Below, one piece after another: positions 1-64,000 of a DNA stretch of 64,000 bases. Source of the DNA: an uncultured virus (IMG/VR IMGVR_UViG_3300022602_000034) (Duplodnaviria > Heunggongvirae > Uroviricota > Caudoviricetes); the IMG/VR virus record IMGVR_UViG_3300022602_000034. One strand, written 5' to 3'. The number at the start of each line of letters is the position of its first letter. Within the stretch, counting starts at the first letter, position 1. The translations under genes were made by a program, and so were the position numbers. A model generated the notes under the pieces. The model was not told the origin of the DNA, searched no databases, and was given only the letters and a program-made list of their open reading frames with translations.

Positions 1-1
1 T

Positions 2-697
2 TTGACAGGTAAATGGAACGTAGATGGCGTAGGTAATGCACTAACTGTAACATCAGGTAATATTGTTTTTGGTACTGGCTTTGGTATCAAATGCGGTAAC
101 TACATGAATGCTGACGGTACACCATTCAACCCAACCGGTACATATAATAACGGTAATGTCAGTGATTTCTTAACTGGAGCAAATGCTATTACACAGTTTA
201 CTGGTAACATTGCACCTACTCAAGTTACAACAACACGACTAGCAGGTGGAGGCACAATTCAAGGTGTGTGGACGTTAGAGACAGGATCACGCATCAATGC
301 AACATATGCTGACTTGGCAGAACGCTTTGCAGCCGACGCTATATATGATGCAGGTACAGTCGTTGAAATTGGCGGTGATAAAGAAATTACTGCTGTTGAA
401 ACTGATTTAAGCGAAGATGTATTCGGGGTTATTTCTACCACAGCTGGTTTCACTATGAACGGTGCTGCTGGTAGTGATGAAACACATCCATCAATCGCTG
501 TATCAGGTCGTGTACCAGTTAAAGTAATTGGTAAAGTCAAAAAAGGTCAACGTTTGGTCAGTGCGGGTATTAGAGGATATGCTCGTGCTGCTAAGAGAGA
601 AGAAATGACAGCATTTAACGTTATTGGTCGTGCTTTAGAAGATAAAACAGATATGACAGCCGGTGTTGTTCTTGCAGTAGTGTCAATCACTAAGTAA
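2..697 (+). CDS. C-terminal part of a tail/baseplate fibre protein with an intramolecular-chaperone-like (ADLAE...GRVPVKV) domain; 5' end lies outside the window
   Basis: YADLAERF, GTVVEIGG, VFGVIST and SGRVPVKVIG motifs are typical of phage fibre C-termini; the ORF is open at the window edge. Confidence 0.7.
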   Translation: MTGKWNVDGVGNALTVTSGNIVFGTGFGIKCGNYMNADGTPFNPTGTYNNGNVSDFLTGANAITQFTGNIAPTQVTTTRLAGGGTIQGVWTLETGSRINATYADLAERFAADAIYDAGTVVEIGGDKEITAVETDLSEDVFGVISTTAGFTMNGAAGSDETHPSIAVSGRVPVKVIGKVKKGQRLVSAGIRGYARAAKREEMTAFNVIGRALEDKTDMTAGVVLAVVSITK

Positions 698-706
698 GGA
701 TTTTAA

Positions 707-1696
707 ATGTCATACATAACCAATGGCTTAATTCAGGCTTCTGACTATAATACTTTTGCTACCCAGCTTAATACGTTATGGGCCACTGGTTCTGGACCTC
801 AAGGGTTAGGTCAAACAGCTATTCCGTTAGTTACTAAAGGCAATGAAGTTACTGCATCACAATGGGATTCTATCCTCTCAGTGATATCTGCTTTGGCAGC
901 ACAGCAAAGTCCTAGTTCTCAATATGTTACTCAACCAGATTACGTACCGTCAAACAGTGGTAGTGATGCACAGGCACTAATTAGATATATTTCTAGTATC
1001 TCAACTAACATCAGTACATTATCAAGCAACTATTTGAATGCGGCAAGTCAAGTATCAACTACTCCGGCTATAATTACATCAACTCAACGTTGGTCTAATC
1101 AAGCAGTTTATACATTTACTGTTCAATTCTCAAGTGGGGATGCAGCAAGATATTTCTTTAATGCAGGCGGACAATTAAAACTATCTATGTCGCATCCTAC
1201 TGGTACACCGTTGGATAGTATGTTTAGATTGTTATGCCAACAAATAGGTACATTGGTTATAAGTGCTCCTGGTTTAAGTCCATCAACTACACATATTGCA
1301 GGTGTGGATTATCAAGGACTTACACAAGTTATTACTCAACAAGGTGCAGTCCCTGATTCTTTCCTAGCACAAGCAGGATATTATGGACTAACCGCAGCAA
1401 GTACAGAAATATTCAAACAACGCATGGATACAGGTTTTTATTCTAATTATTTAGGTTCATCCATTACTGTACGTGCTAACACAAATGGTACACAAGGTGG
1501 GAATAATGACAATGGTAGCAGTGTTACTATTGAAGTTATTTGGAGTGAAATTCCACCAACACTGTTTGTAAGTGTGGGAACACAAATTGCGTTAACTATT
1601 GTAAGACCAGCACTATCTTCAGATTCTGGGTCATCTTCTCCATTGGTAAAAGCATGGGGAACATATTTAGTTCAAGCAAGTCAATCGTACATATAA
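707..1696 (+). CDS. putative virion structural protein (tail-associated)
   Basis: 329 aa, S/T/G-rich; ARYFFNAGG motif; follows the fibre gene with SD AAGGA. Confidence 0.55.
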   Translation: MSYITNGLIQASDYNTFATQLNTLWATGSGPQGLGQTAIPLVTKGNEVTASQWDSILSVISALAAQQSPSSQYVTQPDYVPSNSGSDAQALIRYISSISTNISTLSSNYLNAASQVSTTPAIITSTQRWSNQAVYTFTVQFSSGDAARYFFNAGGQLKLSMSHPTGTPLDSMFRLLCQQIGTLVISAPGLSPSTTHIAGVDYQGLTQVITQQGAVPDSFLAQAGYYGLTAASTEIFKQRMDTGFYSNYLGSSITVRANTNGTQGGNNDNGSSVTIEVIWSEIPPTLFVSVGTQIALTIVRPALSSDSGSSSPLVKAWGTYLVQASQSYI

Positions 1697-1732
1697 AAAT
1701 AATGGTAAAGATGTATCCATGTAAATATTCAC

Positions 1733-2038
1733 ATGGATACAAAAACTTTAATCGCAGATGCTAAAGCTCGTTTCAGCTTCAATGCATCTAAAACATACCT
1801 CAATGACAAATATACCAGCAAATTGATTTTTGCTGACCAAAATGGGTTATGGCGCGCTAGTGTAGAACTTATCTCATTGTTGAGTACGTTAGATGATGAT
1901 ATAATAATTCTGTTAGATGACTATAAAAATCCCATCAAAGTAAACAGGCCAACACTGTTAGCAAAAACAAAGAATGTATATACCAAAGTTATGGAAGATT
2001 GGTATAATGAATTTGAAGAATTAAAGAATACCAGATGA
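1733..2038 (+). CDS. hypothetical protein
   Basis: 101-aa ORF; TAAATA motif ends 5 nt before the ATG; ATGA overlap with the next gene. Confidence 0.65.
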   Translation: MDTKTLIADAKARFSFNASKTYLNDKYTSKLIFADQNGLWRASVELISLLSTLDDDIIILLDDYKNPIKVNRPTLLAKTKNVYTKVMEDWYNEFEELKNTR

Positions 2039-2823
2039 GTCGCGGTGTACTACTATTTGCATTCAACAATGATACTACCAACTATTATGATATGGCAGTA
2101 TATTGTGCTAAACGAGTCAATCACTTTTTAAATCTACCAGTGACACTAGTTACGGATAAAGAATCCCTACCTAGCAACCAATCATATCAGTTTGATAATG
2201 TGTTGTTAGTATCTGCACAATCAGATAACTATAAACAAAAAGATGTTTGGAAAAACAAAGATAGATACCGTGCATACGAACTATCACCGTATGACGAAAC
2301 ATTGGTTTTGGATAGTGATTATGTAGTCAACACCGATAAACTAAATCAAATTTTTGATACTTATACCGATTTCATGTGCGCTAAAACCGCAATCTATTTG
2401 ATGTTTCCTGATGCCCCGATAGATATTATTAGTACAAATAGTTTTAGTTGTCCTTGGGCTACTGTCATTGCATTTAAAAAAACAGATAAAGCAAAACAAA
2501 TATTTGACTGTATCAAAATGATACAAGAGAACTATATACACTATAGTAATCTATACAGTTTCGTACCCGTACCGTATAGAAACGATTATGCGCTTGCTAT
2601 TGCATTGCATATTGTCAATGGTGGATTAGAAGATACAACTAACTATATTCCTTGGAACTTGTTGCACGTGAATGAAAAAACAAAACTATATAAAATTGGT
2701 GATGAATTTGACACCAACTACGTTGCTACTAGAGTAGTTAAACGTACTGAGTATATAAAAATCAAAGATATTGATTTTCATATGCTTAACAAAACAAATT
2801 TTACAGAGATAATAAATGGATAA
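2035..2823 (+). CDS. GT-A fold glycosyltransferase-like protein
   Basis: SPYDETLVLDSD (DxD) and YRNDYA motifs. Confidence 0.6.
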   Translation: MSRGVLLFAFNNDTTNYYDMAVYCAKRVNHFLNLPVTLVTDKESLPSNQSYQFDNVLLVSAQSDNYKQKDVWKNKDRYRAYELSPYDETLVLDSDYVVNTDKLNQIFDTYTDFMCAKTAIYLMFPDAPIDIISTNSFSCPWATVIAFKKTDKAKQIFDCIKMIQENYIHYSNLYSFVPVPYRNDYALAIALHIVNGGLEDTTNYIPWNLLHVNEKTKLYKIGDEFDTNYVATRVVKRTEYIKIKDIDFHMLNKTNFTEIING

Positions 2824-3571
2824 AGGATTTGTAATAGTAGCACAAAACACAGATAGTGTTGATTATGTTAAGTGTGCAGAGGTATTAAAGAATAGCATTC
2901 TAAAAGCAATGCCGGATGCTAACGTCACTATTCTTGATGTATTGCCTTACGGAGATCAAGCTCCTGATAGTGATTGGAAACTTATCAACGATTGGCAAGT
3001 ATATGATGCAAGCCCTTATGAATACACTATCAAACTTGAAGCTGATATGTATATACCCAATGATATCAGCTATTGGTGGGATGTACTAAAAGACAGAGAT
3101 GTGGTAGTAAGCACTACTATACGAAATTATAAAGGAGAAGTATCTGATGTTAAAGTATATCGTAAATTTATAGAAGACAACAATTTACCTGATGTATATA
3201 ACGCAATCACGTACTTTAAAAAAAGCGATGTAGCAGAACAGTTTTACACCACAGTCAGAAACATATTTGAAAATTGGGATGAGTATAGACAAATTTTTAA
3301 ATGTGATCCAAATGAGCCTGCAACCACCGATTGGGTATATAGTATTGCTTGTCATTTGGTTGGCGTAGAACAAACAACAATGCCTGAATTTACTCAATTC
3401 AGTATGGTGCATATGAAGAAGTTTATTATCAATACAATAGGTGACAATTGGACAAACGAATTGACATATGAGTTTACCGACCCATTACGGGTACAAACAT
3501 TCCCACAATGTTACCCATTTCACTATCACATTAAAAATTTTAGTTATAAATTGAGTAAACATTATGGTTGA
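2816..3571 (+). CDS. glycosyltransferase-like protein, paralog of the upstream gene
   Basis: SPYEYTIKLEADM matches SPYDETLVLDSD; ends in PFHYHIK. Confidence 0.6.
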   Translation: MDKGFVIVAQNTDSVDYVKCAEVLKNSILKAMPDANVTILDVLPYGDQAPDSDWKLINDWQVYDASPYEYTIKLEADMYIPNDISYWWDVLKDRDVVVSTTIRNYKGEVSDVKVYRKFIEDNNLPDVYNAITYFKKSDVAEQFYTTVRNIFENWDEYRQIFKCDPNEPATTDWVYSIACHLVGVEQTTMPEFTQFSMVHMKKFIINTIGDNWTNELTYEFTDPLRVQTFPQCYPFHYHIKNFSYKLSKHYG

Positions 3572-3842
3572 ATATCGTCTTTATTATGATGACACAGGTA
3601 AAATTGTATGCTATACTACTGAAGACCTTGAGGGAAAGTATGTAGTAATAGACAAAATAACCTATATGTCAGCAAGGCATGACGTGCGGGTGATTGACAA
3701 TAAAGCTGTTGTATTAGCAGCAGGTACGCATATACTAAAACTAATCCCTAAAGATAAAGGCACAATGTGTCACAGAGAAAACATACTGGTAATTGATGAA
3801 ACCGATCCAGTTTATTGGGACTTAACAGTTTATGAAAATTGA
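3564..3842 (+). CDS. hypothetical protein
   Basis: 92-aa ORF overlapping both neighbours in the operon. Confidence 0.55.
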   Translation: MVEYRLYYDDTGKIVCYTTEDLEGKYVVIDKITYMSARHDVRVIDNKAVVLAAGTHILKLIPKDKGTMCHRENILVIDETDPVYWDLTVYEN

Positions 3843-4767
3843 AATACAAGACTTGGCTTGTGTATATCTTAGCTATGATGAACCACAAAAAGAAGAATTT
3901 TGGCTCAAGATTAAAAACATGGTACCCTGGGCCAGACGTGTCGACGGCGTTAAGGGCAGTGATGCGGCTCATAAAAGAGCCGCAGAAGAATCTGATACTG
4001 AACGATTTATTTTAATTGACGGTGACAACATCCCCGATGGTAGTTTCTTTGACCTAATACTGGACTATTCGGATAAAGACGAATCATACACCAACGCACA
4101 ATATCGTTGGAAAGCTAGAAACAATATCAATGGCTTAGTGTATGGTAACGGTGGCATCAGTTCATGGACAAAAGAATATGTTATGAACATGAAGACACAT
4201 GAAAACAGTGATGGCAATAGTAAAACAACTGTTGACTTTTGTTTAGACTATAACAACAGTTTATATTGGAGTATGAACGACTGTTACAGTACAACATATC
4301 CAAACTACACACCCTTTCAGGCATGGCGTGCAGGATTTCGTGAGGGTGTTAAGATGTGTTTAGTTGGGGGATTAGTTCCCAATGTAAATGAATTTAAACG
4401 TATACCAAGTCGTAACTTAGACAATTTAACTATTTGGCACAATGTAGGCGCAGACGTAGAAAATGGCATGTGGGCTATTTACGGTGCAAGACTTGGCACA
4501 CACATGACAATGACACAAGACTTTGACCCTATACAAGTTCAATGGTTTGATAACCTAGAAAAGTTATGGCAAGATCATAAAGATAACGACCCAAGAATTA
4601 ACGCAGAGTTATTTGGTAATAGTTTACGCAATAAGCTAGACTTGCCAATCAATACACTAGACCGTGAACAAAGTCGTTTCTTTAAGCGACACTATAACAA
4701 AGACAAACGTAACTTAGGTCCTCTCGTTAAAGAGATTGATGTAATTAGAAAAATAGAGGGCTGGTAA
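3832..4767 (+). CDS. glycosyltransferase-like protein
   Basis: LSYDEP, RVDGVKGSDAAH, LIDGDN, NGLVYGNGG and AWRAGFREGVKM motifs; related to the C-terminus of 8517..10232. Confidence 0.6.
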   Translation: MKIEIQDLACVYLSYDEPQKEEFWLKIKNMVPWARRVDGVKGSDAAHKRAAEESDTERFILIDGDNIPDGSFFDLILDYSDKDESYTNAQYRWKARNNINGLVYGNGGISSWTKEYVMNMKTHENSDGNSKTTVDFCLDYNNSLYWSMNDCYSTTYPNYTPFQAWRAGFREGVKMCLVGGLVPNVNEFKRIPSRNLDNLTIWHNVGADVENGMWAIYGARLGTHMTMTQDFDPIQVQWFDNLEKLWQDHKDNDPRINAELFGNSLRNKLDLPINTLDREQSRFFKRHYNKDKRNLGPLVKEIDVIRKIEGW

Positions 4768-6131
4768 TGCAAGACGAGTTAAAGAAACAGGTAGAAGAAT
4801 TTACTAATGAATTGAATGAGATTAGCCCATCATTCTGTGTAGCAAAGTGGAAGCAAGTGACAATGCATTTGCAAAATGGTCATACACATAGTTGCCATCA
4901 CCCTGCAACACATCACGTTTCAATTGAAGAATTAAAACGTAACAAGACCGCATTACATAACAGCGATTACAAAAAAGAGCAACGTAAGTTAATGCTTGAA
5001 GGTAAACGCCCTGAAGAATGTGATTACTGTTGGCGTATCGAGGATGCAGGTGAAACAAGTGATAGAGTGTTTAAGAGTGCGGACAAGTATTGGGCTAGAC
5101 CCTATATAAACGAAGTACTGAGCAAGTCTTGGGATGAAAATATTGATCCTAGTTATGTTGAGGTTAGTTTTGGAAACGTGTGTAACTTTAAATGTAGTTA
5201 CTGTGCTCCTCACATTAGTAGTCAATGGATGGAAGAGATTGAGCGTTATGGCCCCTATCCAACTAGCGAAAAGTTTAACAACTTAAATTGGTTAAAAGGG
5301 CAGAATGCATTACCTATTCCAAACAAAGATGAGAACCCATATGTTGATGCATTTTGGGAATGGTTCCCTGACATGTATAAGAACTTAAAGTATTTTAGAA
5401 TCACTGGTGGCGAACCATTACTAAACAAGAATACATTCAAGCTATTAGACTATATCATTGAGAATCCTAATCCTAATCTTGAGGTTGCAATCAACACTAA
5501 CATGAATCCTCCTAGGGAATTGCTTGAAACTTTCTTAGAAAAAGTCAACATCATTCTCAACGAAAACAAACTTAAACGAATCAAAATATTTACTAGTGCA
5601 GAAGCATATGGTAAACAAGCAGAGTATATTCGTCATGGTATGCATTACTTTCAATGGCTTAATAACATTCGTCATGCATTGAGTAAGAATGAAAAATTAG
5701 AGTTCACGGTGATGTGTACTTATAATCTTCTCAGTATCCCATCATACAAATTGATGCTAGAAGACTTGACTAAAATCATCTTAGAGTATAGAACCACTAC
5801 CAACAAACGTATTCTAGTAGATAATCATTATCTACGCTTCCCTGAACATCAAACAGCATTCATTATGGATCAAGACCATCTTCATTACATTGAAGAACAA
5901 ATCGCATATATGGAAGCAAACATTGACAATTATGTTTTTAATGAAATTGAACTAGAGAAACTTAAACGCATATATACTCTTGTTAAAGAAGGCATTGACG
6001 CCAATCTATTGGTCAAGCATAGAAAAGATTTTATCAAGTTTGTAGATGAACATGATAAAAGAAGAGGTACTAACTTTGTCAAAACCTTCCCAGAATACGC
6101 AGAACTATATAAAACATGGAGTGAATTTTGA
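4767..6131 (+). CDS. radical SAM protein with an N-terminal Cys-rich (twitch/SPASM-like) region
   Basis: CNFKCSYC (CxxxCxxC), ITGGEPLL, plus SCHH and CDYCW. Confidence 0.85.
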   Translation: MQDELKKQVEEFTNELNEISPSFCVAKWKQVTMHLQNGHTHSCHHPATHHVSIEELKRNKTALHNSDYKKEQRKLMLEGKRPEECDYCWRIEDAGETSDRVFKSADKYWARPYINEVLSKSWDENIDPSYVEVSFGNVCNFKCSYCAPHISSQWMEEIERYGPYPTSEKFNNLNWLKGQNALPIPNKDENPYVDAFWEWFPDMYKNLKYFRITGGEPLLNKNTFKLLDYIIENPNPNLEVAINTNMNPPRELLETFLEKVNIILNENKLKRIKIFTSAEAYGKQAEYIRHGMHYFQWLNNIRHALSKNEKLEFTVMCTYNLLSIPSYKLMLEDLTKIILEYRTTTNKRILVDNHYLRFPEHQTAFIMDQDHLHYIEEQIAYMEANIDNYVFNEIELEKLKRIYTLVKEGIDANLLVKHRKDFIKFVDEHDKRRGTNFVKTFPEYAELYKTWSEF

Positions 6132-6931
6132 GTGAATTGATTATGACCCCGCATGATGGACTACGTTCATGTTCATCTAACTTTGCACATACTGATTCAG
6201 AAGATACCTATCTAAAGAACAAGAAAAAGTATGGGCCAAAGTGGTACTACGCTGATAAAACACTACACTATCATTTTAATTATCTTGGCTACAGAATGAA
6301 TAAAGAATTGCATGAAATTAACTATGATAGCCACATTGCTTTTTTTGGATGTAGTAATACTGTAGGCATTGGTTTGGAACTAGAAGAAACATTCAGTTAT
6401 AGAATTGCTAATCAATTGGGTATTGATTACATTAACGGTGCAATTGGTGGTGCAAGTCCTGATTTTGTATTTTACAACATCACCCATTATTTAAATAATG
6501 TTGAGACATATCCTAAGTTTATTGTTGTTAATTGGCCCCAAACATCACGAACTTTGTTTTGGGAACACGATCAAATGCATTTTTTCTTACCAGCACTAGA
6601 ATCTACAGCTAGACATTGGCGCGAATCATTCAAAGAATATATTACAGAAAACTCAAATCAACTTAGAAAGTTCTCCTATTACCGAGATAATGTTAAGTTG
6701 TTGTGTAAACTTGCAGATATCAAATTAATTGAAGTTACTAGTTGGCAAGATACTGATGGTTTTTGGGAACGTAATCCCGACTTACCTATTCTTAATCTAT
6801 GTAACTATGGGGACAAGTATGATATCAATATTGATAAAGCACGAGACATACAACCCGGATCAGAGATTGCACACCCCGGAATATACCATCAACAAGTGAT
6901 TGTTGATTATGTCTTTTCACAAATTAAATAA
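6128..6931 (+). CDS. SGNH/GDSL-like hydrolase/acyltransferase
   Basis: FFGCSNTVG block-I-like motif and C-terminal ARD...HPG..H. Confidence 0.55.
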   Translation: MSELIMTPHDGLRSCSSNFAHTDSEDTYLKNKKKYGPKWYYADKTLHYHFNYLGYRMNKELHEINYDSHIAFFGCSNTVGIGLELEETFSYRIANQLGIDYINGAIGGASPDFVFYNITHYLNNVETYPKFIVVNWPQTSRTLFWEHDQMHFFLPALESTARHWRESFKEYITENSNQLRKFSYYRDNVKLLCKLADIKLIEVTSWQDTDGFWERNPDLPILNLCNYGDKYDINIDKARDIQPGSEIAHPGIYHQQVIVDYVFSQIK

Positions 6932-6932
6932 T

Positions 6933-7034
6933 ATGCGTAACTTTTTTTCAGAATTGTGGTTTAAGATTGTGCGTGAGTACAAGTACCGTAAAAAACTTAA
7001 AGAGTTGAAGAAGAAAGACCCCTTCATTTATTAA
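6933..7034 (+). CDS. 33-aa peptide ending in KKKDPFIY, upstream of the carbamoyltransferase (not in the ORF track)
   Basis: Translated by hand: MRNFFSELWFKIVREYKYRKKLKELKKKDPFIY*; fills the intergenic gap exactly. Confidence 0.65.
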   Translation: MRNFFSELWFKIVREYKYRKKLKELKKKDPFIY

Positions 7035-7035
7035 T

Positions 7036-8520
7036 ATGGACTATATTGGAATAAGTTCAGGCTTCCATGATGCCGCATTAAGTGTTATCAATCGCAGAGG
7101 TGATGTAGTTTTTGCCGGGCATAGCGAACGTTATACAAAAATAAAGCACGATAAACAAATCACTGGTGATATCGTAACTGACGCCATGCGTTATGTTAAT
7201 GATGATTATGAGATTCACTATTATGAAAGACCTTGGTTAAAGTTTTTACGTCAAGTTAGATCAGGTGAGAATCCTAAACTAGCAAGTTTGAGTCCTAAAT
7301 TTCAATTAAGTAATGATGCAATATCATTATTAGGAAACAAGAAATATCATACTCATAATCATCACATGAGCCATGCTGCAGGTGGTTTTCAAACTAGTGA
7401 TTTTGTTGATGCTACGGTAGTTGTGATTGATGCTATTGGTGAGTTCGACACCATTACTATTTGGGATGCACGTTACAATAGCAATGGTAAAGCAGTATAT
7501 AAGAAGTTATATAGCCAAACATATCCTGATAGTATTGGATTGTTCTACTCAGCAATGACTAAAAGAGTTGGGTTAAAACCCTTAGATGAAGAATACATCT
7601 TAATGGGTATGAGTGCGTATGGCACACCTAAACATTATACTGAACTACATTCTAGTTTAATTAACTCAAGCAAAGATTTAGATTTTAAACTGAATTTACA
7701 CACAGGCGTTCCTGATGATTTTCTTATAGACGCAAATGATATGGATATTGCATCTAGTAGTCAGACACTAGTTGAGCATTTGATATTACAGGTATTATGC
7801 AAAGCAAGAATGCTAAGTGAAAGTACTAACTTAGTGTATTCAGGTGGTGTAGCACTGAATTGTGTAGCTAATAGATTGTTAGGAGCTTATTTTGATAAAA
7901 TTTATATTATGCCTAATCCTGGTGATGCTGGCTCTAGTTTGGGTGCTGCCTGTCTTGGTTATGGTTATAAAGTTAATTTTAATAATGCTTATCTTGGTTA
8001 TAACATACCTGGTAGTTACCCCGCTAATGCTATTATTGACCATTTGTTTAATGATGGTATTGTTGGTGTAGCAAGTGGTAGAGCAGAGTTTGGACCACGT
8101 GCATTAGGTAATAGAAGTTTGTTAGCAGACCCAAGAGGTCCAGATATAAAGGATAAAGTAAATGACATTAAACGACGCCAAAAATTTCGACCCTTTGCTC
8201 CTGTCATTTTGGAGGAGTATGTTCATAACTATTTTGTTATGCCTAGTGGTTGGCATGACAGTAGGTATATGCAAGTCGTCGGTACTTGTAGGTTTCCTGA
8301 CATATACCCTGCTATCGTTCATCATGACGGTACCAGTCGCATACAGACTGTACCTAAAGATGGATCGGGAATAAGAGAACTATTAGAAAAGTGGTATGCG
8401 TTAACAGGTTGTCCTATGCTACTTAATACAAGTTTAAATATCAGAGGTGAACCAATGGTTAATGATCGTAGTGATGCTGATAGATTTGAAATAAAATACA
8501 ACGTTAAAGTATTATCATGA
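7036..8520 (+). CDS. NodU/CmcH-family carbamoyltransferase
   Basis: FHDAA, HHMSHAA, SGGVALNC, GDAGSSLGA, EFGPRALGNRS, FRPFAP and LNTSLN motifs. Confidence 0.92.
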   Translation: MDYIGISSGFHDAALSVINRRGDVVFAGHSERYTKIKHDKQITGDIVTDAMRYVNDDYEIHYYERPWLKFLRQVRSGENPKLASLSPKFQLSNDAISLLGNKKYHTHNHHMSHAAGGFQTSDFVDATVVVIDAIGEFDTITIWDARYNSNGKAVYKKLYSQTYPDSIGLFYSAMTKRVGLKPLDEEYILMGMSAYGTPKHYTELHSSLINSSKDLDFKLNLHTGVPDDFLIDANDMDIASSSQTLVEHLILQVLCKARMLSESTNLVYSGGVALNCVANRLLGAYFDKIYIMPNPGDAGSSLGAACLGYGYKVNFNNAYLGYNIPGSYPANAIIDHLFNDGIVGVASGRAEFGPRALGNRSLLADPRGPDIKDKVNDIKRRQKFRPFAPVILEEYVHNYFVMPSGWHDSRYMQVVGTCRFPDIYPAIVHHDGTSRIQTVPKDGSGIRELLEKWYALTGCPMLLNTSLNIRGEPMVNDRSDADRFEIKYNVKVLS

Positions 8521-10232
8521 TTGATCGTGACGAAGGTTATTGGGAGATACCTGATAACTTAGATACAAGTGAGTTTGATTTTAATTGGAGACCTGATCCA
8601 TACGATCCGCCGTTGATTCATCAATTTGGAACACAATGGCAACGTACAGGTGGGCCAAGATATGTTGTGCCTGACCATGAAGGTACAAAATATTATGATA
8701 CTCAACGAGCAATCAAACTTCCCGATTCAAATAATAGATGCTGGCGTCCATTAGTTGCAAATGCAACAATTGATTATAGCTGGCATCCGCCTGAAACTGA
8801 CCCACCGTTAATCTATATCTTTGTCAATCAATGGCATGATGATATGCCCACATACCAATATAGAGTTAGAGGTGCAACAGAAAAAAAGTTTGTTACAGAA
8901 ATAAAAGCAACACTACTACCCAATAAAGACAACTTTGAAATACTAGTAGATGATGATATAGAGTTTGATTATAGTTGGGTACCTAGTCACCATGAGCCAC
9001 CTATGGATTTTGTATTTGGCAATCAGTGGCATGATAGTAAGACGATGCCCACATTAAAATATAAAGGCACTAATGGTGACACAAAATATGTTGATGATAT
9101 GTTTGCGATTATCAAACCCAACAACAAAAAGTTTAGAGTATTAGAAGCAACCACTGACTTTGATTATAGTTGGAGACCTGATCCTAATGATCCTCCCTAC
9201 AACTATATCTTTGGTAATGAGTATCATACTCCTGAGTTTATGCCTACAGTTATGTATAGAGTTTCAGGAGCTTATGAAACAAAGTACTTAGGTGAGCCAA
9301 AAGCAAAATTATCAATAGAGAAAGTATCATTTGAAGATACTATATTTGATGCAATCAAAGAACATAACTTTACAACCAAATATGCTCACTTTCAAAATAC
9401 TAGTCATCACTTAGACTATACAATGGCTATACCAAAGTATGACATTGAACGAGAGTATGCTCATTTGTATGAAGATTGTGCAATTGTACCTAGTAAAATC
9501 AAAACACATTTAGTAAACAGTTTATCAGATTACCCATATGTAATCACAGACAAACTCTTGGGATATCGTAAACCTTTAGACATTATTTTTATTAGTAACG
9601 GGGAAACTTGTGCAGAAGATAATTATAATCATTTATTAAATCTTAACTTACTTAATCGTATAGTCAGAGTATCAAATATTAACGGTCGTGTTGCAAGTCA
9701 ACATGCAGCAGCAAATAGCGCAGAGACACCCTGGTACTTTTTAGTTAATGCTAAGTTAAAAATTAATGAATCATTTAATTTTAACTGGCAACCTAACATT
9801 ATGCAGACAAGAAAGCACTATATTTTTAGAGCACATAACCCTATCAATGGTTTAGAGTACGGACACATGGCTATGGTAGCAAATAATAAGAAGCTAACAC
9901 TGGCTACTGTGGGTAACGGCTTAGACTTTACTATGGAAAGTCCACACGAAGTCGTAGATATCTTATCCGGAACCGCAGTATTTACTAGTGCATGGGATGT
10001 TTGGCGCACCGCGTTTAGAGAGATGATTAAATTATGTTGCAATACTGACCAAGATTCAATTGATAGAGGATCAGCTTGGATAAACAAGGGCAATGGTGAG
10101 TTTGGTGAATACAGTAAACTTGGTGCAAGGGATGCGGTTGACTATTATACCTATGCAGGTGGTGATATGACGTTGTTGATGAATAGCTATGACTGGAGAT
10201 GGTTACTAGATTTTTATAACGATAAATATTAG
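8517..10232 (+). CDS. repeat-containing protein with a C-terminal glycosyltransferase-like domain
   Basis: Four FDYSW-x-P-xxxx-PP-xx-[YF]-x-FGNQW-type repeats, then IIFISNGE...NGLEYG...WRTAFRE domain. Confidence 0.6.
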   Translation: MIDRDEGYWEIPDNLDTSEFDFNWRPDPYDPPLIHQFGTQWQRTGGPRYVVPDHEGTKYYDTQRAIKLPDSNNRCWRPLVANATIDYSWHPPETDPPLIYIFVNQWHDDMPTYQYRVRGATEKKFVTEIKATLLPNKDNFEILVDDDIEFDYSWVPSHHEPPMDFVFGNQWHDSKTMPTLKYKGTNGDTKYVDDMFAIIKPNNKKFRVLEATTDFDYSWRPDPNDPPYNYIFGNEYHTPEFMPTVMYRVSGAYETKYLGEPKAKLSIEKVSFEDTIFDAIKEHNFTTKYAHFQNTSHHLDYTMAIPKYDIEREYAHLYEDCAIVPSKIKTHLVNSLSDYPYVITDKLLGYRKPLDIIFISNGETCAEDNYNHLLNLNLLNRIVRVSNINGRVASQHAAANSAETPWYFLVNAKLKINESFNFNWQPNIMQTRKHYIFRAHNPINGLEYGHMAMVANNKKLTLATVGNGLDFTMESPHEVVDILSGTAVFTSAWDVWRTAFREMIKLCCNTDQDSIDRGSAWINKGNGEFGEYSKLGARDAVDYYTYAGGDMTLLMNSYDWRWLLDFYNDKY

Positions 10233-10255
10233 ATACTTACCGTATAGGAATTTTT

Positions 10256-11332
10256 ATGACATTAGCAGCATCACCATCACAAATTAGTTTAGGTGGGTCA
10301 AATAGCGGAACATCAATTGAACTAGAGATAGGTCAGTTAAGTGGTGTTTATCCCAACAGCGGTGCGGGCGGCGGCGCTGCTGGTAATGGCAATAGCCCCA
10401 TTAGTTTAGGTGATACTCCTGTATGGAGTGTTATTGGTGGCTACTCAACTAAATCTAATATTAGTATGGATTACTTACGAGGTAGGTCATATAGAACTAA
10501 ACCTGCATATTCTGTTAGTGTCAATCAACATGATGTAACTGTTAATTTATCTTCTCTTCCTAATTACCTAGCAGGTAAAAGTGATGTAACTATCACAGTT
10601 GCATCAGGTGCATATTTATATGCTACAGCAACGACTAATGCTGCATTGACTATTACGGGTGCAACTACAGGTGACACTATAACTGTTATTAATAATGGTT
10701 ATATCATGGGTATGGGCGGCGCAGGCGCAGCAACCGGGGCAATTGCAACCGCCGGCGGTACTGCAATTAGTATTAACTATAATGTAACTATTCAAAATAA
10801 TAGTTATATTGGAGGCGGCGGCGGTGGAGGCGGCGGCTATGCATCCGGTGGCGGTGGTGCCGGCGGTGGTGCCGGCGGTACAGTAAATACCTATTATCAA
10901 TATCTTGGTACTTTATATGCTCAAGGCGGATCAGGTGGTCCTCCGGGACAATCAGGCAGTTCTGCTACTGTTGGTTCTCTTAATAACCAATCCACCTCTG
11001 CTGGAGGTGGCGGTGGAAGAATTATGCCTGGTGTTGGAGGTACCGGCGGTGGCGGCACGGGCTGCCCAGCAGCAAGTGGTGGCGGTGCCGGCGGCGGAGG
11101 CGGAGGCGGACAATATACTTCCGTAGGTGGTGCCGGTGGTGGTGCCGGCGCGCCTGGTAATGACAGTGCCTCACAAGGCGGAAGTGCCGGCGGCGGTGGT
11201 TGGGGCGCCAGTGGCGGTGGCGGCTCATTGACAGGCGCAAGTGCCGGCGCTGCCGGCGGCAAGGCAATAGCACTTAATGGATACTCAGTTACATGGAACA
11301 CATATGGAACTGTATATGGAGCAGTAAGTTAA
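10256..11332 (+). CDS. glycine-rich tail adhesin (T-even gp38-like receptor-binding protein)
   Basis: INNGYIMGMGG, IGGGGGGGG and GGGGGRI glycine-rich motifs; ends WNTYGTVYGAVS. Confidence 0.65.
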   Translation: MTLAASPSQISLGGSNSGTSIELEIGQLSGVYPNSGAGGGAAGNGNSPISLGDTPVWSVIGGYSTKSNISMDYLRGRSYRTKPAYSVSVNQHDVTVNLSSLPNYLAGKSDVTITVASGAYLYATATTNAALTITGATTGDTITVINNGYIMGMGGAGAATGAIATAGGTAISINYNVTIQNNSYIGGGGGGGGGYASGGGGAGGGAGGTVNTYYQYLGTLYAQGGSGGPPGQSGSSATVGSLNNQSTSAGGGGGRIMPGVGGTGGGGTGCPAASGGGAGGGGGGGQYTSVGGAGGGAGAPGNDSASQGGSAGGGGWGASGGGGSLTGASAGAAGGKAIALNGYSVTWNTYGTVYGAVS

Positions 11333-11342
11333 AGGAATAAAA

Positions 11343-11612
11343 ATGAAAACACAATATGCAATATTAAGTCCTGTAACAGGCACATACACAAAGGTAGACG
11401 ATCCAAAACAAGTACCTGCATTGATTGCTCAAGCAGCATTAGATTTCTATCTAGCACATACACATCAATCACCTTATACTATCATTAATGTAAATGATGA
11501 TGGTTCAGAAACCTGGACCAGTATTAAAGGTGAAGTGTTATTTGATAGTGTAGGGGCAAAGAAACAATTAGATTTGTTAATTGCTGCAGGTTATACTCCA
11601 CCCATCAATTAA
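11343..11612 (+). CDS. hypothetical protein between the two adhesin genes
   Basis: 89-aa ORF with SD AAGGA. Confidence 0.55.
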   Translation: MKTQYAILSPVTGTYTKVDDPKQVPALIAQAALDFYLAHTHQSPYTIINVNDDGSETWTSIKGEVLFDSVGAKKQLDLLIAAGYTPPIN

Positions 11613-11620
11613 GACAATCA

Positions 11621-12553
11621 ATGGTAACAAGAACTCCTAGTAGTGGTCAAATTTCAATGAGTGATGTCAATTTAGCATTGACTGGAAAAAATTCTACGGA
11701 TACAGTAAGCCTTAATGACACTGCGGTTAGAAGTTTAGCAGGGGCAGGCTATACAACTAATAATTCTACTATTAGCATGAGTGTTTTGTATGGTAAGATC
11801 AGTTCAACTGTCATTTCACTTACTCTTTCAGGTTCTACTAATACAAATTATGTTTTGCGTAACGCAGCGATTTCTGCAGGATGGGATGGTGTTACTCCTT
11901 TAGTTATGACAGTTACACTTAGTTCAGGTGCAGTATTAGGTTCATCGTCAACAGGTGGATATGCATTTGATACAGGATATCCTTTCCCAACAGGATCAGT
12001 ACTTACTTTAATAAACAATGGATATATAGTAGGAGCAGGTGGAGCAGGTGGAGCAGGTGGAGCCGCACCGAATGCCGGCAACTCTGGTAGCAGTGGTGGA
12101 CCTTCGATGCATATTCAATATCCTATATCTATAACTAATAATGGCACTATTGGTGGCGGAGGCGGAGGCGGAGGCGGCGGAGGCTGTTTTAATTATCTTT
12201 ATGAAAGTGGTGGTAGTGGTGGTGGTGGGGCCGGATATGTTAATGGTCAAGGTGGACCGTTCGTGGCCTCTAGTTTATATTCAAACGGTAATGCTGCATC
12301 ATACGGTGCCGCAGGAAATCCCGGAACTATTACTAGCGGTGGTAGTGGTGGCGCCGGTGGAGTCAATGCAGGACCTGTAACAGGTCAAGCGGGCTCGGGG
12401 GGAGCTGGTGGCAATCTAGGTTTATCCGGGACATTAGGTGGATCTTCTGATGCTAGTGGTGGCGGTGGCGGTTCAGCTGGAGCTGCTATCTTAGGATATT
12501 CAAAAATTACATGGAATACTAGAGGAACAATTAGCGGAGCAACGTCAGGATGA
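11621..12553 (+). CDS. second glycine-rich gp38-like adhesin
   Basis: INNGYIVGAGG and NNGTIGGGGGGG motifs; ends WNTRGTISGA; paralog of 10256..11332. Confidence 0.65.
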   Translation: MVTRTPSSGQISMSDVNLALTGKNSTDTVSLNDTAVRSLAGAGYTTNNSTISMSVLYGKISSTVISLTLSGSTNTNYVLRNAAISAGWDGVTPLVMTVTLSSGAVLGSSSTGGYAFDTGYPFPTGSVLTLINNGYIVGAGGAGGAGGAAPNAGNSGSSGGPSMHIQYPISITNNGTIGGGGGGGGGGGCFNYLYESGGSGGGGAGYVNGQGGPFVASSLYSNGNAASYGAAGNPGTITSGGSGGAGGVNAGPVTGQAGSGGAGGNLGLSGTLGGSSDASGGGGGSAGAAILGYSKITWNTRGTISGATSG

Positions 12554-12645
12554 GCTACTTATTTTGGATACTACTTTTTATAGTTGCCGGTGCGTCAATC
12601 TATTGGATCATGGATTGGAAAAGTCAACATGAAGACGGAGAGTAA
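12550..12645 (+). CDS. small single-TM protein (not in the ORF track)
   Basis: MSYLFWILLFIVAGASIYWIMDWKSQHEDGE*; ATGA overlap with the upstream gene. Confidence 0.45.
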   Translation: MSYLFWILLFIVAGASIYWIMDWKSQHEDGE

Positions 12646-12695
12646 ATGGGTAAATTACTATTGACAGGTATTGTCAATTATGATTAAATATAAGT

Positions 12696-12984
12696 TATTG
12701 CTGTATGAAGCAAAGAGAAAAGTGTTCTGGACGCGGGGGGCAGTGCCCCGCCCGCTCCACCATAAGAGCATAAATTTACTTTGGTATTCCGTGTAAATTT
12801 ACTTTGGTATTGTGTTTTTATGATGGGGCGGTCTTAGATTCGACAGGGCAAAGAGTAACAGAGTGGACAGCACATCAGCAACGATGTAAAAAGAAGAAAA
12901 CAAAGTAAATGCAGCCAATGATGCTGTTTGGGCTCTTGCAGCCTAAATGAGGTTTGAGTAGCGCCTTATAACCAAACGCTACTT
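12696..12984 (+). ncRNA. ssrA: circularly permuted two-piece tmRNA (alphaproteobacterial type)
   Basis: Acceptor piece ends CCGCTCC-ACCA (12752-12762); coding piece starts GGGGCGG...GATTCGAC at 12825, giving a 7-bp stem with G3:U70; T-loop GGCAGTG; tag AANDAVWALAA* at 12911-12946. Outer boundaries are approximate. Confidence 0.9.
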
Positions 12985-12987
12985 AAG

Positions 12988-13011
12988 AAGGCTACTTCGG
13001 TAGCCTTTTTT
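12988..13011 (+). terminator. Rho-independent terminator after the tmRNA
   Basis: AAGGCTAC-TTCG-GTAGCCTT followed by a T-run. Confidence 0.85.
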
Positions 13012-13047
13012 CTTGCGATAAATATATTGTCATATATATAATATAGT

Positions 13048-13359
13048 ATGAGCAACGAACAAGCAAAATTTCTAAATAGCCGTCGCCGTCATAAGACCGA
13101 CGTAGCAATAGCAAGACAGTTAAAGATTGCTAAAGCAGCACATATTCCAGGTACAATGCATAGTCCCAGCGAGAAACAACCTCATCGTTTGGCTAAGCAT
13201 CATGCTATGGATTGTGGTAATCCAAAGTGTTATATGTGTGGTAACCCACGCAAAACACATAAAGATAAACTCACAGCACAGGAACATCGCTTGTTTCAAG
13301 ACCTAGATGGTCATAGAGATAGGCATAGCAACGGGTTGGTAGATGAGTCGGAAGAATAA
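13048..13359 (+). CDS. basic hypothetical protein with a Cys motif
   Basis: CGNPKCYMCGNPR; K/R/H-rich. Confidence 0.65.
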   Translation: MSNEQAKFLNSRRRHKTDVAIARQLKIAKAAHIPGTMHSPSEKQPHRLAKHHAMDCGNPKCYMCGNPRKTHKDKLTAQEHRLFQDLDGHRDRHSNGLVDESEE

Positions 13360-13510
13360 CTTCTGGTCAATTTGGTCTAAAGCATTAGGTGAAAAAGCCC
13401 ATAATGATGATGCCATTGCTGACAAAGTTGCTATAATCAGGACACTAATCGTGTTGTGTTATATTATAACCAACATGTTTATTGTTGCCGGTGTAGTACG
13501 ACACTGGTAA
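13343..13510 (+). CDS. small membrane protein (not in the ORF track)
   Basis: MSRKNNFWSIWSKALGEKAHNDDAIADKVAIIRTLIVLCYIITNMFIVAGVVRHW*; resembles a small protein type common in T4-like phages. Confidence 0.65.
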   Translation: MSRKNNFWSIWSKALGEKAHNDDAIADKVAIIRTLIVLCYIITNMFIVAGVVRHW

Positions 13511-13541
13511 AATTTCATAAACTTTAAAGGAAAATTGAAAA

Positions 13542-14555
13542 ATGAAGAAGGTAATTTCAGCCGTATTCGCATTAACAATCGCAATGTCAGCAATGGCAGA
13601 TGTTAGTGTTTTCGGCACAATGGACGCTGGATATTCTAGCACAAAAGCACCAAACGCTGCAACAACAACTACTGGTTATACTAGTGGTGGAATGACAACA
13701 AGTTTTATTGGCTTCAAGGGCAGTGAAGACTTGGGTAATGGTTCTAAAGCAGTTTTTGAATTAAGTAGCTTCTTGAATGACAGCAACGGTGCTGTACAAG
13801 GTGGTTCGACAGTTAACACATTTGCTCGTTCAGCATACGCTGGCTTGCAAGGTAGTTTTGGTGAACTAACATTGGGTCGTCAAACAAACCCAACATTCTT
13901 GCCAGTGATCTTGTTTAACGCTTATGGCGATAGTGGCGCTTATAGCCCATTATGGCACGCTACTTACTTTGGTAACACAGGTAATGCACAAACTCAGTTG
14001 TACAATGATACAGCATGGGACAACAGCGTAAAATACACAACACCAAGCATCGGTGGTGCAACAGTTAGCTTGCAAAATTCTAAAGGTACAAGTGCTCAAA
14101 ACTTCGGTGGCAATGTATTGTACTTCAAGGGTGATTTGGGCTTGACAGCATTCTATCAAAAGACAGGTTACAATAGTTCTGGTAGTTTCCAAACTGACAT
14201 CTACACAGCTAACCCAGGCACACACTCAACAGAGCGTGGTCTAGGCGCAAGCTATGACTTGAAAGTTGCTAAATTGTTTGCTACATTTACAGAAGGCAAA
14301 GATGCTAAATTGAACATGGATGGCAAGACAACACAAGTGTCTGCAAATGTTCCAATGGGTCCAGGTAGCGTATTGGCAGAAGCTGCACATACACGCTATG
14401 ACAGTGGCACAATTACTACATACGATGAATATGCAGTTGGCTATGACTATAACCTAAGCAAGAAAACTGATGTTTATGCAACAGTTGGTCGCACTTATGT
14501 AACAGCACAAACTGCTGGTCAAACATTGGGTGCAGGTCTACGCATTCGTTTCTAA
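13542..14555 (+). CDS. Gram-negative trimeric porin (betaproteobacterial type)
   Basis: Signal peptide; VSVFGTMDAG, GFKGSEDLGNGSKAVFELS, FGELTLGRQ and GYDYNLSKKTDVYA motifs; C-terminal Phe. Confidence 0.9.
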   Translation: MKKVISAVFALTIAMSAMADVSVFGTMDAGYSSTKAPNAATTTTGYTSGGMTTSFIGFKGSEDLGNGSKAVFELSSFLNDSNGAVQGGSTVNTFARSAYAGLQGSFGELTLGRQTNPTFLPVILFNAYGDSGAYSPLWHATYFGNTGNAQTQLYNDTAWDNSVKYTTPSIGGATVSLQNSKGTSAQNFGGNVLYFKGDLGLTAFYQKTGYNSSGSFQTDIYTANPGTHSTERGLGASYDLKVAKLFATFTEGKDAKLNMDGKTTQVSANVPMGPGSVLAEAAHTRYDSGTITTYDEYAVGYDYNLSKKTDVYATVGRTYVTAQTAGQTLGAGLRIRF

Positions 14556-14577
14556 TCATTGATTAGAGTTCATTAAC

Positions 14578-14600
14578 AAAAGGCTCTACGGAGCCTTTTT
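14578..14600 (+). terminator. Rho-independent terminator after the porin
   Basis: AAAAGGCTC-TACG-GAGCCTTTTT. Confidence 0.85.
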
Positions 14601-14614
14601 ACAATTATATCATT

Positions 14615-15058
14615 ATGGCAAACTTACAAGACTATTTTGACAAAGTAACATACAAACCAACATACGAAATGGGTGCTCGTGTATTAGGTCGTTATCAGGG
14701 TATACCTTTCATTGGTACCGTCGGTAATGATACACAACTGAATGAAACAGATGGTCCTTATCTAACAATTCATTTAGATTTGCCCATTAAGATTGATGAC
14801 ATTGTAAAAAATGTTATAATTGTAAAACATCACGAAGTTAATCCGTTGATTGATTATGATGCGCCTGAAGCTGATCGGATAGCAAGAGCCTCTAAAACTT
14901 CAGGTAGTGGGTTCGACTCCCGCCAGGCGCACCAAAAGAAAACTAAAGTAGAGACAAAGAAAACAAAATCAGAATCTCTATTAGACAGACTTAAAACACT
15001 TAAAGGAAGTAAAAATGTCACTGACACTAAAAAACCTAGAAAGCGCACTAGCAGGTGA
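14615..15058 (+). CDS. hypothetical protein whose 3' part reads through a tRNA gene
   Basis: N-terminal ~80 aa look globular; the C-terminal part is the tRNA translation plus a K-rich tail. Confidence 0.5.
   Translation: MANLQDYFDKVTYKPTYEMGARVLGRYQGIPFIGTVGNDTQLNETDGPYLTIHLDLPIKIDDIVKNVIIVKHHEVNPLIDYDAPEADRIARASKTSGSGFDSRQAHQKKTKVETKKTKSESLLDRLKTLKGSKNVTDTKKPRKRTSR
14861..14934 (+). tRNA. degenerate tRNA with a CTA (amber) anticodon on an Arg-like body
   Basis: Acceptor GCGCCTG/CAGGCGC plus ACCA; D-stem GCTG/TAGC; T-arm GTGGG-TTCGACT-CCCGC; loop CT-CTA-AA; only 3 of 5 anticodon-stem pairs and A instead of U8. Confidence 0.7.
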
Positions 15059-15464
15059 GAGCATGGCTCACATCAAGTATCGCTATTTTGCAAAACTTGC
15101 ACGAGCAGAGGGCTTTGAAGATGTTGCAAAACACTTTGAGCATACAGCAGACCAAGAAATTCTACATGCATGGGGACACTTGGAACTATTGATCGGCAAG
15201 CCAAGCACAAAAGAATGTTTGGATCTTGCAATTGAAGGTGAAACATACGAATTCACAACAATGTATCCCGAGTTTCATCGTGCTGCGGTTCATGAAGGCA
15301 ACACACAGGCCCAATTAGAAGTATTACTACAGATTACTGAATCTAAAGAACATGCAGAACAGTTTAAGGCTGTATTGGCAAAAGCAGAAAAGCGTTTTGC
15401 TGCACTACAAAAAGTAGAAGAACGCCATGCAAAAGCATATCAACAAGTAAAGGACACGCTATAA
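15015..15464 (+). CDS. rbr: rubrerythrin
   Basis: NLESALAGESMA, EILHA, GETYE..MYP and ESKEH di-iron ExxH motifs. Confidence 0.9.
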   Translation: MSLTLKNLESALAGESMAHIKYRYFAKLARAEGFEDVAKHFEHTADQEILHAWGHLELLIGKPSTKECLDLAIEGETYEFTTMYPEFHRAAVHEGNTQAQLEVLLQITESKEHAEQFKAVLAKAEKRFAALQKVEERHAKAYQQVKDTL

Positions 15465-15592
15465 TGGAACACGTATGTATTGTTTGTGGACATGTCCACG
15501 ATGAAGAATTAGAAGGTGCATGGGATTCACTGCCAGATGATTTTACATGCCCTGAATGCGGTGTAGGTAAAGAAGATTACGAGGAGCTATAA
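15464..15592 (+). CDS. rubredoxin (not in the ORF track)
   Basis: MEHVCIVCGHVHDEELEGAWDSLPDDFTCPECGVGKEDYEEL*: two CxxC motifs and W..LP..F.CP.CG. Confidence 0.9.
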   Translation: MEHVCIVCGHVHDEELEGAWDSLPDDFTCPECGVGKEDYEEL

Positions 15593-15810
15593 TGGATATG
15601 GACATAGCAGCAGCATGGTTAGCAGGTAGTATCTTGTTTAGTCTAGGTACAATTGTTATCATTGCAGGCATTATCGTTATCAATAACTTGTTGAGCAAAT
15701 ACTGGAAACCAGTACAGTTCTTCAAGTGGGCAGATCAACCTCCTTCACGCTTTATGACACACGAAGAAGCAGAAAAGATTGCTCCTTCATTTGACGATCC
15801 AAAGAAATGA
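15592..15810 (+). CDS. small membrane protein
   Basis: Hydrophobic N-terminal helix; TAATG coupling; SD GAGGAG. Confidence 0.6.
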   Translation: MDMDIAAAWLAGSILFSLGTIVIIAGIIVINNLLSKYWKPVQFFKWADQPPSRFMTHEEAEKIAPSFDDPKK

Positions 15811-16055
15811 AAACTTGGTTCCTACAACCTCCATACACAGGAGATGATTTAACTTGGTTAGATAGTGCCAATAAAATGGATGATGTGCATGTTGAAGTTG
15901 AAGAACCATATAACTATAATGATAGTGGTTGGTGTGACATGGCAACAGGTCAACAACTAATCACTGACCAACATCACATCTACATATTAACTTTTGGAGA
16001 CAAGGGTGAAATGTGGACTCTGTTGAAATACCAAGACAGAGTTGAATTACGCTAA
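15807..16055 (+). CDS. hypothetical protein, distant member of the F-x-L-[RK]-[WY] family
   Basis: C-terminal KGEMWTLLKY. Confidence 0.55.
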   Translation: MKTWFLQPPYTGDDLTWLDSANKMDDVHVEVEEPYNYNDSGWCDMATGQQLITDQHHIYILTFGDKGEMWTLLKYQDRVELR

Positions 16056-16085
16056 ATAAAAACGACATAACTTAAGGAGAATAAA

Positions 16086-16658
16086 ATGTCACAACAATAG
16101 ATTGAGTACGCATGTAAAGATGTAGTCTTCCACTTTAACAAGAAACATTTAGAAGACCAGACCATTCCAATGTGGACCTTGAAATCACATGGAGAAACCT
16201 TTTATGTCAATCATGTGGAATGCAATGTTCCATGGAGTACTAAAGAGACACCTGATAACCCAAGTACAAAAGGTAGTATCAAAGTCAAAGAAGTATTATT
16301 GACGATTGATCCAGATAACAACGCAATATTAACCAAGTTAACTATCTTTGATAAAGTACGACTACGTAATCAAAAGATGGGCATCACCCGTATCATGTTT
16401 GAACCACACACTGAAATTCACAAAGCATTATTGGCAAATGAATTTAAGCACGGACCACTGAAGCGAATCTCAGCACCTTGCACTACTGTATACATTGTGT
16501 GTGATTTATTAGATAAGGCAGAAACTACATTTGCGGCACTAAAGTACGATTTTAGAGTATTACAACCTAATGATAGTTACTATAAACGATATGATGAAGA
16601 TGGAGACCGCATCAGTGCCGACTATAGTGATCCAGACACCCCGTATGAATATAGTTGA
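16086..16658 (+). CDS. hypothetical protein with an in-frame TAG at codon 5
   Basis: AAGGAG SD, then ATG16086 TCA CAA CAA TAG ATT GAG..., in frame with ORF 16170..16658. Confidence 0.55.
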
Positions 16659-16842
16659 ACTTTTTATAAAACGAGAGGATATCTTTGCAGTCTCTAAGTT
16701 ATTATCTGAGAGTGGTGCAAAGTATTATCCTTTTGAAAGAACATGGGTTAATGTTGGCAGCTTTATGAGTACTGGATACAGAATTAGAGTTGACGATCAT
16801 CCTATTATTAGTTTTATTGCATTGAAATATGCTGTCACATGA
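16645..16842 (+). CDS. hypothetical protein (F-x-x-L-K-Y C-terminus)
   Basis: MNIVELF...IISFIALKYAVT. Confidence 0.5.
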   Translation: MNIVELFIKREDIFAVSKLLSESGAKYYPFERTWVNVGSFMSTGYRIRVDDHPIISFIALKYAVT

Positions 16843-16881
16843 TTGTCATGTTAGGTAAAACCTAAAATCTATAAATAGTAG

Positions 16882-17655
16882 ATGACACAGAAAACTTATC
16901 GCAGTATCTTTATCAGTGATGTACATTTAGGTACCAAAGACTCACAAGCAGAAAAACTAAACAATTTTCTAAAACACAACTCCTGCGAGACACTTTATCT
17001 GGTAGGAGACATACTAGATGTTTGGAAGATTCAACAAAACAAGTGGCGCTGGAAACAAAGCCATACTAATGTCGTTCGCCGTATTCTTGGGCATAGTAAG
17101 CGTGGCACTCGTGTTATATACATTGCTGGAAATCACGATGAGTTTTTGCGCCCACTAATGCCATACAATATCAACTTTGGTAATGTTGAAGTGGTTAATC
17201 AGATTGAACATATAGGATTAGATGGCAATCATTATCTAGTTGTACATGGTGATTTGTTTGATGGTATTACACGATTAGCGCCGTGGTTAAGTTTTTTAGG
17301 TGACAAAGCATATGATTTCATCCTTGCACTCAATAGCAAATTCAATTGGATTCGCCATAGGCTTGGTTTTGGGTACTGGAGCCTTAGCCGTTTCCTTAAG
17401 CATAAGGTCAAAAAAGCGATTGACTTCATTTTCCAGTTTGAAAGAAACCTTGCAGGATACTGCAAAAAACGAGGATACGATGGTGTAATCTGCGGACATA
17501 TTCATCATGCCGAAATAAAAATGATAGATAATATAGTGTACATGAATGATGGTGACTGGGTAGAAAGTTGCACGGCACTAGTTGAAAAATTCGACGGTAC
17601 ATGGGAAATAGTAACCTGGACGAAAGACAAAGATGACAGTATTAATACTATCTAA
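16882..17655 (+). CDS. LpxH/PlcP-like calcineurin-family metallophosphoesterase
   Basis: SDVHLG, LVGDILD, GNHDE, HGDLFD, CGHIH and NDGDWVES motifs. Confidence 0.88.
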   Translation: MTQKTYRSIFISDVHLGTKDSQAEKLNNFLKHNSCETLYLVGDILDVWKIQQNKWRWKQSHTNVVRRILGHSKRGTRVIYIAGNHDEFLRPLMPYNINFGNVEVVNQIEHIGLDGNHYLVVHGDLFDGITRLAPWLSFLGDKAYDFILALNSKFNWIRHRLGFGYWSLSRFLKHKVKKAIDFIFQFERNLAGYCKKRGYDGVICGHIHHAEIKMIDNIVYMNDGDWVESCTALVEKFDGTWEIVTWTKDKDDSINTI

Positions 17656-18520
17656 ACAAGAACGAAACGAATACGAAACTAACCGATTGGTTGAAAGTTT
17701 CACTAATAAAAATATATCAGCAATGGTTGGTCACCCTGATGACTTTGACATTGTTGTTAGTCAAGACTTAAATCAGTCTATCAAGTATAAAGGTCAAGAC
17801 TTTACAAAGCCTGACTTAGTATTAGTTAGATTGGGCGCAGGTATACTACCTTTTCAGTTGGCAATCATTCGTCAATTTGAAGAAATGGGTGTACCTTGTG
17901 TGAACCCAAGCAAGCCAATCAATGTTGTTAGAGATAAACTAAGAACAGGACAGATACTTGCGGCAAATAAGATTGCTATACCAAAGACTATGATGGTTCG
18001 TTATCCTATTGATGATGGGTTAGTAGAGCATCACATAGGTTTTCCTTGTGTTGTTAAACTTGTTACAGGTAGTTATGGCGAAGGTGTATATCTGTGTGAA
18101 CGCAAGCGTGACTATAAGAAACTAATGGAGTTCATTGATACACTTGGTGCAAAGAAAACAATGATTGTGCAAGAATACATGGGAACTAAGCCAGGTGAAG
18201 ACTTGCGTGTATTTGTAGTAGGTGGCAAAGTGATTGGTGCTATGCGTAGAACAGCACCAGAAGGTGACTTTAGAGCAAACATCACAGGTGGTGGCACAGG
18301 CAGTAACTATGAAGTTACACCAGAGATTGAATATCTTGCTAGGGAAACAGCACGAGTACTTGAACTAAACATTGCCGGTGTTGACTTGTTGTTTAGTGAA
18401 ACAGGGTTTGTAGTATGTGAAGCAAATAGTAACCCTGGCTTTAGTGGGTTTGAAAAGTATTGTCAAGTTGATGTAGCTGACCACATCACAGAATATATTA
18501 GATTTAGATTAAACCAATGA
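17633..18520 (+). CDS. RimK-family ATP-grasp ligase
   Basis: RDKL, GSYGEGV, QEY, DLRVFVVGG, FRANITGGG, GVDLL and EANSNPG motifs. Confidence 0.88.
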   Translation: MTVLILSKQERNEYETNRLVESFTNKNISAMVGHPDDFDIVVSQDLNQSIKYKGQDFTKPDLVLVRLGAGILPFQLAIIRQFEEMGVPCVNPSKPINVVRDKLRTGQILAANKIAIPKTMMVRYPIDDGLVEHHIGFPCVVKLVTGSYGEGVYLCERKRDYKKLMEFIDTLGAKKTMIVQEYMGTKPGEDLRVFVVGGKVIGAMRRTAPEGDFRANITGGGTGSNYEVTPEIEYLARETARVLELNIAGVDLLFSETGFVVCEANSNPGFSGFEKYCQVDVADHITEYIRFRLNQ

Positions 18521-19503
18521 AAACTGTACTCATTGTAACTGATAACTTAAAGGATCAGATTAATGGCGTTGTCACAACATATAAAAACATTGAAGCGTGT
18601 GCGCTTTTGGACGGTTATAACTTTGTATATGTTGATCCCGGGCGGTTCGGCTACATTGATTGCCCTAAGTATAACGAGGTCAAGATTGCCTATCCCCGGA
18701 AGATGGGCCAGATACTTAAGGAGATCAATCCGGATCATATCCACATCGCCACAGAGGGTCCTCTCGGTCTGTACGCTAGAAGGTATCTTTCATTGGTTGG
18801 CAGGAGCTATAATACTGCTTATCATACCCGTTTTCCTGAAGGTATAAAAAAGATATTAGGCGTACCTGAATCTATTACATGGAAGTATGTCAAGTGGTTT
18901 CATGCTAAGTCAAAAAAGATATTGACTACAACTGACACAATGGTTCGTGAATTAAAAGACAAAGGCTTCAAGGGCGAAGTTATACCCTGGACGCGAGGTG
19001 TTGATAGAAGTATATTTCATCCCGGTGATAGTGAACTAAGCAAACGAATGATTTTGGTATGTGTTAGTCGTGTTAGTAAAGAAAAGAACCTAGAACAATT
19101 CTTTGAATTAGATATGCCGGGTGCTCGTAAGATTATGGTAGGTGATGGACCTATGCGTAAAGAATATGAAGCCAGATATTCTGATGTAGAGTTTGTTGGA
19201 TTTAAAACAGGACATGAGTTAGCAGATTATTATAGAATGGCACATGTGTTTGTGTTCCCTAGTGTCTGGGAAACATTTGGTATAGTAATGATTGAAGCAA
19301 TGGCATGCGGTACACCTGTTGCGGCATTTCCTGCACCCGGACCTTTAGATGTAATTGATGAAGGTGTTACCGGTTGTATGCATGATAGCTTAAAATTTGC
19401 AGTAATGAACGCCTCATTATTAGATAGAACTAAAGTACTAGAAGGTAGTCAACGATGGAATTGGGAAAATGCGTGGTTGATTTTTAAAGAAAACCTAGTA
19501 TAA
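18517..19503 (+). CDS. GT4 family glycosyltransferase (Agt/MgtA-like)
   Basis: QINGVVTT, HIATEGPLG, YHTRFPE, RVSKEKN and ETFGIVMIEAMACGTPV motifs. Confidence 0.9.
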   Translation: MKTVLIVTDNLKDQINGVVTTYKNIEACALLDGYNFVYVDPGRFGYIDCPKYNEVKIAYPRKMGQILKEINPDHIHIATEGPLGLYARRYLSLVGRSYNTAYHTRFPEGIKKILGVPESITWKYVKWFHAKSKKILTTTDTMVRELKDKGFKGEVIPWTRGVDRSIFHPGDSELSKRMILVCVSRVSKEKNLEQFFELDMPGARKIMVGDGPMRKEYEARYSDVEFVGFKTGHELADYYRMAHVFVFPSVWETFGIVMIEAMACGTPVAAFPAPGPLDVIDEGVTGCMHDSLKFAVMNASLLDRTKVLEGSQRWNWENAWLIFKENLV

Positions 19504-19510
19504 ATACTAG

Positions 19511-19846
19511 ATGCGTATTAATGAAATTATCAATGAGGCAGCAGTCGGAACTATCCTAACTAAAAATTTAGAGATTGTAGTAGATGACCATGCGTTGGAA
19601 CGAGCACAAGAGCGAGGTGTTCACCCACCTGCAGTTGATTATATTATCAGAAAACAATTACCCAAAGTTATACACAAACTTGAAAAAATTGAATTGGGTG
19701 AAAAATTTTGGGTTTACGACTGGTCTACTGAAACTTCTTTGGGACTACGTAGGATCAGTTCTACCCATTTAAAATTTGTTTTAAAAACTGTTTACTACGG
19801 TAAAGCAAGCAAAACACCCGGAATAGAAAAAGTCATCCAGACTTGA
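19511..19846 (+). CDS. hypothetical protein with an MRINEIINE leader; possible internal head protein
   Basis: TATAAATA ends 4 nt before the ATG; HALERAQERG motif. Confidence 0.55.
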   Translation: MRINEIINEAAVGTILTKNLEIVVDDHALERAQERGVHPPAVDYIIRKQLPKVIHKLEKIELGEKFWVYDWSTETSLGLRRISSTHLKFVLKTVYYGKASKTPGIEKVIQT

Positions 19847-19967
19847 TTTGCTCAAAACATTTTTATTTCATCCAATAAAGTGATACACTAAATACATTGC
19901 TAGAAGGTCTAGCAACCAACACTCTTTAAATAATATGGTCTTAGAGTGTGACCAGTAAAGGAAACAA

Positions 19968-20768
19968 ATGATGTATCAATCAAAGCTCGTGACGAGCCTA
20001 AAAGCCAATGGTAAAATTCTCCGCGAATTTAAAGACACTGTATTCGTTAACTTCGGATCTGAATACACAGTGTATATGAAAAACCTCAACACAAAACGAG
20101 CATTAGTCAATGTATTCATTGACGGTGAAGACATGACCCCTGGTGGCATTGTTCTCAATGCAGGTCAAGAGATTGACTTGGAACGCTCAATCAAAAACGG
20201 CAATCTACGTGAAGGTAACAAGTTCAAGTTCATTGAACGTACCGGCGCAATTGAAAATCATCGCGGTATCAAACTAGAAGACGGATTAGTTCGTGTTGAA
20301 TATCAGTTTGAACTATATGATATGAATCAATTCTTTCACTCTAACCAAATAATGCAAAAATATTACCGAGGAATCGGTGGTTCAACCGGTGATTGGGCTG
20401 GTCCAATGGGTACAACGTACAGTGCGACTAATATCAGTGGCAGTGCATCAATGGATAGTAGTTGGATCACTGCATCAGGTGCAAGTCTTAACCCAGTGCA
20501 AGCACAATCAATGCCAGCTAATGATGTTGGTATCACAGTAGCAGGTAGTAAGAGTACACAATCTTTTACAACAACTACAATAGGTACACTGGAGATTGAA
20601 AAGCATTCTATTGTTTTGAAATTGCTAGGTGAGACACCAGACAACAAGCCTGTATTACAACCCGTCAATGTCAAGATGAAACCAAAGTGTACTACTTGCG
20701 GTAAACAAAACAAAGCAACAGCAAAGTTTTGCACTGAGTGTGGCACATCACTTGAAATCTTTGCATGA
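19968..20768 (+). CDS. hypothetical protein with a C-terminal zinc ribbon
   Basis: CTTCG...FCTECG. Confidence 0.7.
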   Translation: MMYQSKLVTSLKANGKILREFKDTVFVNFGSEYTVYMKNLNTKRALVNVFIDGEDMTPGGIVLNAGQEIDLERSIKNGNLREGNKFKFIERTGAIENHRGIKLEDGLVRVEYQFELYDMNQFFHSNQIMQKYYRGIGGSTGDWAGPMGTTYSATNISGSASMDSSWITASGASLNPVQAQSMPANDVGITVAGSKSTQSFTTTTIGTLEIEKHSIVLKLLGETPDNKPVLQPVNVKMKPKCTTCGKQNKATAKFCTECGTSLEIFA

Positions 20769-21019
20769 AAATAGAAACATCACTAGACTGGGCTGAGGTC
20801 AAATCTAAACTGATTAGTCAGATTACTAAAGTTGACTATCACCCAGACTTTGGTAAGATGGTTGCTAACATAAGCAAGTTAGTTGACGAGTTGAGTATAT
20901 TAGAAGTTAATGCAAGACGTATTAACAAAACTACATATACTCAACCTAAAGTTGACAAAATCAATAAAGCAATAGACCACTTAGAAAAGTTATTGTTGAT
21001 TGCTCAATTGATGAATTAG
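20765..21019 (+). CDS. hypothetical helical protein
   Basis: 84-aa ORF with ATGA overlap. Confidence 0.6.
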   Translation: MKIETSLDWAEVKSKLISQITKVDYHPDFGKMVANISKLVDELSILEVNARRINKTTYTQPKVDKINKAIDHLEKLLLIAQLMN

Positions 21020-22605
21020 AAACTAGTTACTGATGTTGATATTGATACTGTAGATAGTGAAGGCGATGTGTTTGCACCAGAAACACTACTACCACCTGCA
21101 CTTATTGTACCTCCACCTGCAGTGTTATTTGGTGTGAATGAGGTAAATGTGTTTGTTGCCGATGCATATGTATATCCACTAATAGTAGGTTGTGCTCCGC
21201 TGGCAGGTAATTTAAAGATGCTACCTCCTCCAGTACACAAATAGAAGTATGTGGTATCATTAACTCCGGTGTACACTTCATAGGAACTGTCAAATGCTGT
21301 AACACTACTCAGAACATTTTTCCATAAAACGTTTCCGCTTGTATCCATTTTTATAATAATACATGCCCCGGTACCCACTGAGTACTGATATCCTGCAAGA
21401 TAAATTACTGTTTGTGATTTTGAGTAATGCACAGTAGCTACAAACATGTCGGCAATTGTGTAAGCCCAATTTGTAGTAGAACCTGAAGCACTAAGACTGA
21501 TAATTGTTGATCCATTCGTTATGTAAGTACACCTACCACCAATAATCACATTGGCGTTATTATCTATATCTATTGCTTCTGGGACCAAGTATGTTGTAGC
21601 AGTGGGTGCTGAGATTTGTCTTTCCCAATTAGTAGAACCGCTGGAACTAAAATTAAATATCACAAAACCGTTACCTGGGTTATTTGCAAAACTCTCAACT
21701 CCAAAATAGGTATTTGATTCACGCTGACATACTGAATACGCATATTCACCAGCTAAGCCTGTAATCTGTTTTTGCCATGACAATGCACCTGCGGTTGTAA
21801 ATTTATGAACAGTTGGGTTAGTTGATACAGTTATTACTGCAGGACCAGTGTGATCTGCTGACATAGAATAATAATCACCTGAGGTTCCTAATAATGAAGT
21901 AGGTGTAATTCTAACATGCCATGCTAGTGTAGCACTACTGCCACTATTGTTCAATTTAATTATATCTGAATATGAAAATGTACTGTTTGGACCAGTGGCT
22001 GCTTGAACATATACTGCGGCAGTATTAGGTGTGCTACTATTTGTTCTTTCAAGTGCAACAGTTTCTGGCCAATAATCAGTATACGCTGGATAATTATATG
22101 CAAAATTTACTGCACCTGCAGAAGTGAATGACTGCGTATACCACCCAGTATAAGCTGAGTTTCCACTGGTAGCTAAAATATTGTTTGCACTATCTACTGC
22201 AATAGACACTATACGAGGTGCGGATGTAGTAACAGCAGCCACCCATCCTTGTGATATAGGTGTAATGGAACTACTCTGTGTACTGTTTGCACTGTTGCCC
22301 ACACTGTTAGTGGCATATACCACAAATGTGTATGCTGTACCAGTTGTTAATCCAGTTACGGTTACTGAACCAGAACCCGATTGAGTGACTGTTGCAGTTA
22401 AACCATTGGGACTACTAACCGCAGTATAACTTATAATAGGTGAACCACCGTTACTGCTTGGTGCGGTAAAGTTTACAGTAACGCTAGTAGGTGATGCTTC
22501 AGTAACACTAGTAATACTAGGTGCCCCTGGCACAGTTGCCGATGATACTAATGTTACTGCAATTGATTCGGGACCAAACACAGATCCAATACTAGTTATA
22601 AACAT
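21016..22605 (-). CDS. fibronectin type III plus beta-propeller-like virion protein
   Basis: VPGAP...NGGSPIISY...GLTTGTAYTFVVYATNSVG (Fn3), then repeated D..GN..W blades. Confidence 0.7.
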   Translation of the reverse strand: MFITSIGSVFGPESIAVTLVSSATVPGAPSITSVTEASPTSVTVNFTAPSSNGGSPIISYTAVSSPNGLTATVTQSGSGSVTVTGLTTGTAYTFVVYATNSVGNSANSTQSSSITPISQGWVAAVTTSAPRIVSIAVDSANNILATSGNSAYTGWYTQSFTSAGAVNFAYNYPAYTDYWPETVALERTNSSTPNTAAVYVQAATGPNSTFSYSDIIKLNNSGSSATLAWHVRITPTSLLGTSGDYYSMSADHTGPAVITVSTNPTVHKFTTAGALSWQKQITGLAGEYAYSVCQRESNTYFGVESFANNPGNGFVIFNFSSSGSTNWERQISAPTATTYLVPEAIDIDNNANVIIGGRCTYITNGSTIISLSASGSTTNWAYTIADMFVATVHYSKSQTVIYLAGYQYSVGTGACIIIKMDTSGNVLWKNVLSSVTAFDSSYEVYTGVNDTTYFYLCTGGGSIFKLPASGAQPTISGYTYASATNTFTSFTPNNTAGGGTISAGGSSVSGANTSPSLSTVSISTSVTSF

Positions 22606-22611
22606 TATATT

Positions 22612-24837
22612 TTATCCAAATGAGTTATAAGAACCGTATGCCTGCCAAGTACCACCTGATGTTCTTAATAAAGCAAATGTCTGTATTTCATATCTACTTG
22701 CAGTTGGTGTTGGTGCAGTTGCGTTTGGCCAATAGATAGTAGTTGCTGAGCCGTTAATTTGTAATGCATTAGCAAAATACGGAGTACTACCTTGATTTAA
22801 GAATAATGAAACAGAAATTACTTGACTATTAGTAGTTGGTACGTTTTGCAAGTTTGCTGTAAAGTTCGCAGAAATACCCGTGTGTATAAACACCGCACCG
22901 GTTGAGATATCATGGTTAACTGTACCTGTTGCACTAGTTTTTGTATTAAGTGTTTCAGTTGCTTGTTGAATACTCAACCAACCTGTTGTAGATAAGTTAC
23001 CAGTAAATACGCCAATTGAAGAACCAATGTTACCAACGTTAGCGTTAGCGGTTACAGCTAAACTACTTAATGTACCAACACTTGTTATGTTAGGTTGTGC
23101 AGCGGTTGTTAATACACCCTGGTGATAATTAGCAACTACTAAATTACCTAAACTAGCATTAGATGCAGTAATATTACCAGTACCACCGGTCCCTACAGAT
23201 AAGTTACCAGTGACACCTATATCACCTGCATGACTATTATAATATGTGCTGATTGCATTAGTTCCAGTTGAATCTTGTATGTTTGCAACCTTAACATAAT
23301 TAGTAACATTTAAGTTAGTTAATGTACCGACACTAGTAATATTAGGTTGTGCATTTGTTGTTACTGTTCCTGCAGTGCCAGCACTTGTTGCATAAGTTGC
23401 ATTAGCTACGGTACCGGTTACATTAGCACCATTAATACTTGTTAGTAGACTACCATCAGCAGTTATCTTGTGACTAAATGTGAAACTATTTGATGTAGAA
23501 TTATATAAGATGTTAGCACTTGCACCTGTTATTTTAATGCCAGCACCATTTGCTTGCACCGCGCTTGATGCATTATTTGCAAGTATGATATTGAGGTCAT
23601 TAGTAGTAATTGCAGTACTATTAATAGTTGTTTGAGTGCCGTTGACAACTAAGTTACCACCAACAGTAACATCGTTTGTAACACTCAAACTAGTTAATGT
23701 ACCAGTGCTAGTTATGTTAGGTTGTGCATTAGTTAGTACAGTTCCTGCATATAATGAGTAGTTTGCATTTGCGACGGTACCAGTTACGTTTGCACCGGTT
23801 ATTCCTGATAGTAGATAACCATTACCTGAATGGTAGTTAGCAATTACTAAGTTACCCAAATTAGCATTTGCAGCAGTAACGTTGCCGCTTAGTGTAACAA
23901 TGTTACCTGTAATGTTACCTGTATAAGTAGGTAGATAACTAGCAACATTTGAATTTGCATATGCTGCGGGAAGACCAGTCAGTTGACTTCCGTTACCAAT
24001 GAAATAAGTTGCAGTTGCATTACCACTAACTGATAGATTTGCACTTGAACCAGAAACTGCTAAATTACCCGAAACCAATGCATTGCTATTTAAATGTACG
24101 TTCCCACTTCCGTTACCGGCTAATGTTAGATCGCTATTGGTAGTTCTTGCGCCCACCTCATCAACATTAATTTGTTCAGCAAACACAATAGGATTTCCAT
24201 CACTGCTTGTGATGTTATTTCCGGCTTGAATTTGTAATGGTCCTTGAACTTGAATAACACCTGAACCCGCAGTGTTAAGTCTAATGCCACCTGATCCTGT
24301 TGTAATGATATCTAAACTTTGGTTAGTGCTGGCTGACACAACAATAGTACCTGCATTAGATTGCAACACAGCTTGTCCGTCAACATATAATGAACCAGGA
24401 CCAACATAGATATCTTTATAATAATATGTGCTTGTTCCTAGTGTATATGTGTTAGTGGTGATAGGTATGATATTGCCAGCTAGATTGACATTTTGTAGAT
24501 TAGCAGTACCTGTTACTACTAAATTAGAAGTAGATAATGTGTTGGTTGCACTATTGAATGTAAGATTACTGCTGGCACCAAATGAACCGGTATTGTTATA
24601 TTGAATTTGTGTATTTGATCCTGCCGGATTAGTTGAACCTCCACCGCCTCCACCTGAGACGGTTGAGAAACTTAGATTTCCTGCACCGTCTGTGACAATA
24701 GCTTGTCCACTACTACCACCTGTTATTTTGACGTTTCCTATGGATCCTAATTGACTTGTGCCATTAACTACGAGGTTAGCAAACGTAAAGGTTGCTGATC
24801 CATTAACGCTCGTGGGTTGTAAATTGGTAAATGACAT
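22612..24837 (-). CDS. tail fibre-like repetitive protein
   Basis: 741 aa, N/T/G/S-rich with AQPNITSVGTL repeats. Confidence 0.7.
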   Translation of the reverse strand: MSFTNLQPTSVNGSATFTFANLVVNGTSQLGSIGNVKITGGSSGQAIVTDGAGNLSFSTVSGGGGGGSTNPAGSNTQIQYNNTGSFGASSNLTFNSATNTLSTSNLVVTGTANLQNVNLAGNIIPITTNTYTLGTSTYYYKDIYVGPGSLYVDGQAVLQSNAGTIVVSASTNQSLDIITTGSGGIRLNTAGSGVIQVQGPLQIQAGNNITSSDGNPIVFAEQINVDEVGARTTNSDLTLAGNGSGNVHLNSNALVSGNLAVSGSSANLSVSGNATATYFIGNGSQLTGLPAAYANSNVASYLPTYTGNITGNIVTLSGNVTAANANLGNLVIANYHSGNGYLLSGITGANVTGTVANANYSLYAGTVLTNAQPNITSTGTLTSLSVTNDVTVGGNLVVNGTQTTINSTAITTNDLNIILANNASSAVQANGAGIKITGASANILYNSTSNSFTFSHKITADGSLLTSINGANVTGTVANATYATSAGTAGTVTTNAQPNITSVGTLTNLNVTNYVKVANIQDSTGTNAISTYYNSHAGDIGVTGNLSVGTGGTGNITASNASLGNLVVANYHQGVLTTAAQPNITSVGTLSSLAVTANANVGNIGSSIGVFTGNLSTTGWLSIQQATETLNTKTSATGTVNHDISTGAVFIHTGISANFTANLQNVPTTNSQVISVSLFLNQGSTPYFANALQINGSATTIYWPNATAPTPTASRYEIQTFALLRTSGGTWQAYGSYNSFG

Positions 24838-24876
24838 GTAATATTCCTGTACTTTTTATATTTATCTTAGAATAGA

Positions 24877-26019
24877 TTACATATCCGCAGTATTGGTACT
24901 TGGGAATTGTCGTGATTGTCCTGGCCAAATGATACGTACTGCACCACTTCCACCGCTATATAAGCCGCCTCCTCCCCCACCATAGCTGACACTTGAGCCT
25001 CCTGATCCCGGACCACCTGCTGTACCCTGAGCAGATGCACCTGAAACAAATGTTCCTTGAGTACCATTAGCTCCTTGTCCTTGCAACCCTACGCCGCCAC
25101 CATTGCCACCGTATGCAGCCGAAGTACCGTGACTGTTACCTCCACCTCCACCACTCCCGCCCGATGATGTTCCAGATGAACCTGCGCCGTTACCAGCAGC
25201 ACCGTCACCGCTATACCCACCAGCACCACCGCCGCCACCGGCATTATAATTAGTATTGCTTACGGTTTCTCCGCCGGCCCCTCCGTTGCCGCCGCCGTCA
25301 CCTACATAGCCACCACCTCCACCACCAGTTGCTTGAATGTTTGCTTGGTTATAGTCCCCACAATAACCACCGTATCCTACACAAGTAGAGGTATCTTTGA
25401 AATAACTACTACCTGACTCAGAACTAGATCCTTGACTCACACTAACTGATACGTTGGCCCCTACTACAACTGTAATGTTTTGTCCTGGAGTTACTGCATA
25501 ATTATTTTTGTATCCAAGGCCACCTCCGCCACCACCGCCTTTGTTAACGTACAACACGTTTCCGTAACCTCCGGCTCCGCCTGCACCTACACAAACGACA
25601 CTTACTGATGTGACTCCGGTAGGTACCGTGAATGTATAAGTTCCGTAAGTTGTGTAAGCAGTTTGTCCAGTAACTGTAGTTAATGAAATAGTAGTTGAAG
25701 TTGCAACTACTGTACCTGAAGTTGATCCTGTACGAAGTTGAATTTGAAAAGTTTCAGTAGTGCTATAATAAGCTGTAGTTGTGATTGAGAATGAACCAGT
25801 AGAACTAGTCACAGTAAATGATCCACTTGCTGCACTAAAATTAGTGTTGCTTGTTGTACCATTTAAAATAGTCCAATACAATGTAGTACCATCCGAAACA
25901 TTTCCAGTAGAAATATTGTATGTATATGTGTTTGCCCCGTATACAGTTGTAGTAGGACTTACAAATGTGTAAGTAGCACCCGTATTAGTAAACAAACTTA
26001 CACCAGCTGCGCCTAACAT
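24877..26019 (-). CDS. glycine-rich domain virion protein
   Basis: TFTVPTGVTSVSVVCVGAGG...GGSGAVRIIW motif. Confidence 0.7.
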   Translation of the reverse strand: MLGAAGVSLFTNTGATYTFVSPTTTVYGANTYTYNISTGNVSDGTTLYWTILNGTTSNTNFSAASGSFTVTSSTGSFSITTTAYYSTTETFQIQLRTGSTSGTVVATSTTISLTTVTGQTAYTTYGTYTFTVPTGVTSVSVVCVGAGGAGGYGNVLYVNKGGGGGGGLGYKNNYAVTPGQNITVVVGANVSVSVSQGSSSESGSSYFKDTSTCVGYGGYCGDYNQANIQATGGGGGGYVGDGGGNGGAGGETVSNTNYNAGGGGGAGGYSGDGAAGNGAGSSGTSSGGSGGGGGNSHGTSAAYGGNGGGVGLQGQGANGTQGTFVSGASAQGTAGGPGSGGSSVSYGGGGGGLYSGGSGAVRIIWPGQSRQFPSTNTADM

Positions 26020-27938
26020 TATGCAAATCCTTTTGCTAACGAAGCGTAATAGTTGGTTCCATCGTAGAATACACTAATGATATCAATTGAACTAGCAGCA
26101 GTGCTTAGTGTTTTAATACCACCGGCAAACTTCATAGTTGATGTAAGAGTTCTTGAACCAGTTGCATCTTGTGTAATAATCACAACCACGCTTGTTCCTG
26201 CTACAGCACTTGTTAAACCATTAAATGTGAAGTTATTATTTGCAGTATAGTTAAAGATTGTACCTGTTGCTACATTAGGAGAAATAGAAGTGCTTGTGTT
26301 GCCACCTGCAATTACAGTCTCATTATATTTCAACAGTGAGAAGTTAGCATTGGTTGCATTCAAGTTTACAATAGTACCAACACTTGTGATGTTTGGCTGT
26401 ACCGCAGTCGTCAATGTACCAGTGTGATATGTTGCACTTACTAAGTTGGCACCGGTAAGTTGTGAACCGGTGCCACTCATTGTTATGTTACCGTTGCTGA
26501 TTAGTGTTAATCCGCTAAATGAAGTACTAACACTAGTAATGTTTGGTTGAGCACCTGTTGTCAATGTACCGGTTAAGTTAGTAGCAGATAAGTTACCAGT
26601 ACCACCTGTACCTACTGATAAGTTACCAGTGACACCTATATCACCTGCATGACTATTATAATATGTGCTAATTGCATTAGTGCCTGTGCTATCTTGGATG
26701 TTTGCAACTTTAACATAGTTAGTCACATTCAAGTTTGTCAATGTACCAACGCTTGTAATATTAGGTTGAGCACCTGTTGTCAATGTACCAGTGTGATATG
26801 TTGCACTTACTAAGTTAGCACCTGTGATTTGAGAACCAGTACCACTTAATGTAATATTACCATTAGCAACTAAAGTTAATCCACTAAATGAAGTACTAAC
26901 ACTAGTAATATTAGGTTGAGCACCTGTTGTCAATGTACCGGTTAGATAACTAGCACTAACTAAGTTAGCACCTGATATCTGAGATACTGATCCAGTAGAT
27001 GATATGTTGGCATTAGCAACTAAAGTTAATCCACTAAATGAAGTACTAACACTAGTGATATTAGGTTGAGCAGCAACAACAACTGTATTAGCAATGTTTG
27101 CATTAGGTGCCCAACCTGTAATATTTGCACCAGTGATTGATGTTAATAGTGACCCGTTGCCAGTGAAATAGTTTGCAGTTACTAAGTTACCTAAAGTAGC
27201 GTTGCCTGAAGTAATATTTGCACCGCTAGTTATATTACCAGTTACATTTAAGTTAGCTAGTGTACCTACACTGGTGATGTTTGGTTGAGCATTTGTAGTC
27301 AAAACACCAGTAAAGTAATTGGCACTGACTAAATTACCACCTGTTAGTGAGTTTGCACCACCTAATGTAGTGTTAATTAAAGTACCTACACTAGTGATGT
27401 TTGGTTGTGCTTGCGTAGTTAATGTACCGGTAAAATAGTTTGATGTGACTAAATTACCTAAACTAGCATTACCTGCAGTGACATTACCTGTGCCTGTGTT
27501 CAAATTACCAGCTACGTTTACACTATTGGTTGTGACAATTAATACATTGCTAGTTCCACCGACACTTACAGCAACATTCCCACCGCTACTAGTAACTGCA
27601 ACGTTGCTGGTTCCATTACTAATAGCAGTTGAATTGATTGTTGCCCAACTCAACCCACCGGCACCGTTGGTTTGAAGATATTGACCGCTGGAACCACCGG
27701 TAATAGTAACATTGCCTACTGCGCTTAAGTTAGATAACCCATTGACATTTAAACTACCTAATGTACCTAAACTTGTAATATTGGGCTGTGCGGAAGCAGT
27801 TACAGTACCTACACTAGTAATACCGCTGTTGATAGTAGTATAAACACGATTCCACACACTGTTGGCAGAATCATATTGAAAAACGGTTCCATTTATTGTT
27901 GTTTGTTGTCCATTTGAGGGGCTTACAGGCCATGCCAT
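26019..27938 (-). CDS. tail fibre-like repetitive protein
   Basis: MAWPVSPSNGQ start, many AQPNITSV repeats, C-terminal TQDATGSR...DIISVFYDGTNYY. Confidence 0.7.
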   Translation of the reverse strand: MAWPVSPSNGQQTTINGTVFQYDSANSVWNRVYTTINSGITSVGTVTASAQPNITSLGTLGSLNVNGLSNLSAVGNVTITGGSSGQYLQTNGAGGLSWATINSTAISNGTSNVAVTSSGGNVAVSVGGTSNVLIVTTNSVNVAGNLNTGTGNVTAGNASLGNLVTSNYFTGTLTTQAQPNITSVGTLINTTLGGANSLTGGNLVSANYFTGVLTTNAQPNITSVGTLANLNVTGNITSGANITSGNATLGNLVTANYFTGNGSLLTSITGANITGWAPNANIANTVVVAAQPNITSVSTSFSGLTLVANANISSTGSVSQISGANLVSASYLTGTLTTGAQPNITSVSTSFSGLTLVANGNITLSGTGSQITGANLVSATYHTGTLTTGAQPNITSVGTLTNLNVTNYVKVANIQDSTGTNAISTYYNSHAGDIGVTGNLSVGTGGTGNLSATNLTGTLTTGAQPNITSVSTSFSGLTLISNGNITMSGTGSQLTGANLVSATYHTGTLTTAVQPNITSVGTIVNLNATNANFSLLKYNETVIAGGNTSTSISPNVATGTIFNYTANNNFTFNGLTSAVAGTSVVVIITQDATGSRTLTSTMKFAGGIKTLSTAASSIDIISVFYDGTNYYASLAKGFA

Positions 27939-27977
27939 AGTGAAATTCCTTAGTACTTTTGTATTTAGCTCAAAAGG

Positions 27978-28006
27978 TTGACACTAATGCCCAAACATAG
28001 TATAAT
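27978..28006 (+). promoter_or_regulatory. sigma70-type early promoter
   Basis: TTGACA-17 nt-TATAAT. Confidence 0.8.
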
Positions 28007-28012
28007 ATGGTT

Positions 28013-28755
28013 ATGTTAAGAGAACACTTACTCAATCGTCATTTAGACTTAGAACTGCATCGTCCTATGCTAGACGAAGATGAGGGTGTGGCTACATTTT
28101 ACTTGTATAACTTGAGTGGTCAACTAGTTGGCTATCAAAAATATAGACCTGCAGGCGAGAAAAAGCCCAGCAACAATCCCAAGCTAGGTAAGTATTATAC
28201 ATACAGAAAGCAACCCACATTGGCAGTTTGGGGTGTTGAAAGTTTACATTTAACCCCACATGTTGTATTTTTGACAGAGGGCTTGTTTGACGCCGCAAGA
28301 TTGACAAGTCGCGGTGTTAGTGCTTTAGCAGTACTAAGTAACAACCCCAGTCCTGACTTACGCAACTGGCTTACTTGTTTGAATAGAAAAGTTGTTGCAG
28401 TTTGTGACAACGATGCCGCAGGTCGTAAACTAGCAAAGTTTGGCGATGTTGCAGTCTATACAGACNNNNNNNNNNNNNNNNNNNNNNNNNNNNNNNNNNN
28501 NNNNNNNNNNNNNNNNNNNNNNNNNNNNNNNNNNNNNNNNNNNNNNNNNNNNNNNNNNNNNNNNNTAACAACCCCAGTCCTGACTTACGCAACTGGCTTA
28601 CTTGTTTGAATAGAAAAGTTGTTGCAGTTTGTGACAACGATGCCGCAGGTCGTAAACTAGCAAAGTTTGGCGATGTTGCAGTCTATACAGACAAAAAAGA
28701 TTTGGGTGACAGTAGTGAGGAATATGTTACCAATCTATTAAAGGAGTTCGTATGA
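28013..28755 (+). CDS. Toprim-domain primase-like protein (spans the scaffold gap)
   Basis: FLTEGLFDA and VAVCDNDAAG motifs; collapsing the duplicated 127-bp flank gives the end ...VYTDKKDLGDSSEEYVTNLLKEFV*. Confidence 0.7.
28339..28692. other. scaffold gap (100 N) with a 127-bp duplicated flank; assembly artefact
   Basis: 28339-28465 is identical to 28566-28692. Confidence 0.9.
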
Positions 28756-29138
28756 ATTTGACAAAGTACGGTAAGTACAAATTACAGAATAAACTAGCAC
28801 TATATAAAGTAGATAAGGACTTTGCTGACCCTATCTACAATTACCTTGTGCATGGGTTCAATCCCGGGTCATTTTTCACAAGTGTGTTAGCCAATGACTT
28901 CATGGATGCTATATCACGTTCACATCCTTCGAACACAATTCTTGCATTGAAAAATTTAGTGTGTTTCATTGTCAACGAAATGCCTCACGGAATCACACAT
29001 GGTTCTTATGAAGTAGTTGACGCATGGACAAAGTTGTCTACTGAGGAACGTAGGAAAGTATTAGAAGAATGTAGACTAATCTTTACTGAAAAAGAAGAAA
29101 TTATAAAGGTTCTAAAAGATGAGCCGTTAAGCATTTAG
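28752..29138 (+). CDS. hypothetical protein
   Basis: 128 aa, SD AAGGAG, YLVHGFNPGSFF motif. Confidence 0.65.
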   Translation: MNLTKYGKYKLQNKLALYKVDKDFADPIYNYLVHGFNPGSFFTSVLANDFMDAISRSHPSNTILALKNLVCFIVNEMPHGITHGSYEVVDAWTKLSTEERRKVLEECRLIFTEKEEIIKVLKDEPLSI

Positions 29139-29155
29139 TACTACAAAAATAAAAG

Positions 29156-29184
29156 TTGACAATAAATCCAACACCTGCTATACT
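29156..29184 (+). promoter_or_regulatory. sigma70-type early promoter
   Basis: TTGACA-ATAAATC...-TATACT with a 17-nt spacer; ATG 7 nt downstream. Confidence 0.8.
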
Positions 29185-29190
29185 TACAGT

Positions 29191-29649
29191 ATGAAAATTG
29201 AAATCGTAACTAGTTCAGTCAAACGCCGAATCGTTATTGACCTCGTGACTAAATTCTTGACCAAAGAATTGAAGTTAGAGAATAGCACTTACGGTTTAAC
29301 AATTTACAATGCCCCAGGCTTACGCAAGCGTGAGGGCAACAATGGAATGGTCGCTAAAACAGGTGACCGTGAAATGCAAATGTTTGTAGATGGTGGTCTT
29401 AATGAATGTGACTTGATCTTGTGCCTCGCACATGAAATGGTTCATGTTAAGCAAATTGCAAAAGGTCAACTATCATTGAGCAAACGAAACAAAAATCTCT
29501 GGTTCGGTCAGCGTATTCTAAAAGAGTACCATGAACGTCCTTGGGAACAGGAAGCGTTCGCCCGTGAACGCCTCTTAGCTACCCGTGCAATGATCTATGT
29601 TGAAAAACAAATGGTCAAACGCATTGACAAACTTGTAAAAAATGCTTGA
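29191..29649 (+). CDS. zincin-like metallopeptidase
   Basis: LAHEMVHVKQ (HExxH) and PWEQEA. Confidence 0.75.
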   Translation: MKIEIVTSSVKRRIVIDLVTKFLTKELKLENSTYGLTIYNAPGLRKREGNNGMVAKTGDREMQMFVDGGLNECDLILCLAHEMVHVKQIAKGQLSLSKRNKNLWFGQRILKEYHERPWEQEAFARERLLATRAMIYVEKQMVKRIDKLVKNA

Positions 29650-29717
29650 CGAGAAATCAAATCAAGTATACAATACAAGTTCTTTAATTTTTTATAAGCC
29701 AACAACAGGAGTTAACA

Positions 29718-30836
29718 ATGGCATCAGCAAGTACCACTAGTGACAATCACACAATCACTGCAATTCAAGTTGCACGTTCACTGAAACAAGCAATGAAAGC
29801 AAAACGCCCCGTGTTCTTGTGGGGCCCTCCCGGTATCGGTAAGAGTGATGTTGTTCAACAACTAGCAATTGAGCTTGGTGGTTCTCCCGAAGCTATGATT
29901 GATTTGCGTATGGCACAAATGGAACCCACAGACATTCGTGGTATCCCTTTCTTCAATCAAGATATCAAAAAGATGGATTGGGCTGAGCCTGTTGATTTGC
30001 CAACTAAAGAGTTTGCAAGTCAATTCAAGACTGTGATTTTGTTCTTGGACGAAATGAACAGTGCGCCTCCTGCTGTACAGGCAGCAGGCTATCAACTTAT
30101 CTTGAACCGTCGTGTTGGTAAGTATAAACTCCCAGATAACGTTGTTATCGTTGCGGCAGGTAATCGTGACAGTGATAAGGGCGTTACATATCGTATGCCA
30201 ATGCCCCTTGCTAATCGTTTCGTTCACTTGGAAATGCGTCCTGATTTCAGTGCATGGCAGTTGTGGGCTGTGAACAACAACATTCACAAAGACGTGGTTG
30301 GTTATCTCTCATTCGCAAAAAATGACATGTACGAATTTGATGCCAAGTCAAGTTCACGTGCATTCGCTACACCTCGTTCATGGTGTTTCGTCAGTGACTT
30401 GTTGAATGACGAAGACAACATTGATACTGATTCATTGTTCAACTTGGTTGCAGGTGCAGTTGGTGATGGTCTTGCTGTGAAGTTCATGGCTCACCGTAAA
30501 GTTGCAGGTAAAATGCCCGCACCAGCAGACATTCTTGAAGGCAAGGTCAAAGACTTGCAGGTCAAAGAAATTTCTGCTATGTACTCATTGACAATTTCAA
30601 TGTGCTATGAATTGAAAGATGCTATTGAAAACAAGAAAGTGTACAACAAAAAGTTCCACGAAATGGCATACAACTTCATTGAATACATGATGAAAAACTT
30701 TGAAACAGAGTTGGTCGTTATGGGTGCTAAGATTGCGTTGAAAACATATCGTTTGCCAATTGAACCAACTCAATTGAAAAACTTTGACGAGTTCCACAAA
30801 AAATACGGCAAATACATTGTTGATGCCGGTAACTGA
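29718..30836 (+). CDS. MoxR-like AAA+ ATPase
   Basis: GPPGIGKS Walker A, LFLDEMN Walker B, AAGNR and PLANRF. Confidence 0.88.
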   Translation: MASASTTSDNHTITAIQVARSLKQAMKAKRPVFLWGPPGIGKSDVVQQLAIELGGSPEAMIDLRMAQMEPTDIRGIPFFNQDIKKMDWAEPVDLPTKEFASQFKTVILFLDEMNSAPPAVQAAGYQLILNRRVGKYKLPDNVVIVAAGNRDSDKGVTYRMPMPLANRFVHLEMRPDFSAWQLWAVNNNIHKDVVGYLSFAKNDMYEFDAKSSSRAFATPRSWCFVSDLLNDEDNIDTDSLFNLVAGAVGDGLAVKFMAHRKVAGKMPAPADILEGKVKDLQVKEISAMYSLTISMCYELKDAIENKKVYNKKFHEMAYNFIEYMMKNFETELVVMGAKIALKTYRLPIEPTQLKNFDEFHKKYGKYIVDAGN

Positions 30837-30880
30837 TTGTCAACAGTAAGTTGACTCCCTAGTGTCGCAAGACACTCTTG

Positions 30881-30916
30881 GGGGTGAGGATAGAAATGTT
30901 CTCACCCCATTTTTTT
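30881..30916 (+). terminator. Rho-independent terminator
   Basis: GGGGTGAGGA...TTCTCACCCC followed by ATTTTTTT. Confidence 0.7.
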
Positions 30917-30929
30917 CTAAGGAATTAAT

Positions 30930-31082
30930 ATGTCAGGTAAAAAATATTTCTATGCACTTGGTCAACGTGTCCGCGCACAAGGATTTAGCAAGGACGAAGG
31001 AATGGCATTGTACCGTATTGAAGCAGGCGCCCATTATGCTCGTATTGCGTTTGACGCAGGTTATCGTGGACTTGCGCTTTAA
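30930..31082 (+). CDS. 50-aa hypothetical protein (not in the ORF track)
   Basis: SD AAGGA; MSGKKYFYALGQRVRAQGFSKDEGMALYRIEAGAHYARIAFDAGYRGLAL*. Confidence 0.55.
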   Translation: MSGKKYFYALGQRVRAQGFSKDEGMALYRIEAGAHYARIAFDAGYRGLAL

Positions 31083-31130
31083 TATGGTTTGTGCTATAAT
31101 CATCATATCAGAATTAATTAGAGGTTTAAC

Positions 31131-32405
31131 ATGAGCGAAGTTATTGGTAGTAAAAAGAAAACACGCAATTCAAAATTTGATAATCTTTTAGGTCCTACTG
31201 ACCCTAAGATTGACGCAGAAGCACGAGAACTGCTTGTCTCTGCTCGTATTGGTTTGTTATTGCGTCATAGTTTCTTTGGTAACTTGGCTACTCGTTTGAA
31301 ACTTGTCAACGGTGATGAGTGGTTGAGTACAGCGGCTACAGATGGTCAAACATTCTATTACAATAGCCGCTTCATTAAAATGTTGAAAACTAAAGAAGTT
31401 GAGTTCTTGGTAGCACATGAGGTATTGCACGTGGTTTACGATCACATGGGTCGCCGTAATCATCGTGATCCTCAAATCTGGAACATTGCTGATGACTATG
31501 CAGTTAACGCAGACTTGAAGCGACACAAAGTTGGTCAATTCATTACTACTGTGCCTTGCTTGTATGAACAAAAATATGATGGCAAGGCAGCAGAGGAAAT
31601 CTATGATGACTTGATGAAGAATGTTCAGAAGATTAACATTGACTCATTGATTGACCAGTTGCTTGACGACCACATGGATGGTGATGGTGACGAGGGTGAA
31701 GGTGGTGATGGTGAACAAAAAGGCAAAGGTCGTCCTCAACTGTCACAAGAAGAAAAAGACCGTATTCGTCAAGAAGTCAAACAAGCAATTATCAATGCTG
31801 CACAAAGTGCAGAAGCAGGTACATTGCCTCTAGGTGTCGAACGATTGGTTCGTCAAGTTACTGATCCAGTCATGCCTTGGCGTGAACTGATTCAAACAAA
31901 CTTGACTAGCGCAATTCGTACCGACTATTCTTGGATGCGGCCAAGTCGTCGGGGTTGGCATATGGATGCAGTTATGCCAGGCATGACTCCAGGTGAAGAG
32001 ATTGATGTTGTTGTTTCTATTGACATGAGTGGTTCAATTAGTGACAAACAAGCACAAGCATTCTTGGGTGAAATTGCAGGCATGATGAGTAGTTTTGACG
32101 GCTACAAAATTCATGTATTCTGTTTTGACACTAAGTGGTACAATCCACAAGACTTTACTAGCGAGAACATGGATAGTATTGAAGAATACAAACCACAAGG
32201 TGGCGGTGGTACCGACTTTGATGTTATCTTTGACTACTTGAAAGAAATTGGTAATGTACCAAAACGCTTGATTGTTTTCACTGATGGATATCCTTGTGGT
32301 TCATGGGGTGACCCTGACTACTGTGACACAACTTGGATCGTTCACGGTGACCCTGACCCAAAACCCCCATTCGGTCAGTGTGCGGTGTACGATGAACATC
32401 AATGA
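31131..32405 (+). CDS. HExxH metallopeptidase-like plus VWA domain protein (DUF2201-like)
   Basis: TAATDG, AHEVLH, IDMSGSI (MIDAS), GGGGTDF and VFTDGY motifs. Confidence 0.85.
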   Translation: MSEVIGSKKKTRNSKFDNLLGPTDPKIDAEARELLVSARIGLLLRHSFFGNLATRLKLVNGDEWLSTAATDGQTFYYNSRFIKMLKTKEVEFLVAHEVLHVVYDHMGRRNHRDPQIWNIADDYAVNADLKRHKVGQFITTVPCLYEQKYDGKAAEEIYDDLMKNVQKINIDSLIDQLLDDHMDGDGDEGEGGDGEQKGKGRPQLSQEEKDRIRQEVKQAIINAAQSAEAGTLPLGVERLVRQVTDPVMPWRELIQTNLTSAIRTDYSWMRPSRRGWHMDAVMPGMTPGEEIDVVVSIDMSGSISDKQAQAFLGEIAGMMSSFDGYKIHVFCFDTKWYNPQDFTSENMDSIEEYKPQGGGGTDFDVIFDYLKEIGNVPKRLIVFTDGYPCGSWGDPDYCDTTWIVHGDPDPKPPFGQCAVYDEHQ

Positions 32406-32656
32406 TTGAGCGAGAACTTGATCCTTATGTTTGGTTTGGTGAGAGAGAAATCTCTCCCATTCCACGCCATTTTGTAAAAGCATCTACACCAATTTCAAAT
32501 GAGAATCATGTTTGGGTAATTACAAGACTCAAAGGTAGATATGGTGTAGGTGTATCTGAAAACAATAATGAGTTTCTATCTAGCCTAGAGAGCTTTTTTT
32601 ACTTTGAAGATCCGGGCGAAGCAATGATGTACGAATTGCGCTGGTCCGGAAAATAA
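32402..32656 (+). CDS. small protein of the F-x-L-R-W family (dispersed member)
   Basis: C-terminal FYFEDPGEAMMYELRWS. Confidence 0.65.
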   Translation: MIERELDPYVWFGEREISPIPRHFVKASTPISNENHVWVITRLKGRYGVGVSENNNEFLSSLESFFYFEDPGEAMMYELRWSGK

Positions 32657-32706
32657 TTTAACACAATCAAACTCATGTAAATATAGTATCCTTGAGGAGA
32701 TATTAT

Positions 32707-33414
32707 ATGAGTTTTATAAAGCACATTGGCAAGCACGGTGATCGTAAGGTTGCAATTCTTTTTAGAGAAGTGCCCGGTGAACCACACATGTGTCTGGTTA
32801 CATACACAGAGACATTGAATCGTCACATTCACGATCCAATGATGGCATGTATTGAAGGTTCTATTGGTCAAACTAGTGAAAATCTAGCAGATGCATTGAG
32901 CCGCACACATACGGCAGATGGTAAATACATGTTAAATGTATTACACATTGAGGGATTAATTAAGAAAGTTCAAACAGAGCAAATCTTAATGACCCCTAAC
33001 GCATCTACTAGAATCAAACTAAGTGAATTGAATGTCATTCTTAACGAAATGGCACAAGGTGAGGCAGCAGTTAAAAAACTTGCTGACATGGACGCTAGTT
33101 TAGGATTGCAAACTCCAGCAGAAGTTGCTAAAAGAATGCGTGAAAACAAACCTACTCCAAGTCAACCACCAGTAAATGTTCCAAATGTTGAGGGTATATT
33201 GGGTGATACTGCACTAGCAAACAATTTAATCACACAAGCACAGCGTATGGCAGCAGAAGCAAAGGGCTTATTGGCTGAAAGCGCACGATTAGAGCAGCAA
33301 GCAAATGAGATGCTTGGAATCCCTACAGCTACTCAAATCACAGCAACAGCAACACAGTCTGAACCAGTTAAAAAAGGTAGAGGTCGTCCTGCAAAGGCAA
33401 AATCCCTAGCATAA
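32707..33414 (+). CDS. hypothetical protein
   Basis: SD GAGGAG before ATG32707; C-terminal KKGRGRPAK AT-hook-like motif. Confidence 0.7.
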   Translation: MSFIKHIGKHGDRKVAILFREVPGEPHMCLVTYTETLNRHIHDPMMACIEGSIGQTSENLADALSRTHTADGKYMLNVLHIEGLIKKVQTEQILMTPNASTRIKLSELNVILNEMAQGEAAVKKLADMDASLGLQTPAEVAKRMRENKPTPSQPPVNVPNVEGILGDTALANNLITQAQRMAAEAKGLLAESARLEQQANEMLGIPTATQITATATQSEPVKKGRGRPAKAKSLA

Positions 33415-33421
33415 GTACATA

Positions 33422-33724
33422 ATGAAGAAAACACCAGAATACATTAAAAAGTGGGAACACATTCTTCTGGACGTTGAAAAGAGTGATGTTCCCGTAGAGT
33501 TCATAAAGAAAGTTGTTGTTAAGATGATTGGTAAAAAACAACATACTATCAACATACAATCTTTATTGAAACAAGGTTTAGAGCCAGAGGAGATTGAGCA
33601 AATCGTCAATCGTAAGTTAAGTGAACTTGATCCAGTGGCAATAAGCATCTCTTTCGTTTTTGATGTACAAACTATCGCAGAAACGGTTCAACCAGAGACT
33701 GATAAGTTACTAGGAAATTTGTAG
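33422..33724 (+). CDS. hypothetical protein
   Basis: 100 aa; TAAGTA ends 4 nt before the ATG. Confidence 0.65.
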   Translation: MKKTPEYIKKWEHILLDVEKSDVPVEFIKKVVVKMIGKKQHTINIQSLLKQGLEPEEIEQIVNRKLSELDPVAISISFVFDVQTIAETVQPETDKLLGNL

Positions 33725-33729
33725 AGTTT

Positions 33730-34170
33730 TTGGCTTGTGATCCTAAAGGAGGAATAAGCTAAAGGTAAGATGCTCTGATTAAAACTCAGGGCATTTTGCC
33801 AAGATTCAAGCAATTGACAAATGGGCAAGTTGTTGTCATGGGTCGTAACACTTGGGAAAGTCTTCCCAAGAAACCTCTAATAGGCAGATTAAATTTTGTG
33901 GTAACCAGTCAATCATTGGTACTACCTATAGGTGCTATACAAGTGCCTAACTTAAATCATTTTGGTGAGTTCAAAAATGCATGGCTAATAGGCGGTGCTC
34001 AACTAATTAACTCAGCATGGCATCTAATCGATGAAGTATATTTGACCAAGACATTTACCGAATATACTTGTGATGCCTTTATTGATTTGTTATACTTAGA
34101 ACAGAATTATATGTGTTGGTTTAAAGAACAACATACAGACCATACGTATGAAATTTGGAAGAAGAAATGA
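33730..34170 (+). pseudogene. folA: dihydrofolate reductase with a disrupted 5' end
   Basis: Intact LPRFKQLT...VVMGRNTWESLP...IGGAQ...CDAF; upstream remnant ACDPKGGI is followed by stops/frameshifts and there is no usable start. Confidence 0.7.
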
Positions 34171-34216
34171 CAATATTATTACTGTCCGGGCTAATATTTT
34201 TCAATTTATGCTGTGC

Positions 34217-34759
34217 TTATTTATTAAGTCGCCAGCCGTGAATTGATGACTGCTTTCCTTTAATAACTCTACTCAGATTCCCAGCGTCTAGCTTGTATAA
34301 TGTTCTTAAATCGTTTTGAGTCATTGATACTTTTTCGCCAGTATTGATATTTTCAAAGTCATACACTGATGTATCGTATCGTGGATTATTGGCAGAAATA
34401 TAAGTATCTCTTTTCATATAATGATTCTTGCCACTGAATTTTTCTTTGACAATATCAGTAGTAGCTGAGTTTTTACTGCCAAGTAGTCCACCGCCACCAG
34501 ACTCTGGTATTAAGTTTGCCCATTCAGAACTTTCAACGATATTCCACAATTCACTATAATATCTTCCCCAATGATTACGTTCATCCTTGGAGATACATTC
34601 TTTTAATACATGAGTATCATGTTCGTGTCCATATCTCGTCAAATGTTGTTTCCACTCTTTACCAGAGCCTTTGTATTTGTATGGGTTACTTGCGGTTTGG
34701 CCTAAGTATTTTAGGCCAGTCTTTCTATGTGTCTTGACATAGAGATAATAAATAGTCAT
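34217..34759 (-). CDS. GIY-YIG (Seg-like) free-standing homing endonuclease
   Basis: YYLY...KYLGQT, YKGSGKEW and WANLIPESG motifs; NUMOD-like C-terminus; inverted between DHFR and thyA. Confidence 0.75.
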   Translation of the reverse strand: MTIYYLYVKTHRKTGLKYLGQTASNPYKYKGSGKEWKQHLTRYGHEHDTHVLKECISKDERNHWGRYYSELWNIVESSEWANLIPESGGGGLLGSKNSATTDIVKEKFSGKNHYMKRDTYISANNPRYDTSVYDFENINTGEKVSMTQNDLRTLYKLDAGNLSRVIKGKQSSIHGWRLNK

Positions 34760-34871
34760 GCTGATTGCTCCTATAAGCGTTAGAGTAGTTGGGAATTCCC
34801 GTTCCGCGAACTACACTCTTATTTATCCCAACAGCATTGATTTACATAACAATATTTGATAAAATATCAGT

Positions 34872-35783
34872 ATGAAGATATATTTACAACTTTTACAAGA
34901 CATATTAGACAATGGTGAAACTAAAGACGACCGCACGGGTGTGGGGACAATTTCAGTATTTGGCAGACAACTTAGATTCAATCTTAAAGAATCTTTTCCT
35001 GCCATTACCACTAAGAAACTTGCTTGGAAGGCTTGTGTCGGTGAATTACTTTGGTTTATTGAGGGAAGCGGTGATGAGCGTAGATTGGCAGAACTCACCC
35101 ACGGTAGTCGTGATGGAACCACAACAATATGGACGCCAAATGCGCTTGCACCATATTGGAAGCATAAAGCGAAGTTTGAGGGCGACCTCGGTCGTGTATA
35201 TGGAGTACAATGGCGTCGCTGGCAAACGCCAGTCTATCATTCACAGGAAACGTTCAAAGACGACTTCGGTAGTCAATACAACAGAGAAGGTCACTTCCAT
35301 GTCAAAGAGACGGATCAACTCAAAAATCTATTACAAGGTCTAATTGAAGATCCTAATGGTCGTAGACATATTATCAGTGCATGGAACCCGGGTGAGTTTG
35401 ACCAAATGGCATTGCCACCATGCCACGTTATGAGTCAGTTTTATGTCAACAAAAATAAAGAATTATCTTGTCATATGTACCAGCGTAGTGTTGATGTTTA
35501 TTTAGGTCTCCCCTTTAATATTGCTAGCTATGCGCTACTCACTCATTTAGTTGCTCAAGTGTGTGATTTGAATGTAGGTGAATTAGTTATTAGTACAGGT
35601 GATACTCACATATATCAGAATCATGTAGAACAAGTAAATGAGCAAATGAGTAGAGAACCTTATCAATTACCTACACTGTGGCTTAACCCCGAAATCAAAG
35701 ATATAAACAATTTCAAGATGGATGATATAAAATTAATTGACTATCAATCACACGGGCAATTAAAGGCTCCAATGGCAGTTTAA
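34872..35783 (+). CDS. thyA: thymidylate synthase
   Basis: DRTGVGT, ELLWF, YGVQWR, MALPPCH, YQRSVD, LPFNIASY and GDTHIY motifs. Confidence 0.97.
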   Translation: MKIYLQLLQDILDNGETKDDRTGVGTISVFGRQLRFNLKESFPAITTKKLAWKACVGELLWFIEGSGDERRLAELTHGSRDGTTTIWTPNALAPYWKHKAKFEGDLGRVYGVQWRRWQTPVYHSQETFKDDFGSQYNREGHFHVKETDQLKNLLQGLIEDPNGRRHIISAWNPGEFDQMALPPCHVMSQFYVNKNKELSCHMYQRSVDVYLGLPFNIASYALLTHLVAQVCDLNVGELVISTGDTHIYQNHVEQVNEQMSREPYQLPTLWLNPEIKDINNFKMDDIKLIDYQSHGQLKAPMAV

Positions 35784-35817
35784 TATTAAAAGGTAGACCA
35801 TAATGATAAATAGATAC

Positions 35818-36390
35818 ATGAAATCAATGTATCATTACCATCATATTATACCTAAACACATGGGAGGGACTAATGATCCTTCTAACTTAGTTAAGCTAAC
35901 AATTGCTGAACACGCTGCGGCTCATAAAACATTATTTGAAGAATATGGGAATAAGTTTGATTATATTGCGTACATGGCATTGTCAAACCAGATAGGTAAA
36001 GAAGAAGCAAATTATTTAAAAATGTTAGGTCCTAAAAATTGGACAGTAGAAGGTAAAGAAACATTGCGAGAAAATGCTAAAAAAAGAAAGGGTGATAAAA
36101 ATCCATTTTATGGAAAATCTCACTCCAAAGAAACCCGTGAGGTTCTTAGAGAGAATCAATTGACTAACAGTTGGATCAAAGGGATTGACCCTTCTTTGTT
36201 GCCCTATACAACATATTATGAGATAATTTATCCAGATGGGTCTATTAAACAAGTAGTAGGGTTAAAGTCTATTGCCGATGAATTCAATGTCAGTATCGCT
36301 AATGTCCATGCTACTATCAGTAGAATGGCTAAAGGTATAATGCCGAGCAAAAGTGTTTTTAAAAATCATCTCATTCGGAAATTAGATTGA
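35818..36390 (+). CDS. HNH homing endonuclease with a NUMOD3 motif
   Basis: HHIIPKHMGGTNDPSNLVKLTIAEHAAAH and NPFYGKSHSKET; start chosen 5 nt after TAAATA. Confidence 0.8.
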   Translation: MKSMYHYHHIIPKHMGGTNDPSNLVKLTIAEHAAAHKTLFEEYGNKFDYIAYMALSNQIGKEEANYLKMLGPKNWTVEGKETLRENAKKRKGDKNPFYGKSHSKETREVLRENQLTNSWIKGIDPSLLPYTTYYEIIYPDGSIKQVVGLKSIADEFNVSIANVHATISRMAKGIMPSKSVFKNHLIRKLD

Positions 36391-36417
36391 TAGACAAATT
36401 AAAGCAGATATGGCAGT

Positions 36418-36681
36418 ATGATTGACTCAGAAGAAGCAAAAACAATAGGATTTGTAGCACATACTATTAAGATGAGTGATGTTGAAGATCCTGATTTATT
36501 TGTGGCACAGCCGATACATGAATGGCAACAAACTGAAGCAGGCAAGTGGATAATGAAAAATTCTAGTCCTAAACCAAGTTGGCATCGTAATCATGACATA
36601 TACAACTATGGATATCAATATCAAATTAGAGCATATCTAACACACAAACAATTAACATATTATAAGTTGAAATACGAATGA
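36418..36681 (+). CDS. hypothetical protein, distant F/Y-x-L-K-Y family member
   Basis: EDPDLFVAQPIHEWQ...LTYYKLKYE. Confidence 0.6.
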   Translation: MIDSEEAKTIGFVAHTIKMSDVEDPDLFVAQPIHEWQQTEAGKWIMKNSSPKPSWHRNHDIYNYGYQYQIRAYLTHKQLTYYKLKYE

Positions 36682-37634
36682 AAATTTTAGTAACAGGCGG
36701 AGCCGGACTCATAGGACATAATGTCGTTAGTCGTTTAGAAGACCTTGGACATGATGTATGTATCATGGACATACAAACAAACTATGGCATTATACCCCAA
36801 GATGAAATTGATTATCTAATGACCGAACGGTCTAAAAAGTTTAAGAGTGAAATATGGTTAAGGGATATATGTGATGTAGAAAAAGTAGATAGAACCTTTT
36901 ACTTAGAAGAACCAGAGATTGTGATACACATGGCTAGCTTCCCAAGACAGAAGGTAGTTAATGCAAACCCTGCACTTGGTAGTCGTACAATGAGCGAAGG
37001 GTTACTCAACTTGTTGGAAGCCTGTGACAAATATGAAGTACGCAAGTTCATCTATATCAGTAGTTCAATGGTGTATGGTGACTTCACCGATGATGTAAAA
37101 GAAGATTATGAATGTAAACCACAAGGACAATATGGAATCCTCAAACTTGCAGGAGAATGGCTTGTCAAAGACTATACTCGCCGTACTAATCTTGTTCATA
37201 CTATTATACGCCCCTCTGCTGTATATGGTCCACTTGACGTGGAAGACCGTGTCATCTCAAAGTTCATCCTCCGAGCAATGCGAGGACAACCGCTTAATGT
37301 TAACGGTGCCAGTGAAACACTTGACTTCACGTTTGTAGAAGATGCAGCAGACGGTATCGTTGCCGCCGCATTGAGCGATAATACAGACAATAAAACATAC
37401 AATATCACAAAAAGTCATAGTCACACACTACTTGATGCAGCCAAATTAGCTGTAAAAATCGTGGGTCAAGGTGAGATTATTGTAGGAAACAGGGATTTAG
37501 ACTTCCCAAGTCGCGGGGCGTTGAATATTGATGCTGCTCGTAGGGACTTTAATTTTGACCCAAAAGTTGACGTTGCTGAAGGTTTCCAAATTTACTATGA
37601 TTGGCTGAAAGGGTCTAGTTTTTTCGCTAAATAA
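36678..37634 (+). CDS. NAD-dependent nucleotide-sugar epimerase/dehydratase
   Basis: VTGGAGLIG, ISSSMVYG, YGILK (YxxxK) and RPSAVYGP motifs. Confidence 0.92.
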   Translation: MKILVTGGAGLIGHNVVSRLEDLGHDVCIMDIQTNYGIIPQDEIDYLMTERSKKFKSEIWLRDICDVEKVDRTFYLEEPEIVIHMASFPRQKVVNANPALGSRTMSEGLLNLLEACDKYEVRKFIYISSSMVYGDFTDDVKEDYECKPQGQYGILKLAGEWLVKDYTRRTNLVHTIIRPSAVYGPLDVEDRVISKFILRAMRGQPLNVNGASETLDFTFVEDAADGIVAAALSDNTDNKTYNITKSHSHTLLDAAKLAVKIVGQGEIIVGNRDLDFPSRGALNIDAARRDFNFDPKVDVAEGFQIYYDWLKGSSFFAK

Positions 37635-37638
37635 GTGT

Positions 37639-38094
37639 ATGTTCTTCCTACACTTTATACCCGACAGTTATCTTCAATTATTCATTGACGGCGTCCTAGG
37701 TCTCGGCGCCGTGTTATTTTTAATCTCAACCATACTATCCGGTTTGTTCAAGCGATGGTTTCCCGCTGTTGAAGCATACATGATATTGGTTCATATACTA
37801 GCACTTGTATTATTAGCAGGTGGCGCCTTCTTTAAGGGAGGATATGAGACTGAAATATTATGGAGACATAAAGCAGAAGAAATTCAGGCTAACTTAGACA
37901 AAGCAGAACAAGAAAGCAAACTTGCTAACAACAAGTTAGACAAAAAAGCAAAACAAAAAGAAAAAATCATTATTGTACGTCAAGGCGTCAATAAAGAATA
38001 TATTCAACGAGAAGTTGCAAAATACAATAAATCCTGTGTAATTCCTCCTGAATTCGTAAAAGCACATAATGATGCAGCGGAGGCACCAAAATGA
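37639..38094 (+). CDS. putative inner-membrane spanin (Rz-like)
   Basis: N-terminal TM helices, coiled coil, C-terminal CVIPPEFVKAHNDAA. Confidence 0.6.
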   Translation: MFFLHFIPDSYLQLFIDGVLGLGAVLFLISTILSGLFKRWFPAVEAYMILVHILALVLLAGGAFFKGGYETEILWRHKAEEIQANLDKAEQESKLANNKLDKKAKQKEKIIIVRQGVNKEYIQREVAKYNKSCVIPPEFVKAHNDAAEAPK

Positions 38095-38501
38095 GATATG
38101 GAGTAATACTCGGTATATTAGCGTTTCTACTAATAATACTCACCGGATGTTCAACAGTTGAAGCATTCTTAATGAAGTATGATGGCAACGAATACAAATT
38201 GGCAACTGACATTAGAGTTAAAGCTAACCTAAGTCAAGATTCTTGCAATGACCAAGCACTAAGCAAAGTCAACAGCAAAGAAATCGCAGATGCAACAACT
38301 GCATTACAGTTCTATGCTGAAAATCTTCCACACAATAAACCAATGCAAGATGCTAGTACTCAACTAAATCAAATGGCTCAGGGATTTACTAAGATGTATG
38401 ATTCAGGTAAAGTCAGTGAAGTATTTTGCAAAATCAAGTTTAAGAACTTAGAAGACAATGCAGCCAAACTACAGATGATTGAAGGAGGCAAACCTAAATG
38501 A
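38091..38501 (+). CDS. lipoprotein
   Basis: Lipobox LTGC after a hydrophobic signal. Confidence 0.7.
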   Translation: MRYGVILGILAFLLIILTGCSTVEAFLMKYDGNEYKLATDIRVKANLSQDSCNDQALSKVNSKEIADATTALQFYAENLPHNKPMQDASTQLNQMAQGFTKMYDSGKVSEVFCKIKFKNLEDNAAKLQMIEGGKPK

Positions 38502-38755
38502 GCGACTTATCAGAAATTCAATTTACACTTAATAGTGTAGAAAGCGAAAACCCAGCAGTTAATAGTGAGATTGATACAATCCACCAATACACTGAATTGG
38601 TAAAACAAGGTAAACTATCTGTCCCTGAGTACAAAGAATTGTTATTAGATATTCAACGTACATTAAATATTAACAGTGCTCAAGTTGAGCAAAACCATTT
38701 GAATACAATTAACATGTGTATCAATGGATTAATTAACATTGCAGGTGCGGTATGA
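38498..38755 (+). CDS. hypothetical protein
   Basis: 85 aa, SD GGAGG, ATGA overlap. Confidence 0.6.
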   Translation: MSDLSEIQFTLNSVESENPAVNSEIDTIHQYTELVKQGKLSVPEYKELLLDIQRTLNINSAQVEQNHLNTINMCINGLINIAGAV

Positions 38756-39081
38756 TTGATGACGATACAGATGAACAATATACTTGGGTAGATACAGTTA
38801 AAGGTATAGTTGTTGCTATATTAATATGTTTAATAGTTATTTGGTTAACGGGTTGTAGCACAACAGTTGGGGTAACTGCCAAGTTTCCTGATAGCCCTAG
38901 CACTAAATCACTAGAACGTTGTCCTGACTTACAGAAGTTACAAGATAAAGCGCAACTTAGTGATGTTGCAGATACAGTGAATGTTAATTATTCTACTTAT
39001 TATCAATGTGCTGTAAAATCCGATCAATGGATTGAATGGTATCAGATACAGAAAAAGATATTTGAAAACGCTACAAAATAA
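38752..39081 (+). CDS. putative outer-membrane spanin lipoprotein (Rz1-like)
   Basis: Lipobox LTGC, FPDSP...CPDL and NYSTYYQC motifs. Confidence 0.6.
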   Translation: MIDDDTDEQYTWVDTVKGIVVAILICLIVIWLTGCSTTVGVTAKFPDSPSTKSLERCPDLQKLQDKAQLSDVADTVNVNYSTYYQCAVKSDQWIEWYQIQKKIFENATK

Positions 39082-39107
39082 AAAAGCCCCGATTAAGGGG
39101 CTTTTTT
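39080..39107. terminator. bidirectional Rho-independent terminator
   Basis: AAAAAAGCCCC-GATTAA-GGGGCTTTTTT between convergent genes. Confidence 0.85.
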
Positions 39108-39124
39108 GTGGGTGTTAGTGTTGA

Positions 39125-39949
39125 TTAATCAGCACTTGCGTTTGCACCGCATTTTTGACGTTTTGCATTTGTCAATGCACCGAAGTCAACTTTCCATTCA
39201 GCACCAGGAGCAAGTTCTTTAGTACCTGCTGGCAATGCATATTGAACACCTGCTTGTTGTTCAATCTGACTGATTGGCATACGGAACTTGGTCAAGTCAT
39301 TACCCAAGTTAGGATAAGGAGCTGTGTGTGGGAACATCCAACCAGCAGCCTCGCCAGTTTGATTGTTTACAACGATCTTGTAGAAAGCGTGTGGAACAAC
39401 AACACCTTTACCAATTGTTTTATCACCGGCGCCATAAACGCCACCAGCTACAACCCAGTAACTTTGATTGCGCTGTACAGCCCAACCACGAACACTAGTT
39501 TCTAGTAGTTTCCAAATACCACGATTCAATGAACCAGCTTGTGGACTCATGTTAGTCATCAAGAAACTTTCGTACTCTACTTGAACATCCCAAGATAAGT
39601 CGCCATCAGGTGCCATGTGTCCTTTGTCATATCCTGTACCGGCGTAGTCGCCAGGTACGGCTCCATTAGGCACAAACTGATTGGCAGCAAAAGCGTTAGT
39701 ACGAGCCACACAGCCAATAGCATTTTGAGGAAGTAGTTCATACATTACAAACCTTGGTAGTTTAGCAGGTGCATCATATCCTACCAAATATGCTTGTTGA
39801 CATAGTGGTTGAATTTGACCCTGCACTTGTGGAAAACCGTAGGGTGCGTGTGCTTTACACTGATCTACGGGGAATGGTGGTCTTTGATTCCATGCAAAGC
39901 TAGACATTGCCGCTAGCAACAGACTTAGACCGATAAGAAATTTACGCAT
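39125..39949 (-). CDS. secreted DNA/RNA non-specific endonuclease (NucA/EndoG family)
   Basis: Signal peptide; GYDKGHMAP, TNMSPQ, LNRGIWKLLE and VPHAFYKIV motifs. Confidence 0.9.
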   Translation of the reverse strand: MRKFLIGLSLLLAAMSSFAWNQRPPFPVDQCKAHAPYGFPQVQGQIQPLCQQAYLVGYDAPAKLPRFVMYELLPQNAIGCVARTNAFAANQFVPNGAVPGDYAGTGYDKGHMAPDGDLSWDVQVEYESFLMTNMSPQAGSLNRGIWKLLETSVRGWAVQRNQSYWVVAGGVYGAGDKTIGKGVVVPHAFYKIVVNNQTGEAAGWMFPHTAPYPNLGNDLTKFRMPISQIEQQAGVQYALPAGTKELAPGAEWKVDFGALTNAKRQKCGANASAD

Positions 39950-40030
39950 TATATGCTCCTTTATAGTTACTTATTTATCACCTAACATGTTGACTTAAAA
40001 AGATAAATACTCTATAAGTGGAAAATAGAC

Positions 40031-40813
40031 ATGAGCACAATCACCCCCATTAATGTTGGTACATTAGCAAACGATGGAACAGGCGATCCGTTACAGGTTG
40101 CGTTTAGAAAGATTAATGATAACTTTACTCATTTGGGTAATTTAGTTCCTAACGGACCAACCGGATCATTGCAATTTATTGATGCTAATGGTTATTTTGC
40201 AGGTACAGCGAATGCGGTATATGACAGTACACATAACCAATTAGATTTAGGTGCAACTGTTGTTCCGTTAAATGATGCAGGTATTGACTTAGGAACTGCA
40301 AACAGTCGTATTGGTAATTTATATCTAGCAAATACATTTGCATTGGGTAATATCAGTGTCAGTGAAAGTGCTAACACAATCAGTTTTCCAGTCACAACTT
40401 TCCCAAGTAAATTAGCAGATTTGCATTTTAATAATGCTAACTTAGATGGTAATTTATCAGTAAGCGGCACAGTTACTTTTGAAGCTATTAATATCGGTAA
40501 GTTCAGTGTAACAACACCTGACAATACTACCAATCAAGTTATTTTTCAAATGCCAGCAAGTCAATTCAATGCAGGTGTTTTTCAGATTACATCACGTGAC
40601 GGGTCAACTAGTAGCCAAACAGTCACATTAAGCGTAATGACTAAGAATGATGGATCTAGTGTTCATTTTAGTGCTTACGGTACAGTGTTTATTGGTTATG
40701 CATTAACAAGATATAACGTGGATATTGGTTATGGAAATGTTAGAATCATGGTTAATCCAATATTAAATACTAGTATAACACACGTTGGAACATACGAAAT
40801 AACACAGGAATAA
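40031..40813 (+). CDS. baseplate/fibre protein with a T4 gp9/gp10-like N-terminus
   Basis: INVGTLANDGTGDPLQVAFRKINDNF. Confidence 0.7.
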   Translation: MSTITPINVGTLANDGTGDPLQVAFRKINDNFTHLGNLVPNGPTGSLQFIDANGYFAGTANAVYDSTHNQLDLGATVVPLNDAGIDLGTANSRIGNLYLANTFALGNISVSESANTISFPVTTFPSKLADLHFNNANLDGNLSVSGTVTFEAINIGKFSVTTPDNTTNQVIFQMPASQFNAGVFQITSRDGSTSSQTVTLSVMTKNDGSSVHFSAYGTVFIGYALTRYNVDIGYGNVRIMVNPILNTSITHVGTYEITQE

Positions 40814-40814
40814 T

Positions 40815-41234
40815 ATGAGAGCAAGCGAATTTATTGTTGAGGCAGGCCCACCAAGAGGTAAGATACACAAAGACCATAACAATGTCAGCAAAGGAACTAC
40901 AATTTCCCGTGACGTTGGTGGCTACGACCGTGTATATCACATGAACCGTATTTGGATGGCTACAGCTATGGCTGATGGGAAATCAACTAAACCAGTTGAT
41001 ATGGATCCCGCAGCTTATACTGAGAAATTCAACAGTGCTCATCCCTACACCAAAGAAGAACATAATATGTTGCAAGCAGCATACAAAACTGTTCCAAGTG
41101 AGCATTATGAAGTTACACCGTGGTCTGCAAGCAAAGAACCAGAAGACATTCATCGTGTAAGTCCTGTTACAGGATTCAAAGGCTTTGGTAAAGCTAAGAA
41201 AACTACCGACAAAAAAGCTAAAAAGAAAAAATAA
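40815..41234 (+). CDS. hypothetical protein with an MRASEFIVE leader
   Basis: 139 aa; K-rich tail. Confidence 0.6.
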   Translation: MRASEFIVEAGPPRGKIHKDHNNVSKGTTISRDVGGYDRVYHMNRIWMATAMADGKSTKPVDMDPAAYTEKFNSAHPYTKEEHNMLQAAYKTVPSEHYEVTPWSASKEPEDIHRVSPVTGFKGFGKAKKTTDKKAKKKK

Positions 41235-41263
41235 TATCACTGACTCTATGAATAAGTAGAGTT

Positions 41264-41950
41264 ATGATTGATATTAACAAAACCCTAGACTTAATTAAAC
41301 TCAAATTTTTCAATGAATGGCTATACGTAAGTCACTATAGTGACGAAGGTGAAAGTGAATTCCACAAATCACTTACCAAGCAAATCATGCAAGAATATAT
41401 AGATACCATTCAGATTAATAAAGACGGCTTGGTTCTTAACATTAATTGCGGTGGAGGATATGCATTGCAAGAGTTAAAAGACCGTGGATTTACTAACGTA
41501 ATTGGAACTACATTAAGCGAAGTAGATGAAAAAATCTGCAAAGACAAAGAATTGAACGTTAAAATTTATGATCCAACTTGCTTGCCACAAAGTGAAGGAT
41601 TCTATGAAGAAAGCGTTGAGTTTATTCTAGCACGACATGTATTGAGCAAAAGCCCATACCCAATCTTTACTTTAGCTGAATATAATCGTATATTAAAACA
41701 GTTTGGTAAATTGTATATAGAAGTCCCTGCCCCAGAGAATGAGAGGATGCATGAACGTCAACCTGACAATTATAGTATTTTAACAGCTTTACAATGGGCA
41801 GCATTATTTGAACGTACAGGTTTTGCGGTAGATCGTTTCAACACGATTGAGTTTGACTTAAATTATACAGAAGATGATGTTCCCAAAACAGTTAAAGAAA
41901 AATACTTTTGCATTTTACTAACAAAACAAAGGCCACTCGACCTCAAATAA
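41264..41950 (+). CDS. class I SAM-dependent methyltransferase
   Basis: VLNINCGGGY motif I variant; ARHVLSKSPYP; RILKQFGKLYIEVP. Confidence 0.75.
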   Translation: MIDINKTLDLIKLKFFNEWLYVSHYSDEGESEFHKSLTKQIMQEYIDTIQINKDGLVLNINCGGGYALQELKDRGFTNVIGTTLSEVDEKICKDKELNVKIYDPTCLPQSEGFYEESVEFILARHVLSKSPYPIFTLAEYNRILKQFGKLYIEVPAPENERMHERQPDNYSILTALQWAALFERTGFAVDRFNTIEFDLNYTEDDVPKTVKEKYFCILLTKQRPLDLK

Positions 41951-41957
41951 ATAGTTG

Positions 41958-42233
41958 ATGTTCGATCCCTTTCAACAAGCAAAATTAATGAACGGATTTG
42001 ATAAACTCAAGTCCGTTCCTACACCAGCTAGTGATATCAATTCAGTAGATGAATTACAGAAATTAGCTGGAATCACACCCGGACAAACAAGTTACGGGGA
42101 AACAATTAGCCAACGTGCTACCAATCTTGGACAGATTCAGCGTGAAAGAAACATTCGCCCGGGCACTGATGAGTGGTTTAGATTATGGTTTAGTAAACCT
42201 GAACTAACGGGAGAGACACCCTATGATAAATAA
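41958..42233 (+). CDS. hypothetical protein (IRPGTDEWFRLWF family)
   Basis: TAAATA ends 4 nt before the ATG; has a degraded paralog at 44529. Confidence 0.65.
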   Translation: MFDPFQQAKLMNGFDKLKSVPTPASDINSVDELQKLAGITPGQTSYGETISQRATNLGQIQRERNIRPGTDEWFRLWFSKPELTGETPYDK

Positions 42234-42249
42234 TACATAGGATATTAAA

Positions 42250-43224
42250 ATGGCAGCTAACGGAATCTCAACATTAACAACAAAAGAAGCGAGGCAAAAA
42301 GCCAAACTAGATATCGCTCAGGCTAAACGCCAGGGTAAAACTGTTGCTATTGATGGTACCATAACAGGTTCAGAAGATTCCACACAACCATATTATAGAA
42401 ACGATAACATTTACGATATTACATTATTACCCACAGAATATAGTGGTAATGATCTTGTAGATAACAATAACAATGGTGGTTTACAAACAGGTAGACCTTG
42501 GGAAGTTTTAGCACTTGAATCTAACTTATTAGTTGATTTGAGCACATCAAACGATGCAAGTTATCCTGGTACAGGAACTGCTTGGAATGACGTTAGCGGC
42601 AATACCAATAACTTCACATTATACAATTCACCTACTTATACGCAAGCAGAGCCAGGGTATTTTACATTTAATCCTAGCAATGCACAATATGCAGAGGCAG
42701 CTACATTAGGTAGTTTAACACAATGGACAGTTGAAGCATGGTTTAGAACCAGTGCTGATTTATCAGCAGCAGGCCCAACAGGGGCAACCGCACTGGTCAC
42801 AACAACATATCAAGAAGGTAGTAATTTCTATAATGCAATTAATTTCTGCATTACAAATTACAATGGTGTATCTGGTGCCGAGAGTAGTGTTCGTGTAGGT
42901 TTCTATAATGGATCATGGCATGTTACAAGTCCAGCATCTCCGTTAATTCCTACGATTGGAGAATGGTATCATGTCGTTGGTACATATGATGGTACTTATT
43001 TAAAACAATATAACAATGGAGTATACGCCAGTGTTGTAACAGTAGGAGCAGTCAGCGGATCAGGTAACGGTACAGTGCGTGTTGGTCGTAGATGGGACGG
43101 TGATACTTCTAGTAAGTACTTCTTCCCAGGCGATGTTGGCGTAGTCAGAATATACAACGGGGCACTAACTGCTGATCAGGTTACAGAAAACTTTAACCAA
43201 GAACGAGCAAGATTTGGTATTTAA
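42250..43224 (+). CDS. LamG/concanavalin A-like lectin domain protein
   Basis: SYPGTGTAWNDVSGN, WTVEAWF, WYHVVGTYDG and IYNGALT..QV..NF motifs. Confidence 0.8.
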   Translation: MAANGISTLTTKEARQKAKLDIAQAKRQGKTVAIDGTITGSEDSTQPYYRNDNIYDITLLPTEYSGNDLVDNNNNGGLQTGRPWEVLALESNLLVDLSTSNDASYPGTGTAWNDVSGNTNNFTLYNSPTYTQAEPGYFTFNPSNAQYAEAATLGSLTQWTVEAWFRTSADLSAAGPTGATALVTTTYQEGSNFYNAINFCITNYNGVSGAESSVRVGFYNGSWHVTSPASPLIPTIGEWYHVVGTYDGTYLKQYNNGVYASVVTVGAVSGSGNGTVRVGRRWDGDTSSKYFFPGDVGVVRIYNGALTADQVTENFNQERARFGI

Positions 43225-43249
43225 TATACCAATATAATAAGGAAATAAA

Positions 43250-43588
43250 ATGCAAATCAGCGAACTATTAAGAACATTAGCAGACAAACTAGACGGCATC
43301 GCCGGCGGTGAAGTTGCACAAGCTGATTCAGAAAATCAAACAGCAAATTTCTTACAACAAACTAAAGCTGTACAGAATGACAATCAAAATAAAGCAAGTG
43401 ATGCTAGTGAAGAATTAGGTGACTTTATTCCCCCACTACAACAAAAAATTGAACTAATGAAGAAAGCAGTTGATGTTCCTAATTACTATGACGAAGAAGG
43501 CAATCCTGACGAGTTAGTAGTTATTAAAAAGAACGCAGGTATCAATCCAGCATCATTATTTGGCGGTGACGAACCTTTTGAGGGTTAA
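43250..43588 (+). CDS. hypothetical protein
   Basis: MQISELL start; PPLQQKIELMKK. Confidence 0.6.
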   Translation: MQISELLRTLADKLDGIAGGEVAQADSENQTANFLQQTKAVQNDNQNKASDASEELGDFIPPLQQKIELMKKAVDVPNYYDEEGNPDELVVIKKNAGINPASLFGGDEPFEG

Positions 43589-43590
43589 TC

Positions 43591-44529
43591 ATGTCAATTC
43601 AAAAATTATTTACAGGTCGTGTCAATAACATAGACTCCGCTAACTATGTAGGAGAATTAGGTCGCATTTGGTATGATCCAAACACTAATGCACTTTTCTA
43701 TAGTGATGGTAGTACAGTCGGTGGCGTGCCGGTAGGAGGTGGAGCACACGCTGATCCTGCAGGCCCAGTTGGTTCTGTTCAATTAAACGCTGGAGGCAAC
43801 TTATTCACTGGTTCAGCAAATCTTTCATTTACTAACAACACATTAAAATCTGGTAATGTCATTCCTGTTACAGACAATACTTATTTTTTGGGTGACGAAA
43901 CACATCGTTGGGCTAACTTATGGTTAGGTCCAGGTACTATCTATATTACTGATAGTGCTAATACTGCTAATACTGCTGAACTGACAGTAAGTAATAGTAT
44001 ATTACAAGTTAACGGTGCAACAGGATTACAAGCAAACTTGGTTGCTGGTAATAGTACACTAACATTAGACAGTAATGCTAATGTTACTATAACTGTAGCT
44101 GGCTCAGACAACAGTTGGACGTTTGATGACACCAATAAATTTACTACACCCGGCAATGTCCTCGTACAGGACAGCAATCAAAATGATATCATTGAATTAA
44201 GAACTGATGGCAATATCGCATTTAATGGTAGTTCCACATTATCGGTAAATGGCGGATTCTTTGTTAGTTCAGTTGGATCAACAGACGGTCAAGGCAATAT
44301 AGTAACTTACGACAGCGGTGAGTTTAAGTACGGACCTCAACTAAAAGATTATTCAGGCAACATCGGTGCCAACAACATCACAATAACTGGCTTATTGAAA
44401 GCACCACAAACAACTAAAGCATCTAATGCTACAGGAACACCTGGACAAATCTGTTGGGATGCAAACTATATCTATGTATGCACAGCCACAAATACTTGGA
44501 AGCGTAGTCCATTAACAGGCGGATATTAA
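43591..44529 (+). CDS. tail fibre-like structural protein
   Basis: YVGELGRIWYD...SDGSTVGG N-terminus; GTPGQICWDANYIYVCTATNTWKR C-terminus. Confidence 0.7.
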   Translation: MSIQKLFTGRVNNIDSANYVGELGRIWYDPNTNALFYSDGSTVGGVPVGGGAHADPAGPVGSVQLNAGGNLFTGSANLSFTNNTLKSGNVIPVTDNTYFLGDETHRWANLWLGPGTIYITDSANTANTAELTVSNSILQVNGATGLQANLVAGNSTLTLDSNANVTITVAGSDNSWTFDDTNKFTTPGNVLVQDSNQNDIIELRTDGNIAFNGSSTLSVNGGFFVSSVGSTDGQGNIVTYDSGEFKYGPQLKDYSGNIGANNITITGLLKAPQTTKASNATGTPGQICWDANYIYVCTATNTWKRSPLTGGY

Positions 44530-44806
44530 TGTTTGACGCATTTAAGTAAGCTAAGTTACAAAATGCATACAAGTCCATGAAGGAGTATAAACCTGCTCCT
44601 GAAAAAGACATGTCGTTAGAAGAACTAAAGCGTTTAAGCGGAAACGGCAAGATAACAGGAGAGACAAATGTAACTCCTAATTCTGCTCTAGCAACTAAAA
44701 AGCAGAATACATGCGTGAAAACAATATTCGTCCGGGTGACAAAGAGTGGTTCAAACTGTGGTTCGCACAGCCCCATATTACAGGTGAAAACCCTTTTTCA
44801 AAATAG
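44529..44806 (+). pseudogene. disrupted paralog of 41958..42233
   Basis: MFDAFK*AKLQN...ELKRLSG...[frameshift near 44700]...MRENNIRPGDKEWFKLWFAQPHITGENPFSK*. Confidence 0.7.
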
Positions 44807-44831
44807 TAGCAGTTTTTTGCTAAATAAAATT

Positions 44832-46379
44832 ATGAGCGGGACACCTACCTTAGTTAAAACACCGTATGTGAAAACAAAATTTCACACACAAAAAGAACTT
44901 GATGACTATATCAAGTGTTGTGATCCGGACACAGGTCATATGTATTTCATGGATAACTTTTTTATGATTCAGCACCCAACTAGGGGTAGCATGAATTATC
45001 ATCCATGGGAATTTCAAAAACGATTGATTGAAAATTATCACAAATATCGTTTTAGTATTAGTTTGATGCCACGACAAACAGGTAAGTCAACGAGTGCTGC
45101 TGGCTATCTACTTTGGTATGCAATGTTTGTACCAGATAGCACTATTCTTATCGCAGCACACAAATACACCGGTGCTCAAGAAATTATGCAGCGTATTCGT
45201 TACGCTTATGAAAACTGCCCCGATCATATTAAAGCAGGTGCAGTTGACTACAACAAAGGTAGTTTAACGTTTGATAACGGATCACGTATTGTTTCAGCAA
45301 CAACTACTGAAAACACTGGTCGTGGTATGTCTATCACACTATTATATCTTGACGAGTTTGCATTCGTTCGTCCTAGTATCGCACAAGAGTTTTGGACATC
45401 TATCACACCCACACTAGCAACTGGTGGTAAAGCTATTATTACAAGTACGCCCAATAGTGACGAAGATACTTTTTCTATGATTTGGAAACAAGCCAATAAA
45501 TGTATTGACGAATATGGTAACGTAACTGAAGTTGGAGTGAATGGGTACAAAGCATATCGTGCATACTGGCAAGAGCATCCAGAACGTGACGAAGCATGGG
45601 CAGAAGATATGAAGGCTAAACTCGGGGAAGATAGATTCCGTCGAGAAATTGGTTGCGAGTTCATTATCGCTGATGAAACATTGATTGCTCCTACTACATT
45701 AATTGATTTAGAAGGAATTGACCCTATTTTTCGTCAAGGACAAGTTCGTTGGTTTAAGAAACCCACAAAGGGTAATATCTATTGTGTAGGATTAGATCCG
45801 AGTCTTGGCACCGGCGGTGATCCTGCAGCTATACAAATTTACGAAGCAAATACAACAACACAAATTGGTGAATGGAAACACAATAAAACTCCTATACCAG
45901 AACAAATCAAACTGTTAGCAGTTATCAACAAGTATATTGTTGACTGTACAAACGAACCAAACAACTTATATTATTCAATTGAGAATAATAGTATAGGTGA
46001 AGCTGCATTAGTGTCATTGGATGAGTTTGGTGAAGCAAACATTCCTGGTACATTAATGAGTGAAGGTGGAAAAACTCGCAGAGGATTTAACACTAGCAAA
46101 CCTACTAAACTTGCTGCTTGTGCTAAGTTTAAAACATTAGTAGAAACTAGAAAAATGAAGATAAACAGTCAAGCACTGATAGGTGAATTAAAGAGTTTTG
46201 TAGCTGTAGGTGGCAGTTTTAAAGCCAAAATTGGCGAAAATGATGACTTAGTGATGGCTGCACTGTTAGTTGTACGTATGTTGCAGCAACTTAGTGACTA
46301 TCATTATGATTTGGAAGAACAAATGCGTGACCATGATGAAATTATTACACCGCTACCCTTCTTTGCTGTATTTGCATAA
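44832..46379 (+). CDS. terL: terminase large subunit (T4 gp17-like)
   Basis: PRQTGKS Walker A, LDEFAF Walker B, ITSTPN, GLDPS and DDLVMA; true start at ATG44832. Confidence 0.95.
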   Translation: MSGTPTLVKTPYVKTKFHTQKELDDYIKCCDPDTGHMYFMDNFFMIQHPTRGSMNYHPWEFQKRLIENYHKYRFSISLMPRQTGKSTSAAGYLLWYAMFVPDSTILIAAHKYTGAQEIMQRIRYAYENCPDHIKAGAVDYNKGSLTFDNGSRIVSATTTENTGRGMSITLLYLDEFAFVRPSIAQEFWTSITPTLATGGKAIITSTPNSDEDTFSMIWKQANKCIDEYGNVTEVGVNGYKAYRAYWQEHPERDEAWAEDMKAKLGEDRFRREIGCEFIIADETLIAPTTLIDLEGIDPIFRQGQVRWFKKPTKGNIYCVGLDPSLGTGGDPAAIQIYEANTTTQIGEWKHNKTPIPEQIKLLAVINKYIVDCTNEPNNLYYSIENNSIGEAALVSLDEFGEANIPGTLMSEGGKTRRGFNTSKPTKLAACAKFKTLVETRKMKINSQALIGELKSFVAVGGSFKAKIGENDDLVMAALLVVRMLQQLSDYHYDLEEQMRDHDEIITPLPFFAVFA

Positions 46380-46401
46380 ATACACTATTGAGATTTAAAC
46401 T

Positions 46402-47763
46402 ATGCCAAAGAACCAAGATTCCATCAAAGAAGAACTACGTGGTCTATTAAAGACACGTGGATATAGCCCAGAAATGTTTGACAGTTCTGGTAAAAGTGCT
46501 CCAGTACCACAAGAAGCTGAACTAGTTCAGTTTGAATTTAAGAAAGATGGTAAGGATTATGGTCCTGTAACTATCGGTATTGATGGTTCAAACAAAATGA
46601 ACATTTACTTTGGTGACGATGTAGCGAACAGCCCAAGTGCAGGTGATGAGGATGACTTGTCATGGTCGCATTTACTCAACCATCTAAAGCGTTTTGCTAT
46701 TGGTAACAATCTAAGACCTAATAGTAAAGATATTGACGATTTAAAATACGATATGGCTAAAAGAGATTATAACAAACGTGAGGGTCTACGTGAAGGCTAT
46801 CATAGTATGGGTAAGAAACAAAGTTATAATGATGTAATCCCGGAAACAAAGATTATTATTAAGCACAGTAGAAACATTGAAGAAGGTGAACAACGTTATC
46901 GTAACGTTGAACGTATCTTTATTGAAAATGCAGTTGGTGAAAGAATATTAGCACCAACTACTAAACCAGGTATTGCACAAGTGTATGCTCGTCATATTGC
47001 TGAAGGTGGACTACCACATGATGAACGTTGGAACCACATCAAGGGATTGTGTGAAGAATACAGTAAGATGGCAGGATTTGTTCGTGCAACTCGCGGTAAG
47101 CAATTTAATGAGTCTGCACAAAAACTAGTTGAAAGTGGTTTAAATCATTATGTTAGTTTGCGTGAATCATTGAGCAAGATGCGTGGCAAAAAAGGCTACA
47201 ACAATTACTTTGAATCTTGGACTCCTCCATTAATGGAAGATGAAGTATCAGGTGACTTGAGTGAAATGTTTATGAGTAGTTCACTTGATCCGCGCATTGA
47301 AAGTGTAATGCCAATCTTATCTAAATTGAATAAGAATCTAACTGAATCCCCAATGGCAGAGGTAGTTGCATTAGAAGATTGGGTTAATGAAGTCACGACC
47401 GATCAAGATGAAGTTGACTATGGCGACAAATACCAAGATATGGTAAGTCGTGTGGGTAAAAAAGCAAAAGAACAAGAAAAACGTAAACCTGTTGATATTA
47501 AAGATTTGGCTAGACGACTACATGCTATTGGTACTAAACAAAAAGATGTTAGTGAAGGTGAGATAACTCCTGTACCAACTGGTCACAAAGGATTAAACAA
47601 ACAACAAAAAGCAGCAGGACAAGTTGGCCCCGCTGAAAAGTTTAGCACAGGTCCTATATTAGGTGCACCGGAGAAAAGCGAAAAAGGTTTACGAGGTAGA
47701 CTAGTTGGCGCTGAAAGCGTAGACCATTCAATCAAAAACTTAAAGAAACTTTCTGGTCTATGA
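46402..47763 (+). CDS. hypothetical (probable virion/head) protein
   Basis: 453 aa downstream of terL; ends KNLKKLSGL. Confidence 0.6.
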   Translation: MPKNQDSIKEELRGLLKTRGYSPEMFDSSGKSAPVPQEAELVQFEFKKDGKDYGPVTIGIDGSNKMNIYFGDDVANSPSAGDEDDLSWSHLLNHLKRFAIGNNLRPNSKDIDDLKYDMAKRDYNKREGLREGYHSMGKKQSYNDVIPETKIIIKHSRNIEEGEQRYRNVERIFIENAVGERILAPTTKPGIAQVYARHIAEGGLPHDERWNHIKGLCEEYSKMAGFVRATRGKQFNESAQKLVESGLNHYVSLRESLSKMRGKKGYNNYFESWTPPLMEDEVSGDLSEMFMSSSLDPRIESVMPILSKLNKNLTESPMAEVVALEDWVNEVTTDQDEVDYGDKYQDMVSRVGKKAKEQEKRKPVDIKDLARRLHAIGTKQKDVSEGEITPVPTGHKGLNKQQKAAGQVGPAEKFSTGPILGAPEKSEKGLRGRLVGAESVDHSIKNLKKLSGL

Positions 47764-48014
47764 AACAACTTAACCTATTAGAGTCTTGGGCTGATAGTGT
47801 TATTGAAGGTAGCTATTTTAAGTCACATCGTGGTATCGGTGATCCAATGAAAGAATTGGGTGACTGGCCTGATTCAGTAGTTACAGAAAAAGAACAACGT
47901 GTGGACAACGGTGATACAACGCAAACCAAAAAAATTAATCATACTAAACATGAAGAAGAAAAAGTTGAATCACAAATTAAACGTATTGTCCGATTATTGA
48001 AAAAACCTAACTAA
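47760..48014 (+). CDS. hypothetical protein
   Basis: 84 aa, ATGA overlap. Confidence 0.5.
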   Translation: MKQLNLLESWADSVIEGSYFKSHRGIGDPMKELGDWPDSVVTEKEQRVDNGDTTQTKKINHTKHEEEKVESQIKRIVRLLKKPN

Positions 48015-48153
48015 AAAATGTGTTTACCCTAAAGAGGGATAAATACACTTGACGTTGATGAATAGTTTTGCTATACTATCTTCTACGTTAGATACTAATA
48101 GGTAGTATCGAATATTAAACAGAGACCATCTCAATTTATTAAGGAAAAAAATC

Positions 48154-49158
48154 ATGGCATCATTAGCAGAAATCCGCGCTCGTTTAGCAGCGCAAGAAAA
48201 CAAAGGTCAGAACAAAGGTTCTAACACTCAGTCTGACAACTCAGTATACCCCCATTGGAACATTGACGAAGGTACAACAGCTACCGTACGTTTCCTACCT
48301 GATGGCGACACAAGTAACACATACTTCTGGGTAGAAAAAGCAATGATTAAACTCCCATTCAACGGAGTTAAAGGTGACAGCAACTTCAAACAATTGGTCG
48401 TACAAGTTCCATGTAACGATATGTATGTACCAAATAGCTGCCCAATCTTGGCAGAAGTTCGCCCATGGTACAAGGACGAAAGTTTGAAAGAAATGGCAAA
48501 CAAATATTGGAAGAAACGTACATACATCTTCCAAGGTTTTGTTCGTCAAAACCCACTAGGTAACGATACAACTCCAGCGAACCCGATTCGCCGATTCATC
48601 GTTAGCCCACAAATCATTCCTGTTATCAAAGCAGGTTTGATGGATCCTGAAATCATGGAATTGCCAACTGACTACCAACATGGTCTTGACTTCAACATCA
48701 AGAAAACAAGTAAAGGTGGTTATGCAGATTACTCAACCAGTAACTGGGCACGCCGTGAATCTGCATTAACTGATGCAGAATTGGCAGCAATTGAAGCACA
48801 CGGTTTGTTTGATTTGAAATCATTCTTACCAAAACAACCAACAGATGCAGAATTGCGTATCATCAAGGAAATGTTTGAGGCTTCAGTAGAAGGTCAACCA
48901 TATGACTTAGCACGTTGGGGCAATTACTACAAACCATATGGTCTTGAAGCTCCTGCAGGTTCAACAGCGGACACAACATCAGCAGCACCGACCGTGGCTG
49001 CACCCGCAACTCAACCCGTAGCAGAAACATCAACACCATGGGAAGATGAACCACAAGCAGCAACTCAACCTGTTCAAGTACCAAATGCAGCTCCAAGTAG
49101 TGACAAAGCAAACGACATTCTAGCAATGATTCGTGCTCGTCAAGGTAAAACTGCCTAA
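48154..49158 (+). CDS. single-stranded DNA-binding protein (T4 gp32-like)
   Basis: VRFLPDG, CPI, YWKKR and GYADYSTS motifs; low-complexity C-terminal region; sigma70 promoter at 48049-48077. Confidence 0.88.
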   Translation: MASLAEIRARLAAQENKGQNKGSNTQSDNSVYPHWNIDEGTTATVRFLPDGDTSNTYFWVEKAMIKLPFNGVKGDSNFKQLVVQVPCNDMYVPNSCPILAEVRPWYKDESLKEMANKYWKKRTYIFQGFVRQNPLGNDTTPANPIRRFIVSPQIIPVIKAGLMDPEIMELPTDYQHGLDFNIKKTSKGGYADYSTSNWARRESALTDAELAAIEAHGLFDLKSFLPKQPTDAELRIIKEMFEASVEGQPYDLARWGNYYKPYGLEAPAGSTADTTSAAPTVAAPATQPVAETSTPWEDEPQAATQPVQVPNAAPSSDKANDILAMIRARQGKTA

Positions 49159-49165
49159 TAGAAAT

Positions 49166-49182
49166 AGGGGCTTCGGCCCCTT
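49166..49182 (+). terminator. UUCG hairpin/terminator after the SSB gene
   Basis: AGGGGC-TTCG-GCCCCTT. Confidence 0.6.
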
Positions 49183-49195
49183 CTAAGGAGTACAC

Positions 49196-49423
49196 ATGAC
49201 ACTACCTGACGAAAGATACCGCGCCCTAAAGCAAGGTAAAAAACTATTGGAAGAACTGTGTGACCCTGGCAAAACACCTAGGGTCCCTAGTATAGTTCGC
49301 GACCGTGCGAGGGGTGCATTACGCCATTTCCCGTCAGACTATGAAATTGACACAATGGCGAATGAACACCCTCAACTATTAGACAAACAATTAATTGGAG
49401 AGAAAATTGGGAAAACCATTTGA
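49196..49423 (+). CDS. hypothetical protein
   Basis: MTLPDERYRAL...TPRVP...LRHFP; SD AAGGAG. Confidence 0.7.
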   Translation: MTLPDERYRALKQGKKLLEELCDPGKTPRVPSIVRDRARGALRHFPSDYEIDTMANEHPQLLDKQLIGEKIGKTI

Positions 49424-50480
49424 CATAAGTAAGTTCCGCAAGGACATTACAAAAAGCATTGAAGGATTAAGCATTGGATTTAACGACCCTACTGATTGGG
49501 TCAGTACAGGAAATTACGCTCTTAACTATCTTATTAGTGGTGACTTTAATAAAGGTGTACCCCTTGGTAAAGTTACTGTATTCGCTGGCGAAAGTGGATC
49601 AGGTAAGAGCTATATCTGCTCTGGCAACTTGGTGCGTCACGCTCAAGAACAAGGTATTTTCGTTGTTCTAATTGATAGCGAGAACGCATTAGATGAGCAA
49701 TGGCTGCATAACCTCGGTGTTGATACTGACGAATCAAAATTATTAAAATTGAATATGGCTATGATTGATGATGTGGCCAAGACAATCAGTAAATTTGTTA
49801 CTGATTATAGAGCATTAGCAGAAGAAGATAGACCAAAGGTATTGTTTATTGTTGACAGTCTTGGTATGCTATTGACTCCCACAGACGTTAATCAGTTTGA
49901 AGCAGGTGACATGAAGGGTGATATGGGTCGTAAACCCAAAGCACTTACTTCTCTTGTTCGCAATACTGTTAACATGTTTGGTAGTTTAGGCATTGGCTTA
50001 GTCGCAACTAATCACACATACGCAAGTCAAGATATGTTTGACCCTGATGATAAAATCAGTGGTGGTCAAGGCTTTATCTATGCAAGTAGTATTGTTGTTG
50101 CTATGAAAAAACTCAAACTAAAAGAAGACGAAGATGGTAACAAGGTTACTGATGTTCGTGGTATTCGTAGTGCATGTAAGATTATGAAAACTCGTTATGC
50201 AAAACCTTTTGAGGGTGTGCAAGTAAAGATTCCATACGACACAGGCATGAGTCCATATAGTGGTATGGTAGATATGATTGAAAAAGCTGAGTTACTTAAA
50301 AAAGAAGGTAACAGTCTTGTCTACACTACACTTGATGGTGAAATCATTAAGAAGTTTCGTAAAGCATGGGAAGCAAATACTGACGGTTGTTTAGATACAG
50401 TCATGTTAGAATATCCAGCAAGAATGGCAAAACAAAGCATAAGTAGTGTTGATACCTCAGAAGGAGACACTACAGAATGA
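49407..50480 (+). CDS. uvsX: RecA-like recombinase UvsX
   Basis: GESGSGKS, IDSENA, IVDSLG, NHTY and ISGG motifs; probable TTG start after GGAG. Confidence 0.9.
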   Translation: MGKPFDISKFRKDITKSIEGLSIGFNDPTDWVSTGNYALNYLISGDFNKGVPLGKVTVFAGESGSGKSYICSGNLVRHAQEQGIFVVLIDSENALDEQWLHNLGVDTDESKLLKLNMAMIDDVAKTISKFVTDYRALAEEDRPKVLFIVDSLGMLLTPTDVNQFEAGDMKGDMGRKPKALTSLVRNTVNMFGSLGIGLVATNHTYASQDMFDPDDKISGGQGFIYASSIVVAMKKLKLKEDEDGNKVTDVRGIRSACKIMKTRYAKPFEGVQVKIPYDTGMSPYSGMVDMIEKAELLKKEGNSLVYTTLDGEIIKKFRKAWEANTDGCLDTVMLEYPARMAKQSISSVDTSEGDTTE

Positions 50481-50722
50481 GTTTAAGTACTATTACGGAA
50501 GTTTGGGATGTATTGCGTGAGCATATTGACTTTAATGACCGCGCAGAAGCAGCAGATGCTTTGGTAAATTATTTGATGGACAACAACTATGAAGTTGATG
50601 ATATCAAAAATGAATTTAGTGATAAAGATATTACTAGAGCATTGAAGGGTTATGCTGAACAACACTTTCAAGAAGAAGAATATGAAGACGATGACGATAA
50701 CGAAGATGAAGATTGGGGTTAA
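50477..50722 (+). CDS. acidic hypothetical protein
   Basis: 81 aa with a D/E-rich tail. Confidence 0.6.
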   Translation: MSLSTITEVWDVLREHIDFNDRAEAADALVNYLMDNNYEVDDIKNEFSDKDITRALKGYAEQHFQEEEYEDDDDNEDEDWG

Positions 50723-51181
50723 ATGTCAAATTGGCTAGCAAGAGTTAGTGCAGATATTTCAGTATTGCCAGATTTAGTAGACTATTACAACAATGAATTG
50801 CTTAGTGCAAAAAATGATGTAAAAATCTATGGAAATTTAGAGAAGAATATTTCTTCACTACCTGGCGTCACTGAACATCGCTTCAACCAATTACAAGAAG
50901 TTGAAGCAGTGCTAAATCATTTAAACATCCAGCTTAGGAAGATTCGTAGAAAGCATTTCCAAAAGTATCTTGAGGCATACAATCGTGCATTAACCAGTCG
51001 TGATGCTGAAAAATATGCTGAGGGTGAACAAGAAGTAATTGACTATGAAACACTAATCAATGAAGTCGCATTATTGCGAAACAAATGGTTAGGTGTTATG
51101 AAGGGCTTAGAGAGTAAAAACTTTATGTTAGGGCACGTAGTTCGGCTCAGGGCAGCGGGAATGGAAGATATTTCTCTATAA
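50723..51181 (+). CDS. uvsY: recombination mediator UvsY-like protein
   Basis: Helical ~150 aa with LTSRDAEKY; lies next to uvsX. Confidence 0.7.
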   Translation: MSNWLARVSADISVLPDLVDYYNNELLSAKNDVKIYGNLEKNISSLPGVTEHRFNQLQEVEAVLNHLNIQLRKIRRKHFQKYLEAYNRALTSRDAEKYAEGEQEVIDYETLINEVALLRNKWLGVMKGLESKNFMLGHVVRLRAAGMEDISL

Positions 51182-51251
51182 TTGGCAAACCTCGTATTGA
51201 CAACAGTACGAGGTTTTTGCTATCATACAACATTAAAATCACGAATATAAA

Positions 51252-52115
51252 ATGACAACATCAATATCTATGCCACAATTAACAGCAACACAAATGCAAG
51301 CAATGATGGGTTTGAGATCAGCACCCAATTTAACCTCAGTCGGTACTAACATCACACTTAATGGCAACAGTAATTTTGGTTTTAGTAGCAACGTTGTAAC
51401 AGGTCAAAATTGGTTAGATCCAATGAATATTGTATCCTCACCTAATATTAAAAAGTATGAGGTAGTTGAAACAACTGAAGATATTGTTGCATTAAGTACA
51501 ACTGCACATAGAATATCAACTGAGCATAAAATTTATCATAAATTAACCGACCATGAATTGTTTGAACGAGTTACTCAACCTGACCGTGAATATGCACTCA
51601 AGGTAAAAGATTACTACAGCAAAAAAATAATGATGTGGAAATTGAAGGGCACCAGTAAGCTATCACCATTCCGTGAAGACATGAATAAGCTGGTGCACAG
51701 TGATGGCAAAACATTCAAAGAATCAATGATTGGTATTGCATATTGGTTGCCCAAGTTCTATGAATACGACACTGAGATGGATCTAATCAAAACTCAACTG
51801 AATACAAATCAAGGATTTGAGAAACTAGACAAAGAGGGTAAGCCTAAAGTTTTAAAACTATCATGTGAGTTAACCCCTATCAGTAAGACATATAGAATTT
51901 CTAAGAGAAGCAAAAAAACTGAATATTGGTTTAAAGATTCAAATTTAGATGCAGGTGTAGTTGTCACAATAGAAGATAAGAACCAACTTCAACATCTATG
52001 GGACTACATGTATGACAATGAGAAGTCATTAAAAATCAAGGGTAGTTATGTAAGACGTAAACTTGATGATTTTGAATACTTTAATGTTACCAATTGGGAA
52101 CTAGATAGAAGTTGA
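51252..52115 (+). CDS. hypothetical protein
   Basis: 287 aa behind a stem-loop promoter; its stop codon lies in the next -35 box. Confidence 0.65.
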   Translation: MTTSISMPQLTATQMQAMMGLRSAPNLTSVGTNITLNGNSNFGFSSNVVTGQNWLDPMNIVSSPNIKKYEVVETTEDIVALSTTAHRISTEHKIYHKLTDHELFERVTQPDREYALKVKDYYSKKIMMWKLKGTSKLSPFREDMNKLVHSDGKTFKESMIGIAYWLPKFYEYDTEMDLIKTQLNTNQGFEKLDKEGKPKVLKLSCELTPISKTYRISKRSKKTEYWFKDSNLDAGVVVTIEDKNQLQHLWDYMYDNEKSLKIKGSYVRRKLDDFEYFNVTNWELDRS

Positions 52116-52169
52116 CAATAAATCAGTTTGGGCATATAATAGACTCTTAATCACTTGAAAGGGCCTGTT

Positions 52170-52391
52170 ATGTCTTATGATATTGATGAGTTTGTGAACA
52201 CTAACAAATTTAATGTTGAGTTTGATGGCGAGTTGTTTGATTATGACGAGGACCTGATGACTCAAACTTTTGAAAAAGACATTACTTTTGACACAATCAA
52301 CGAGAATGCGTACCCAGTACTAGTGTACGAATTGAATACTAAAGCAGTAGCTTGGTACGACACTGAACAGTTTTTGGGTTATCAATCATAA
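52170..52391 (+). CDS. small acidic early protein
   Basis: Follows promoter 52112; D/E/F-rich. Confidence 0.6.
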   Translation: MSYDIDEFVNTNKFNVEFDGELFDYDEDLMTQTFEKDITFDTINENAYPVLVYELNTKAVAWYDTEQFLGYQS

Positions 52392-52467
52392 ACAATGTAT
52401 GCCCAAACTTGACAATAAATCAGTTTGGGCATATAATACATGTATTGATTGATTAAAGGAGTTGCAC

Positions 52468-52641
52468 ATGGGAACTATTTCAATAAACATGAAACAAATG
52501 TCTAAGTGGAATGTTACTTCGGACAATGTAAAGTATTTTGATATCATTCAAGTCAACAAAGGTAAATTTTTCACATTAGATTCTAGGACCATTCAAGAAT
52601 TACTGAATGAATTTGGCATCTTTTATACCTTTAAAATTTGA
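52468..52641 (+). CDS. 57-aa early protein (not in the ORF track)
   Basis: SD AAGGAG; MGTISINMKQ...EFGIFYTFKI*; stop lies within the next TTGACA. Confidence 0.6.
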   Translation: MGTISINMKQMSKWNVTSDNVKYFDIIQVNKGKFFTLDSRTIQELLNEFGIFYTFKI

Positions 52642-52700
52642 CAATAAATCATTTTGGGTATATAATAGAATCTTAAACAGTCAACAAACAGGAGCTAAAC

Positions 52701-53036
52701 ATGAGCATTTTAACAGACTACGCTGAATTCTCAAAAACTGCTGAGTACAAACTAGTTGAGGGTGTTACGGGTCCAACATCACTATACAAACTCAAGCGCA
52801 TTGTTGCTAATGGCATTGGCATTGATTTGACAGACAGTAATTACTACTTTTGTAAACAAATGATGTGTTTGGTTTCAATGGGCCGTGGTGGCATTGGTAC
52901 TAAAGGCAAACGCTTGGCCCTTGACAAATATCAGAAATTGGGTTTGCGTCAAAAAATGAAAAACAACCCTAGCTTTAGTCGTAGCATTAAAGTAGACAAT
53001 GACGAGATTCGTGTTTCAGCATTGAATCAAATTTGA
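52701..53036 (+). CDS. early hypothetical protein
   Basis: SD AGGAG; lies between promoter copies. Confidence 0.65.
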   Translation: MSILTDYAEFSKTAEYKLVEGVTGPTSLYKLKRIVANGIGIDLTDSNYYFCKQMMCLVSMGRGGIGTKGKRLALDKYQKLGLRQKMKNNPSFSRSIKVDNDEIRVSALNQI

Positions 53037-53090
53037 CAATAAATCATTTCGGGTTTATAATAACATCTTTAACACAACACAGGAACACAC

Positions 53091-54095
53091 ATGACTAGCA
53101 CAGTTCGCATCATTTCAGGTACATATCGCAACAGCCCAGTGTCCAATCAAGTCTTTACACTTGTCAAAGGCTATCAACTTGGTGCTAAAGGTGGTTTTGT
53201 TACTGTTAAGAATGAGGGTCAGTTCCCGGGTCGTAGTTCAGAAATTCGTGTGAACGTTGATACACATGATTGTATTGAATTTGTGTCAGGTGATACACCT
53301 GTTGTTGAAGAAAAAGTGATTGAATCTGAAACAGAAGCAATGGATCGCATTGCTAGTCGTTTCGGTGTGCTTGATGAAATGAGTAAAGCCTGTATCGCAG
53401 GTGACATTCGTGCTATGATTGTGACAGGCCCTGCGGGTATTGGTAAGAGTCATGGTGTCACATTGCAAATGGAAAAGGCAAGTATGTTTGACAAGATTGC
53501 AGGCAAACGCCCTCGCTTTGAGATTGTCAAAGGTGCAATGTCAGGCATCGGCTTGTTCGCTAAGTTGTACAAATTCAGTGACAAGAAGAATGTGCTAGTG
53601 TTTGATGACTGTGATATTTGGGAAGATCAAGATGCTATCAACGTATTGAAAGGTGCATTGGATAGTGGTAAGACTCGCCGCATCAGTTGGAATAAAGACA
53701 GTCGTTTGTTGCGTGATGAGGGAGTGCCCAATACTTTCAACTTTGAAGGTTCCATCATCTTCATTACTAACAAAACTTTTGACAGCAAAAAAGCAAGCAA
53801 AATTCAGCCTCACTTGGATGCATTGCAAAGTCGTTGTCACTTTTTGGACTTGACAGTGAATAGTGAGCGTGACAAAATGTTGCGTATCAAACAAGTTCAC
53901 CGTGATGCTGATGGTGGTTTGTTTGCTGACTATGACTTTACTCAAGAACAAACAGACGAGATTATGCACTTTGTTAATGAGAACCACAGCAAATTGCGTG
54001 AAGTGTCCTTGCGTATGTGTTTGAAGATTGCTGACCTCGTGAAGATCAGTGGTAACTGGCGTGAGTTGGCTAAGGCAACTTGCATGAAGAATTGA
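53091..54095 (+). CDS. P-loop/AAA ATPase
   Basis: GPAGIGKS, VFDDCD, FITN and ALQSR motifs. Confidence 0.85.
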   Translation: MTSTVRIISGTYRNSPVSNQVFTLVKGYQLGAKGGFVTVKNEGQFPGRSSEIRVNVDTHDCIEFVSGDTPVVEEKVIESETEAMDRIASRFGVLDEMSKACIAGDIRAMIVTGPAGIGKSHGVTLQMEKASMFDKIAGKRPRFEIVKGAMSGIGLFAKLYKFSDKKNVLVFDDCDIWEDQDAINVLKGALDSGKTRRISWNKDSRLLRDEGVPNTFNFEGSIIFITNKTFDSKKASKIQPHLDALQSRCHFLDLTVNSERDKMLRIKQVHRDADGGLFADYDFTQEQTDEIMHFVNENHSKLREVSLRMCLKIADLVKISGNWRELAKATCMKN

Positions 54096-54106
54096 GGATT
54101 GTTGAA

Positions 54107-54334
54107 ATGAACAAACGAATTAAAGAACTATTGGACCAATGCACGGATCAAACAATGACAAAGCCATGGCCGTTGATTGATGCAGAAAAATTTGCCGAGT
54201 TGATTGTTGGGGAATGTATCGGATGTTGTGAACAAGTTATTAGTGATCCTGTTCCTAAATCAGTTGACACTTGGCTTAACGGTGGTTCTCAGTGTATTGA
54301 CCAGATTAAGCAACATTTCGGAGTTGAAGAATGA
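54107..54334 (+). CDS. hypothetical protein
   Basis: MNKRIKELL...EKFAELIV.EC...IKQHFGVEE, a common phage small-protein type. Confidence 0.6.
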   Translation: MNKRIKELLDQCTDQTMTKPWPLIDAEKFAELIVGECIGCCEQVISDPVPKSVDTWLNGGSQCIDQIKQHFGVEE

Positions 54335-54687
54335 AAATCAAAATGCTAGGTAAGTTTATCGTTTGGTTGATTGGCAAGTTTGTAAAAATTGTTTTCAAAC
54401 GACCTGCAATGTCATTTGTTGAAGCATTCATTGAAGCAAAAAAACTTGCACGGACTAGTCTTTCAATGACACTGGTTAGTTATGTTTTGGCTTCATGTTT
54501 TTCGGTTACAGTATACTGTGTTTTAGCGTCTGTTTTGTGTATGAACAAAGATTTAGATTCAACAATAACTAGTTTAATTGCTGCTGTGACACCAGTAACA
54601 TTGTTCTACTTGAGTGCCCTAATTGCATCGTGGTATGATATGTTCATTGAAGACTACGAAAAGACTTTTACGATTCTTAAGGAATAA
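54331..54687 (+). CDS. membrane protein
   Basis: Two hydrophobic helices. Confidence 0.6.
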   Translation: MKIKMLGKFIVWLIGKFVKIVFKRPAMSFVEAFIEAKKLARTSLSMTLVSYVLASCFSVTVYCVLASVLCMNKDLDSTITSLIAAVTPVTLFYLSALIASWYDMFIEDYEKTFTILKE

Positions 54688-54689
54688 AC

Positions 54690-55025
54690 ATGAATTGGCG
54701 TATGTATCTAGCATTTTTCGGTTGGTGTTTTATGAAGATTTTTGGTGGTTGTTTTGTTGCCGCAGAAAATTTTCGCAATGAGTTAAAGAAGCATACAGCG
54801 GAACGCATCTTTGCTACTGCCGGCTATGTTATCCTTTCTATAGTTTTTATGATGGTAATCATTCTAACTTCATTATGGTTGGTTGAAGATAAAGCAACAG
54901 TGACTATGATTACAACAGGTTGTTTCTGGCTAGTATTGTTTACATTCTTTTACAATGTAATCAAGGCAGCATTTGAGTGTTTTTTGGAAGAGCGTGAACG
55001 AGTGTTTGAAGAATTGAAACGATAA
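54690..55025 (+). CDS. membrane protein, probable paralog of the upstream gene
   Basis: Similar layout and C-terminus (FLEERERVFEELK versus FIEDYEKTFTILK). Confidence 0.6.
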   Translation: MNWRMYLAFFGWCFMKIFGGCFVAAENFRNELKKHTAERIFATAGYVILSIVFMMVIILTSLWLVEDKATVTMITTGCFWLVLFTFFYNVIKAAFECFLEERERVFEELKR

Positions 55026-55037
55026 AAGGAGAAGTGT

Positions 55038-55142
55038 ATGTTTGAAGTTTTTGATGGTGATTTGTTTTTGTTTGATTGCTATGACGAGGATGAGGCCGAC
55101 TTGTTACACGAGCAAGGCTTCACAGTAGTGCGAATCGTGTGA
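55038..55142 (+). CDS. 34-aa acidic peptide (not in the ORF track)
   Basis: SD AAGGAG; MFEVFDGDLFLFDCYDEDEADLLHEQGFTVVRIV*. Confidence 0.5.
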   Translation: MFEVFDGDLFLFDCYDEDEADLLHEQGFTVVRIV

Positions 55143-55162
55143 TTGGTTTTCTTTCAAGGTTT

Positions 55163-55185
55163 GGGGGACTTAGGTCCCTTTTTTT
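55163..55185 (+). terminator. Rho-independent terminator
   Basis: GGGGAC-TTAG-GTCCCT followed by a T-run. Confidence 0.8.
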
Positions 55186-55230
55186 GCCTTTACTATTGCT
55201 TTTCTTAATCATAAGTACTATAATACTTGA

Positions 55231-56259
55231 ATGTCAAAAGTGAAACCAACAACAAAAGAACAACTGGTACATTATTTACTGCAAAACATAAGTTTAGGAA
55301 CTTATGATAGACGGTTCCTTTCCAACCTACAACAAATCCAATTTGTACAACGAAGACCTGCGACCAGCAATCAAGCAGAGTTGTTGGACAAGATTACATT
55401 ACGATATTTCAAACAACTTAAACGCAAAGAGATTGACGCAAACGAAATGGTTAAACTACCTTGGAGCATAGAACCAATTGATAGCATCCCAGAATACACT
55501 GATGCTTTTTGTACAATCAAGGATGATACGATTGAGTTACGCACACCCTACAAAAAAGAGTTTATCACTGACTTGAAGAAAACCGATCTACACTTAGACT
55601 GGAATAAGGATAATAGAATATGGAGCGGTGTCTATTGTGAACATATTTTGAAGCACTTCATTGATTGCTTAGACAAACACTTTCAGGTTATAAGATATTG
55701 CGACAAGACAGTTGAGATTATAAATAGTTTCGCAGAATACGAAGAAGCAACATGTTGGGATCCAACATTGAAAATTATCAATGGTAATCTATTGATAGCA
55801 GGGATCAACAATGCATTGAACGAAGCAACTAAAGATATACCACTAACAATTTCTCCCGAGACATTTGCAAAACTATCAATGCACGGTGTTAAAATTGATA
55901 ATGATTTGATAAACGATGATCCATTGTTTAAGTTTGCGACAGAAACTAGCACAGTAAGAAAATACAATGAGATTGCAAACATTGTGAGTGAATTAAAGTC
56001 ATTAGGTTGCGATTTAATTGTCATATCAGAAACTCACTTGAATGGCGCTAAAGTTATTCCTAACTTGATTGAAGAATGTGTCCGACACGACATACCTTAT
56101 TTTCTAAAATCAAAAAATGCACGTTTAACAGAAGACACAAAAAAATTCAAATATCCAGTAATCATTAACACAGGTTTATGGTCTAATTTGAGTAGAGGAA
56201 GTATTTACGCAGCTAAGGTCGTTAACCTTGCAAACGATAAACCAATTAATATTAAATGA
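55231..56259 (+). CDS. hypothetical protein
   Basis: 342 aa; promoter TTGCTT-17-TATAAT with ATG 7 nt downstream. Confidence 0.65.
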   Translation: MSKVKPTTKEQLVHYLLQNISLGTYDRRFLSNLQQIQFVQRRPATSNQAELLDKITLRYFKQLKRKEIDANEMVKLPWSIEPIDSIPEYTDAFCTIKDDTIELRTPYKKEFITDLKKTDLHLDWNKDNRIWSGVYCEHILKHFIDCLDKHFQVIRYCDKTVEIINSFAEYEEATCWDPTLKIINGNLLIAGINNALNEATKDIPLTISPETFAKLSMHGVKIDNDLINDDPLFKFATETSTVRKYNEIANIVSELKSLGCDLIVISETHLNGAKVIPNLIEECVRHDIPYFLKSKNARLTEDTKKFKYPVIINTGLWSNLSRGSIYAAKVVNLANDKPINIK

Positions 56260-57743
56260 AACAATGTAAATTAATCATCAAAGATGAAGTCAATGTAAAA
56301 ATAGAAGGATTAGAGTTAGGTGATCGCAAAACATTGATGAAGATGTTTGAGTATGAGAAGCCGGGTGCAAGATATTTGCCAAGTGTCCGATTAGGTCGTT
56401 GGAATGGCAAGATCAGCTTCTTTAGCTTGGGTGGCACGACTTATGTAAATCTATTGCCAAAGATTCTACCGTTACTTGACAGTGCCGGATACGATATTGA
56501 GTTAGAAGACTTACGCACATACACAACAACATTTCAGTTTGGACAAGTCACTGAAAAAACTTTTGCACATAAAGTATGGCCTGCAAAACACCCAATGGCA
56601 GGACAGCCTGTTGTATTGCGTGACTATCAGATTGAGATTATAAATCAGTTTTTAGTTAATCCACAATCAATACAAGAGATTGCAACTGGCGCAGGTAAAA
56701 CATTAATCACCGCCGCACTATCATATAGCATAGAAAACTATGGACGTAGTATTGTTATTGTACCTAACAAAAGTCTAGTAACACAAACAGAAGCAGACTA
56801 TATTAACTTAGGTCTTGATGTTGGTGTATACTATGGTGACAGAAAAGAGTATGGTAAAAAACATACGATTTGCACATGGCAAAGTTTAGGTAATATGCTT
56901 AAGAAAACAAAAGCAGACGAAGCAGAAATACCAATAGGTGAGTTCTTAGAAGATGTTGTGTGCGTTATGGTTGATGAAGTACACATGGCTAAGGCTGATG
57001 TACTGAAAGAATTATTAACTGGGGTGATGAGTCACATACCAATTCGCTGGGGATTGACTGGAACTATTCCCAAAGCAATCTTTGAAGCACAGGCATTATA
57101 TGTGTCATTAGGTAATGTGACTAATAAACTTGCAGCAAGTACACTTCAAGAAATGGGTGTGCTTGCACAGTGTCACGTTAACATTGTTCAATTGCAAGAC
57201 CAGAAAGAATTCACTAACTATCAAAGTGAATTGAAATTCTTATTAGAAGATGACCAACGATTGACTATGATTTGTCAATTACTTGAAAAGATTAAAGACG
57301 GTGGCAACACATTAATATTAGTAGACCGTGTTGCTGCCGGCAAAGCAATACAAACTAGACTTAGTGAAGCATTTACTAAAGAACGTTTGGATTATGAAGT
57401 TAGTTTCGTTTCAGGCGGGACTGACATGAATGACAGAAAGGAACAGTATGATGAAGTGGCTACAGCTACTAACAAGGTTATTGTGGCGACTTATGGTGTG
57501 GCCGCTGTGGGTATTAATATTCCTAGGATTTTCAATCTGGTTCTTGTGGAACCCGGAAAGAGCTTTGTCAGAGTTATCCAGTCAATTGGACGCGGCATTA
57601 GAAAAGCGGAGGATAAAGATCACGTGATGATATGGGATATCACAAGTTCCTGCAAATTTGCAAAGAGGCATCTTACACAAAGAAAAGCCTTTTATAAAGA
57701 GGCGGCATACCCGTTCTCGATTGAGAAACTAACATATAAGTGA
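56256..57743 (+). CDS. uvsW: SF2 DNA helicase (UvsW-like)
   Basis: LRDYQ, ATGAGKT, VDEVH, GLTGT and QSIGRGIR motifs. Confidence 0.92.
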   Translation: MKQCKLIIKDEVNVKIEGLELGDRKTLMKMFEYEKPGARYLPSVRLGRWNGKISFFSLGGTTYVNLLPKILPLLDSAGYDIELEDLRTYTTTFQFGQVTEKTFAHKVWPAKHPMAGQPVVLRDYQIEIINQFLVNPQSIQEIATGAGKTLITAALSYSIENYGRSIVIVPNKSLVTQTEADYINLGLDVGVYYGDRKEYGKKHTICTWQSLGNMLKKTKADEAEIPIGEFLEDVVCVMVDEVHMAKADVLKELLTGVMSHIPIRWGLTGTIPKAIFEAQALYVSLGNVTNKLAASTLQEMGVLAQCHVNIVQLQDQKEFTNYQSELKFLLEDDQRLTMICQLLEKIKDGGNTLILVDRVAAGKAIQTRLSEAFTKERLDYEVSFVSGGTDMNDRKEQYDEVATATNKVIVATYGVAAVGINIPRIFNLVLVEPGKSFVRVIQSIGRGIRKAEDKDHVMIWDITSSCKFAKRHLTQRKAFYKEAAYPFSIEKLTYK

Positions 57744-57755
57744 TATAATAATACT

Positions 57756-58259
57756 ATGAGAATATTAAATTTAGATAATAACAAATACTATAACTTAGAG
57801 ACATTACCCGAAGAAGTAGATGATTTACGTTTTGCAATACTTGATAATAGCAATCCAAGTAATGTAGACTATCATTATATACCACTAATCTTCTTAGAGA
57901 GTTTCAACAGTCCCGCTCTTGTGTTACGAGTAGGTGACAAGACAATTAAGATGCCAGTAGATTGGCAGATACTGATCGGTGAACCAGAGATGGGTGATTT
58001 AGAAACACTACCATTAACAAGTATCAATGATAGAGGTTTCAAAGCATTTGAATTTAATCCACTAAGTGCATTTAGACCTAGCTTTCAAGATATTGAAATT
58101 ATTGATATCTATCACGATGTAACTTGGTATGCACCGCGATTGAAGAACGGACAATTCTTATGTGTACCCATTGATGATGAAGTGAAACCTCGTTGTGTTT
58201 ACTTTGTAAAAGAGATTAGTCGTAACTGTGAGATTATTGATTACAATCAGGCATTCTAA
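57756..58259 (+). CDS. hypothetical protein
   Basis: 167 aa, beta-rich; promoter TTGAGA-17-TATAAT with ATG 7 nt downstream. Confidence 0.7.
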   Translation: MRILNLDNNKYYNLETLPEEVDDLRFAILDNSNPSNVDYHYIPLIFLESFNSPALVLRVGDKTIKMPVDWQILIGEPEMGDLETLPLTSINDRGFKAFEFNPLSAFRPSFQDIEIIDIYHDVTWYAPRLKNGQFLCVPIDDEVKPRCVYFVKEISRNCEIIDYNQAF

Positions 58260-58855
58260 TGGCAACTAAGAAACCAGCAACTCCCAAAGACGAAAAATTA
58301 GAAAAGCAAGACTTTGATTTGTTTGAGGCACTTGCGGCGTTGGATCGTAAAGATTACAACTATATGGACAAACTTACAGAAGAACAACAACGTAAGTTTG
58401 TTCCTTACATGATGACTCATTGGATGAGTGCTATTAAAGGTAGCGGTGACGTGCAAGGTTATTATGTAATGAGTACTGAGTATAACGCTAATAAATATTT
58501 GTTCAACGAGCATGTACAAAAGCACCCTAAACTACAATGGATGATGTTGTGTGCCAGTAGCCCTGGTTTAGGGAAACAGTTCCATCAATGGATACCTCAT
58601 CTTTCAAGTAAAGTTGCAACACTGAAAGAATCACCTAAACTGAAGGATATTAGAGAATACTATGCTAAAATATACACTAAAGCAGATGATGATTCTATTA
58701 ATGCAATCAGCGAAGCCTTCGTTGAAGAACATAAAAAGAAGGTGTATCTTGCTAAAAGATTCCCTGATTTGAAACTTGATGACATTGAAACCCTTGCACA
58801 ATTGGTAACTGATGAAGACATTAGATCGCATGAAAGAGAACTTGGCAACGAGTAA
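58259..58855 (+). CDS. possible clamp-loader small subunit (gp62-like)
   Basis: FVPYMMTHWMS...N.Y....HPKLQW pattern and replication-gene context; weak. Confidence 0.45.
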   Translation: MATKKPATPKDEKLEKQDFDLFEALAALDRKDYNYMDKLTEEQQRKFVPYMMTHWMSAIKGSGDVQGYYVMSTEYNANKYLFNEHVQKHPKLQWMMLCASSPGLGKQFHQWIPHLSSKVATLKESPKLKDIREYYAKIYTKADDDSINAISEAFVEEHKKKVYLAKRFPDLKLDDIETLAQLVTDEDIRSHERELGNE

Positions 58856-59528
58856 GTACACCTGTGAATTCTGTAATAAGAATTTTACTAGAGATCGTAC
58901 CTTACTCAGCCATATATGTGAAAGAAAATCTCGTTGGTTAAACAAGGATCATCCTAGCAATAGGATTGGGTTTCAATGCTGGGTTAGGTTTTACGAAAAG
59001 CATAGCATGAGTAAAACTAAGAACAAAACAGTTGAAGAATTCATTCGTAGTCCATATTACATTGCATTCGTTAAGTTTGGTACATATTGTGTTGAAAGTA
59101 AAGTAATTCACATACCTCGTTACGTTGATTGGTTGTTGCAAAATCAAATCAAACTAGATAACTGGAATAATGATAGTGTTTACAACAAATTCTTGTGCGA
59201 GTATTTGCGAGTGGAAGATGCATTTGATGCAATATATCGCAGTGTAGAGTATTGTACTACATTGGCTGAACTAGACGAAATTCAACCCAATGATGTATTT
59301 AGGTATAGTAACCCAAATCGTATATGTCACGGTATATGTTCGGGTAAGATAAGTCCATGGATGTTGTATTGTAGCGACAGCGGTATCCATTTACTAGAGA
59401 CTTTAAATGAGACTCAAGTTAAAATGATTAATGATTATATAAATCCAGAACAATGGGCATTGAAGTTTCACCGTGACTCAAAACTTAAACAACAAATCAG
59501 AGACACCCTCATGTCAGCAGGGTACTAG
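58812..59528 (+). CDS. hypothetical protein with an N-terminal zinc finger
   Basis: YTCEFCNKNF...LLSHIC; the real start may be TTG58842. Confidence 0.65.
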   Translation: MKTLDRMKENLATSKYTCEFCNKNFTRDRTLLSHICERKSRWLNKDHPSNRIGFQCWVRFYEKHSMSKTKNKTVEEFIRSPYYIAFVKFGTYCVESKVIHIPRYVDWLLQNQIKLDNWNNDSVYNKFLCEYLRVEDAFDAIYRSVEYCTTLAELDEIQPNDVFRYSNPNRICHGICSGKISPWMLYCSDSGIHLLETLNETQVKMINDYINPEQWALKFHRDSKLKQQIRDTLMSAGY

Positions 59529-59709
59529 AGTACGCATATTCTGGAAGAATGGTGATACTATTAGTGATTGGAATGAAACCTGTGCTTGGGCAATAGAACA
59601 GTTTGGCTTACCTGGTGATAAGTTTACTACACACCCAACAGAAGATTATATGGACTTCTACTTTCAAAATGAATGTGATGCCATTCATTTTAGTTTGAGG
59701 TGGCTATGA
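59473..59709 (+). CDS. F-x-L-R-W array member 1
   Basis: WAIEQFGLPG...FYFQNECDAIHFSLRWL; start uncertain. Confidence 0.7.
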   Translation: MTQNLNNKSETPSCQQGTRVRIFWKNGDTISDWNETCAWAIEQFGLPGDKFTTHPTEDYMDFYFQNECDAIHFSLRWL

Positions 59710-59966
59710 AACTACTGAGATACAATGCTAGACTTAGTACAGGAAAAGAGAATTTTGAGAACTGGACGAAAGTAAATAGTGTCATTCAAAAAAACATGAC
59801 TCCTGAAATCAGTGAAAGATGGATGAAGGATGGGTATGAAGGACTAGCTGACGAGTGGATATTAGAGTACTACGGAATCAATCGTATCTATCGTGATGAA
59901 AATCAATCTATGACATTTGAATTTACTGAGCAGCAGTGGACTTGGTTTTTGTTGAGGTGGTTATGA
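59706..59966 (+). CDS. array member 2
   Basis: Ends WTWFLLRWL. Confidence 0.7.
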   Translation: MKLLRYNARLSTGKENFENWTKVNSVIQKNMTPEISERWMKDGYEGLADEWILEYYGINRIYRDENQSMTFEFTEQQWTWFLLRWL

Positions 59967-60175
59967 AAGTAATTAAATGGTACGAACCCGCATTCAATCC
60001 AATAATGGAACTGATTGAGCGTGAAGCAAAAGAATCAAACTGTGGCAACAGTGAAGGTATGCGTGTGATTGCCGAATACAAGTACGGTGTTAAGATTAGT
60101 AAGTTTGAAGGTGACTGGCGTAGGATTACTGTCTTAGATGAAAAGAAGTATGCTTGGCTATTGTTAAAGATTTGA
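59963..60175 (+). CDS. array member 3
   Basis: Ends DEKKYAWLLLKI. Confidence 0.65.
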   Translation: MKVIKWYEPAFNPIMELIEREAKESNCGNSEGMRVIAEYKYGVKISKFEGDWRRITVLDEKKYAWLLLKI

Positions 60176-60180
60176 AACCG

Positions 60181-60402
60181 ATGAATAAGATAGATAGTTT
60201 AATGAAACAATGGTTTGAAGAACAAGAACTCAATGATAAGTACTGGCCCTATCAGTATGAACTCAAAGACTGGCAGCATATCTACATGGTTGAAAGATTT
60301 TGCTATAGTAATTTCAAAAGTTCTAACTGGCGTAATCGTGGAAGATACTTTGGATTCAAACGCAAACAAGATTATGAATGGTTCTTGTTGAGGTGGCTAT
60401 AA
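60181..60402 (+). CDS. array member 4
   Basis: Ends FGFKRKQDYEWFLLRWL. Confidence 0.7.
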   Translation: MNKIDSLMKQWFEEQELNDKYWPYQYELKDWQHIYMVERFCYSNFKSSNWRNRGRYFGFKRKQDYEWFLLRWL

Positions 60403-60616
60403 TGTATACAAGTATTTGGTATCATGTTGGTGATAACTGTCCAAAAAAAGACGGTTACTACTTGGCATACAAAAAGTCAAGTTTAGGTGACGATGAAGAA
60501 GGTTATGGAGAGACACAGAAGATTTTTCTATGAATGATGTAGGTGGTCGTGATGTGTTGTTCTTTGCCTTCAAAAACGAAAAAGATTTAACATGGTTTAA
60601 GTTGAGATGGAAATGA
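60402..60616 (+). pseudogene. chimeric remnant: truncated unrelated ORF joined out of frame to the C-terminal half of an array member
   Basis: MYTSIWYHVGDNCPKKDGYYLAY...* (60402-60533); another frame gives ...WRDTEDFSMNDVGGRDVLFFAFKNEKDLTWFKLRWK* (ends 60616). Confidence 0.6.
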
Positions 60617-60915
60617 AAACATTTACTGCAAATTGGACGACAGAAGATAGTTACACTGATACTGATACTATTATGTCTTTGGCTTTCAGTAGAGAAATAC
60701 AAGAAGCAATTAACAATGAAACAATGGTTGATATTCACAAGACACAAGGTTGGACTGTTGTTGCGCTTCCTAGATTTAAAGACATGAGGCATGCGGTTGA
60801 CGTTAATGATTGGTGTGTAGTTAATGTAGGTGCAGGTAAGTGGAACAAGTTTGGTAGTACGTATACGTTTAAAGAACAAAAACATGCCGAGTGGTTCATT
60901 TTACGATGGCTGTGA
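60613..60915 (+). CDS. array member 5 with a capsid-like N-terminal segment
   Basis: TANWTTE...IMSLAFSREIQEAINNE; ends FKEQKHAEWFILRWL. Confidence 0.7.
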   Translation: MKTFTANWTTEDSYTDTDTIMSLAFSREIQEAINNETMVDIHKTQGWTVVALPRFKDMRHAVDVNDWCVVNVGAGKWNKFGSTYTFKEQKHAEWFILRWL

Positions 60916-61115
60916 TTGTTAGCAAATACATTTACGGAGACTACAACTCGGATGAAGCAGTAGAATGGGCTATTAACAATTGTCCTAGTTTTGAAAAGTT
61001 TATGATAGTTGAACTTGAATGGGAAGAAAAACAAGAAAGAGATTGTTGGTTTAGACTTGATGTATACTTTACAGATGAGCGTGATGCAACTTTTTATTCA
61101 CTAAGATGGATATGA
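60912..61115 (+). CDS. array member 6
   Basis: Ends YFTDERDATFYSLRWI. Confidence 0.7.
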   Translation: MIVSKYIYGDYNSDEAVEWAINNCPSFEKFMIVELEWEEKQERDCWFRLDVYFTDERDATFYSLRWI

Positions 61116-61339
61116 CAAGAAAATTAAACAAAAGTGTTTGGCCCTATAATATCTATTTTAAAGATAAAGATAATTGGGATGACAATGATACTACCAACAC
61201 TGAACGACTTGATTGGATTCGTGAAAATCTTAATGAGAACATTCGCAACAGAATCTTTATCCTTGAAGATAGTACCGGTATGATGTATTACTTCAAAGAA
61301 GAAAAAGACTATCAATGGTTCCTATGGAGATGGGTGTGA
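61112..61339 (+). CDS. array member 7
   Basis: Ends YFKEEKDYQWFLWRWV. Confidence 0.7.
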   Translation: MTRKLNKSVWPYNIYFKDKDNWDDNDTTNTERLDWIRENLNENIRNRIFILEDSTGMMYYFKEEKDYQWFLWRWV

Positions 61340-61587
61340 TGGATTTTGAACTTGCTGAAGGTAAAGTATATGGTGCAAAATACTATACGGTAAAACCAGT
61401 AGTGCCTGAAATGTATCATCAAATCCAACAGACATGGCTCGACATGATACAGTGGAATGTTGAGACATTCGGTCCATCACTAAAAGAAGATGTCGTCGAA
61501 CCTGGCGGTCGCTGGTACGCTAACAATGCAAAGTTTTGGTTTAAGAACAAAGCAGACCGAGACTGGTTTTTATTGAGGTGGGAATAA
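61339..61587 (+). CDS. array member 8
   Basis: WNVETFGP...WFKNKADRDWFLLRWE. Confidence 0.7.
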   Translation: MDFELAEGKVYGAKYYTVKPVVPEMYHQIQQTWLDMIQWNVETFGPSLKEDVVEPGGRWYANNAKFWFKNKADRDWFLLRWE

Positions 61588-61832
61588 TGACAGTAGAAGC
61601 AACAAAAGAATTTGTACAGATGATTGACAAGTCTGCTAGGGAATGGCGTGCTAGAAAAACCCAATTAGACGAAAAATATCATCACTTTGATTTGTATGCC
61701 GAAGACTTTTTTGGCATCATAGTTGACTTTCAATTATGTGATAACATGGTAGCAGTGTTTGGTGCAGAAGTAATTGATGAAGACAAATACATTAATTTCT
61801 TATTAACATATGGTGAAGTACATGAAGGCTAA
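61587..61832 (+). CDS. array member 9
   Basis: VIDEDKYINFLLTYG. Confidence 0.65.
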   Translation: MTVEATKEFVQMIDKSAREWRARKTQLDEKYHHFDLYAEDFFGIIVDFQLCDNMVAVFGAEVIDEDKYINFLLTYGEVHEG

Positions 61833-62088
61833 GACACAAGAACTAGGATCATTTACCTATTGGACTGAACATTACTACGGAAGCAAACGCAACATTACCA
61901 CTATCAGTTGGAAGGGTAAGGGTGAAGTTGACACTAATGAAATTCGTAAATGGTGTAAGAAGACATTTGGTAAGAGTGGCTACCGTGAAGACATTGAAGA
62001 TAGTTACTGGGTAGACAATACCGAAGTTGGTGAAATCATGTTGTGCAAAGATGAGTTTCTTACTATGTTTCTATTGAGGTGGACATGA
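61822..62088 (+). CDS. array member 10
   Basis: WCKKTFG...FLTMFLLRWT. Confidence 0.7.
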   Translation: MKAKTQELGSFTYWTEHYYGSKRNITTISWKGKGEVDTNEIRKWCKKTFGKSGYREDIEDSYWVDNTEVGEIMLCKDEFLTMFLLRWT

Positions 62089-62474
62089 CACAATACGATC
62101 CTAACACAGCCGCTAATGTAACGGCTACGGCACAGCAGATACTCATGCCCATGATTAAAAAATTTACACCCACATTACTGGCAATGGCACATAGTATCTT
62201 GGGCGTACAACCTATGACTGGGTCTGTTGGTCAAATCTTTTCCATAGGAGCCAGCTACAAACCACAATCCAAATACAAATTCAGTCGTGCCAAGTGGTAC
62301 GAAGCAGACCATCGCTACGAAGACTACGAGGAAGTTATAGCATGGTGTACTGAACATTTTGGCCCACGACCTCGTTATCCTGATGCATGGACACGCTGGG
62401 CTGATATTCACATTGATAAAATTCGATTCCGTGACGAAAAAGATTATGCTTGGTTTGTATTACGCTGGTCATGA
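62085..62474 (+). CDS. array member 11 with a major-capsid (Gol-region)-like N-terminal segment
   Basis: ILMPMIKKFTPTLLA..HSILGVQPMTGSVGQIFSI; WCTEHFGP; ends FRDEKDYAWFVLRWS. Confidence 0.75.
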   Translation: MTQYDPNTAANVTATAQQILMPMIKKFTPTLLAMAHSILGVQPMTGSVGQIFSIGASYKPQSKYKFSRAKWYEADHRYEDYEEVIAWCTEHFGPRPRYPDAWTRWADIHIDKIRFRDEKDYAWFVLRWS

Positions 62475-62746
62475 AATATAATCTCAATAGAAGCATAGGC
62501 TGGAACTTAGATATGACCAACATGATAATAACACAACGAATTTATAATGGCGCTGATTGTTATAATTGGACTGAATATTTTGCTATCATTCCTAGACGAA
62601 CCGTATCAGGTAAACTAGTATTCTGGCAAAAAGCATATAAGCGTAAGTTCTGGGCAGTGTGGGGTAATGGGTTTCATATGGAACCTGAAGTTGAATACGG
62701 GACACTGTTTGATGTTTTGACACATCCCTGTGTCAACGCCCCATAA
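62471..62746 (+). CDS. hypothetical protein inside the array (not LRW type)
   Basis: WTEYFAIIPRRTVSGKLVFW; ATGA-coupled. Confidence 0.6.
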   Translation: MKYNLNRSIGWNLDMTNMIITQRIYNGADCYNWTEYFAIIPRRTVSGKLVFWQKAYKRKFWAVWGNGFHMEPEVEYGTLFDVLTHPCVNAP

Positions 62747-62778
62747 GGTTTGTGCGTTATTAGTATACAGGAGTAGAT

Positions 62779-62973
62779 ATGACTTATTCTGAATGCCACA
62801 ATAACGCACACTGGACGACCAAAACCGTTGGTCCTTTTTTGAGAAAAATGCATGATAAAGTTGAGAGGTGGTGCGATATCTATTTGGGCAACAATAACTA
62901 TTGCAGCGACGGATACCATTATTCTTTCAAATATAAAAAGCATGCGGAAATGTTTGCTTTAAGATGGCTGTAA
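62779..62973 (+). CDS. array member 12
   Basis: RWCDIYLG...FKYKKHAEMFALRWL. Confidence 0.7.
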   Translation: MTYSECHNNAHWTTKTVGPFLRKMHDKVERWCDIYLGNNNYCSDGYHYSFKYKKHAEMFALRWL

Positions 62974-63206
62974 CTATAAAATTACCAAAAGGATTAGAAC
63001 CAAAACAAGAACAGTGGCTTATTAAGAATATAGGCCCGAGACTCCATTACATGCACAACTCAATAGGTGGACAAGGTTGGATCGCAAAAAAACAAAAGGT
63101 TATAGTTCAGAATGAGGATGTAGGAACTCACAGTTCTGTAGTTCAATGGGATTTAACTTTCCAAGATGACAAGATGGCAACTTGGTTCACAATTATGTTT
63201 TCATAA
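62964..63206 (+). CDS. array member 13
   Basis: WLIKNIGP...FQDDKMATWFTIMFS. Confidence 0.65.
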   Translation: MAVTIKLPKGLEPKQEQWLIKNIGPRLHYMHNSIGGQGWIAKKQKVIVQNEDVGTHSSVVQWDLTFQDDKMATWFTIMFS

Positions 63207-63424
63207 TGTTACAAGTTAGATTGATAGACAAGATGCCCAATGAGATTATGGACATTGTTAGAGAACTTAGACAACAGGGGTATACTCAAGGTACTGATTT
63301 TGATTTTGCGTACAATAAACCCAAATATGATGACTTGAGCCATGATGCAGTGTATAATAGACATACTGTGTTTACATTCTACAAAGAAGAATTAGCAACA
63401 TGGTTTAGTCTAAGGTATGAATAA
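63206..63424 (+). CDS. array member 14
   Basis: Ends FYKEELATWFSLRYE. Confidence 0.7.
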   Translation: MLQVRLIDKMPNEIMDIVRELRQQGYTQGTDFDFAYNKPKYDDLSHDAVYNRHTVFTFYKEELATWFSLRYE

Positions 63425-63705
63425 TGGCAATAGCAGGAATTGGTAATAGTACAGGTACATTTGCACCATTGCAACATGTAACTCAACCTGATCGCACCTC
63501 TTACGAAACAACTAGTCGTGGTCGTATTACTCATAAGATTGATTTGAATTATCAAAAGGTTGATCCAAATGATTATATCAAATGGTGTCGTAGAAATTTA
63601 GGTGAGCGCGGTATTGCTTGGGACTTCTGGTTAGCCGGAAACGTGTTATATATTGAAATCTGGGACGACAAGGCAAAGTTTATTTACGAAATGTGGAAGA
63701 ACTAA
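63424..63705 (+). CDS. array member 15
   Basis: KWCRRNLGERG...WDDKAKFIYEMWKN. Confidence 0.6.
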   Translation: MAIAGIGNSTGTFAPLQHVTQPDRTSYETTSRGRITHKIDLNYQKVDPNDYIKWCRRNLGERGIAWDFWLAGNVLYIEIWDDKAKFIYEMWKN

Positions 63706-64000
63706 ATGGCAGCGGACATTATGATTGACATTGAGAGTTTGTCAACAGACCCTTATTGTGTTATACTTACAATTGGTGCAGTGCGCTTTGATCCAAAAGG
63801 TACTGGCATCGCTGAGAGATTGGAACTCAGACCAACAATCGAAGAACAGACAGACACATACAATAGGATAATTGATGATGATACATTACGTTGGTGGGGT
63901 GAGCAGTCAGCAGCAGCCCAAGAAGAAGCATTGGGGGACAGAGATAGAATCTCATTTAAAGAATGCATGGAAAAGTTATATAGCTTCTGCTGGAATCGCC
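63706..64000 (+). CDS. DEDD 3'-5' exo(ribo)nuclease, partial (runs off the window)
   Basis: MAADIMIDIESLSTDPYCVILTIGAVRFDP...DTLRWW. Confidence 0.8.
   Translation, partial: MAADIMIDIESLSTDPYCVILTIGAVRFDPKGTGIAERLELRPTIEEQTDTYNRIIDDDTLRWWGEQSAAAQEEALGDRDRISFKECMEKLYSFCWNR

Follow-up and report, generated by a model that had tools for sequence, protein, structure and literature searches.

A tightly packed array of diverged copies of an undescribed small protein domain in a freshwater jumbo phage

Thirteen diverged copies of one undescribed small protein domain are tightly packed in the genome of a freshwater jumbo phage. In the window (the whole 64,000-nt stretch of DNA that was analysed), 17 + strand ORFs of 51–131 aa each lie in a row at positions 59473–63705; 13 are family members, one (g3) is a doubtful member and three (g5, g10 and g13) are unrelated, and a 27-codon remnant is present besides (Table 1). 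The family appears to be confined to viruses and undescribed, with a C-terminal domain of about 60 aa that occurs in small stand-alone proteins encoded in same-strand arrays.

Membership and distribution of the family

Membership was assigned with a profile built from 144 of the 149 representatives from outside the window, the five left out being at least 60% identical to a window ORF. Searched against all 436 six-frame window ORFs of at least 35 aa, this outside profile retrieved 14 at E ≤ 3.3e-4, 13 of them in the array and one isolated; the next best ORF had an E value of 0.088. Leave-one-out profiles of 15 candidate members recovered eight at E ≤ 1.3e-5 and four at E 0.001–0.01, and missed the three starting at 59936, 61578 and 63424 (E at least 0.09). 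For the last of these, g17, an alignment of orthologues matched the family with an hhalign probability of 72.6% (E 3.2e-5). An earlier, sequence-only reading of this DNA had proposed about 15 paralogues and one remnant; both the family and the remnant were recovered, with the count set at 13 by the outside profile. It had also named four isolated relatives (at 15807, 16645, 32402 and 36418), of which we retain only that at 32402, located 3′ of a DUF2201 metallopeptidase/VWA gene. The candidates at 36418, 15807 and 16570–16842 were unsupported (hhalign probabilities of 0.2–0.7%).

The metagenomes searched contained 767 cluster representatives of the family at E ≤ 1e-3, and among the 150 representatives listed all were 44–158 aa long and had the domain at the C-terminal end or close to it. 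The family was absent from cultured phages and from the 185,579 prokaryote genomes searched. The earlier suggestion that it matches no characterised family was upheld: no Pfam or PHROG family fell on the conserved domain of any of the 17 array ORFs, PADLOC 2.0 and NCBIfam 20 gave zero matches for these ORFs and the isolated member (18 proteins), and profile A4 gave none among PDB sequences at E ≤ 1. The sole Pfam match of 48 outside members was Gp23, on the N-terminal parts of seven, and the sole PHROGs v4 match of 33 g12-subfamily members was the major head protein family, on four. No similarity to known defence or anti-defence proteins was found, PADLOC covering defence systems rather than counter-defence proteins.

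Table 1 Features of the array, its flanks and the isolated family member
Feature	Position	Strand	Description	Support
g0	58812–59528	+	C2H2 zinc-finger gene, conserved	phrog_11058, E 7.9e-57
g1	59473–59709	+	Family member, 78 aa	Outside profile E 2.2e-14
g2	59700–59966	+	Family member	Outside profile E 1.6e-4; leave-one-out E 0.0039
g3	59936–60175	+	Doubtful or degenerate member	Outside profile E 0.28; hhalign probability 17.8% over 16 columns
g4	60154–60402	+	Family member	Outside profile E 1.8e-10
g5	60378–60533	+	Non-member, 5′ fragment of a 114-aa gene unrelated to the family	
Remnant	60534–60616	+	27 codons, 3′ end of a family member	Repeat copies D1–D3
g6	60607–60915	+	Family member	Outside profile E 4.4e-13
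g7	60891–61115	+	Family member	Outside profile E 4.5e-7
g8	61106–61339	+	Family member	Outside profile E 1.1e-11
g9	61315–61587	+	Family member	Outside profile E 3.4e-21; second structure model
g10	61578–61832	+	Small ORF, membership unsupported	Leave-one-out E 9.7; hhalign probability 1.2%
g11	61810–62088	+	Family member	Outside profile E 2.8e-12
g12	62079–62474	+	Family member with capsid N-arm-like N-terminal module	Outside profile E 3.6e-22
g13	62450–62746	+	Unrelated small ORF within the array	hhalign probability 0.07%
g14	62779–62973	+	Family member	Outside profile E 1.4e-9
g15	62964–63206	+	Divergent family member	Outside profile E 2.4e-4; leave-one-out E 0.0021
g16	63182–63424	+	Divergent family member	Outside profile E 3.3e-4; leave-one-out E 0.001
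g17	63424–63705	+	Distant family member	Outside profile E 2.1e-4
Isolated member	32402–32656	+	Distant family member	Outside profile E 7e-5; hhalign probability 87.6% over 26 columns
Exonuclease	63706–63999	+	Rv2179c-like 3′–5′ exonuclease, downstream flank; runs off the window	Pfam PF16473, E 1.6e-16

Turnover of the array and selection on its genes

The upstream anchor of the array in relatives is g0, which is 27–38% identical to genes of PA5oct, Atu_ph07, SCTP-2 and Rak2-like jumbo phages and lies immediately 5′ of the array in L011, L015, L017, L018, L020, L022 and L023. Downstream of this same gene, content and order differ among relatives. At least five same-strand members were present at 63 of the 78 related loci, with a maximum of 22 in 10.9 kb, and the five large records (whole genomes) hold 9–24 family copies. 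A contig from one lake run has 487 bp (g2 and g3) replaced by 18 letters, and another lake run contains the longer G001-like form of the array. The expanded, cassette-like repertoire first proposed is therefore borne out, copy number, content and order varying among related phages and within lake populations. In the window itself, g5 is 86% identical over 44 aa to an intact gene of the nearest relative, G001 (L011:1901–2245), and the remnant beside it, whose frame-0 translation closes with the family's usual C-terminal motif, adjoins a 1,032-bp deletion relative to G001 (the window is without L011 1082–2113). The remnant was evidently left behind by this deletion.

Paralogues of the array are only 13–31% identical, and to them the initial description of the family as hypervariable applies; it does not extend to orthologues. 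The most widely conserved orthologue group is that of g1, its orthologues, at 63–88% identity, making up most of the 125 matches obtained. dN/dS was 0.06–0.27 in 15 of the 16 informative pairs of orthologous array genes, the sole exception being g1 against its G001 counterpart (0.60), and orthologues of the unrelated g13 are also under purifying selection (dN/dS 0.16–0.26). By these comparisons orthologues are under purifying, not diversifying, selection, unlike the classic signature of an arms race. Gene birth and death, together with exchange between phages, would change the array, and purifying selection would keep each paralogue. No endonuclease gene was found in or adjoining the array.

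Gene ends also coding for translation starts

Gene overlaps, first described as ATGA or TAATG at nearly all junctions, were confirmed at 11 of the 16 internal junctions, as ATGA (five), TAATG (four) or GTGA (two). The likely start of g2 is the ATG at 59706, within an ATGA overlap. Codon use is skewed at the LRW of the C-terminal F-x-L-[RK]-W motif: of 411 unique members, 299 have AGG for its Arg, a codon that makes up 8% of the Arg codons in the rest of these ORFs, and 244 have TTG for the preceding Leu (23% elsewhere); the next ATG lies 5 nt past the Arg codon in 267. The LRW codons are constrained also as the Shine–Dalgarno site of the next gene. The final codons Leu-Arg-Trp, mostly TTG AGG TGG, provide this site, and the ATG of the following gene overlaps the stop codon, so that the array would be translationally coupled. 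Because the end of each gene holds both the Shine–Dalgarno site and the start overlap of the next, each cassette would bring along the signal that starts translation of the gene downstream, and cassettes could therefore come, go or reorder at the junctions without silencing the rest. The junction motif is repeated in the DNA in seven copies of 27 nt with 70–100% identity.

Predicted fold of the domain

Predicted models of g12 and g9 are both confident and have the same small beta-alpha-beta-beta-alpha core, which agrees, for two members modelled, with the expectation of one shared fold. The family domain of g12 has a pLDDT above 90, and the AlphaFold2 model of g9 (pLDDT 84.9, pTM 0.74) has the topology bb-a-bb-a. 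For the shared core we found no informative structural neighbour: the best VIA Z scores of the two models were 5.2 and 6.0, a level that the tool describes as a common arrangement. The best match, to an aspartokinase regulatory domain (Z 6.0, rmsd 2.1, 68 residues aligned), is in the range of a common arrangement, the ACT-like fold being a beta-alpha-beta-beta-alpha-beta sandwich, and Pol II residues 38–97 matched at background level (VIA Z 5.2). The models resemble ACT-like, ferredoxin-like and KH-like sandwiches in the order beta-beta-alpha-beta-beta-alpha at the level of fold only, without a sequence relation to these domains and without a ligand-binding motif. Matches to the LAGLIDADG homing endonucleases I-DmoI and PI-PfuI were weak (Foldseek E 0.4–0.7, VIA Z 4.3); the core of such enzymes is alpha-beta-beta-alpha-beta-beta-alpha and includes the LAGLIDADG catalytic helix, and the family models are without a helix before the first hairpin. 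The modelled fold is a generic alpha/beta sandwich, which would suit nucleic-acid binding or small-ligand binding equally.

The proposal of a constant docking helix with a variable payload does not hold for the family, the W..FG and F.F..E.D..WF.LRW residues being spread over the whole domain of about 60 aa. This domain is the entire protein in most members, and some carry an N-terminal extension. Its core is probably rich in Trp and Phe, and the conserved aromatics, judged from their periodicity in the g12 and g9 models, look like core rather than surface residues.

Core-protein pieces in the g12 subfamily

A scaffold with a payload survives for one subfamily only, that of g12, in which varying pieces of core phage proteins are joined into a mosaic N-terminal extension. 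In g12 a capsid N-arm-like module (residues ~9–60) precedes the family domain (residues ~66–131). The module is 43% identical to residues 50–97 of the G001 major capsid protein (MCP; E 3e-11) and 41% identical to residues 78–131 of T4 gp23 (E 1e-7). We rejected g12 as a Gp23 or HK97-fold capsid protein: its 35-bit match to Pfam Gp23 (PF07068) covers only model positions 2–59 of 376, the remainder is the family domain, and in G001 and G002 the actual capsid proteins are encoded elsewhere, by ORFs of 398 aa.

By motif, modules are carried by 64 of 82 unique g12-subfamily members, compared with 11 of 650 in other subfamilies, and about half of the g12-subfamily modules are NrdA-derived. When matches were tallied over large ORFs, the capsid protein had 28 and NrdA 27, and each of the other 198 targets had at most one; shuffled queries gave zero. 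The N-terminal pieces of this subfamily were evidently copied from the N-arm of the capsid protein and the active-site loop of NrdA, which is new in this analysis. Reading frames are intact through all module combinations, and dN/dS of the g12 module was 0.12–0.27 in five of five pairs. The module shares only ~40% identity with the capsid protein of the same phage, which is itself near-invariant between G001 and G002, and is therefore old and maintained rather than a fresh scar. Specificity in the g12 subfamily would come from this mosaic of the most conserved core-protein segments.

Possible roles of the array

We tentatively favour the view that the products of the translationally coupled array are a library of small binding proteins, located in the cytoplasm and serving host take-over or counter-defence. 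In a host population that varies, each paralogue would bind its own target, of host or phage origin, and the paralogues would be produced together with neighbouring replication and recombination genes. Small size, the lack of a catalytic motif, restriction to viruses and accessory-region behaviour point to a binding role. Early or middle co-expression is suggested by the orientation that the array shares with the SSB, UvsX and helicase block and by its overlap with that block, and also by the lack of enrichment of promoter- or terminator-like sites, as judged with a sigma-70 scan that does not cover the promoters of this phage group.

The array lies inside a DNA-metabolism block, with the SSB, UvsX, helicase and C2H2 genes on one side and the 3′–5′ exonuclease gene on the other, and this position may indicate a role in replication or recombination. 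The paralogues might be small nucleic-acid-binding factors acting on phage DNA or RNA as replication, recombination or translation regulators, each recognising different sequences or structures. Trp and Arg are abundant in the domain, and KH-like, ACT-like and LAGLIDADG-like sandwiches are among its weak structural neighbours (Z 4–6). We consider this unlikely, however, as these matches are at background level by the tool's own notes, no known nucleic-acid-binding motif or family was found in Pfam, NCBIfam or PDB sequences, and the conserved aromatics seem to face the core rather than the surface.

A more specific proposal, which we hold to be distinctly improbable, is that g12-subfamily proteins display a "string of conserved motifs" from a small, stable domain and that the whole array is a library of such adaptors. 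The segments would be two, the capsid N-arm (equivalent to T4 Gol) and the active-site loop of NrdA, and probably a third, the replicative-helicase Walker A region, all old, selectively maintained and shuffled in differing combinations between phages. They would intercept factors, from the host or from rival phages, by which these segments are recognised in nascent core proteins, such as the motif-sensing abortive-infection systems Lit and CapRel. If this is true, the dual-coded junctions of such a plug-and-play library would allow cassettes to be swapped with expression kept.

The conserved copy of the N-terminal ~50 residues of the mature capsid protein in g12, held under purifying selection, would also fit a capsid- or assembly-linked role as minor head, internal or decoration proteins, in which the g12 subfamily would dock through its mimic of the capsid N-arm; in G002, another small ORF likewise begins like the capsid N-arm and ends in a family-like C-terminus. 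That is very unlikely for an array located among replication rather than head genes, in which modules are a feature of one subfamily, about half of them stem from NrdA, which is unrelated to capsids, and the family domain is not capsid-like (hhalign probability 0.1%). Least probable of all, and only barely credible, is selfish or near-neutral filler that spreads as copies of the junction motif recombine, with the N-terminal pieces as recombination scars: content turns over fast, a pseudogene remnant is present, and part of the core-piece enrichment may stem from detection, because, of the core genes, only conserved pieces are detectable across divergent phages, but purifying selection on the array genes and on the g12 module itself, the age of that module, the frames kept through every combination and the concentration of matches on two targets, with none from shuffled queries, all argue against it.

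Comparison with known systems

T4-type hyperplastic regions and polymorphic internal-protein loci are blocks of small co-oriented accessory genes between conserved core genes; they hold mostly unrelated ORFs, or proteins with a common N-terminal capsid-targeting peptide. In T4-type internal proteins, which are targeted to the capsid and injected, this N-terminal sequence is followed by a prohead-protease cleavage site. The array is similar in that its small co-oriented accessory genes differ in content between close relatives, but it consists of paralogues of a single folded domain, conserved in their C-terminal part.

In the large T4-like phage T6, the homing endonuclease SegB is reported to drive segmental amplification of anti-defence loci, and the amplifications are described as recent, identical repeats that help escape from host defences (PMC13096335). 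Both systems involve small accessory loci of changing copy number in a large phage; unlike the T6 repeats as reported there, the copies in the array are ancient (13–31% identical), individually conserved and without an endonuclease gene nearby. The Gol region of T4 gp23, reported to trigger the Lit protease through EF-Tu, is placed in the first quarter of gp23 and called its most conserved part (PMC3014915; PMC9712102). The g12 module aligns within this same quarter and probably overlaps the 29-residue Gol core, although g12 is a separate small protein whereas Gol is part of the capsid protein. More broadly, the array fits the class of lineage-specific expansions of small domains in jumbo phages.

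Array genes and family membership

The array is filled from 59473 to 63705 by 17 plus-strand ORFs of 51–131 amino acids (aa), whose family membership was assessed with three kinds of profile. Leave-one-out profiles for 15 candidates recovered 8 at E ≤ 1.3e-5 and 4 at E 0.001–0.01, and missed 3. An outside profile of 144 representatives (5 of 149 had been removed for at least 60% identity to a window ORF) was run against 436 six-frame window ORFs and returned 14 at E ≤ 3.3e-4, the next best lying at 0.088; 13 of the supported ORFs belong to the array and one is the isolated ORF at 32402. Profile–profile comparison agreed (63424, probability 72.6%; 32402, 87.6%), left the membership of 59936 doubtful (17.8%) and rejected 61578 and 62450. 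Of the isolated relatives proposed in the sequence-only reading, only that at 32402 therefore stands, supported by the outside profile and by profile–profile comparison; 15807, 16570–16842 and 36418 were rejected by profile–profile comparison. The remnant suspected within the array is real: it is the 27-codon tail of a family member, next to a truncated ORF, and it results from a 1,032-bp deletion that cost the window four genes retained in G001, the closest related record.

Models from Pfam, PHROG, NCBIfam and PADLOC all leave the domain uncovered, as do PDB sequences, and no characterized family matches. Searching 1.84 billion cluster representatives with a profile gave 767 matches at E ≤ 1e-3; the 150 of these listed are proteins of 44–158 aa in which the domain sits at the C terminus or close to it. 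Fused forms of at least 231 aa were not found, which is weak evidence, and neither were long proteins related to the P0195 N terminus. Against 50,697 phage records, megablast with the array and tblastn with g1 and g9 returned no match; cultured phages lack the family. The same tblastn search with g12 matched 2,157 records; among the matches listed, only the N-terminal capsid-like part aligned (query residues 2–85), mostly over annotated capsid genes. In prokaryotes (one genome for each of 185,579 species) the g12 subfamily gave 22 pattern matches, 0 of which were confirmed. BFVD matches were uncharacterized proteins of uncultured phages only, and those in the ESM Atlas were such proteins or unnamed viral clusters. 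We conclude that this is an undescribed, virus-only domain family.

Fold of the family domain

AlphaFold2 models of the g12 domain (residues 70–131; beta-alpha-beta-beta-alpha, pLDDT above 90) and of the 90-aa g9 protein (beta-beta-alpha-beta-beta-alpha, pLDDT 84.9, pTM 0.74) have a common core, to which g9 adds a leading strand; the expectation of one shared fold is thus borne out for these two members. The best Foldseek matches in the PDB had E values of 0.8 and 0.2 for the two models, and a VIA wide search, all against representatives, reached best Z scores of 5.2 and 6.0 with generic alpha/beta sandwiches. The fold is therefore uninformative about function.

Dual-coded gene junctions

Overlap by ATGA or TAATG had been described for nearly all junctions; an overlap of this kind was found at 11 of the 16 internal junctions (ATGA 5, GTGA 2, TAATG 4), leaving 5 that do not conform. 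Codon usage was examined in 411 unique members ending in [LIMFV]RW. The Arg of LRW is encoded by AGG in 299 (73%), a codon that accounts for 8% of Arg codons in the remainder of these ORFs, and the Leu before it by TTG in 244 (59%, against 23% elsewhere). The next ATG begins 5 nt past the Arg codon in 267 members (65%) and 8 nt past it in 68. TTG-AGG-TGG-nnATGA thus closes the last helix and at the same time supplies a Shine–Dalgarno site with a start codon; the arrays are translationally coupled and have dual-coded junctions. The extreme conservation of LRW is explained in part by this second role in starting the next gene. The arrangement also places a short DNA repeat at each junction, present in the window as 7 copies of 27 nt with 70–100% identity. 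A scan of promoters and terminators showed no enrichment (19 found, 21.9 expected).

Selection and turnover of the arrays

Of 16 informative array-gene pairs (from a set of 20 pairs, 3 of them uninformative because identical or saturated), 15 had a Nei–Gojobori dN/dS of 0.06–0.27; the exception was g1 versus its G001 counterpart, at 0.60. The hypervariability noted earlier holds among old paralogues, which are 13–31% identical, and does not extend to orthologues, which are not fast-evolving.

Scanning for g12-subfamily patterns, based on the A3 subfamily alignment, found 78 viral loci, a number that includes duplicates from different samples and many loci cut by contig ends. By the domain profile, 63 of them hold at least five same-strand members, with a maximum of 22 in 10.9 kb. 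Copy numbers in five large records are 24, 24, 9, 9 and 14, arranged as one or two arrays. Gene order in relatives is not fixed: content and order vary 3′ of a common C2H2 anchor gene, and g12, which follows g6–g11 in the window, comes first in another locus (L017). Window positions 58812–61587 and G001 positions 1–3821 form a mosaic in which protein identity is 59% for the anchor, 79% for g1 and 97–100% for g2–g9. This sharp boundary between g1 and the next eight genes suggests that part of the array recently passed between phages that are diverged elsewhere. In a contig from lake run X5, g2 and g3 (487 bp) are swapped for 18 letters, and the longer G001-like form is present in run X10; two further X10 joints (59968 to 62436 and 62082 to 62520) were set aside for short sides or low likeness. 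The arrays change by birth-and-death and by exchange between phages.

The unrelated ORF at 62450–62746 is 92% identical (dS 0.27) to positions 6372–6668 of locus L012, which elsewhere matches the window at 100% identity across 18 ORFs, and looks like a small recombination patch.

Core-protein segments at the N termini of one subfamily

Residues 9–60 of g12 match Pfam Gp23 positions 2–59 (35 bits), and the module aligns with residues 50–97 of the G001 capsid protein (43% identity, E 3e-11) and residues 78–131 of T4 gp23 (41%, E 1e-7). The capsid-like module is old, because in the complete genome G002 it has diverged from that phage's own capsid protein, while the capsid segment itself is nearly identical in G002 and G001. 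It is also maintained, because all 5 orthologue pairs give it a dN/dS of 0.12–0.27, much as for the domain.

From 871 family ORFs we took 181 unique N-terminal extensions of at least 25 aa and compared them with 200 ORFs of at least 120 aa, drawn from G001 and the window and including one G003 helicase. The capsid protein drew 28 matches and a second protein 27, all inside residues 425–471, with at most one for every other target. The second target is the large subunit of class I ribonucleotide reductase (NrdA; Pfam, 2.3e-106), and the matched residues are its N-x-C-x-E active-site loop. At E ≤ 1e-3, 25 matches fell on capsid residues 40–100, 31 on this loop, 3 on capsid 150–220, 2 on capsid 320–350, and one each elsewhere in NrdA and on the helicase; when the queries were shuffled, five rounds yielded 0. 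Judged by motif, one or more modules, variously combined, are present in 64 of 82 unique g12-subfamily members, compared with 11 of 650 unique members in other subfamilies. Because only conserved pieces are recognizable across divergent phages, the enrichment of these core-protein segments is partly a detection effect. One subfamily thus carries maintained mimics of core-protein segments.

A P-loop piece may derive from the Walker A region of a DnaB-type helicase, which it weakly resembles: 9 of 12 matches fell at helicase residues 154–195 (best E 9.5e-5), shuffles gave about 6 matches per round, and Pfam divDNAB scored E 0.0046. TerL Walker A, the RNR loop and PolB motif B are classic intein or homing sites. 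A first reading of the short N-terminal motifs as these three was dropped or weakened: TerL Walker A found no support, and PolB motif B would concern two sequences only. The NLC.EI piece was excluded as capsid-derived by alignment to G001 NrdA, from which it derives instead, and standard BLASTP did not support a capsid-like origin of the g6 N terminus.

Locus L106 (1498–1845; about 13.5 kb in G002) holds a solitary 115-aa ORF beside an epimerase gene, with a capsid N-arm-like start (Pfam Gp23 positions 4–61, E 2.6e-7) and a family-like C terminus; it is a second capsid-mimic fusion within one genome. In T4 (L091, 6562–7233), gene 23 is immediately followed by segD, which encodes a homing endonuclease; this would bear on homing as a possible source of the capsid-gene fragments. 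The window has no endonuclease near the array.

Host phage and occurrence

The window belongs to a jumbo phage akin to the PA5oct, Atu_ph07, SCTP-2 and Rak2 group. Other products of its genes are a T4-type large terminase, a gp32-like SSB, UvsX, a helicase, thymidylate synthase and tail-fibre proteins. G001 is a 178-kb IMG/VR contig with 32% of sampled 31-mers in common with the window. Near-identical array DNA occurs in 24 public runs from lake, freshwater and freshwater-sediment metagenomes (at least 21 studies, 2012–2018), 9 of which contain at least half of the array words; no RNA run is listed among them. The family takes up 1–4% of these jumbo-phage genomes.

Features of the array and other parts of the window
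Position	Feature	Remarks
4767–8520 and 16882–19503	Cluster of auxiliary enzymes	Radical SAM, carbamoyltransferase, metallophosphoesterase, RimK-like ATP-grasp, GT4 glycosyltransferase
13542–14555	Full-length Gram-negative porin	Porin_4, E 6.7e-43; near rubrerythrin-like and other auxiliary genes
28466–28565	100 N in a row	Assembly gap or masked stretch
29718–30836	MoxR-like AAA ATPase	Pair with the next gene
31131–32405	DUF2201 metallopeptidase/VWA protein
32402–32656	Isolated family member	Start overlaps the end of the MoxR-like/DUF2201 pair
34872–35783	Thymidylate synthase
35803–36390	195-aa ORF, likely free-standing homing endonuclease from its NUMOD3 motif	Directly after thymidylate synthase
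36418–36681	Small ORF	Follows the NUMOD3 ORF
58812–59528	g0, C2H2 anchor gene, phrog_11058	Directly upstream of array; 27–38% identity to PA5oct, Atu_ph07, SCTP-2 and Rak2 group genes
60378–60533	Truncated start of unrelated gene	Intact, 114 aa, in G001
60534–60616	Family-member tail

Discussion

The family is a piece of jumbo-phage dark matter, abundant in lakes yet undescribed. The dual-coded junction offers a design principle that explains how a phage keeps up a reorderable, always-translated cassette array. Our favoured, still tentative reading is that the paralogues would be co-expressed with neighbouring replication genes and constitute a repertoire of small binding proteins that serve host take-over or counter-defence. 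Nucleic-acid-binding factors are an unlikely alternative. Association with the capsid is less likely still. The N-terminal module of g12 resembles a capsid arm; a complex prediction pairing g12 and the G001 capsid protein scored 0.00, which favours neither side. The array ORFs are real genes under purifying selection, and that they are selfish filler is very improbable.

The mosaics of capsid and NrdA pieces are new here; searching the literature turned up neither the family nor fusions of this kind. On the boldest reading, g12-type proteins might conceivably serve as motif decoys or competitors, though we consider this improbable; if they do, their modules would flag short core-protein motifs read by host immunity or rival phages. 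A known system offers a comparison. A review places the Gol region of T4 within the first quarter of gp23 and describes this region as the best-conserved stretch of the protein (PMC3014915); Gol is reported to activate the Lit protease (PMC9712102), and a preprint describes capsid protein as sensed by both Lit and CapRel via short sequence motifs (10.64898/2026.01.04.697583). The g12 module would overlap the exact Gol core.

Follow-up and report, generated by a model that had tools for sequence, protein, structure and literature searches.

The Gol peptide of phage T4, which we take to be residues 93-122 of the major capsid protein (MCP) gp23, is the classic case of a phage peptide read by a host defence (the e14 Lit protease via EF-Tu, which it cuts at Gly59-Ile60), and its stretch is a part that T4-type phages cannot easily change. 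In the original Gol-EF-Tu study, scanning mutagenesis reportedly identified 13 critical Gol residues. Gol is described as a 29-residue region, the most conserved part of gp23, which binds domains II-III of EF-Tu and promotes cleavage by Lit (PMC3014915). In the T4 capsid, the N-terminal region is reported to form an N-arm and an N-fist with extensive contacts within and between capsomers; in the prohead, this N-terminal stretch is disordered and faces, and probably contacts, the scaffold core. The I domain of gp23 is inserted via linkers equivalent to the E-loop (PMC9546572).

A gene of an uncultured freshwater jumbo phage carries a homologue of this stretch, about 50 residues long, as a detached piece. 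Like T4 Gol, the encoded protein holds a homologous Gp23 stretch, with residues 18-59 corresponding to about gp23 93-132, and Gol is also a short peptide (29 residues) described as active outside the folded capsid protein (PMC3014915). Unlike Gol, the stretch here has a gene of its own, in which it is joined to a small domain; it is about 40% identical to the T4 sequence and has a 2-residue insertion before the GVQPM motif. T4 internal proteins, which are small, accessory and hypervariable, begin with a capsid-targeting sequence that ends at an L/I-x-E prohead-protease site. The fusion resembles them as a small accessory protein whose short N-terminal peptide refers to the head; here, however, the conserved part is C-terminal rather than N-terminal, the N-module is MCP-derived, and the L/I-x-E motif is absent from residues 1-20. 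With MCP paralogues such as the gp24 vertex protein it shares derivation from the MCP gene family. Since about 50 of about 400 MCP residues are kept, it lacks the HK97 fold, unlike gp24.

The cassettes of T4-type hyperplastic regions, shuffled through PeSL promoter/stem-loop motifs, offer a further comparison, being described as small accessory ORFs between core genes that are gained, lost and exchanged through recombination at conserved junctions (PMC2839356, PMC4122927), as is found here. In contrast to the PeSL cassettes described in those papers, the conserved junction at this locus is coding (the LRW domain), and the members are paralogues sharing a domain. A scan with consensus promoter and terminator models gave no enrichment (24 promoter-like sites against 26.1 expected; 3 terminator-like sites against 3.0). 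A literature search of freely accessible main texts returned no description of such MCP-fragment genes.

The fusion gene and its reading frame

The window, that is, the whole stretch of 64,000 nucleotides analysed, belongs to a 156,918-bp IMG/VR record with a CheckV completeness of 45%. The genome has one full Gp23-type MCP gene (404 aa; G000:C1:18297-19511, minus strand), about 105 kb from the fusion gene. This MCP is 64-67% identical to those of jumbo phages of about 290-470 kb, namely Vibrio 2.275.O, PA5oct, GAP32/121Q-like phages and Sinorhizobium Phosso, with which the phage is grouped by capsid similarity. The features relevant to the fusion are as follows.

59473-63705, plus strand: array of about 16 small tandem genes on one strand, the majority with an LRW domain at the C-terminus (ORFs, HMM)
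62076-62082, plus strand: GAGGTGG, a Shine-Dalgarno-like site with a putative ribosome-binding role
62085-62474, plus strand: fusion gene, 129 aa and stop (ORF call; homologues start MT..)
62106-62258, plus strand: MCP-derived segment, residues 8-58 (Pfam, PHROG, BLASTP, hhalign, phmmer)
62271-62471, plus strand: C-terminal 'LRW' domain, residues 63-129 (HMM, AF2, fold searches)
62083-62519, no strand assigned: 437-nt stretch covering the complete fusion gene and the beginning of the following ORF, absent from a variant contig of run X10 (contig comparison)

The earliest in-frame start is a GTG at 62079, which gives a 131-aa form (62079-62474, 131 codons). The ATG at 62085 is likely the true start of the gene. 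It lies 2 nt past GAGGTGG and overlaps the stop (TGA) of the upstream array gene as ATGA, and homologues of the fusion open with MT.. at the same point. GAGGTGG itself falls inside the L-R-W codons TTG-AGG-TGG (TTGAGGTGG) of the upstream gene. As TTGAGGTGG is used at five array junctions, the L-R-W codons may double as the ribosome site of the next gene.

Further contigs and sequencing runs were examined for the same junction. A second IMG/VR contig (L008) is 99% identical to the window and encodes an identical protein, and many relatives of the fusion at 40-87% identity are present in other IMG/VR contigs. The stretch was found in 24 listed DNA runs from 21 studies of lake and freshwater metagenomes, 2012-2018, with no RNA run among those listed, and run assemblies dated 2012 and 2018 both contain the gene. 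The contig from run X3 spans 61700-62610 with 0 differences. That from run X1 spans 61700-62493, where 13 of 13 differences are at third codon positions and all are in the C-domain part. The fusion is thereby confirmed as a real chimera, and is neither an assembly artefact nor a decaying gene. In run X10, one 171-nt contig (depth 15.5) joins 62082 to 62520 with 6 shared letters at the joint. Because this contig skips the whole gene, the fusion gene is a cassette that some members of natural populations have and others lack, and it is accessory.

The capsid-derived segment

The N-terminal segment corresponds to residues 50-97 of the phage's own MCP and to about residues 93-132 of T4 gp23, the Gol region, with its invariant GVQPM at 62202-62216. 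The Pfam family Gp23 (PF07068) matches the fusion at E 1.4e-8 and 35 bits (cut-off 24.4) over profile positions 2-59 of 376. When the genome was scanned with PF07068, the fusion fragment was recovered at E 2.3e-9 and the other match was only the full MCP (profile 1-354). Because the match is confined to positions 2-59 in a protein of 129 aa, the fusion is an MCP fragment and not a capsid protein. Moreover, phrog_138 (major head protein) matches at E 9.9e-9, and BLASTP against the own MCP gives 22 of 51 identical residues (43%, E 7e-12) in an alignment that begins at MCP residue 50, past the propeptide. Comparison of the N-module family with an MCP profile (hhalign) gave a probability of 99.5% and E 4.8e-23, against E 0.0056 for the reversed-profile control. 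T4 gp23 93-132 (PDB chain 6uzc_a) aligns with residues 18-59 by phmmer, weakly on its own (E 0.02) but in register. By these profile and alignment matches, the segment is homologous to the mature N-arm and the first E-loop/I-linker strand of Gp23-type MCPs. A preliminary description of this DNA had proposed a capsid segment matching the T4 Gol region followed by an ordinary array domain. This anatomy agrees with the Pfam, own-MCP BLASTP, phmmer and hhalign results and with the C-domain HMM below, the gp23-family and own-MCP matches both being significant. The capsid part was placed at 62085-62246, which is indeed codons 1-54 of the fusion gene, ending ..GQIFSI as quoted there.

In the AF2 model the segment has a pLDDT of about 50 and no confident fold of its own, and the capsid-like peptide is predicted to be flexible and exposed on the fusion protein. 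The window copy has a 2-residue insertion (..LLAMAHSILGV..) between a conserved A and GVQPM. L008 has it likewise, and it is missing from the other aligned sequences. Across 53 fusion proteins, Q44, F54 and most of the domain tryptophans are invariant, and I26, P31, A37, I40, G42, V43, P45 and M46 of the segment are nearly so.

The LRW domain and its tandem array

The C-terminal domain was modelled by AF2 from 53 sequences as beta-alpha-beta-beta-alpha with a pLDDT of about 90 (residues 65-131 of the 131-aa form), and is predicted to fold on its own. An HMM of the domain found 8 ORFs of the genome at E<0.01, all in 59473-63705 of the window, in addition to borderline ones; on this profile evidence the domain is common to the fusion and at least 7 tandem paralogs. 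Foldseek against the PDB gave no match at E<=1e-3, and VIA-align over 48,161 chains gave a best Z of 4.8 with none at 5 or more. Matches in BFVD were limited to uncharacterised proteins of uncultured phages, and those in the ESM Atlas to hypothetical viral clusters. The LRW domain thus appears novel, with no convincing relative in these searches. PDB sequence matches of the domain to an unrelated protein family, at E 0.04-0.1, were taken as chance. The sole longer fused form of the domain that was found, P0121, was rejected as a read-through of two neighbouring array ORFs.

The array is flanked by a DNA helicase gene (56256-57743) and an exonuclease gene (63706-), with gp32-like, UvsX-like and UvsY-like genes and the large terminase upstream. 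The fusion follows the pattern of the array family in its C-domain, which is homologous to those of its neighbours, in its strand and in its overlapping stop and start. Related loci hold 2-16 LRW-type ORFs. The arrangement indicates that array members are translationally coupled. The arrays gain and lose cassettes.

Selection and exchange of modules

Pairwise Nei-Gojobori estimates were made for 14 sequences (91 pairs), with L008 dropped for a protein identical to the window's, and pairs with dS 0.05-1.5 were counted as usable. The median omega was 0.21 (range 0.06-0.54; 22 of 91 pairs usable) for the N-segment and 0.19 (range 0-0.42; 27 of 91 pairs) for the C-domain. For comparison with MCPs, 21 fragment segments were used; a truncated true MCP (L078) was excluded, and L032, L047 and L051, with fewer than 28 aligned residues, were dropped. 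At least 95% of these 21 segments retain the P, A, I and GVQPM that are invariant in MCPs. Pairwise identity is 52% among fragments and 91% among eight own-type MCPs. R-R and T-G-P are relaxed among fragments. In every fragment the minimal module ends at GVQPM, and the residues that follow are lost in several. Taken together, these values indicate that the N-segment is under purifying selection with its MCP-invariant residues kept. The isolated capsid epitope on a small scaffold that the preliminary description envisaged fits both this selection and the contrast in pLDDT between domain and segment.

Fragments are 46% identical to own-type MCPs and 48% and 45% identical to two other T4-like clades. 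Since all three clades are about equally near to the fragments, specificity for own-type MCPs is not visible. MCP distance likewise placed no clade nearer as the origin of the fragments, and the L013, L016, L054, L056 and L058 contigs are without a full MCP.

Further comparison separated the histories of the two parts. Between the window and L009, dS is 0.50 in the N-segment and 0.21 in the C-domain; between L011 and L014 it is 2.7 and 0.30. The two parts thus differ in history in some pairs, which reflects recombination between module and scaffold, and hybrids (P0030, P0069, P0076) exist. One array neighbour bears on this directly.

60181-60402, plus strand: member of a 'KYWPYQ' scaffold subfamily, here without a capsid segment (BLASTP)

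Its orthologues in L047/L096, L051, L054, L056, L058 and L063 (BLASTP E 1.7e-13 to 2.7e-18) bear the MCP N-arm module with the same leader, and the module was found on two further C-termini, in L061 and L095. These comparisons show that the N-arm module has moved between different scaffold domains.

Distribution of the family

A word-indexed search of 5.8 billion proteins returned 134 relatives of 72-230 aa, many of them of about 128 aa and already annotated with PF07068. The same search with the N-segment alone returned 6 close relatives only and is too insensitive for a census. An exhaustive profile search of 1.84 billion representatives gave 1380 matches at E<=1e-3, of which 158 reached <=1e-10 and 16 reached <=1e-30. 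One protein from this search, P0134 (1194 aa, 19 matched stretches), was rejected as a perfect tandem-repeat ORF with a short chance likeness, ..SPMIRDVMPAF.., and is not a relative. Among the best 150 of the 1380, 143 have the C-domain and 56 are small proteins (104-158 aa) with the capsid N-arm module, 22 of them on the fusion's scaffold and 34 on other or divergent C-termini. The N-arm family thus counts at least 56 clusters at 50% identity, as taken from these best 150 representatives.

In 50,697 cultured phage records, tblastn of the fusion matched MCP genes only, over residues 20-60, with 0 of 63 records covering at least 80%; neither megablast of 60000-64000 nor tblastn of a Walker-A sister protein gave a match to cultured phages. 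Among related genomes, the complete 364-kb G001 carries a single full MCP together with two small N-arm ORFs that lie apart from each other. One small N-arm ORF is present in G004, and none in G002 (81% complete), G003 (99% complete) or G005.

Further pieces of the capsid protein

Profile comparison revealed a second piece of the MCP within the array.

60607-60915, plus strand: second array member with an MCP-derived N-module (MCP profile columns 172-224)

This module corresponds to the E-loop return strand and the start of the spine helix. Its family (15 sequences) matches the MCP profile by hhalign with a probability of 96.3% and E 1.8e-9 (reversed control E 0.022), and a profile of these N-modules alone recovers the genuine MCP genes of five genomes, G000-G004 (E 2e-8 to 1e-7). 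Among all small ORFs of the loci, an MCP HMM found the second piece, columns 164-224, in L066 (1.5e-7), L041 (2.3e-4) and L025 (2.7e-3); in L066 and L025 it directly follows the N-arm ORF. When 16 array members of the window were compared with the MCP profile by hhalign, 2 matched, and 14 stood at E 0.026-0.8, within the range of the reversed controls (0.0056-0.48). The genes at 61339 and 61810, considered as further carriers of MCP pieces, were rejected since their hhalign results were no better than these controls.

Of 5772 small ORFs, 8 (7 distinct) contain a third MCP motif, [FY][FYC][AC]PY[IV]; all 8 encode LRW-domain proteins in which the motif immediately precedes the domain. Of 168 large ORFs, 17 contain it, and these are all MCPs. 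In L032 and P0093 it directly follows GVQPM. Of 58 array loci, 27 have the N-arm piece (A), 34 have the second piece (B) and 19 have both, with an odds ratio of 2.5 and a Fisher p of 0.11. This co-occurrence falls short of significance, and the loci were not sampled at random and are not independent of one another.

Possible roles of the fusion protein

The preliminary description had suggested a decoy for capsid-sensing immunity, an EF-Tu binder or an assembly modulator as possible roles. That a gene family preserves the stretch under selection as a peptide predicted to be exposed, and transfers it from scaffold to scaffold, implies a partner in trans for which it pays to compete. The reading preferred here, to which a probability of roughly 35% is given, is that the fusion acts as a mimic and thereby occupies a host factor, either one linked to EF-Tu or another that senses capsid protein. 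The capsid peptide on its small domain would pose as newly made, unassembled MCP and would compete with the real MCP for a factor that recognises the invariant stretch. The peptide would be what selection keeps, acting in trans, and the host factor would be occupied or blunted by the mimic. A factor of this kind was chosen because T4 Gol-EF-Tu-Lit is the only experimentally known trans activity of this stretch. Core phage proteins, the MCP and helicase/RecA-type ATPases among them, are also described as targets of many bacterial STAND sensors (bioRxiv 10.64898/2026.01.04.697583). As the array lies in a replication/recombination block, production of the fusion protein would precede that of the late capsid protein; since the promoter scan gave no enrichment, this timing is read from the gene neighbourhood only.

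Several observations are consistent with a host-factor mimic: the homology of the segment to the MCP N-arm and Gol region, its selection with MCP-invariant residues kept, and the model in which a confident domain bears a peptide of low pLDDT. The module also has a large metagenomic spread on several scaffolds and is accessory, with two N-arm ORFs in G001, none in G003 and the X10 deletion. Furthermore, the array is surrounded by helicase, gp32-like, UvsX, UvsY and exonuclease genes and is separated from the MCP gene by about 105 kb. Other points count against such a mimic. The default expectation for a Gol-like peptide is that it activates, and does not block, a Lit-type protease. The window copy has its insertion just before GVQPM, and T-G-P after GVQPM is relaxed or lost in some fragments. 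Avs-type sensors are described as reading folded shapes via extended interfaces (10.64898/2026.01.04.697583), which a peptide of 26-50 residues cannot copy. Nor is a peptide-level sensor known for the second MCP piece or for the Walker-A and Laminin_G_3 N-modules. Should a host sensor prove to be the partner, the phage would be mimicking its own trigger, which would be a new principle of counter-defence and would give a handle on which core-protein peptides are sensed.

The partner may instead lie in the head itself. The peptide would then dock on MCP subunits, capsomers or scaffold, of its own or a competing phage, and modulate or poison head assembly, possibly acting with the protein that carries the second MCP piece. 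If so, it would be a new kind of assembly modulator. This is considered somewhat unlikely, although the captured pieces are inter-subunit elements (A the N-arm and first E-loop/I-linker strand, B the return strand and spine helix), A and B stand in adjacent ORFs in two loci, and the third motif occurs in 8 small LRW-domain ORFs. The gene lies in the replication block, far from the head genes, and the propeptide found ahead of the mature N-terminus of the MCP is missing from it. The gene is accessory, with no small N-arm ORF in the 99%-complete G003, and both the non-significant co-occurrence of A and B and the equal nearness of the fragment to own-type and other MCP clades weigh against a role in assembly. 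The adjacent, consecutive MCP pieces may also be relics of recombination, in which a cassette-shuffling array broke up or sampled a duplicated MCP gene, the stretch being a mere extension and the function residing in the LRW domain. The dS mosaicism between segment and domain, the three hybrids, the presence/absence variant in X10 and a fragment that evolves much faster than the MCP segment are in line with this history, as is the sharing of the scaffold by other N-modules: the 120 best cluster representatives among the 134 relatives comprise 58 with the MCP module, 47 with a Walker-A module, 1 with both and 14 with others. A mere extension is nevertheless quite unlikely, given that omega of the segment equals that of the domain, that MCP-invariant residues are kept in at least 95% of fragments, and that the module is present in at least 56 clusters and recurs, leader included, on different scaffolds.

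An action on EF-Tu without any link to defence was also considered, in which the peptide binds EF-Tu like Gol and throttles or redirects host translation for the phage. Gol is described as preferring EF-Tu-GDP and inhibiting its GTPase, and binding of host EF-Tu by gp23 was proposed, by authors cited in the same review, to be common to all T4-related phages (PMC3014915). The segment is, moreover, in register with gp23 93-132. This co-option is very unlikely, as it leaves the other MCP pieces and the P-loop modules on the same scaffold unexplained and the gene is accessory. A complex prediction of the N-segment (residues 1-64) with GDP and E. coli EF-Tu (Swiss-Prot, as a stand-in) scored 0.00 without controls and speaks neither for nor against binding. 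As a natural minimal construct, the fusion makes Gol-EF-Tu binding in all T4-like phages directly testable.

Other modules on the shared scaffold

The preferred host-factor mimic can be widened to the array as a whole, which may be a library of 'self-peptide' baits: invariant peptides of core proteins on a common scaffold, made early, that would blind or pre-empt host recognition of nascent phage proteins. The baits would be at least three separate MCP pieces and a P-loop helicase-like fragment in sister proteins, and the two MCP-piece proteins may pair and rebuild an E-loop-like epitope. Such a library would be the viral counterpart of integrated decoys; it is regarded as unlikely. The parent of the Walker-A (P-loop) module leans toward a helicase rather than the terminase. 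Against the H1 motif of the phage's own DnaB-like helicase it gave E 0.0015 by hmmsearch and a probability of 59% over 28 columns by hhalign, compared with E 0.08 and 9.7% against its own TerL; matches to Pfam DnaB_C, at E 0.011-0.12, were below the cut-off. A Laminin_G_3 fragment was found in the P0096 cluster, with E 6.4e-7, above the cut-off.

Capsid-derived modules

A second piece of the Gp23-type major capsid protein (MCP) was found at the N-terminus of another member of the array.

60607-60915 (+): array member with a second MCP-derived N-terminal module (hhalign)

This module corresponds to a part of the MCP other than that carried by the fusion gene, namely the E-loop return strand and the first part of the spine helix. 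In hhalign it matched the MCP with Prob 96.3%, E 1.8e-9, and a profile built from modules of this type found the real MCP genes in five genomes. At two related loci (L066:1299-2071 and L025:6007-6668) neighbouring ORFs hold consecutive pieces of the MCP, the N-arm and then the return strand and spine helix, and after each piece comes a separate LRW domain. This arrangement looks as if a duplicated capsid gene had been split up by cassettes. Several small proteins have a third MCP motif immediately before the LRW domain; it is of the YYAPYIP type and derives from the C-terminal region of the MCP.

Small proteins with a YYAPYIP-type motif
L032:6132-6572
L012:5615-5956
L040:5887-6291
L061:6381-6704
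P0093, P0095, P0102 (database relatives)

GVQPM is followed by this motif without a gap in L032 and P0093, a layout like that of a mini-MCP with its middle deleted.

Other modules on the same scaffold

In 47 of the best 120 cluster representatives the capsid segment is replaced by a Walker-A (P-loop) fragment, whose closest likeness, a weak one, is to the H1 motif of the DnaB-type helicase. P0030 contains the capsid and Walker-A modules in tandem.

Examples of Walker-A carriers
P0077, P0085, P0097 and others
L010:9657-10136
L051:5974-6414
L062:368-748

In P0096, which belongs to this scaffold subfamily too, Pfam identified a Laminin_G_3 fragment (E 6.4e-7), and PHROG gave weak matches to baseplate and virion structural proteins. 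The exhaustive profile search also returned P0134, a 1194-aa perfect tandem-repeat ORF (E 1.3e-30); it was rejected as a relative, because its score arose from a short stretch of chance resemblance, repeated 19 times and weak each time, and it calls for caution over repeat proteins in profile searches.

Array organization and a natural deletion

Three conserved genes separate the helicase gene from the array.

57756-59528: phrog_11279, phrog_11758 and phrog_11058, function not assigned

Within the array, the C-terminal L-R-W codons read TTGAGGTGG at five junctions, where the ATG of the next gene abuts or overlaps the preceding stop; the conserved protein tail is therefore also a Shine-Dalgarno-like site for the following gene.

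Junctions with TTGAGGTGG
59700-59709
59957-59966
60393-60402
61578-61587
62079-62088

One 171-nt contig from metagenome run X10 fuses 62082 to 62520, with 6 shared letters at the joint and 62083-62519 missing, and thus represents a natural variant without the entire fusion gene. The joint suggests ATG 62514 as the true start of the ORF that follows.

62514-62746: array-internal ORF with no LRW domain, Pfam match or PHROG match

Downstream of this ORF, a terminator-like hairpin (62817-62833) lies within the next gene.
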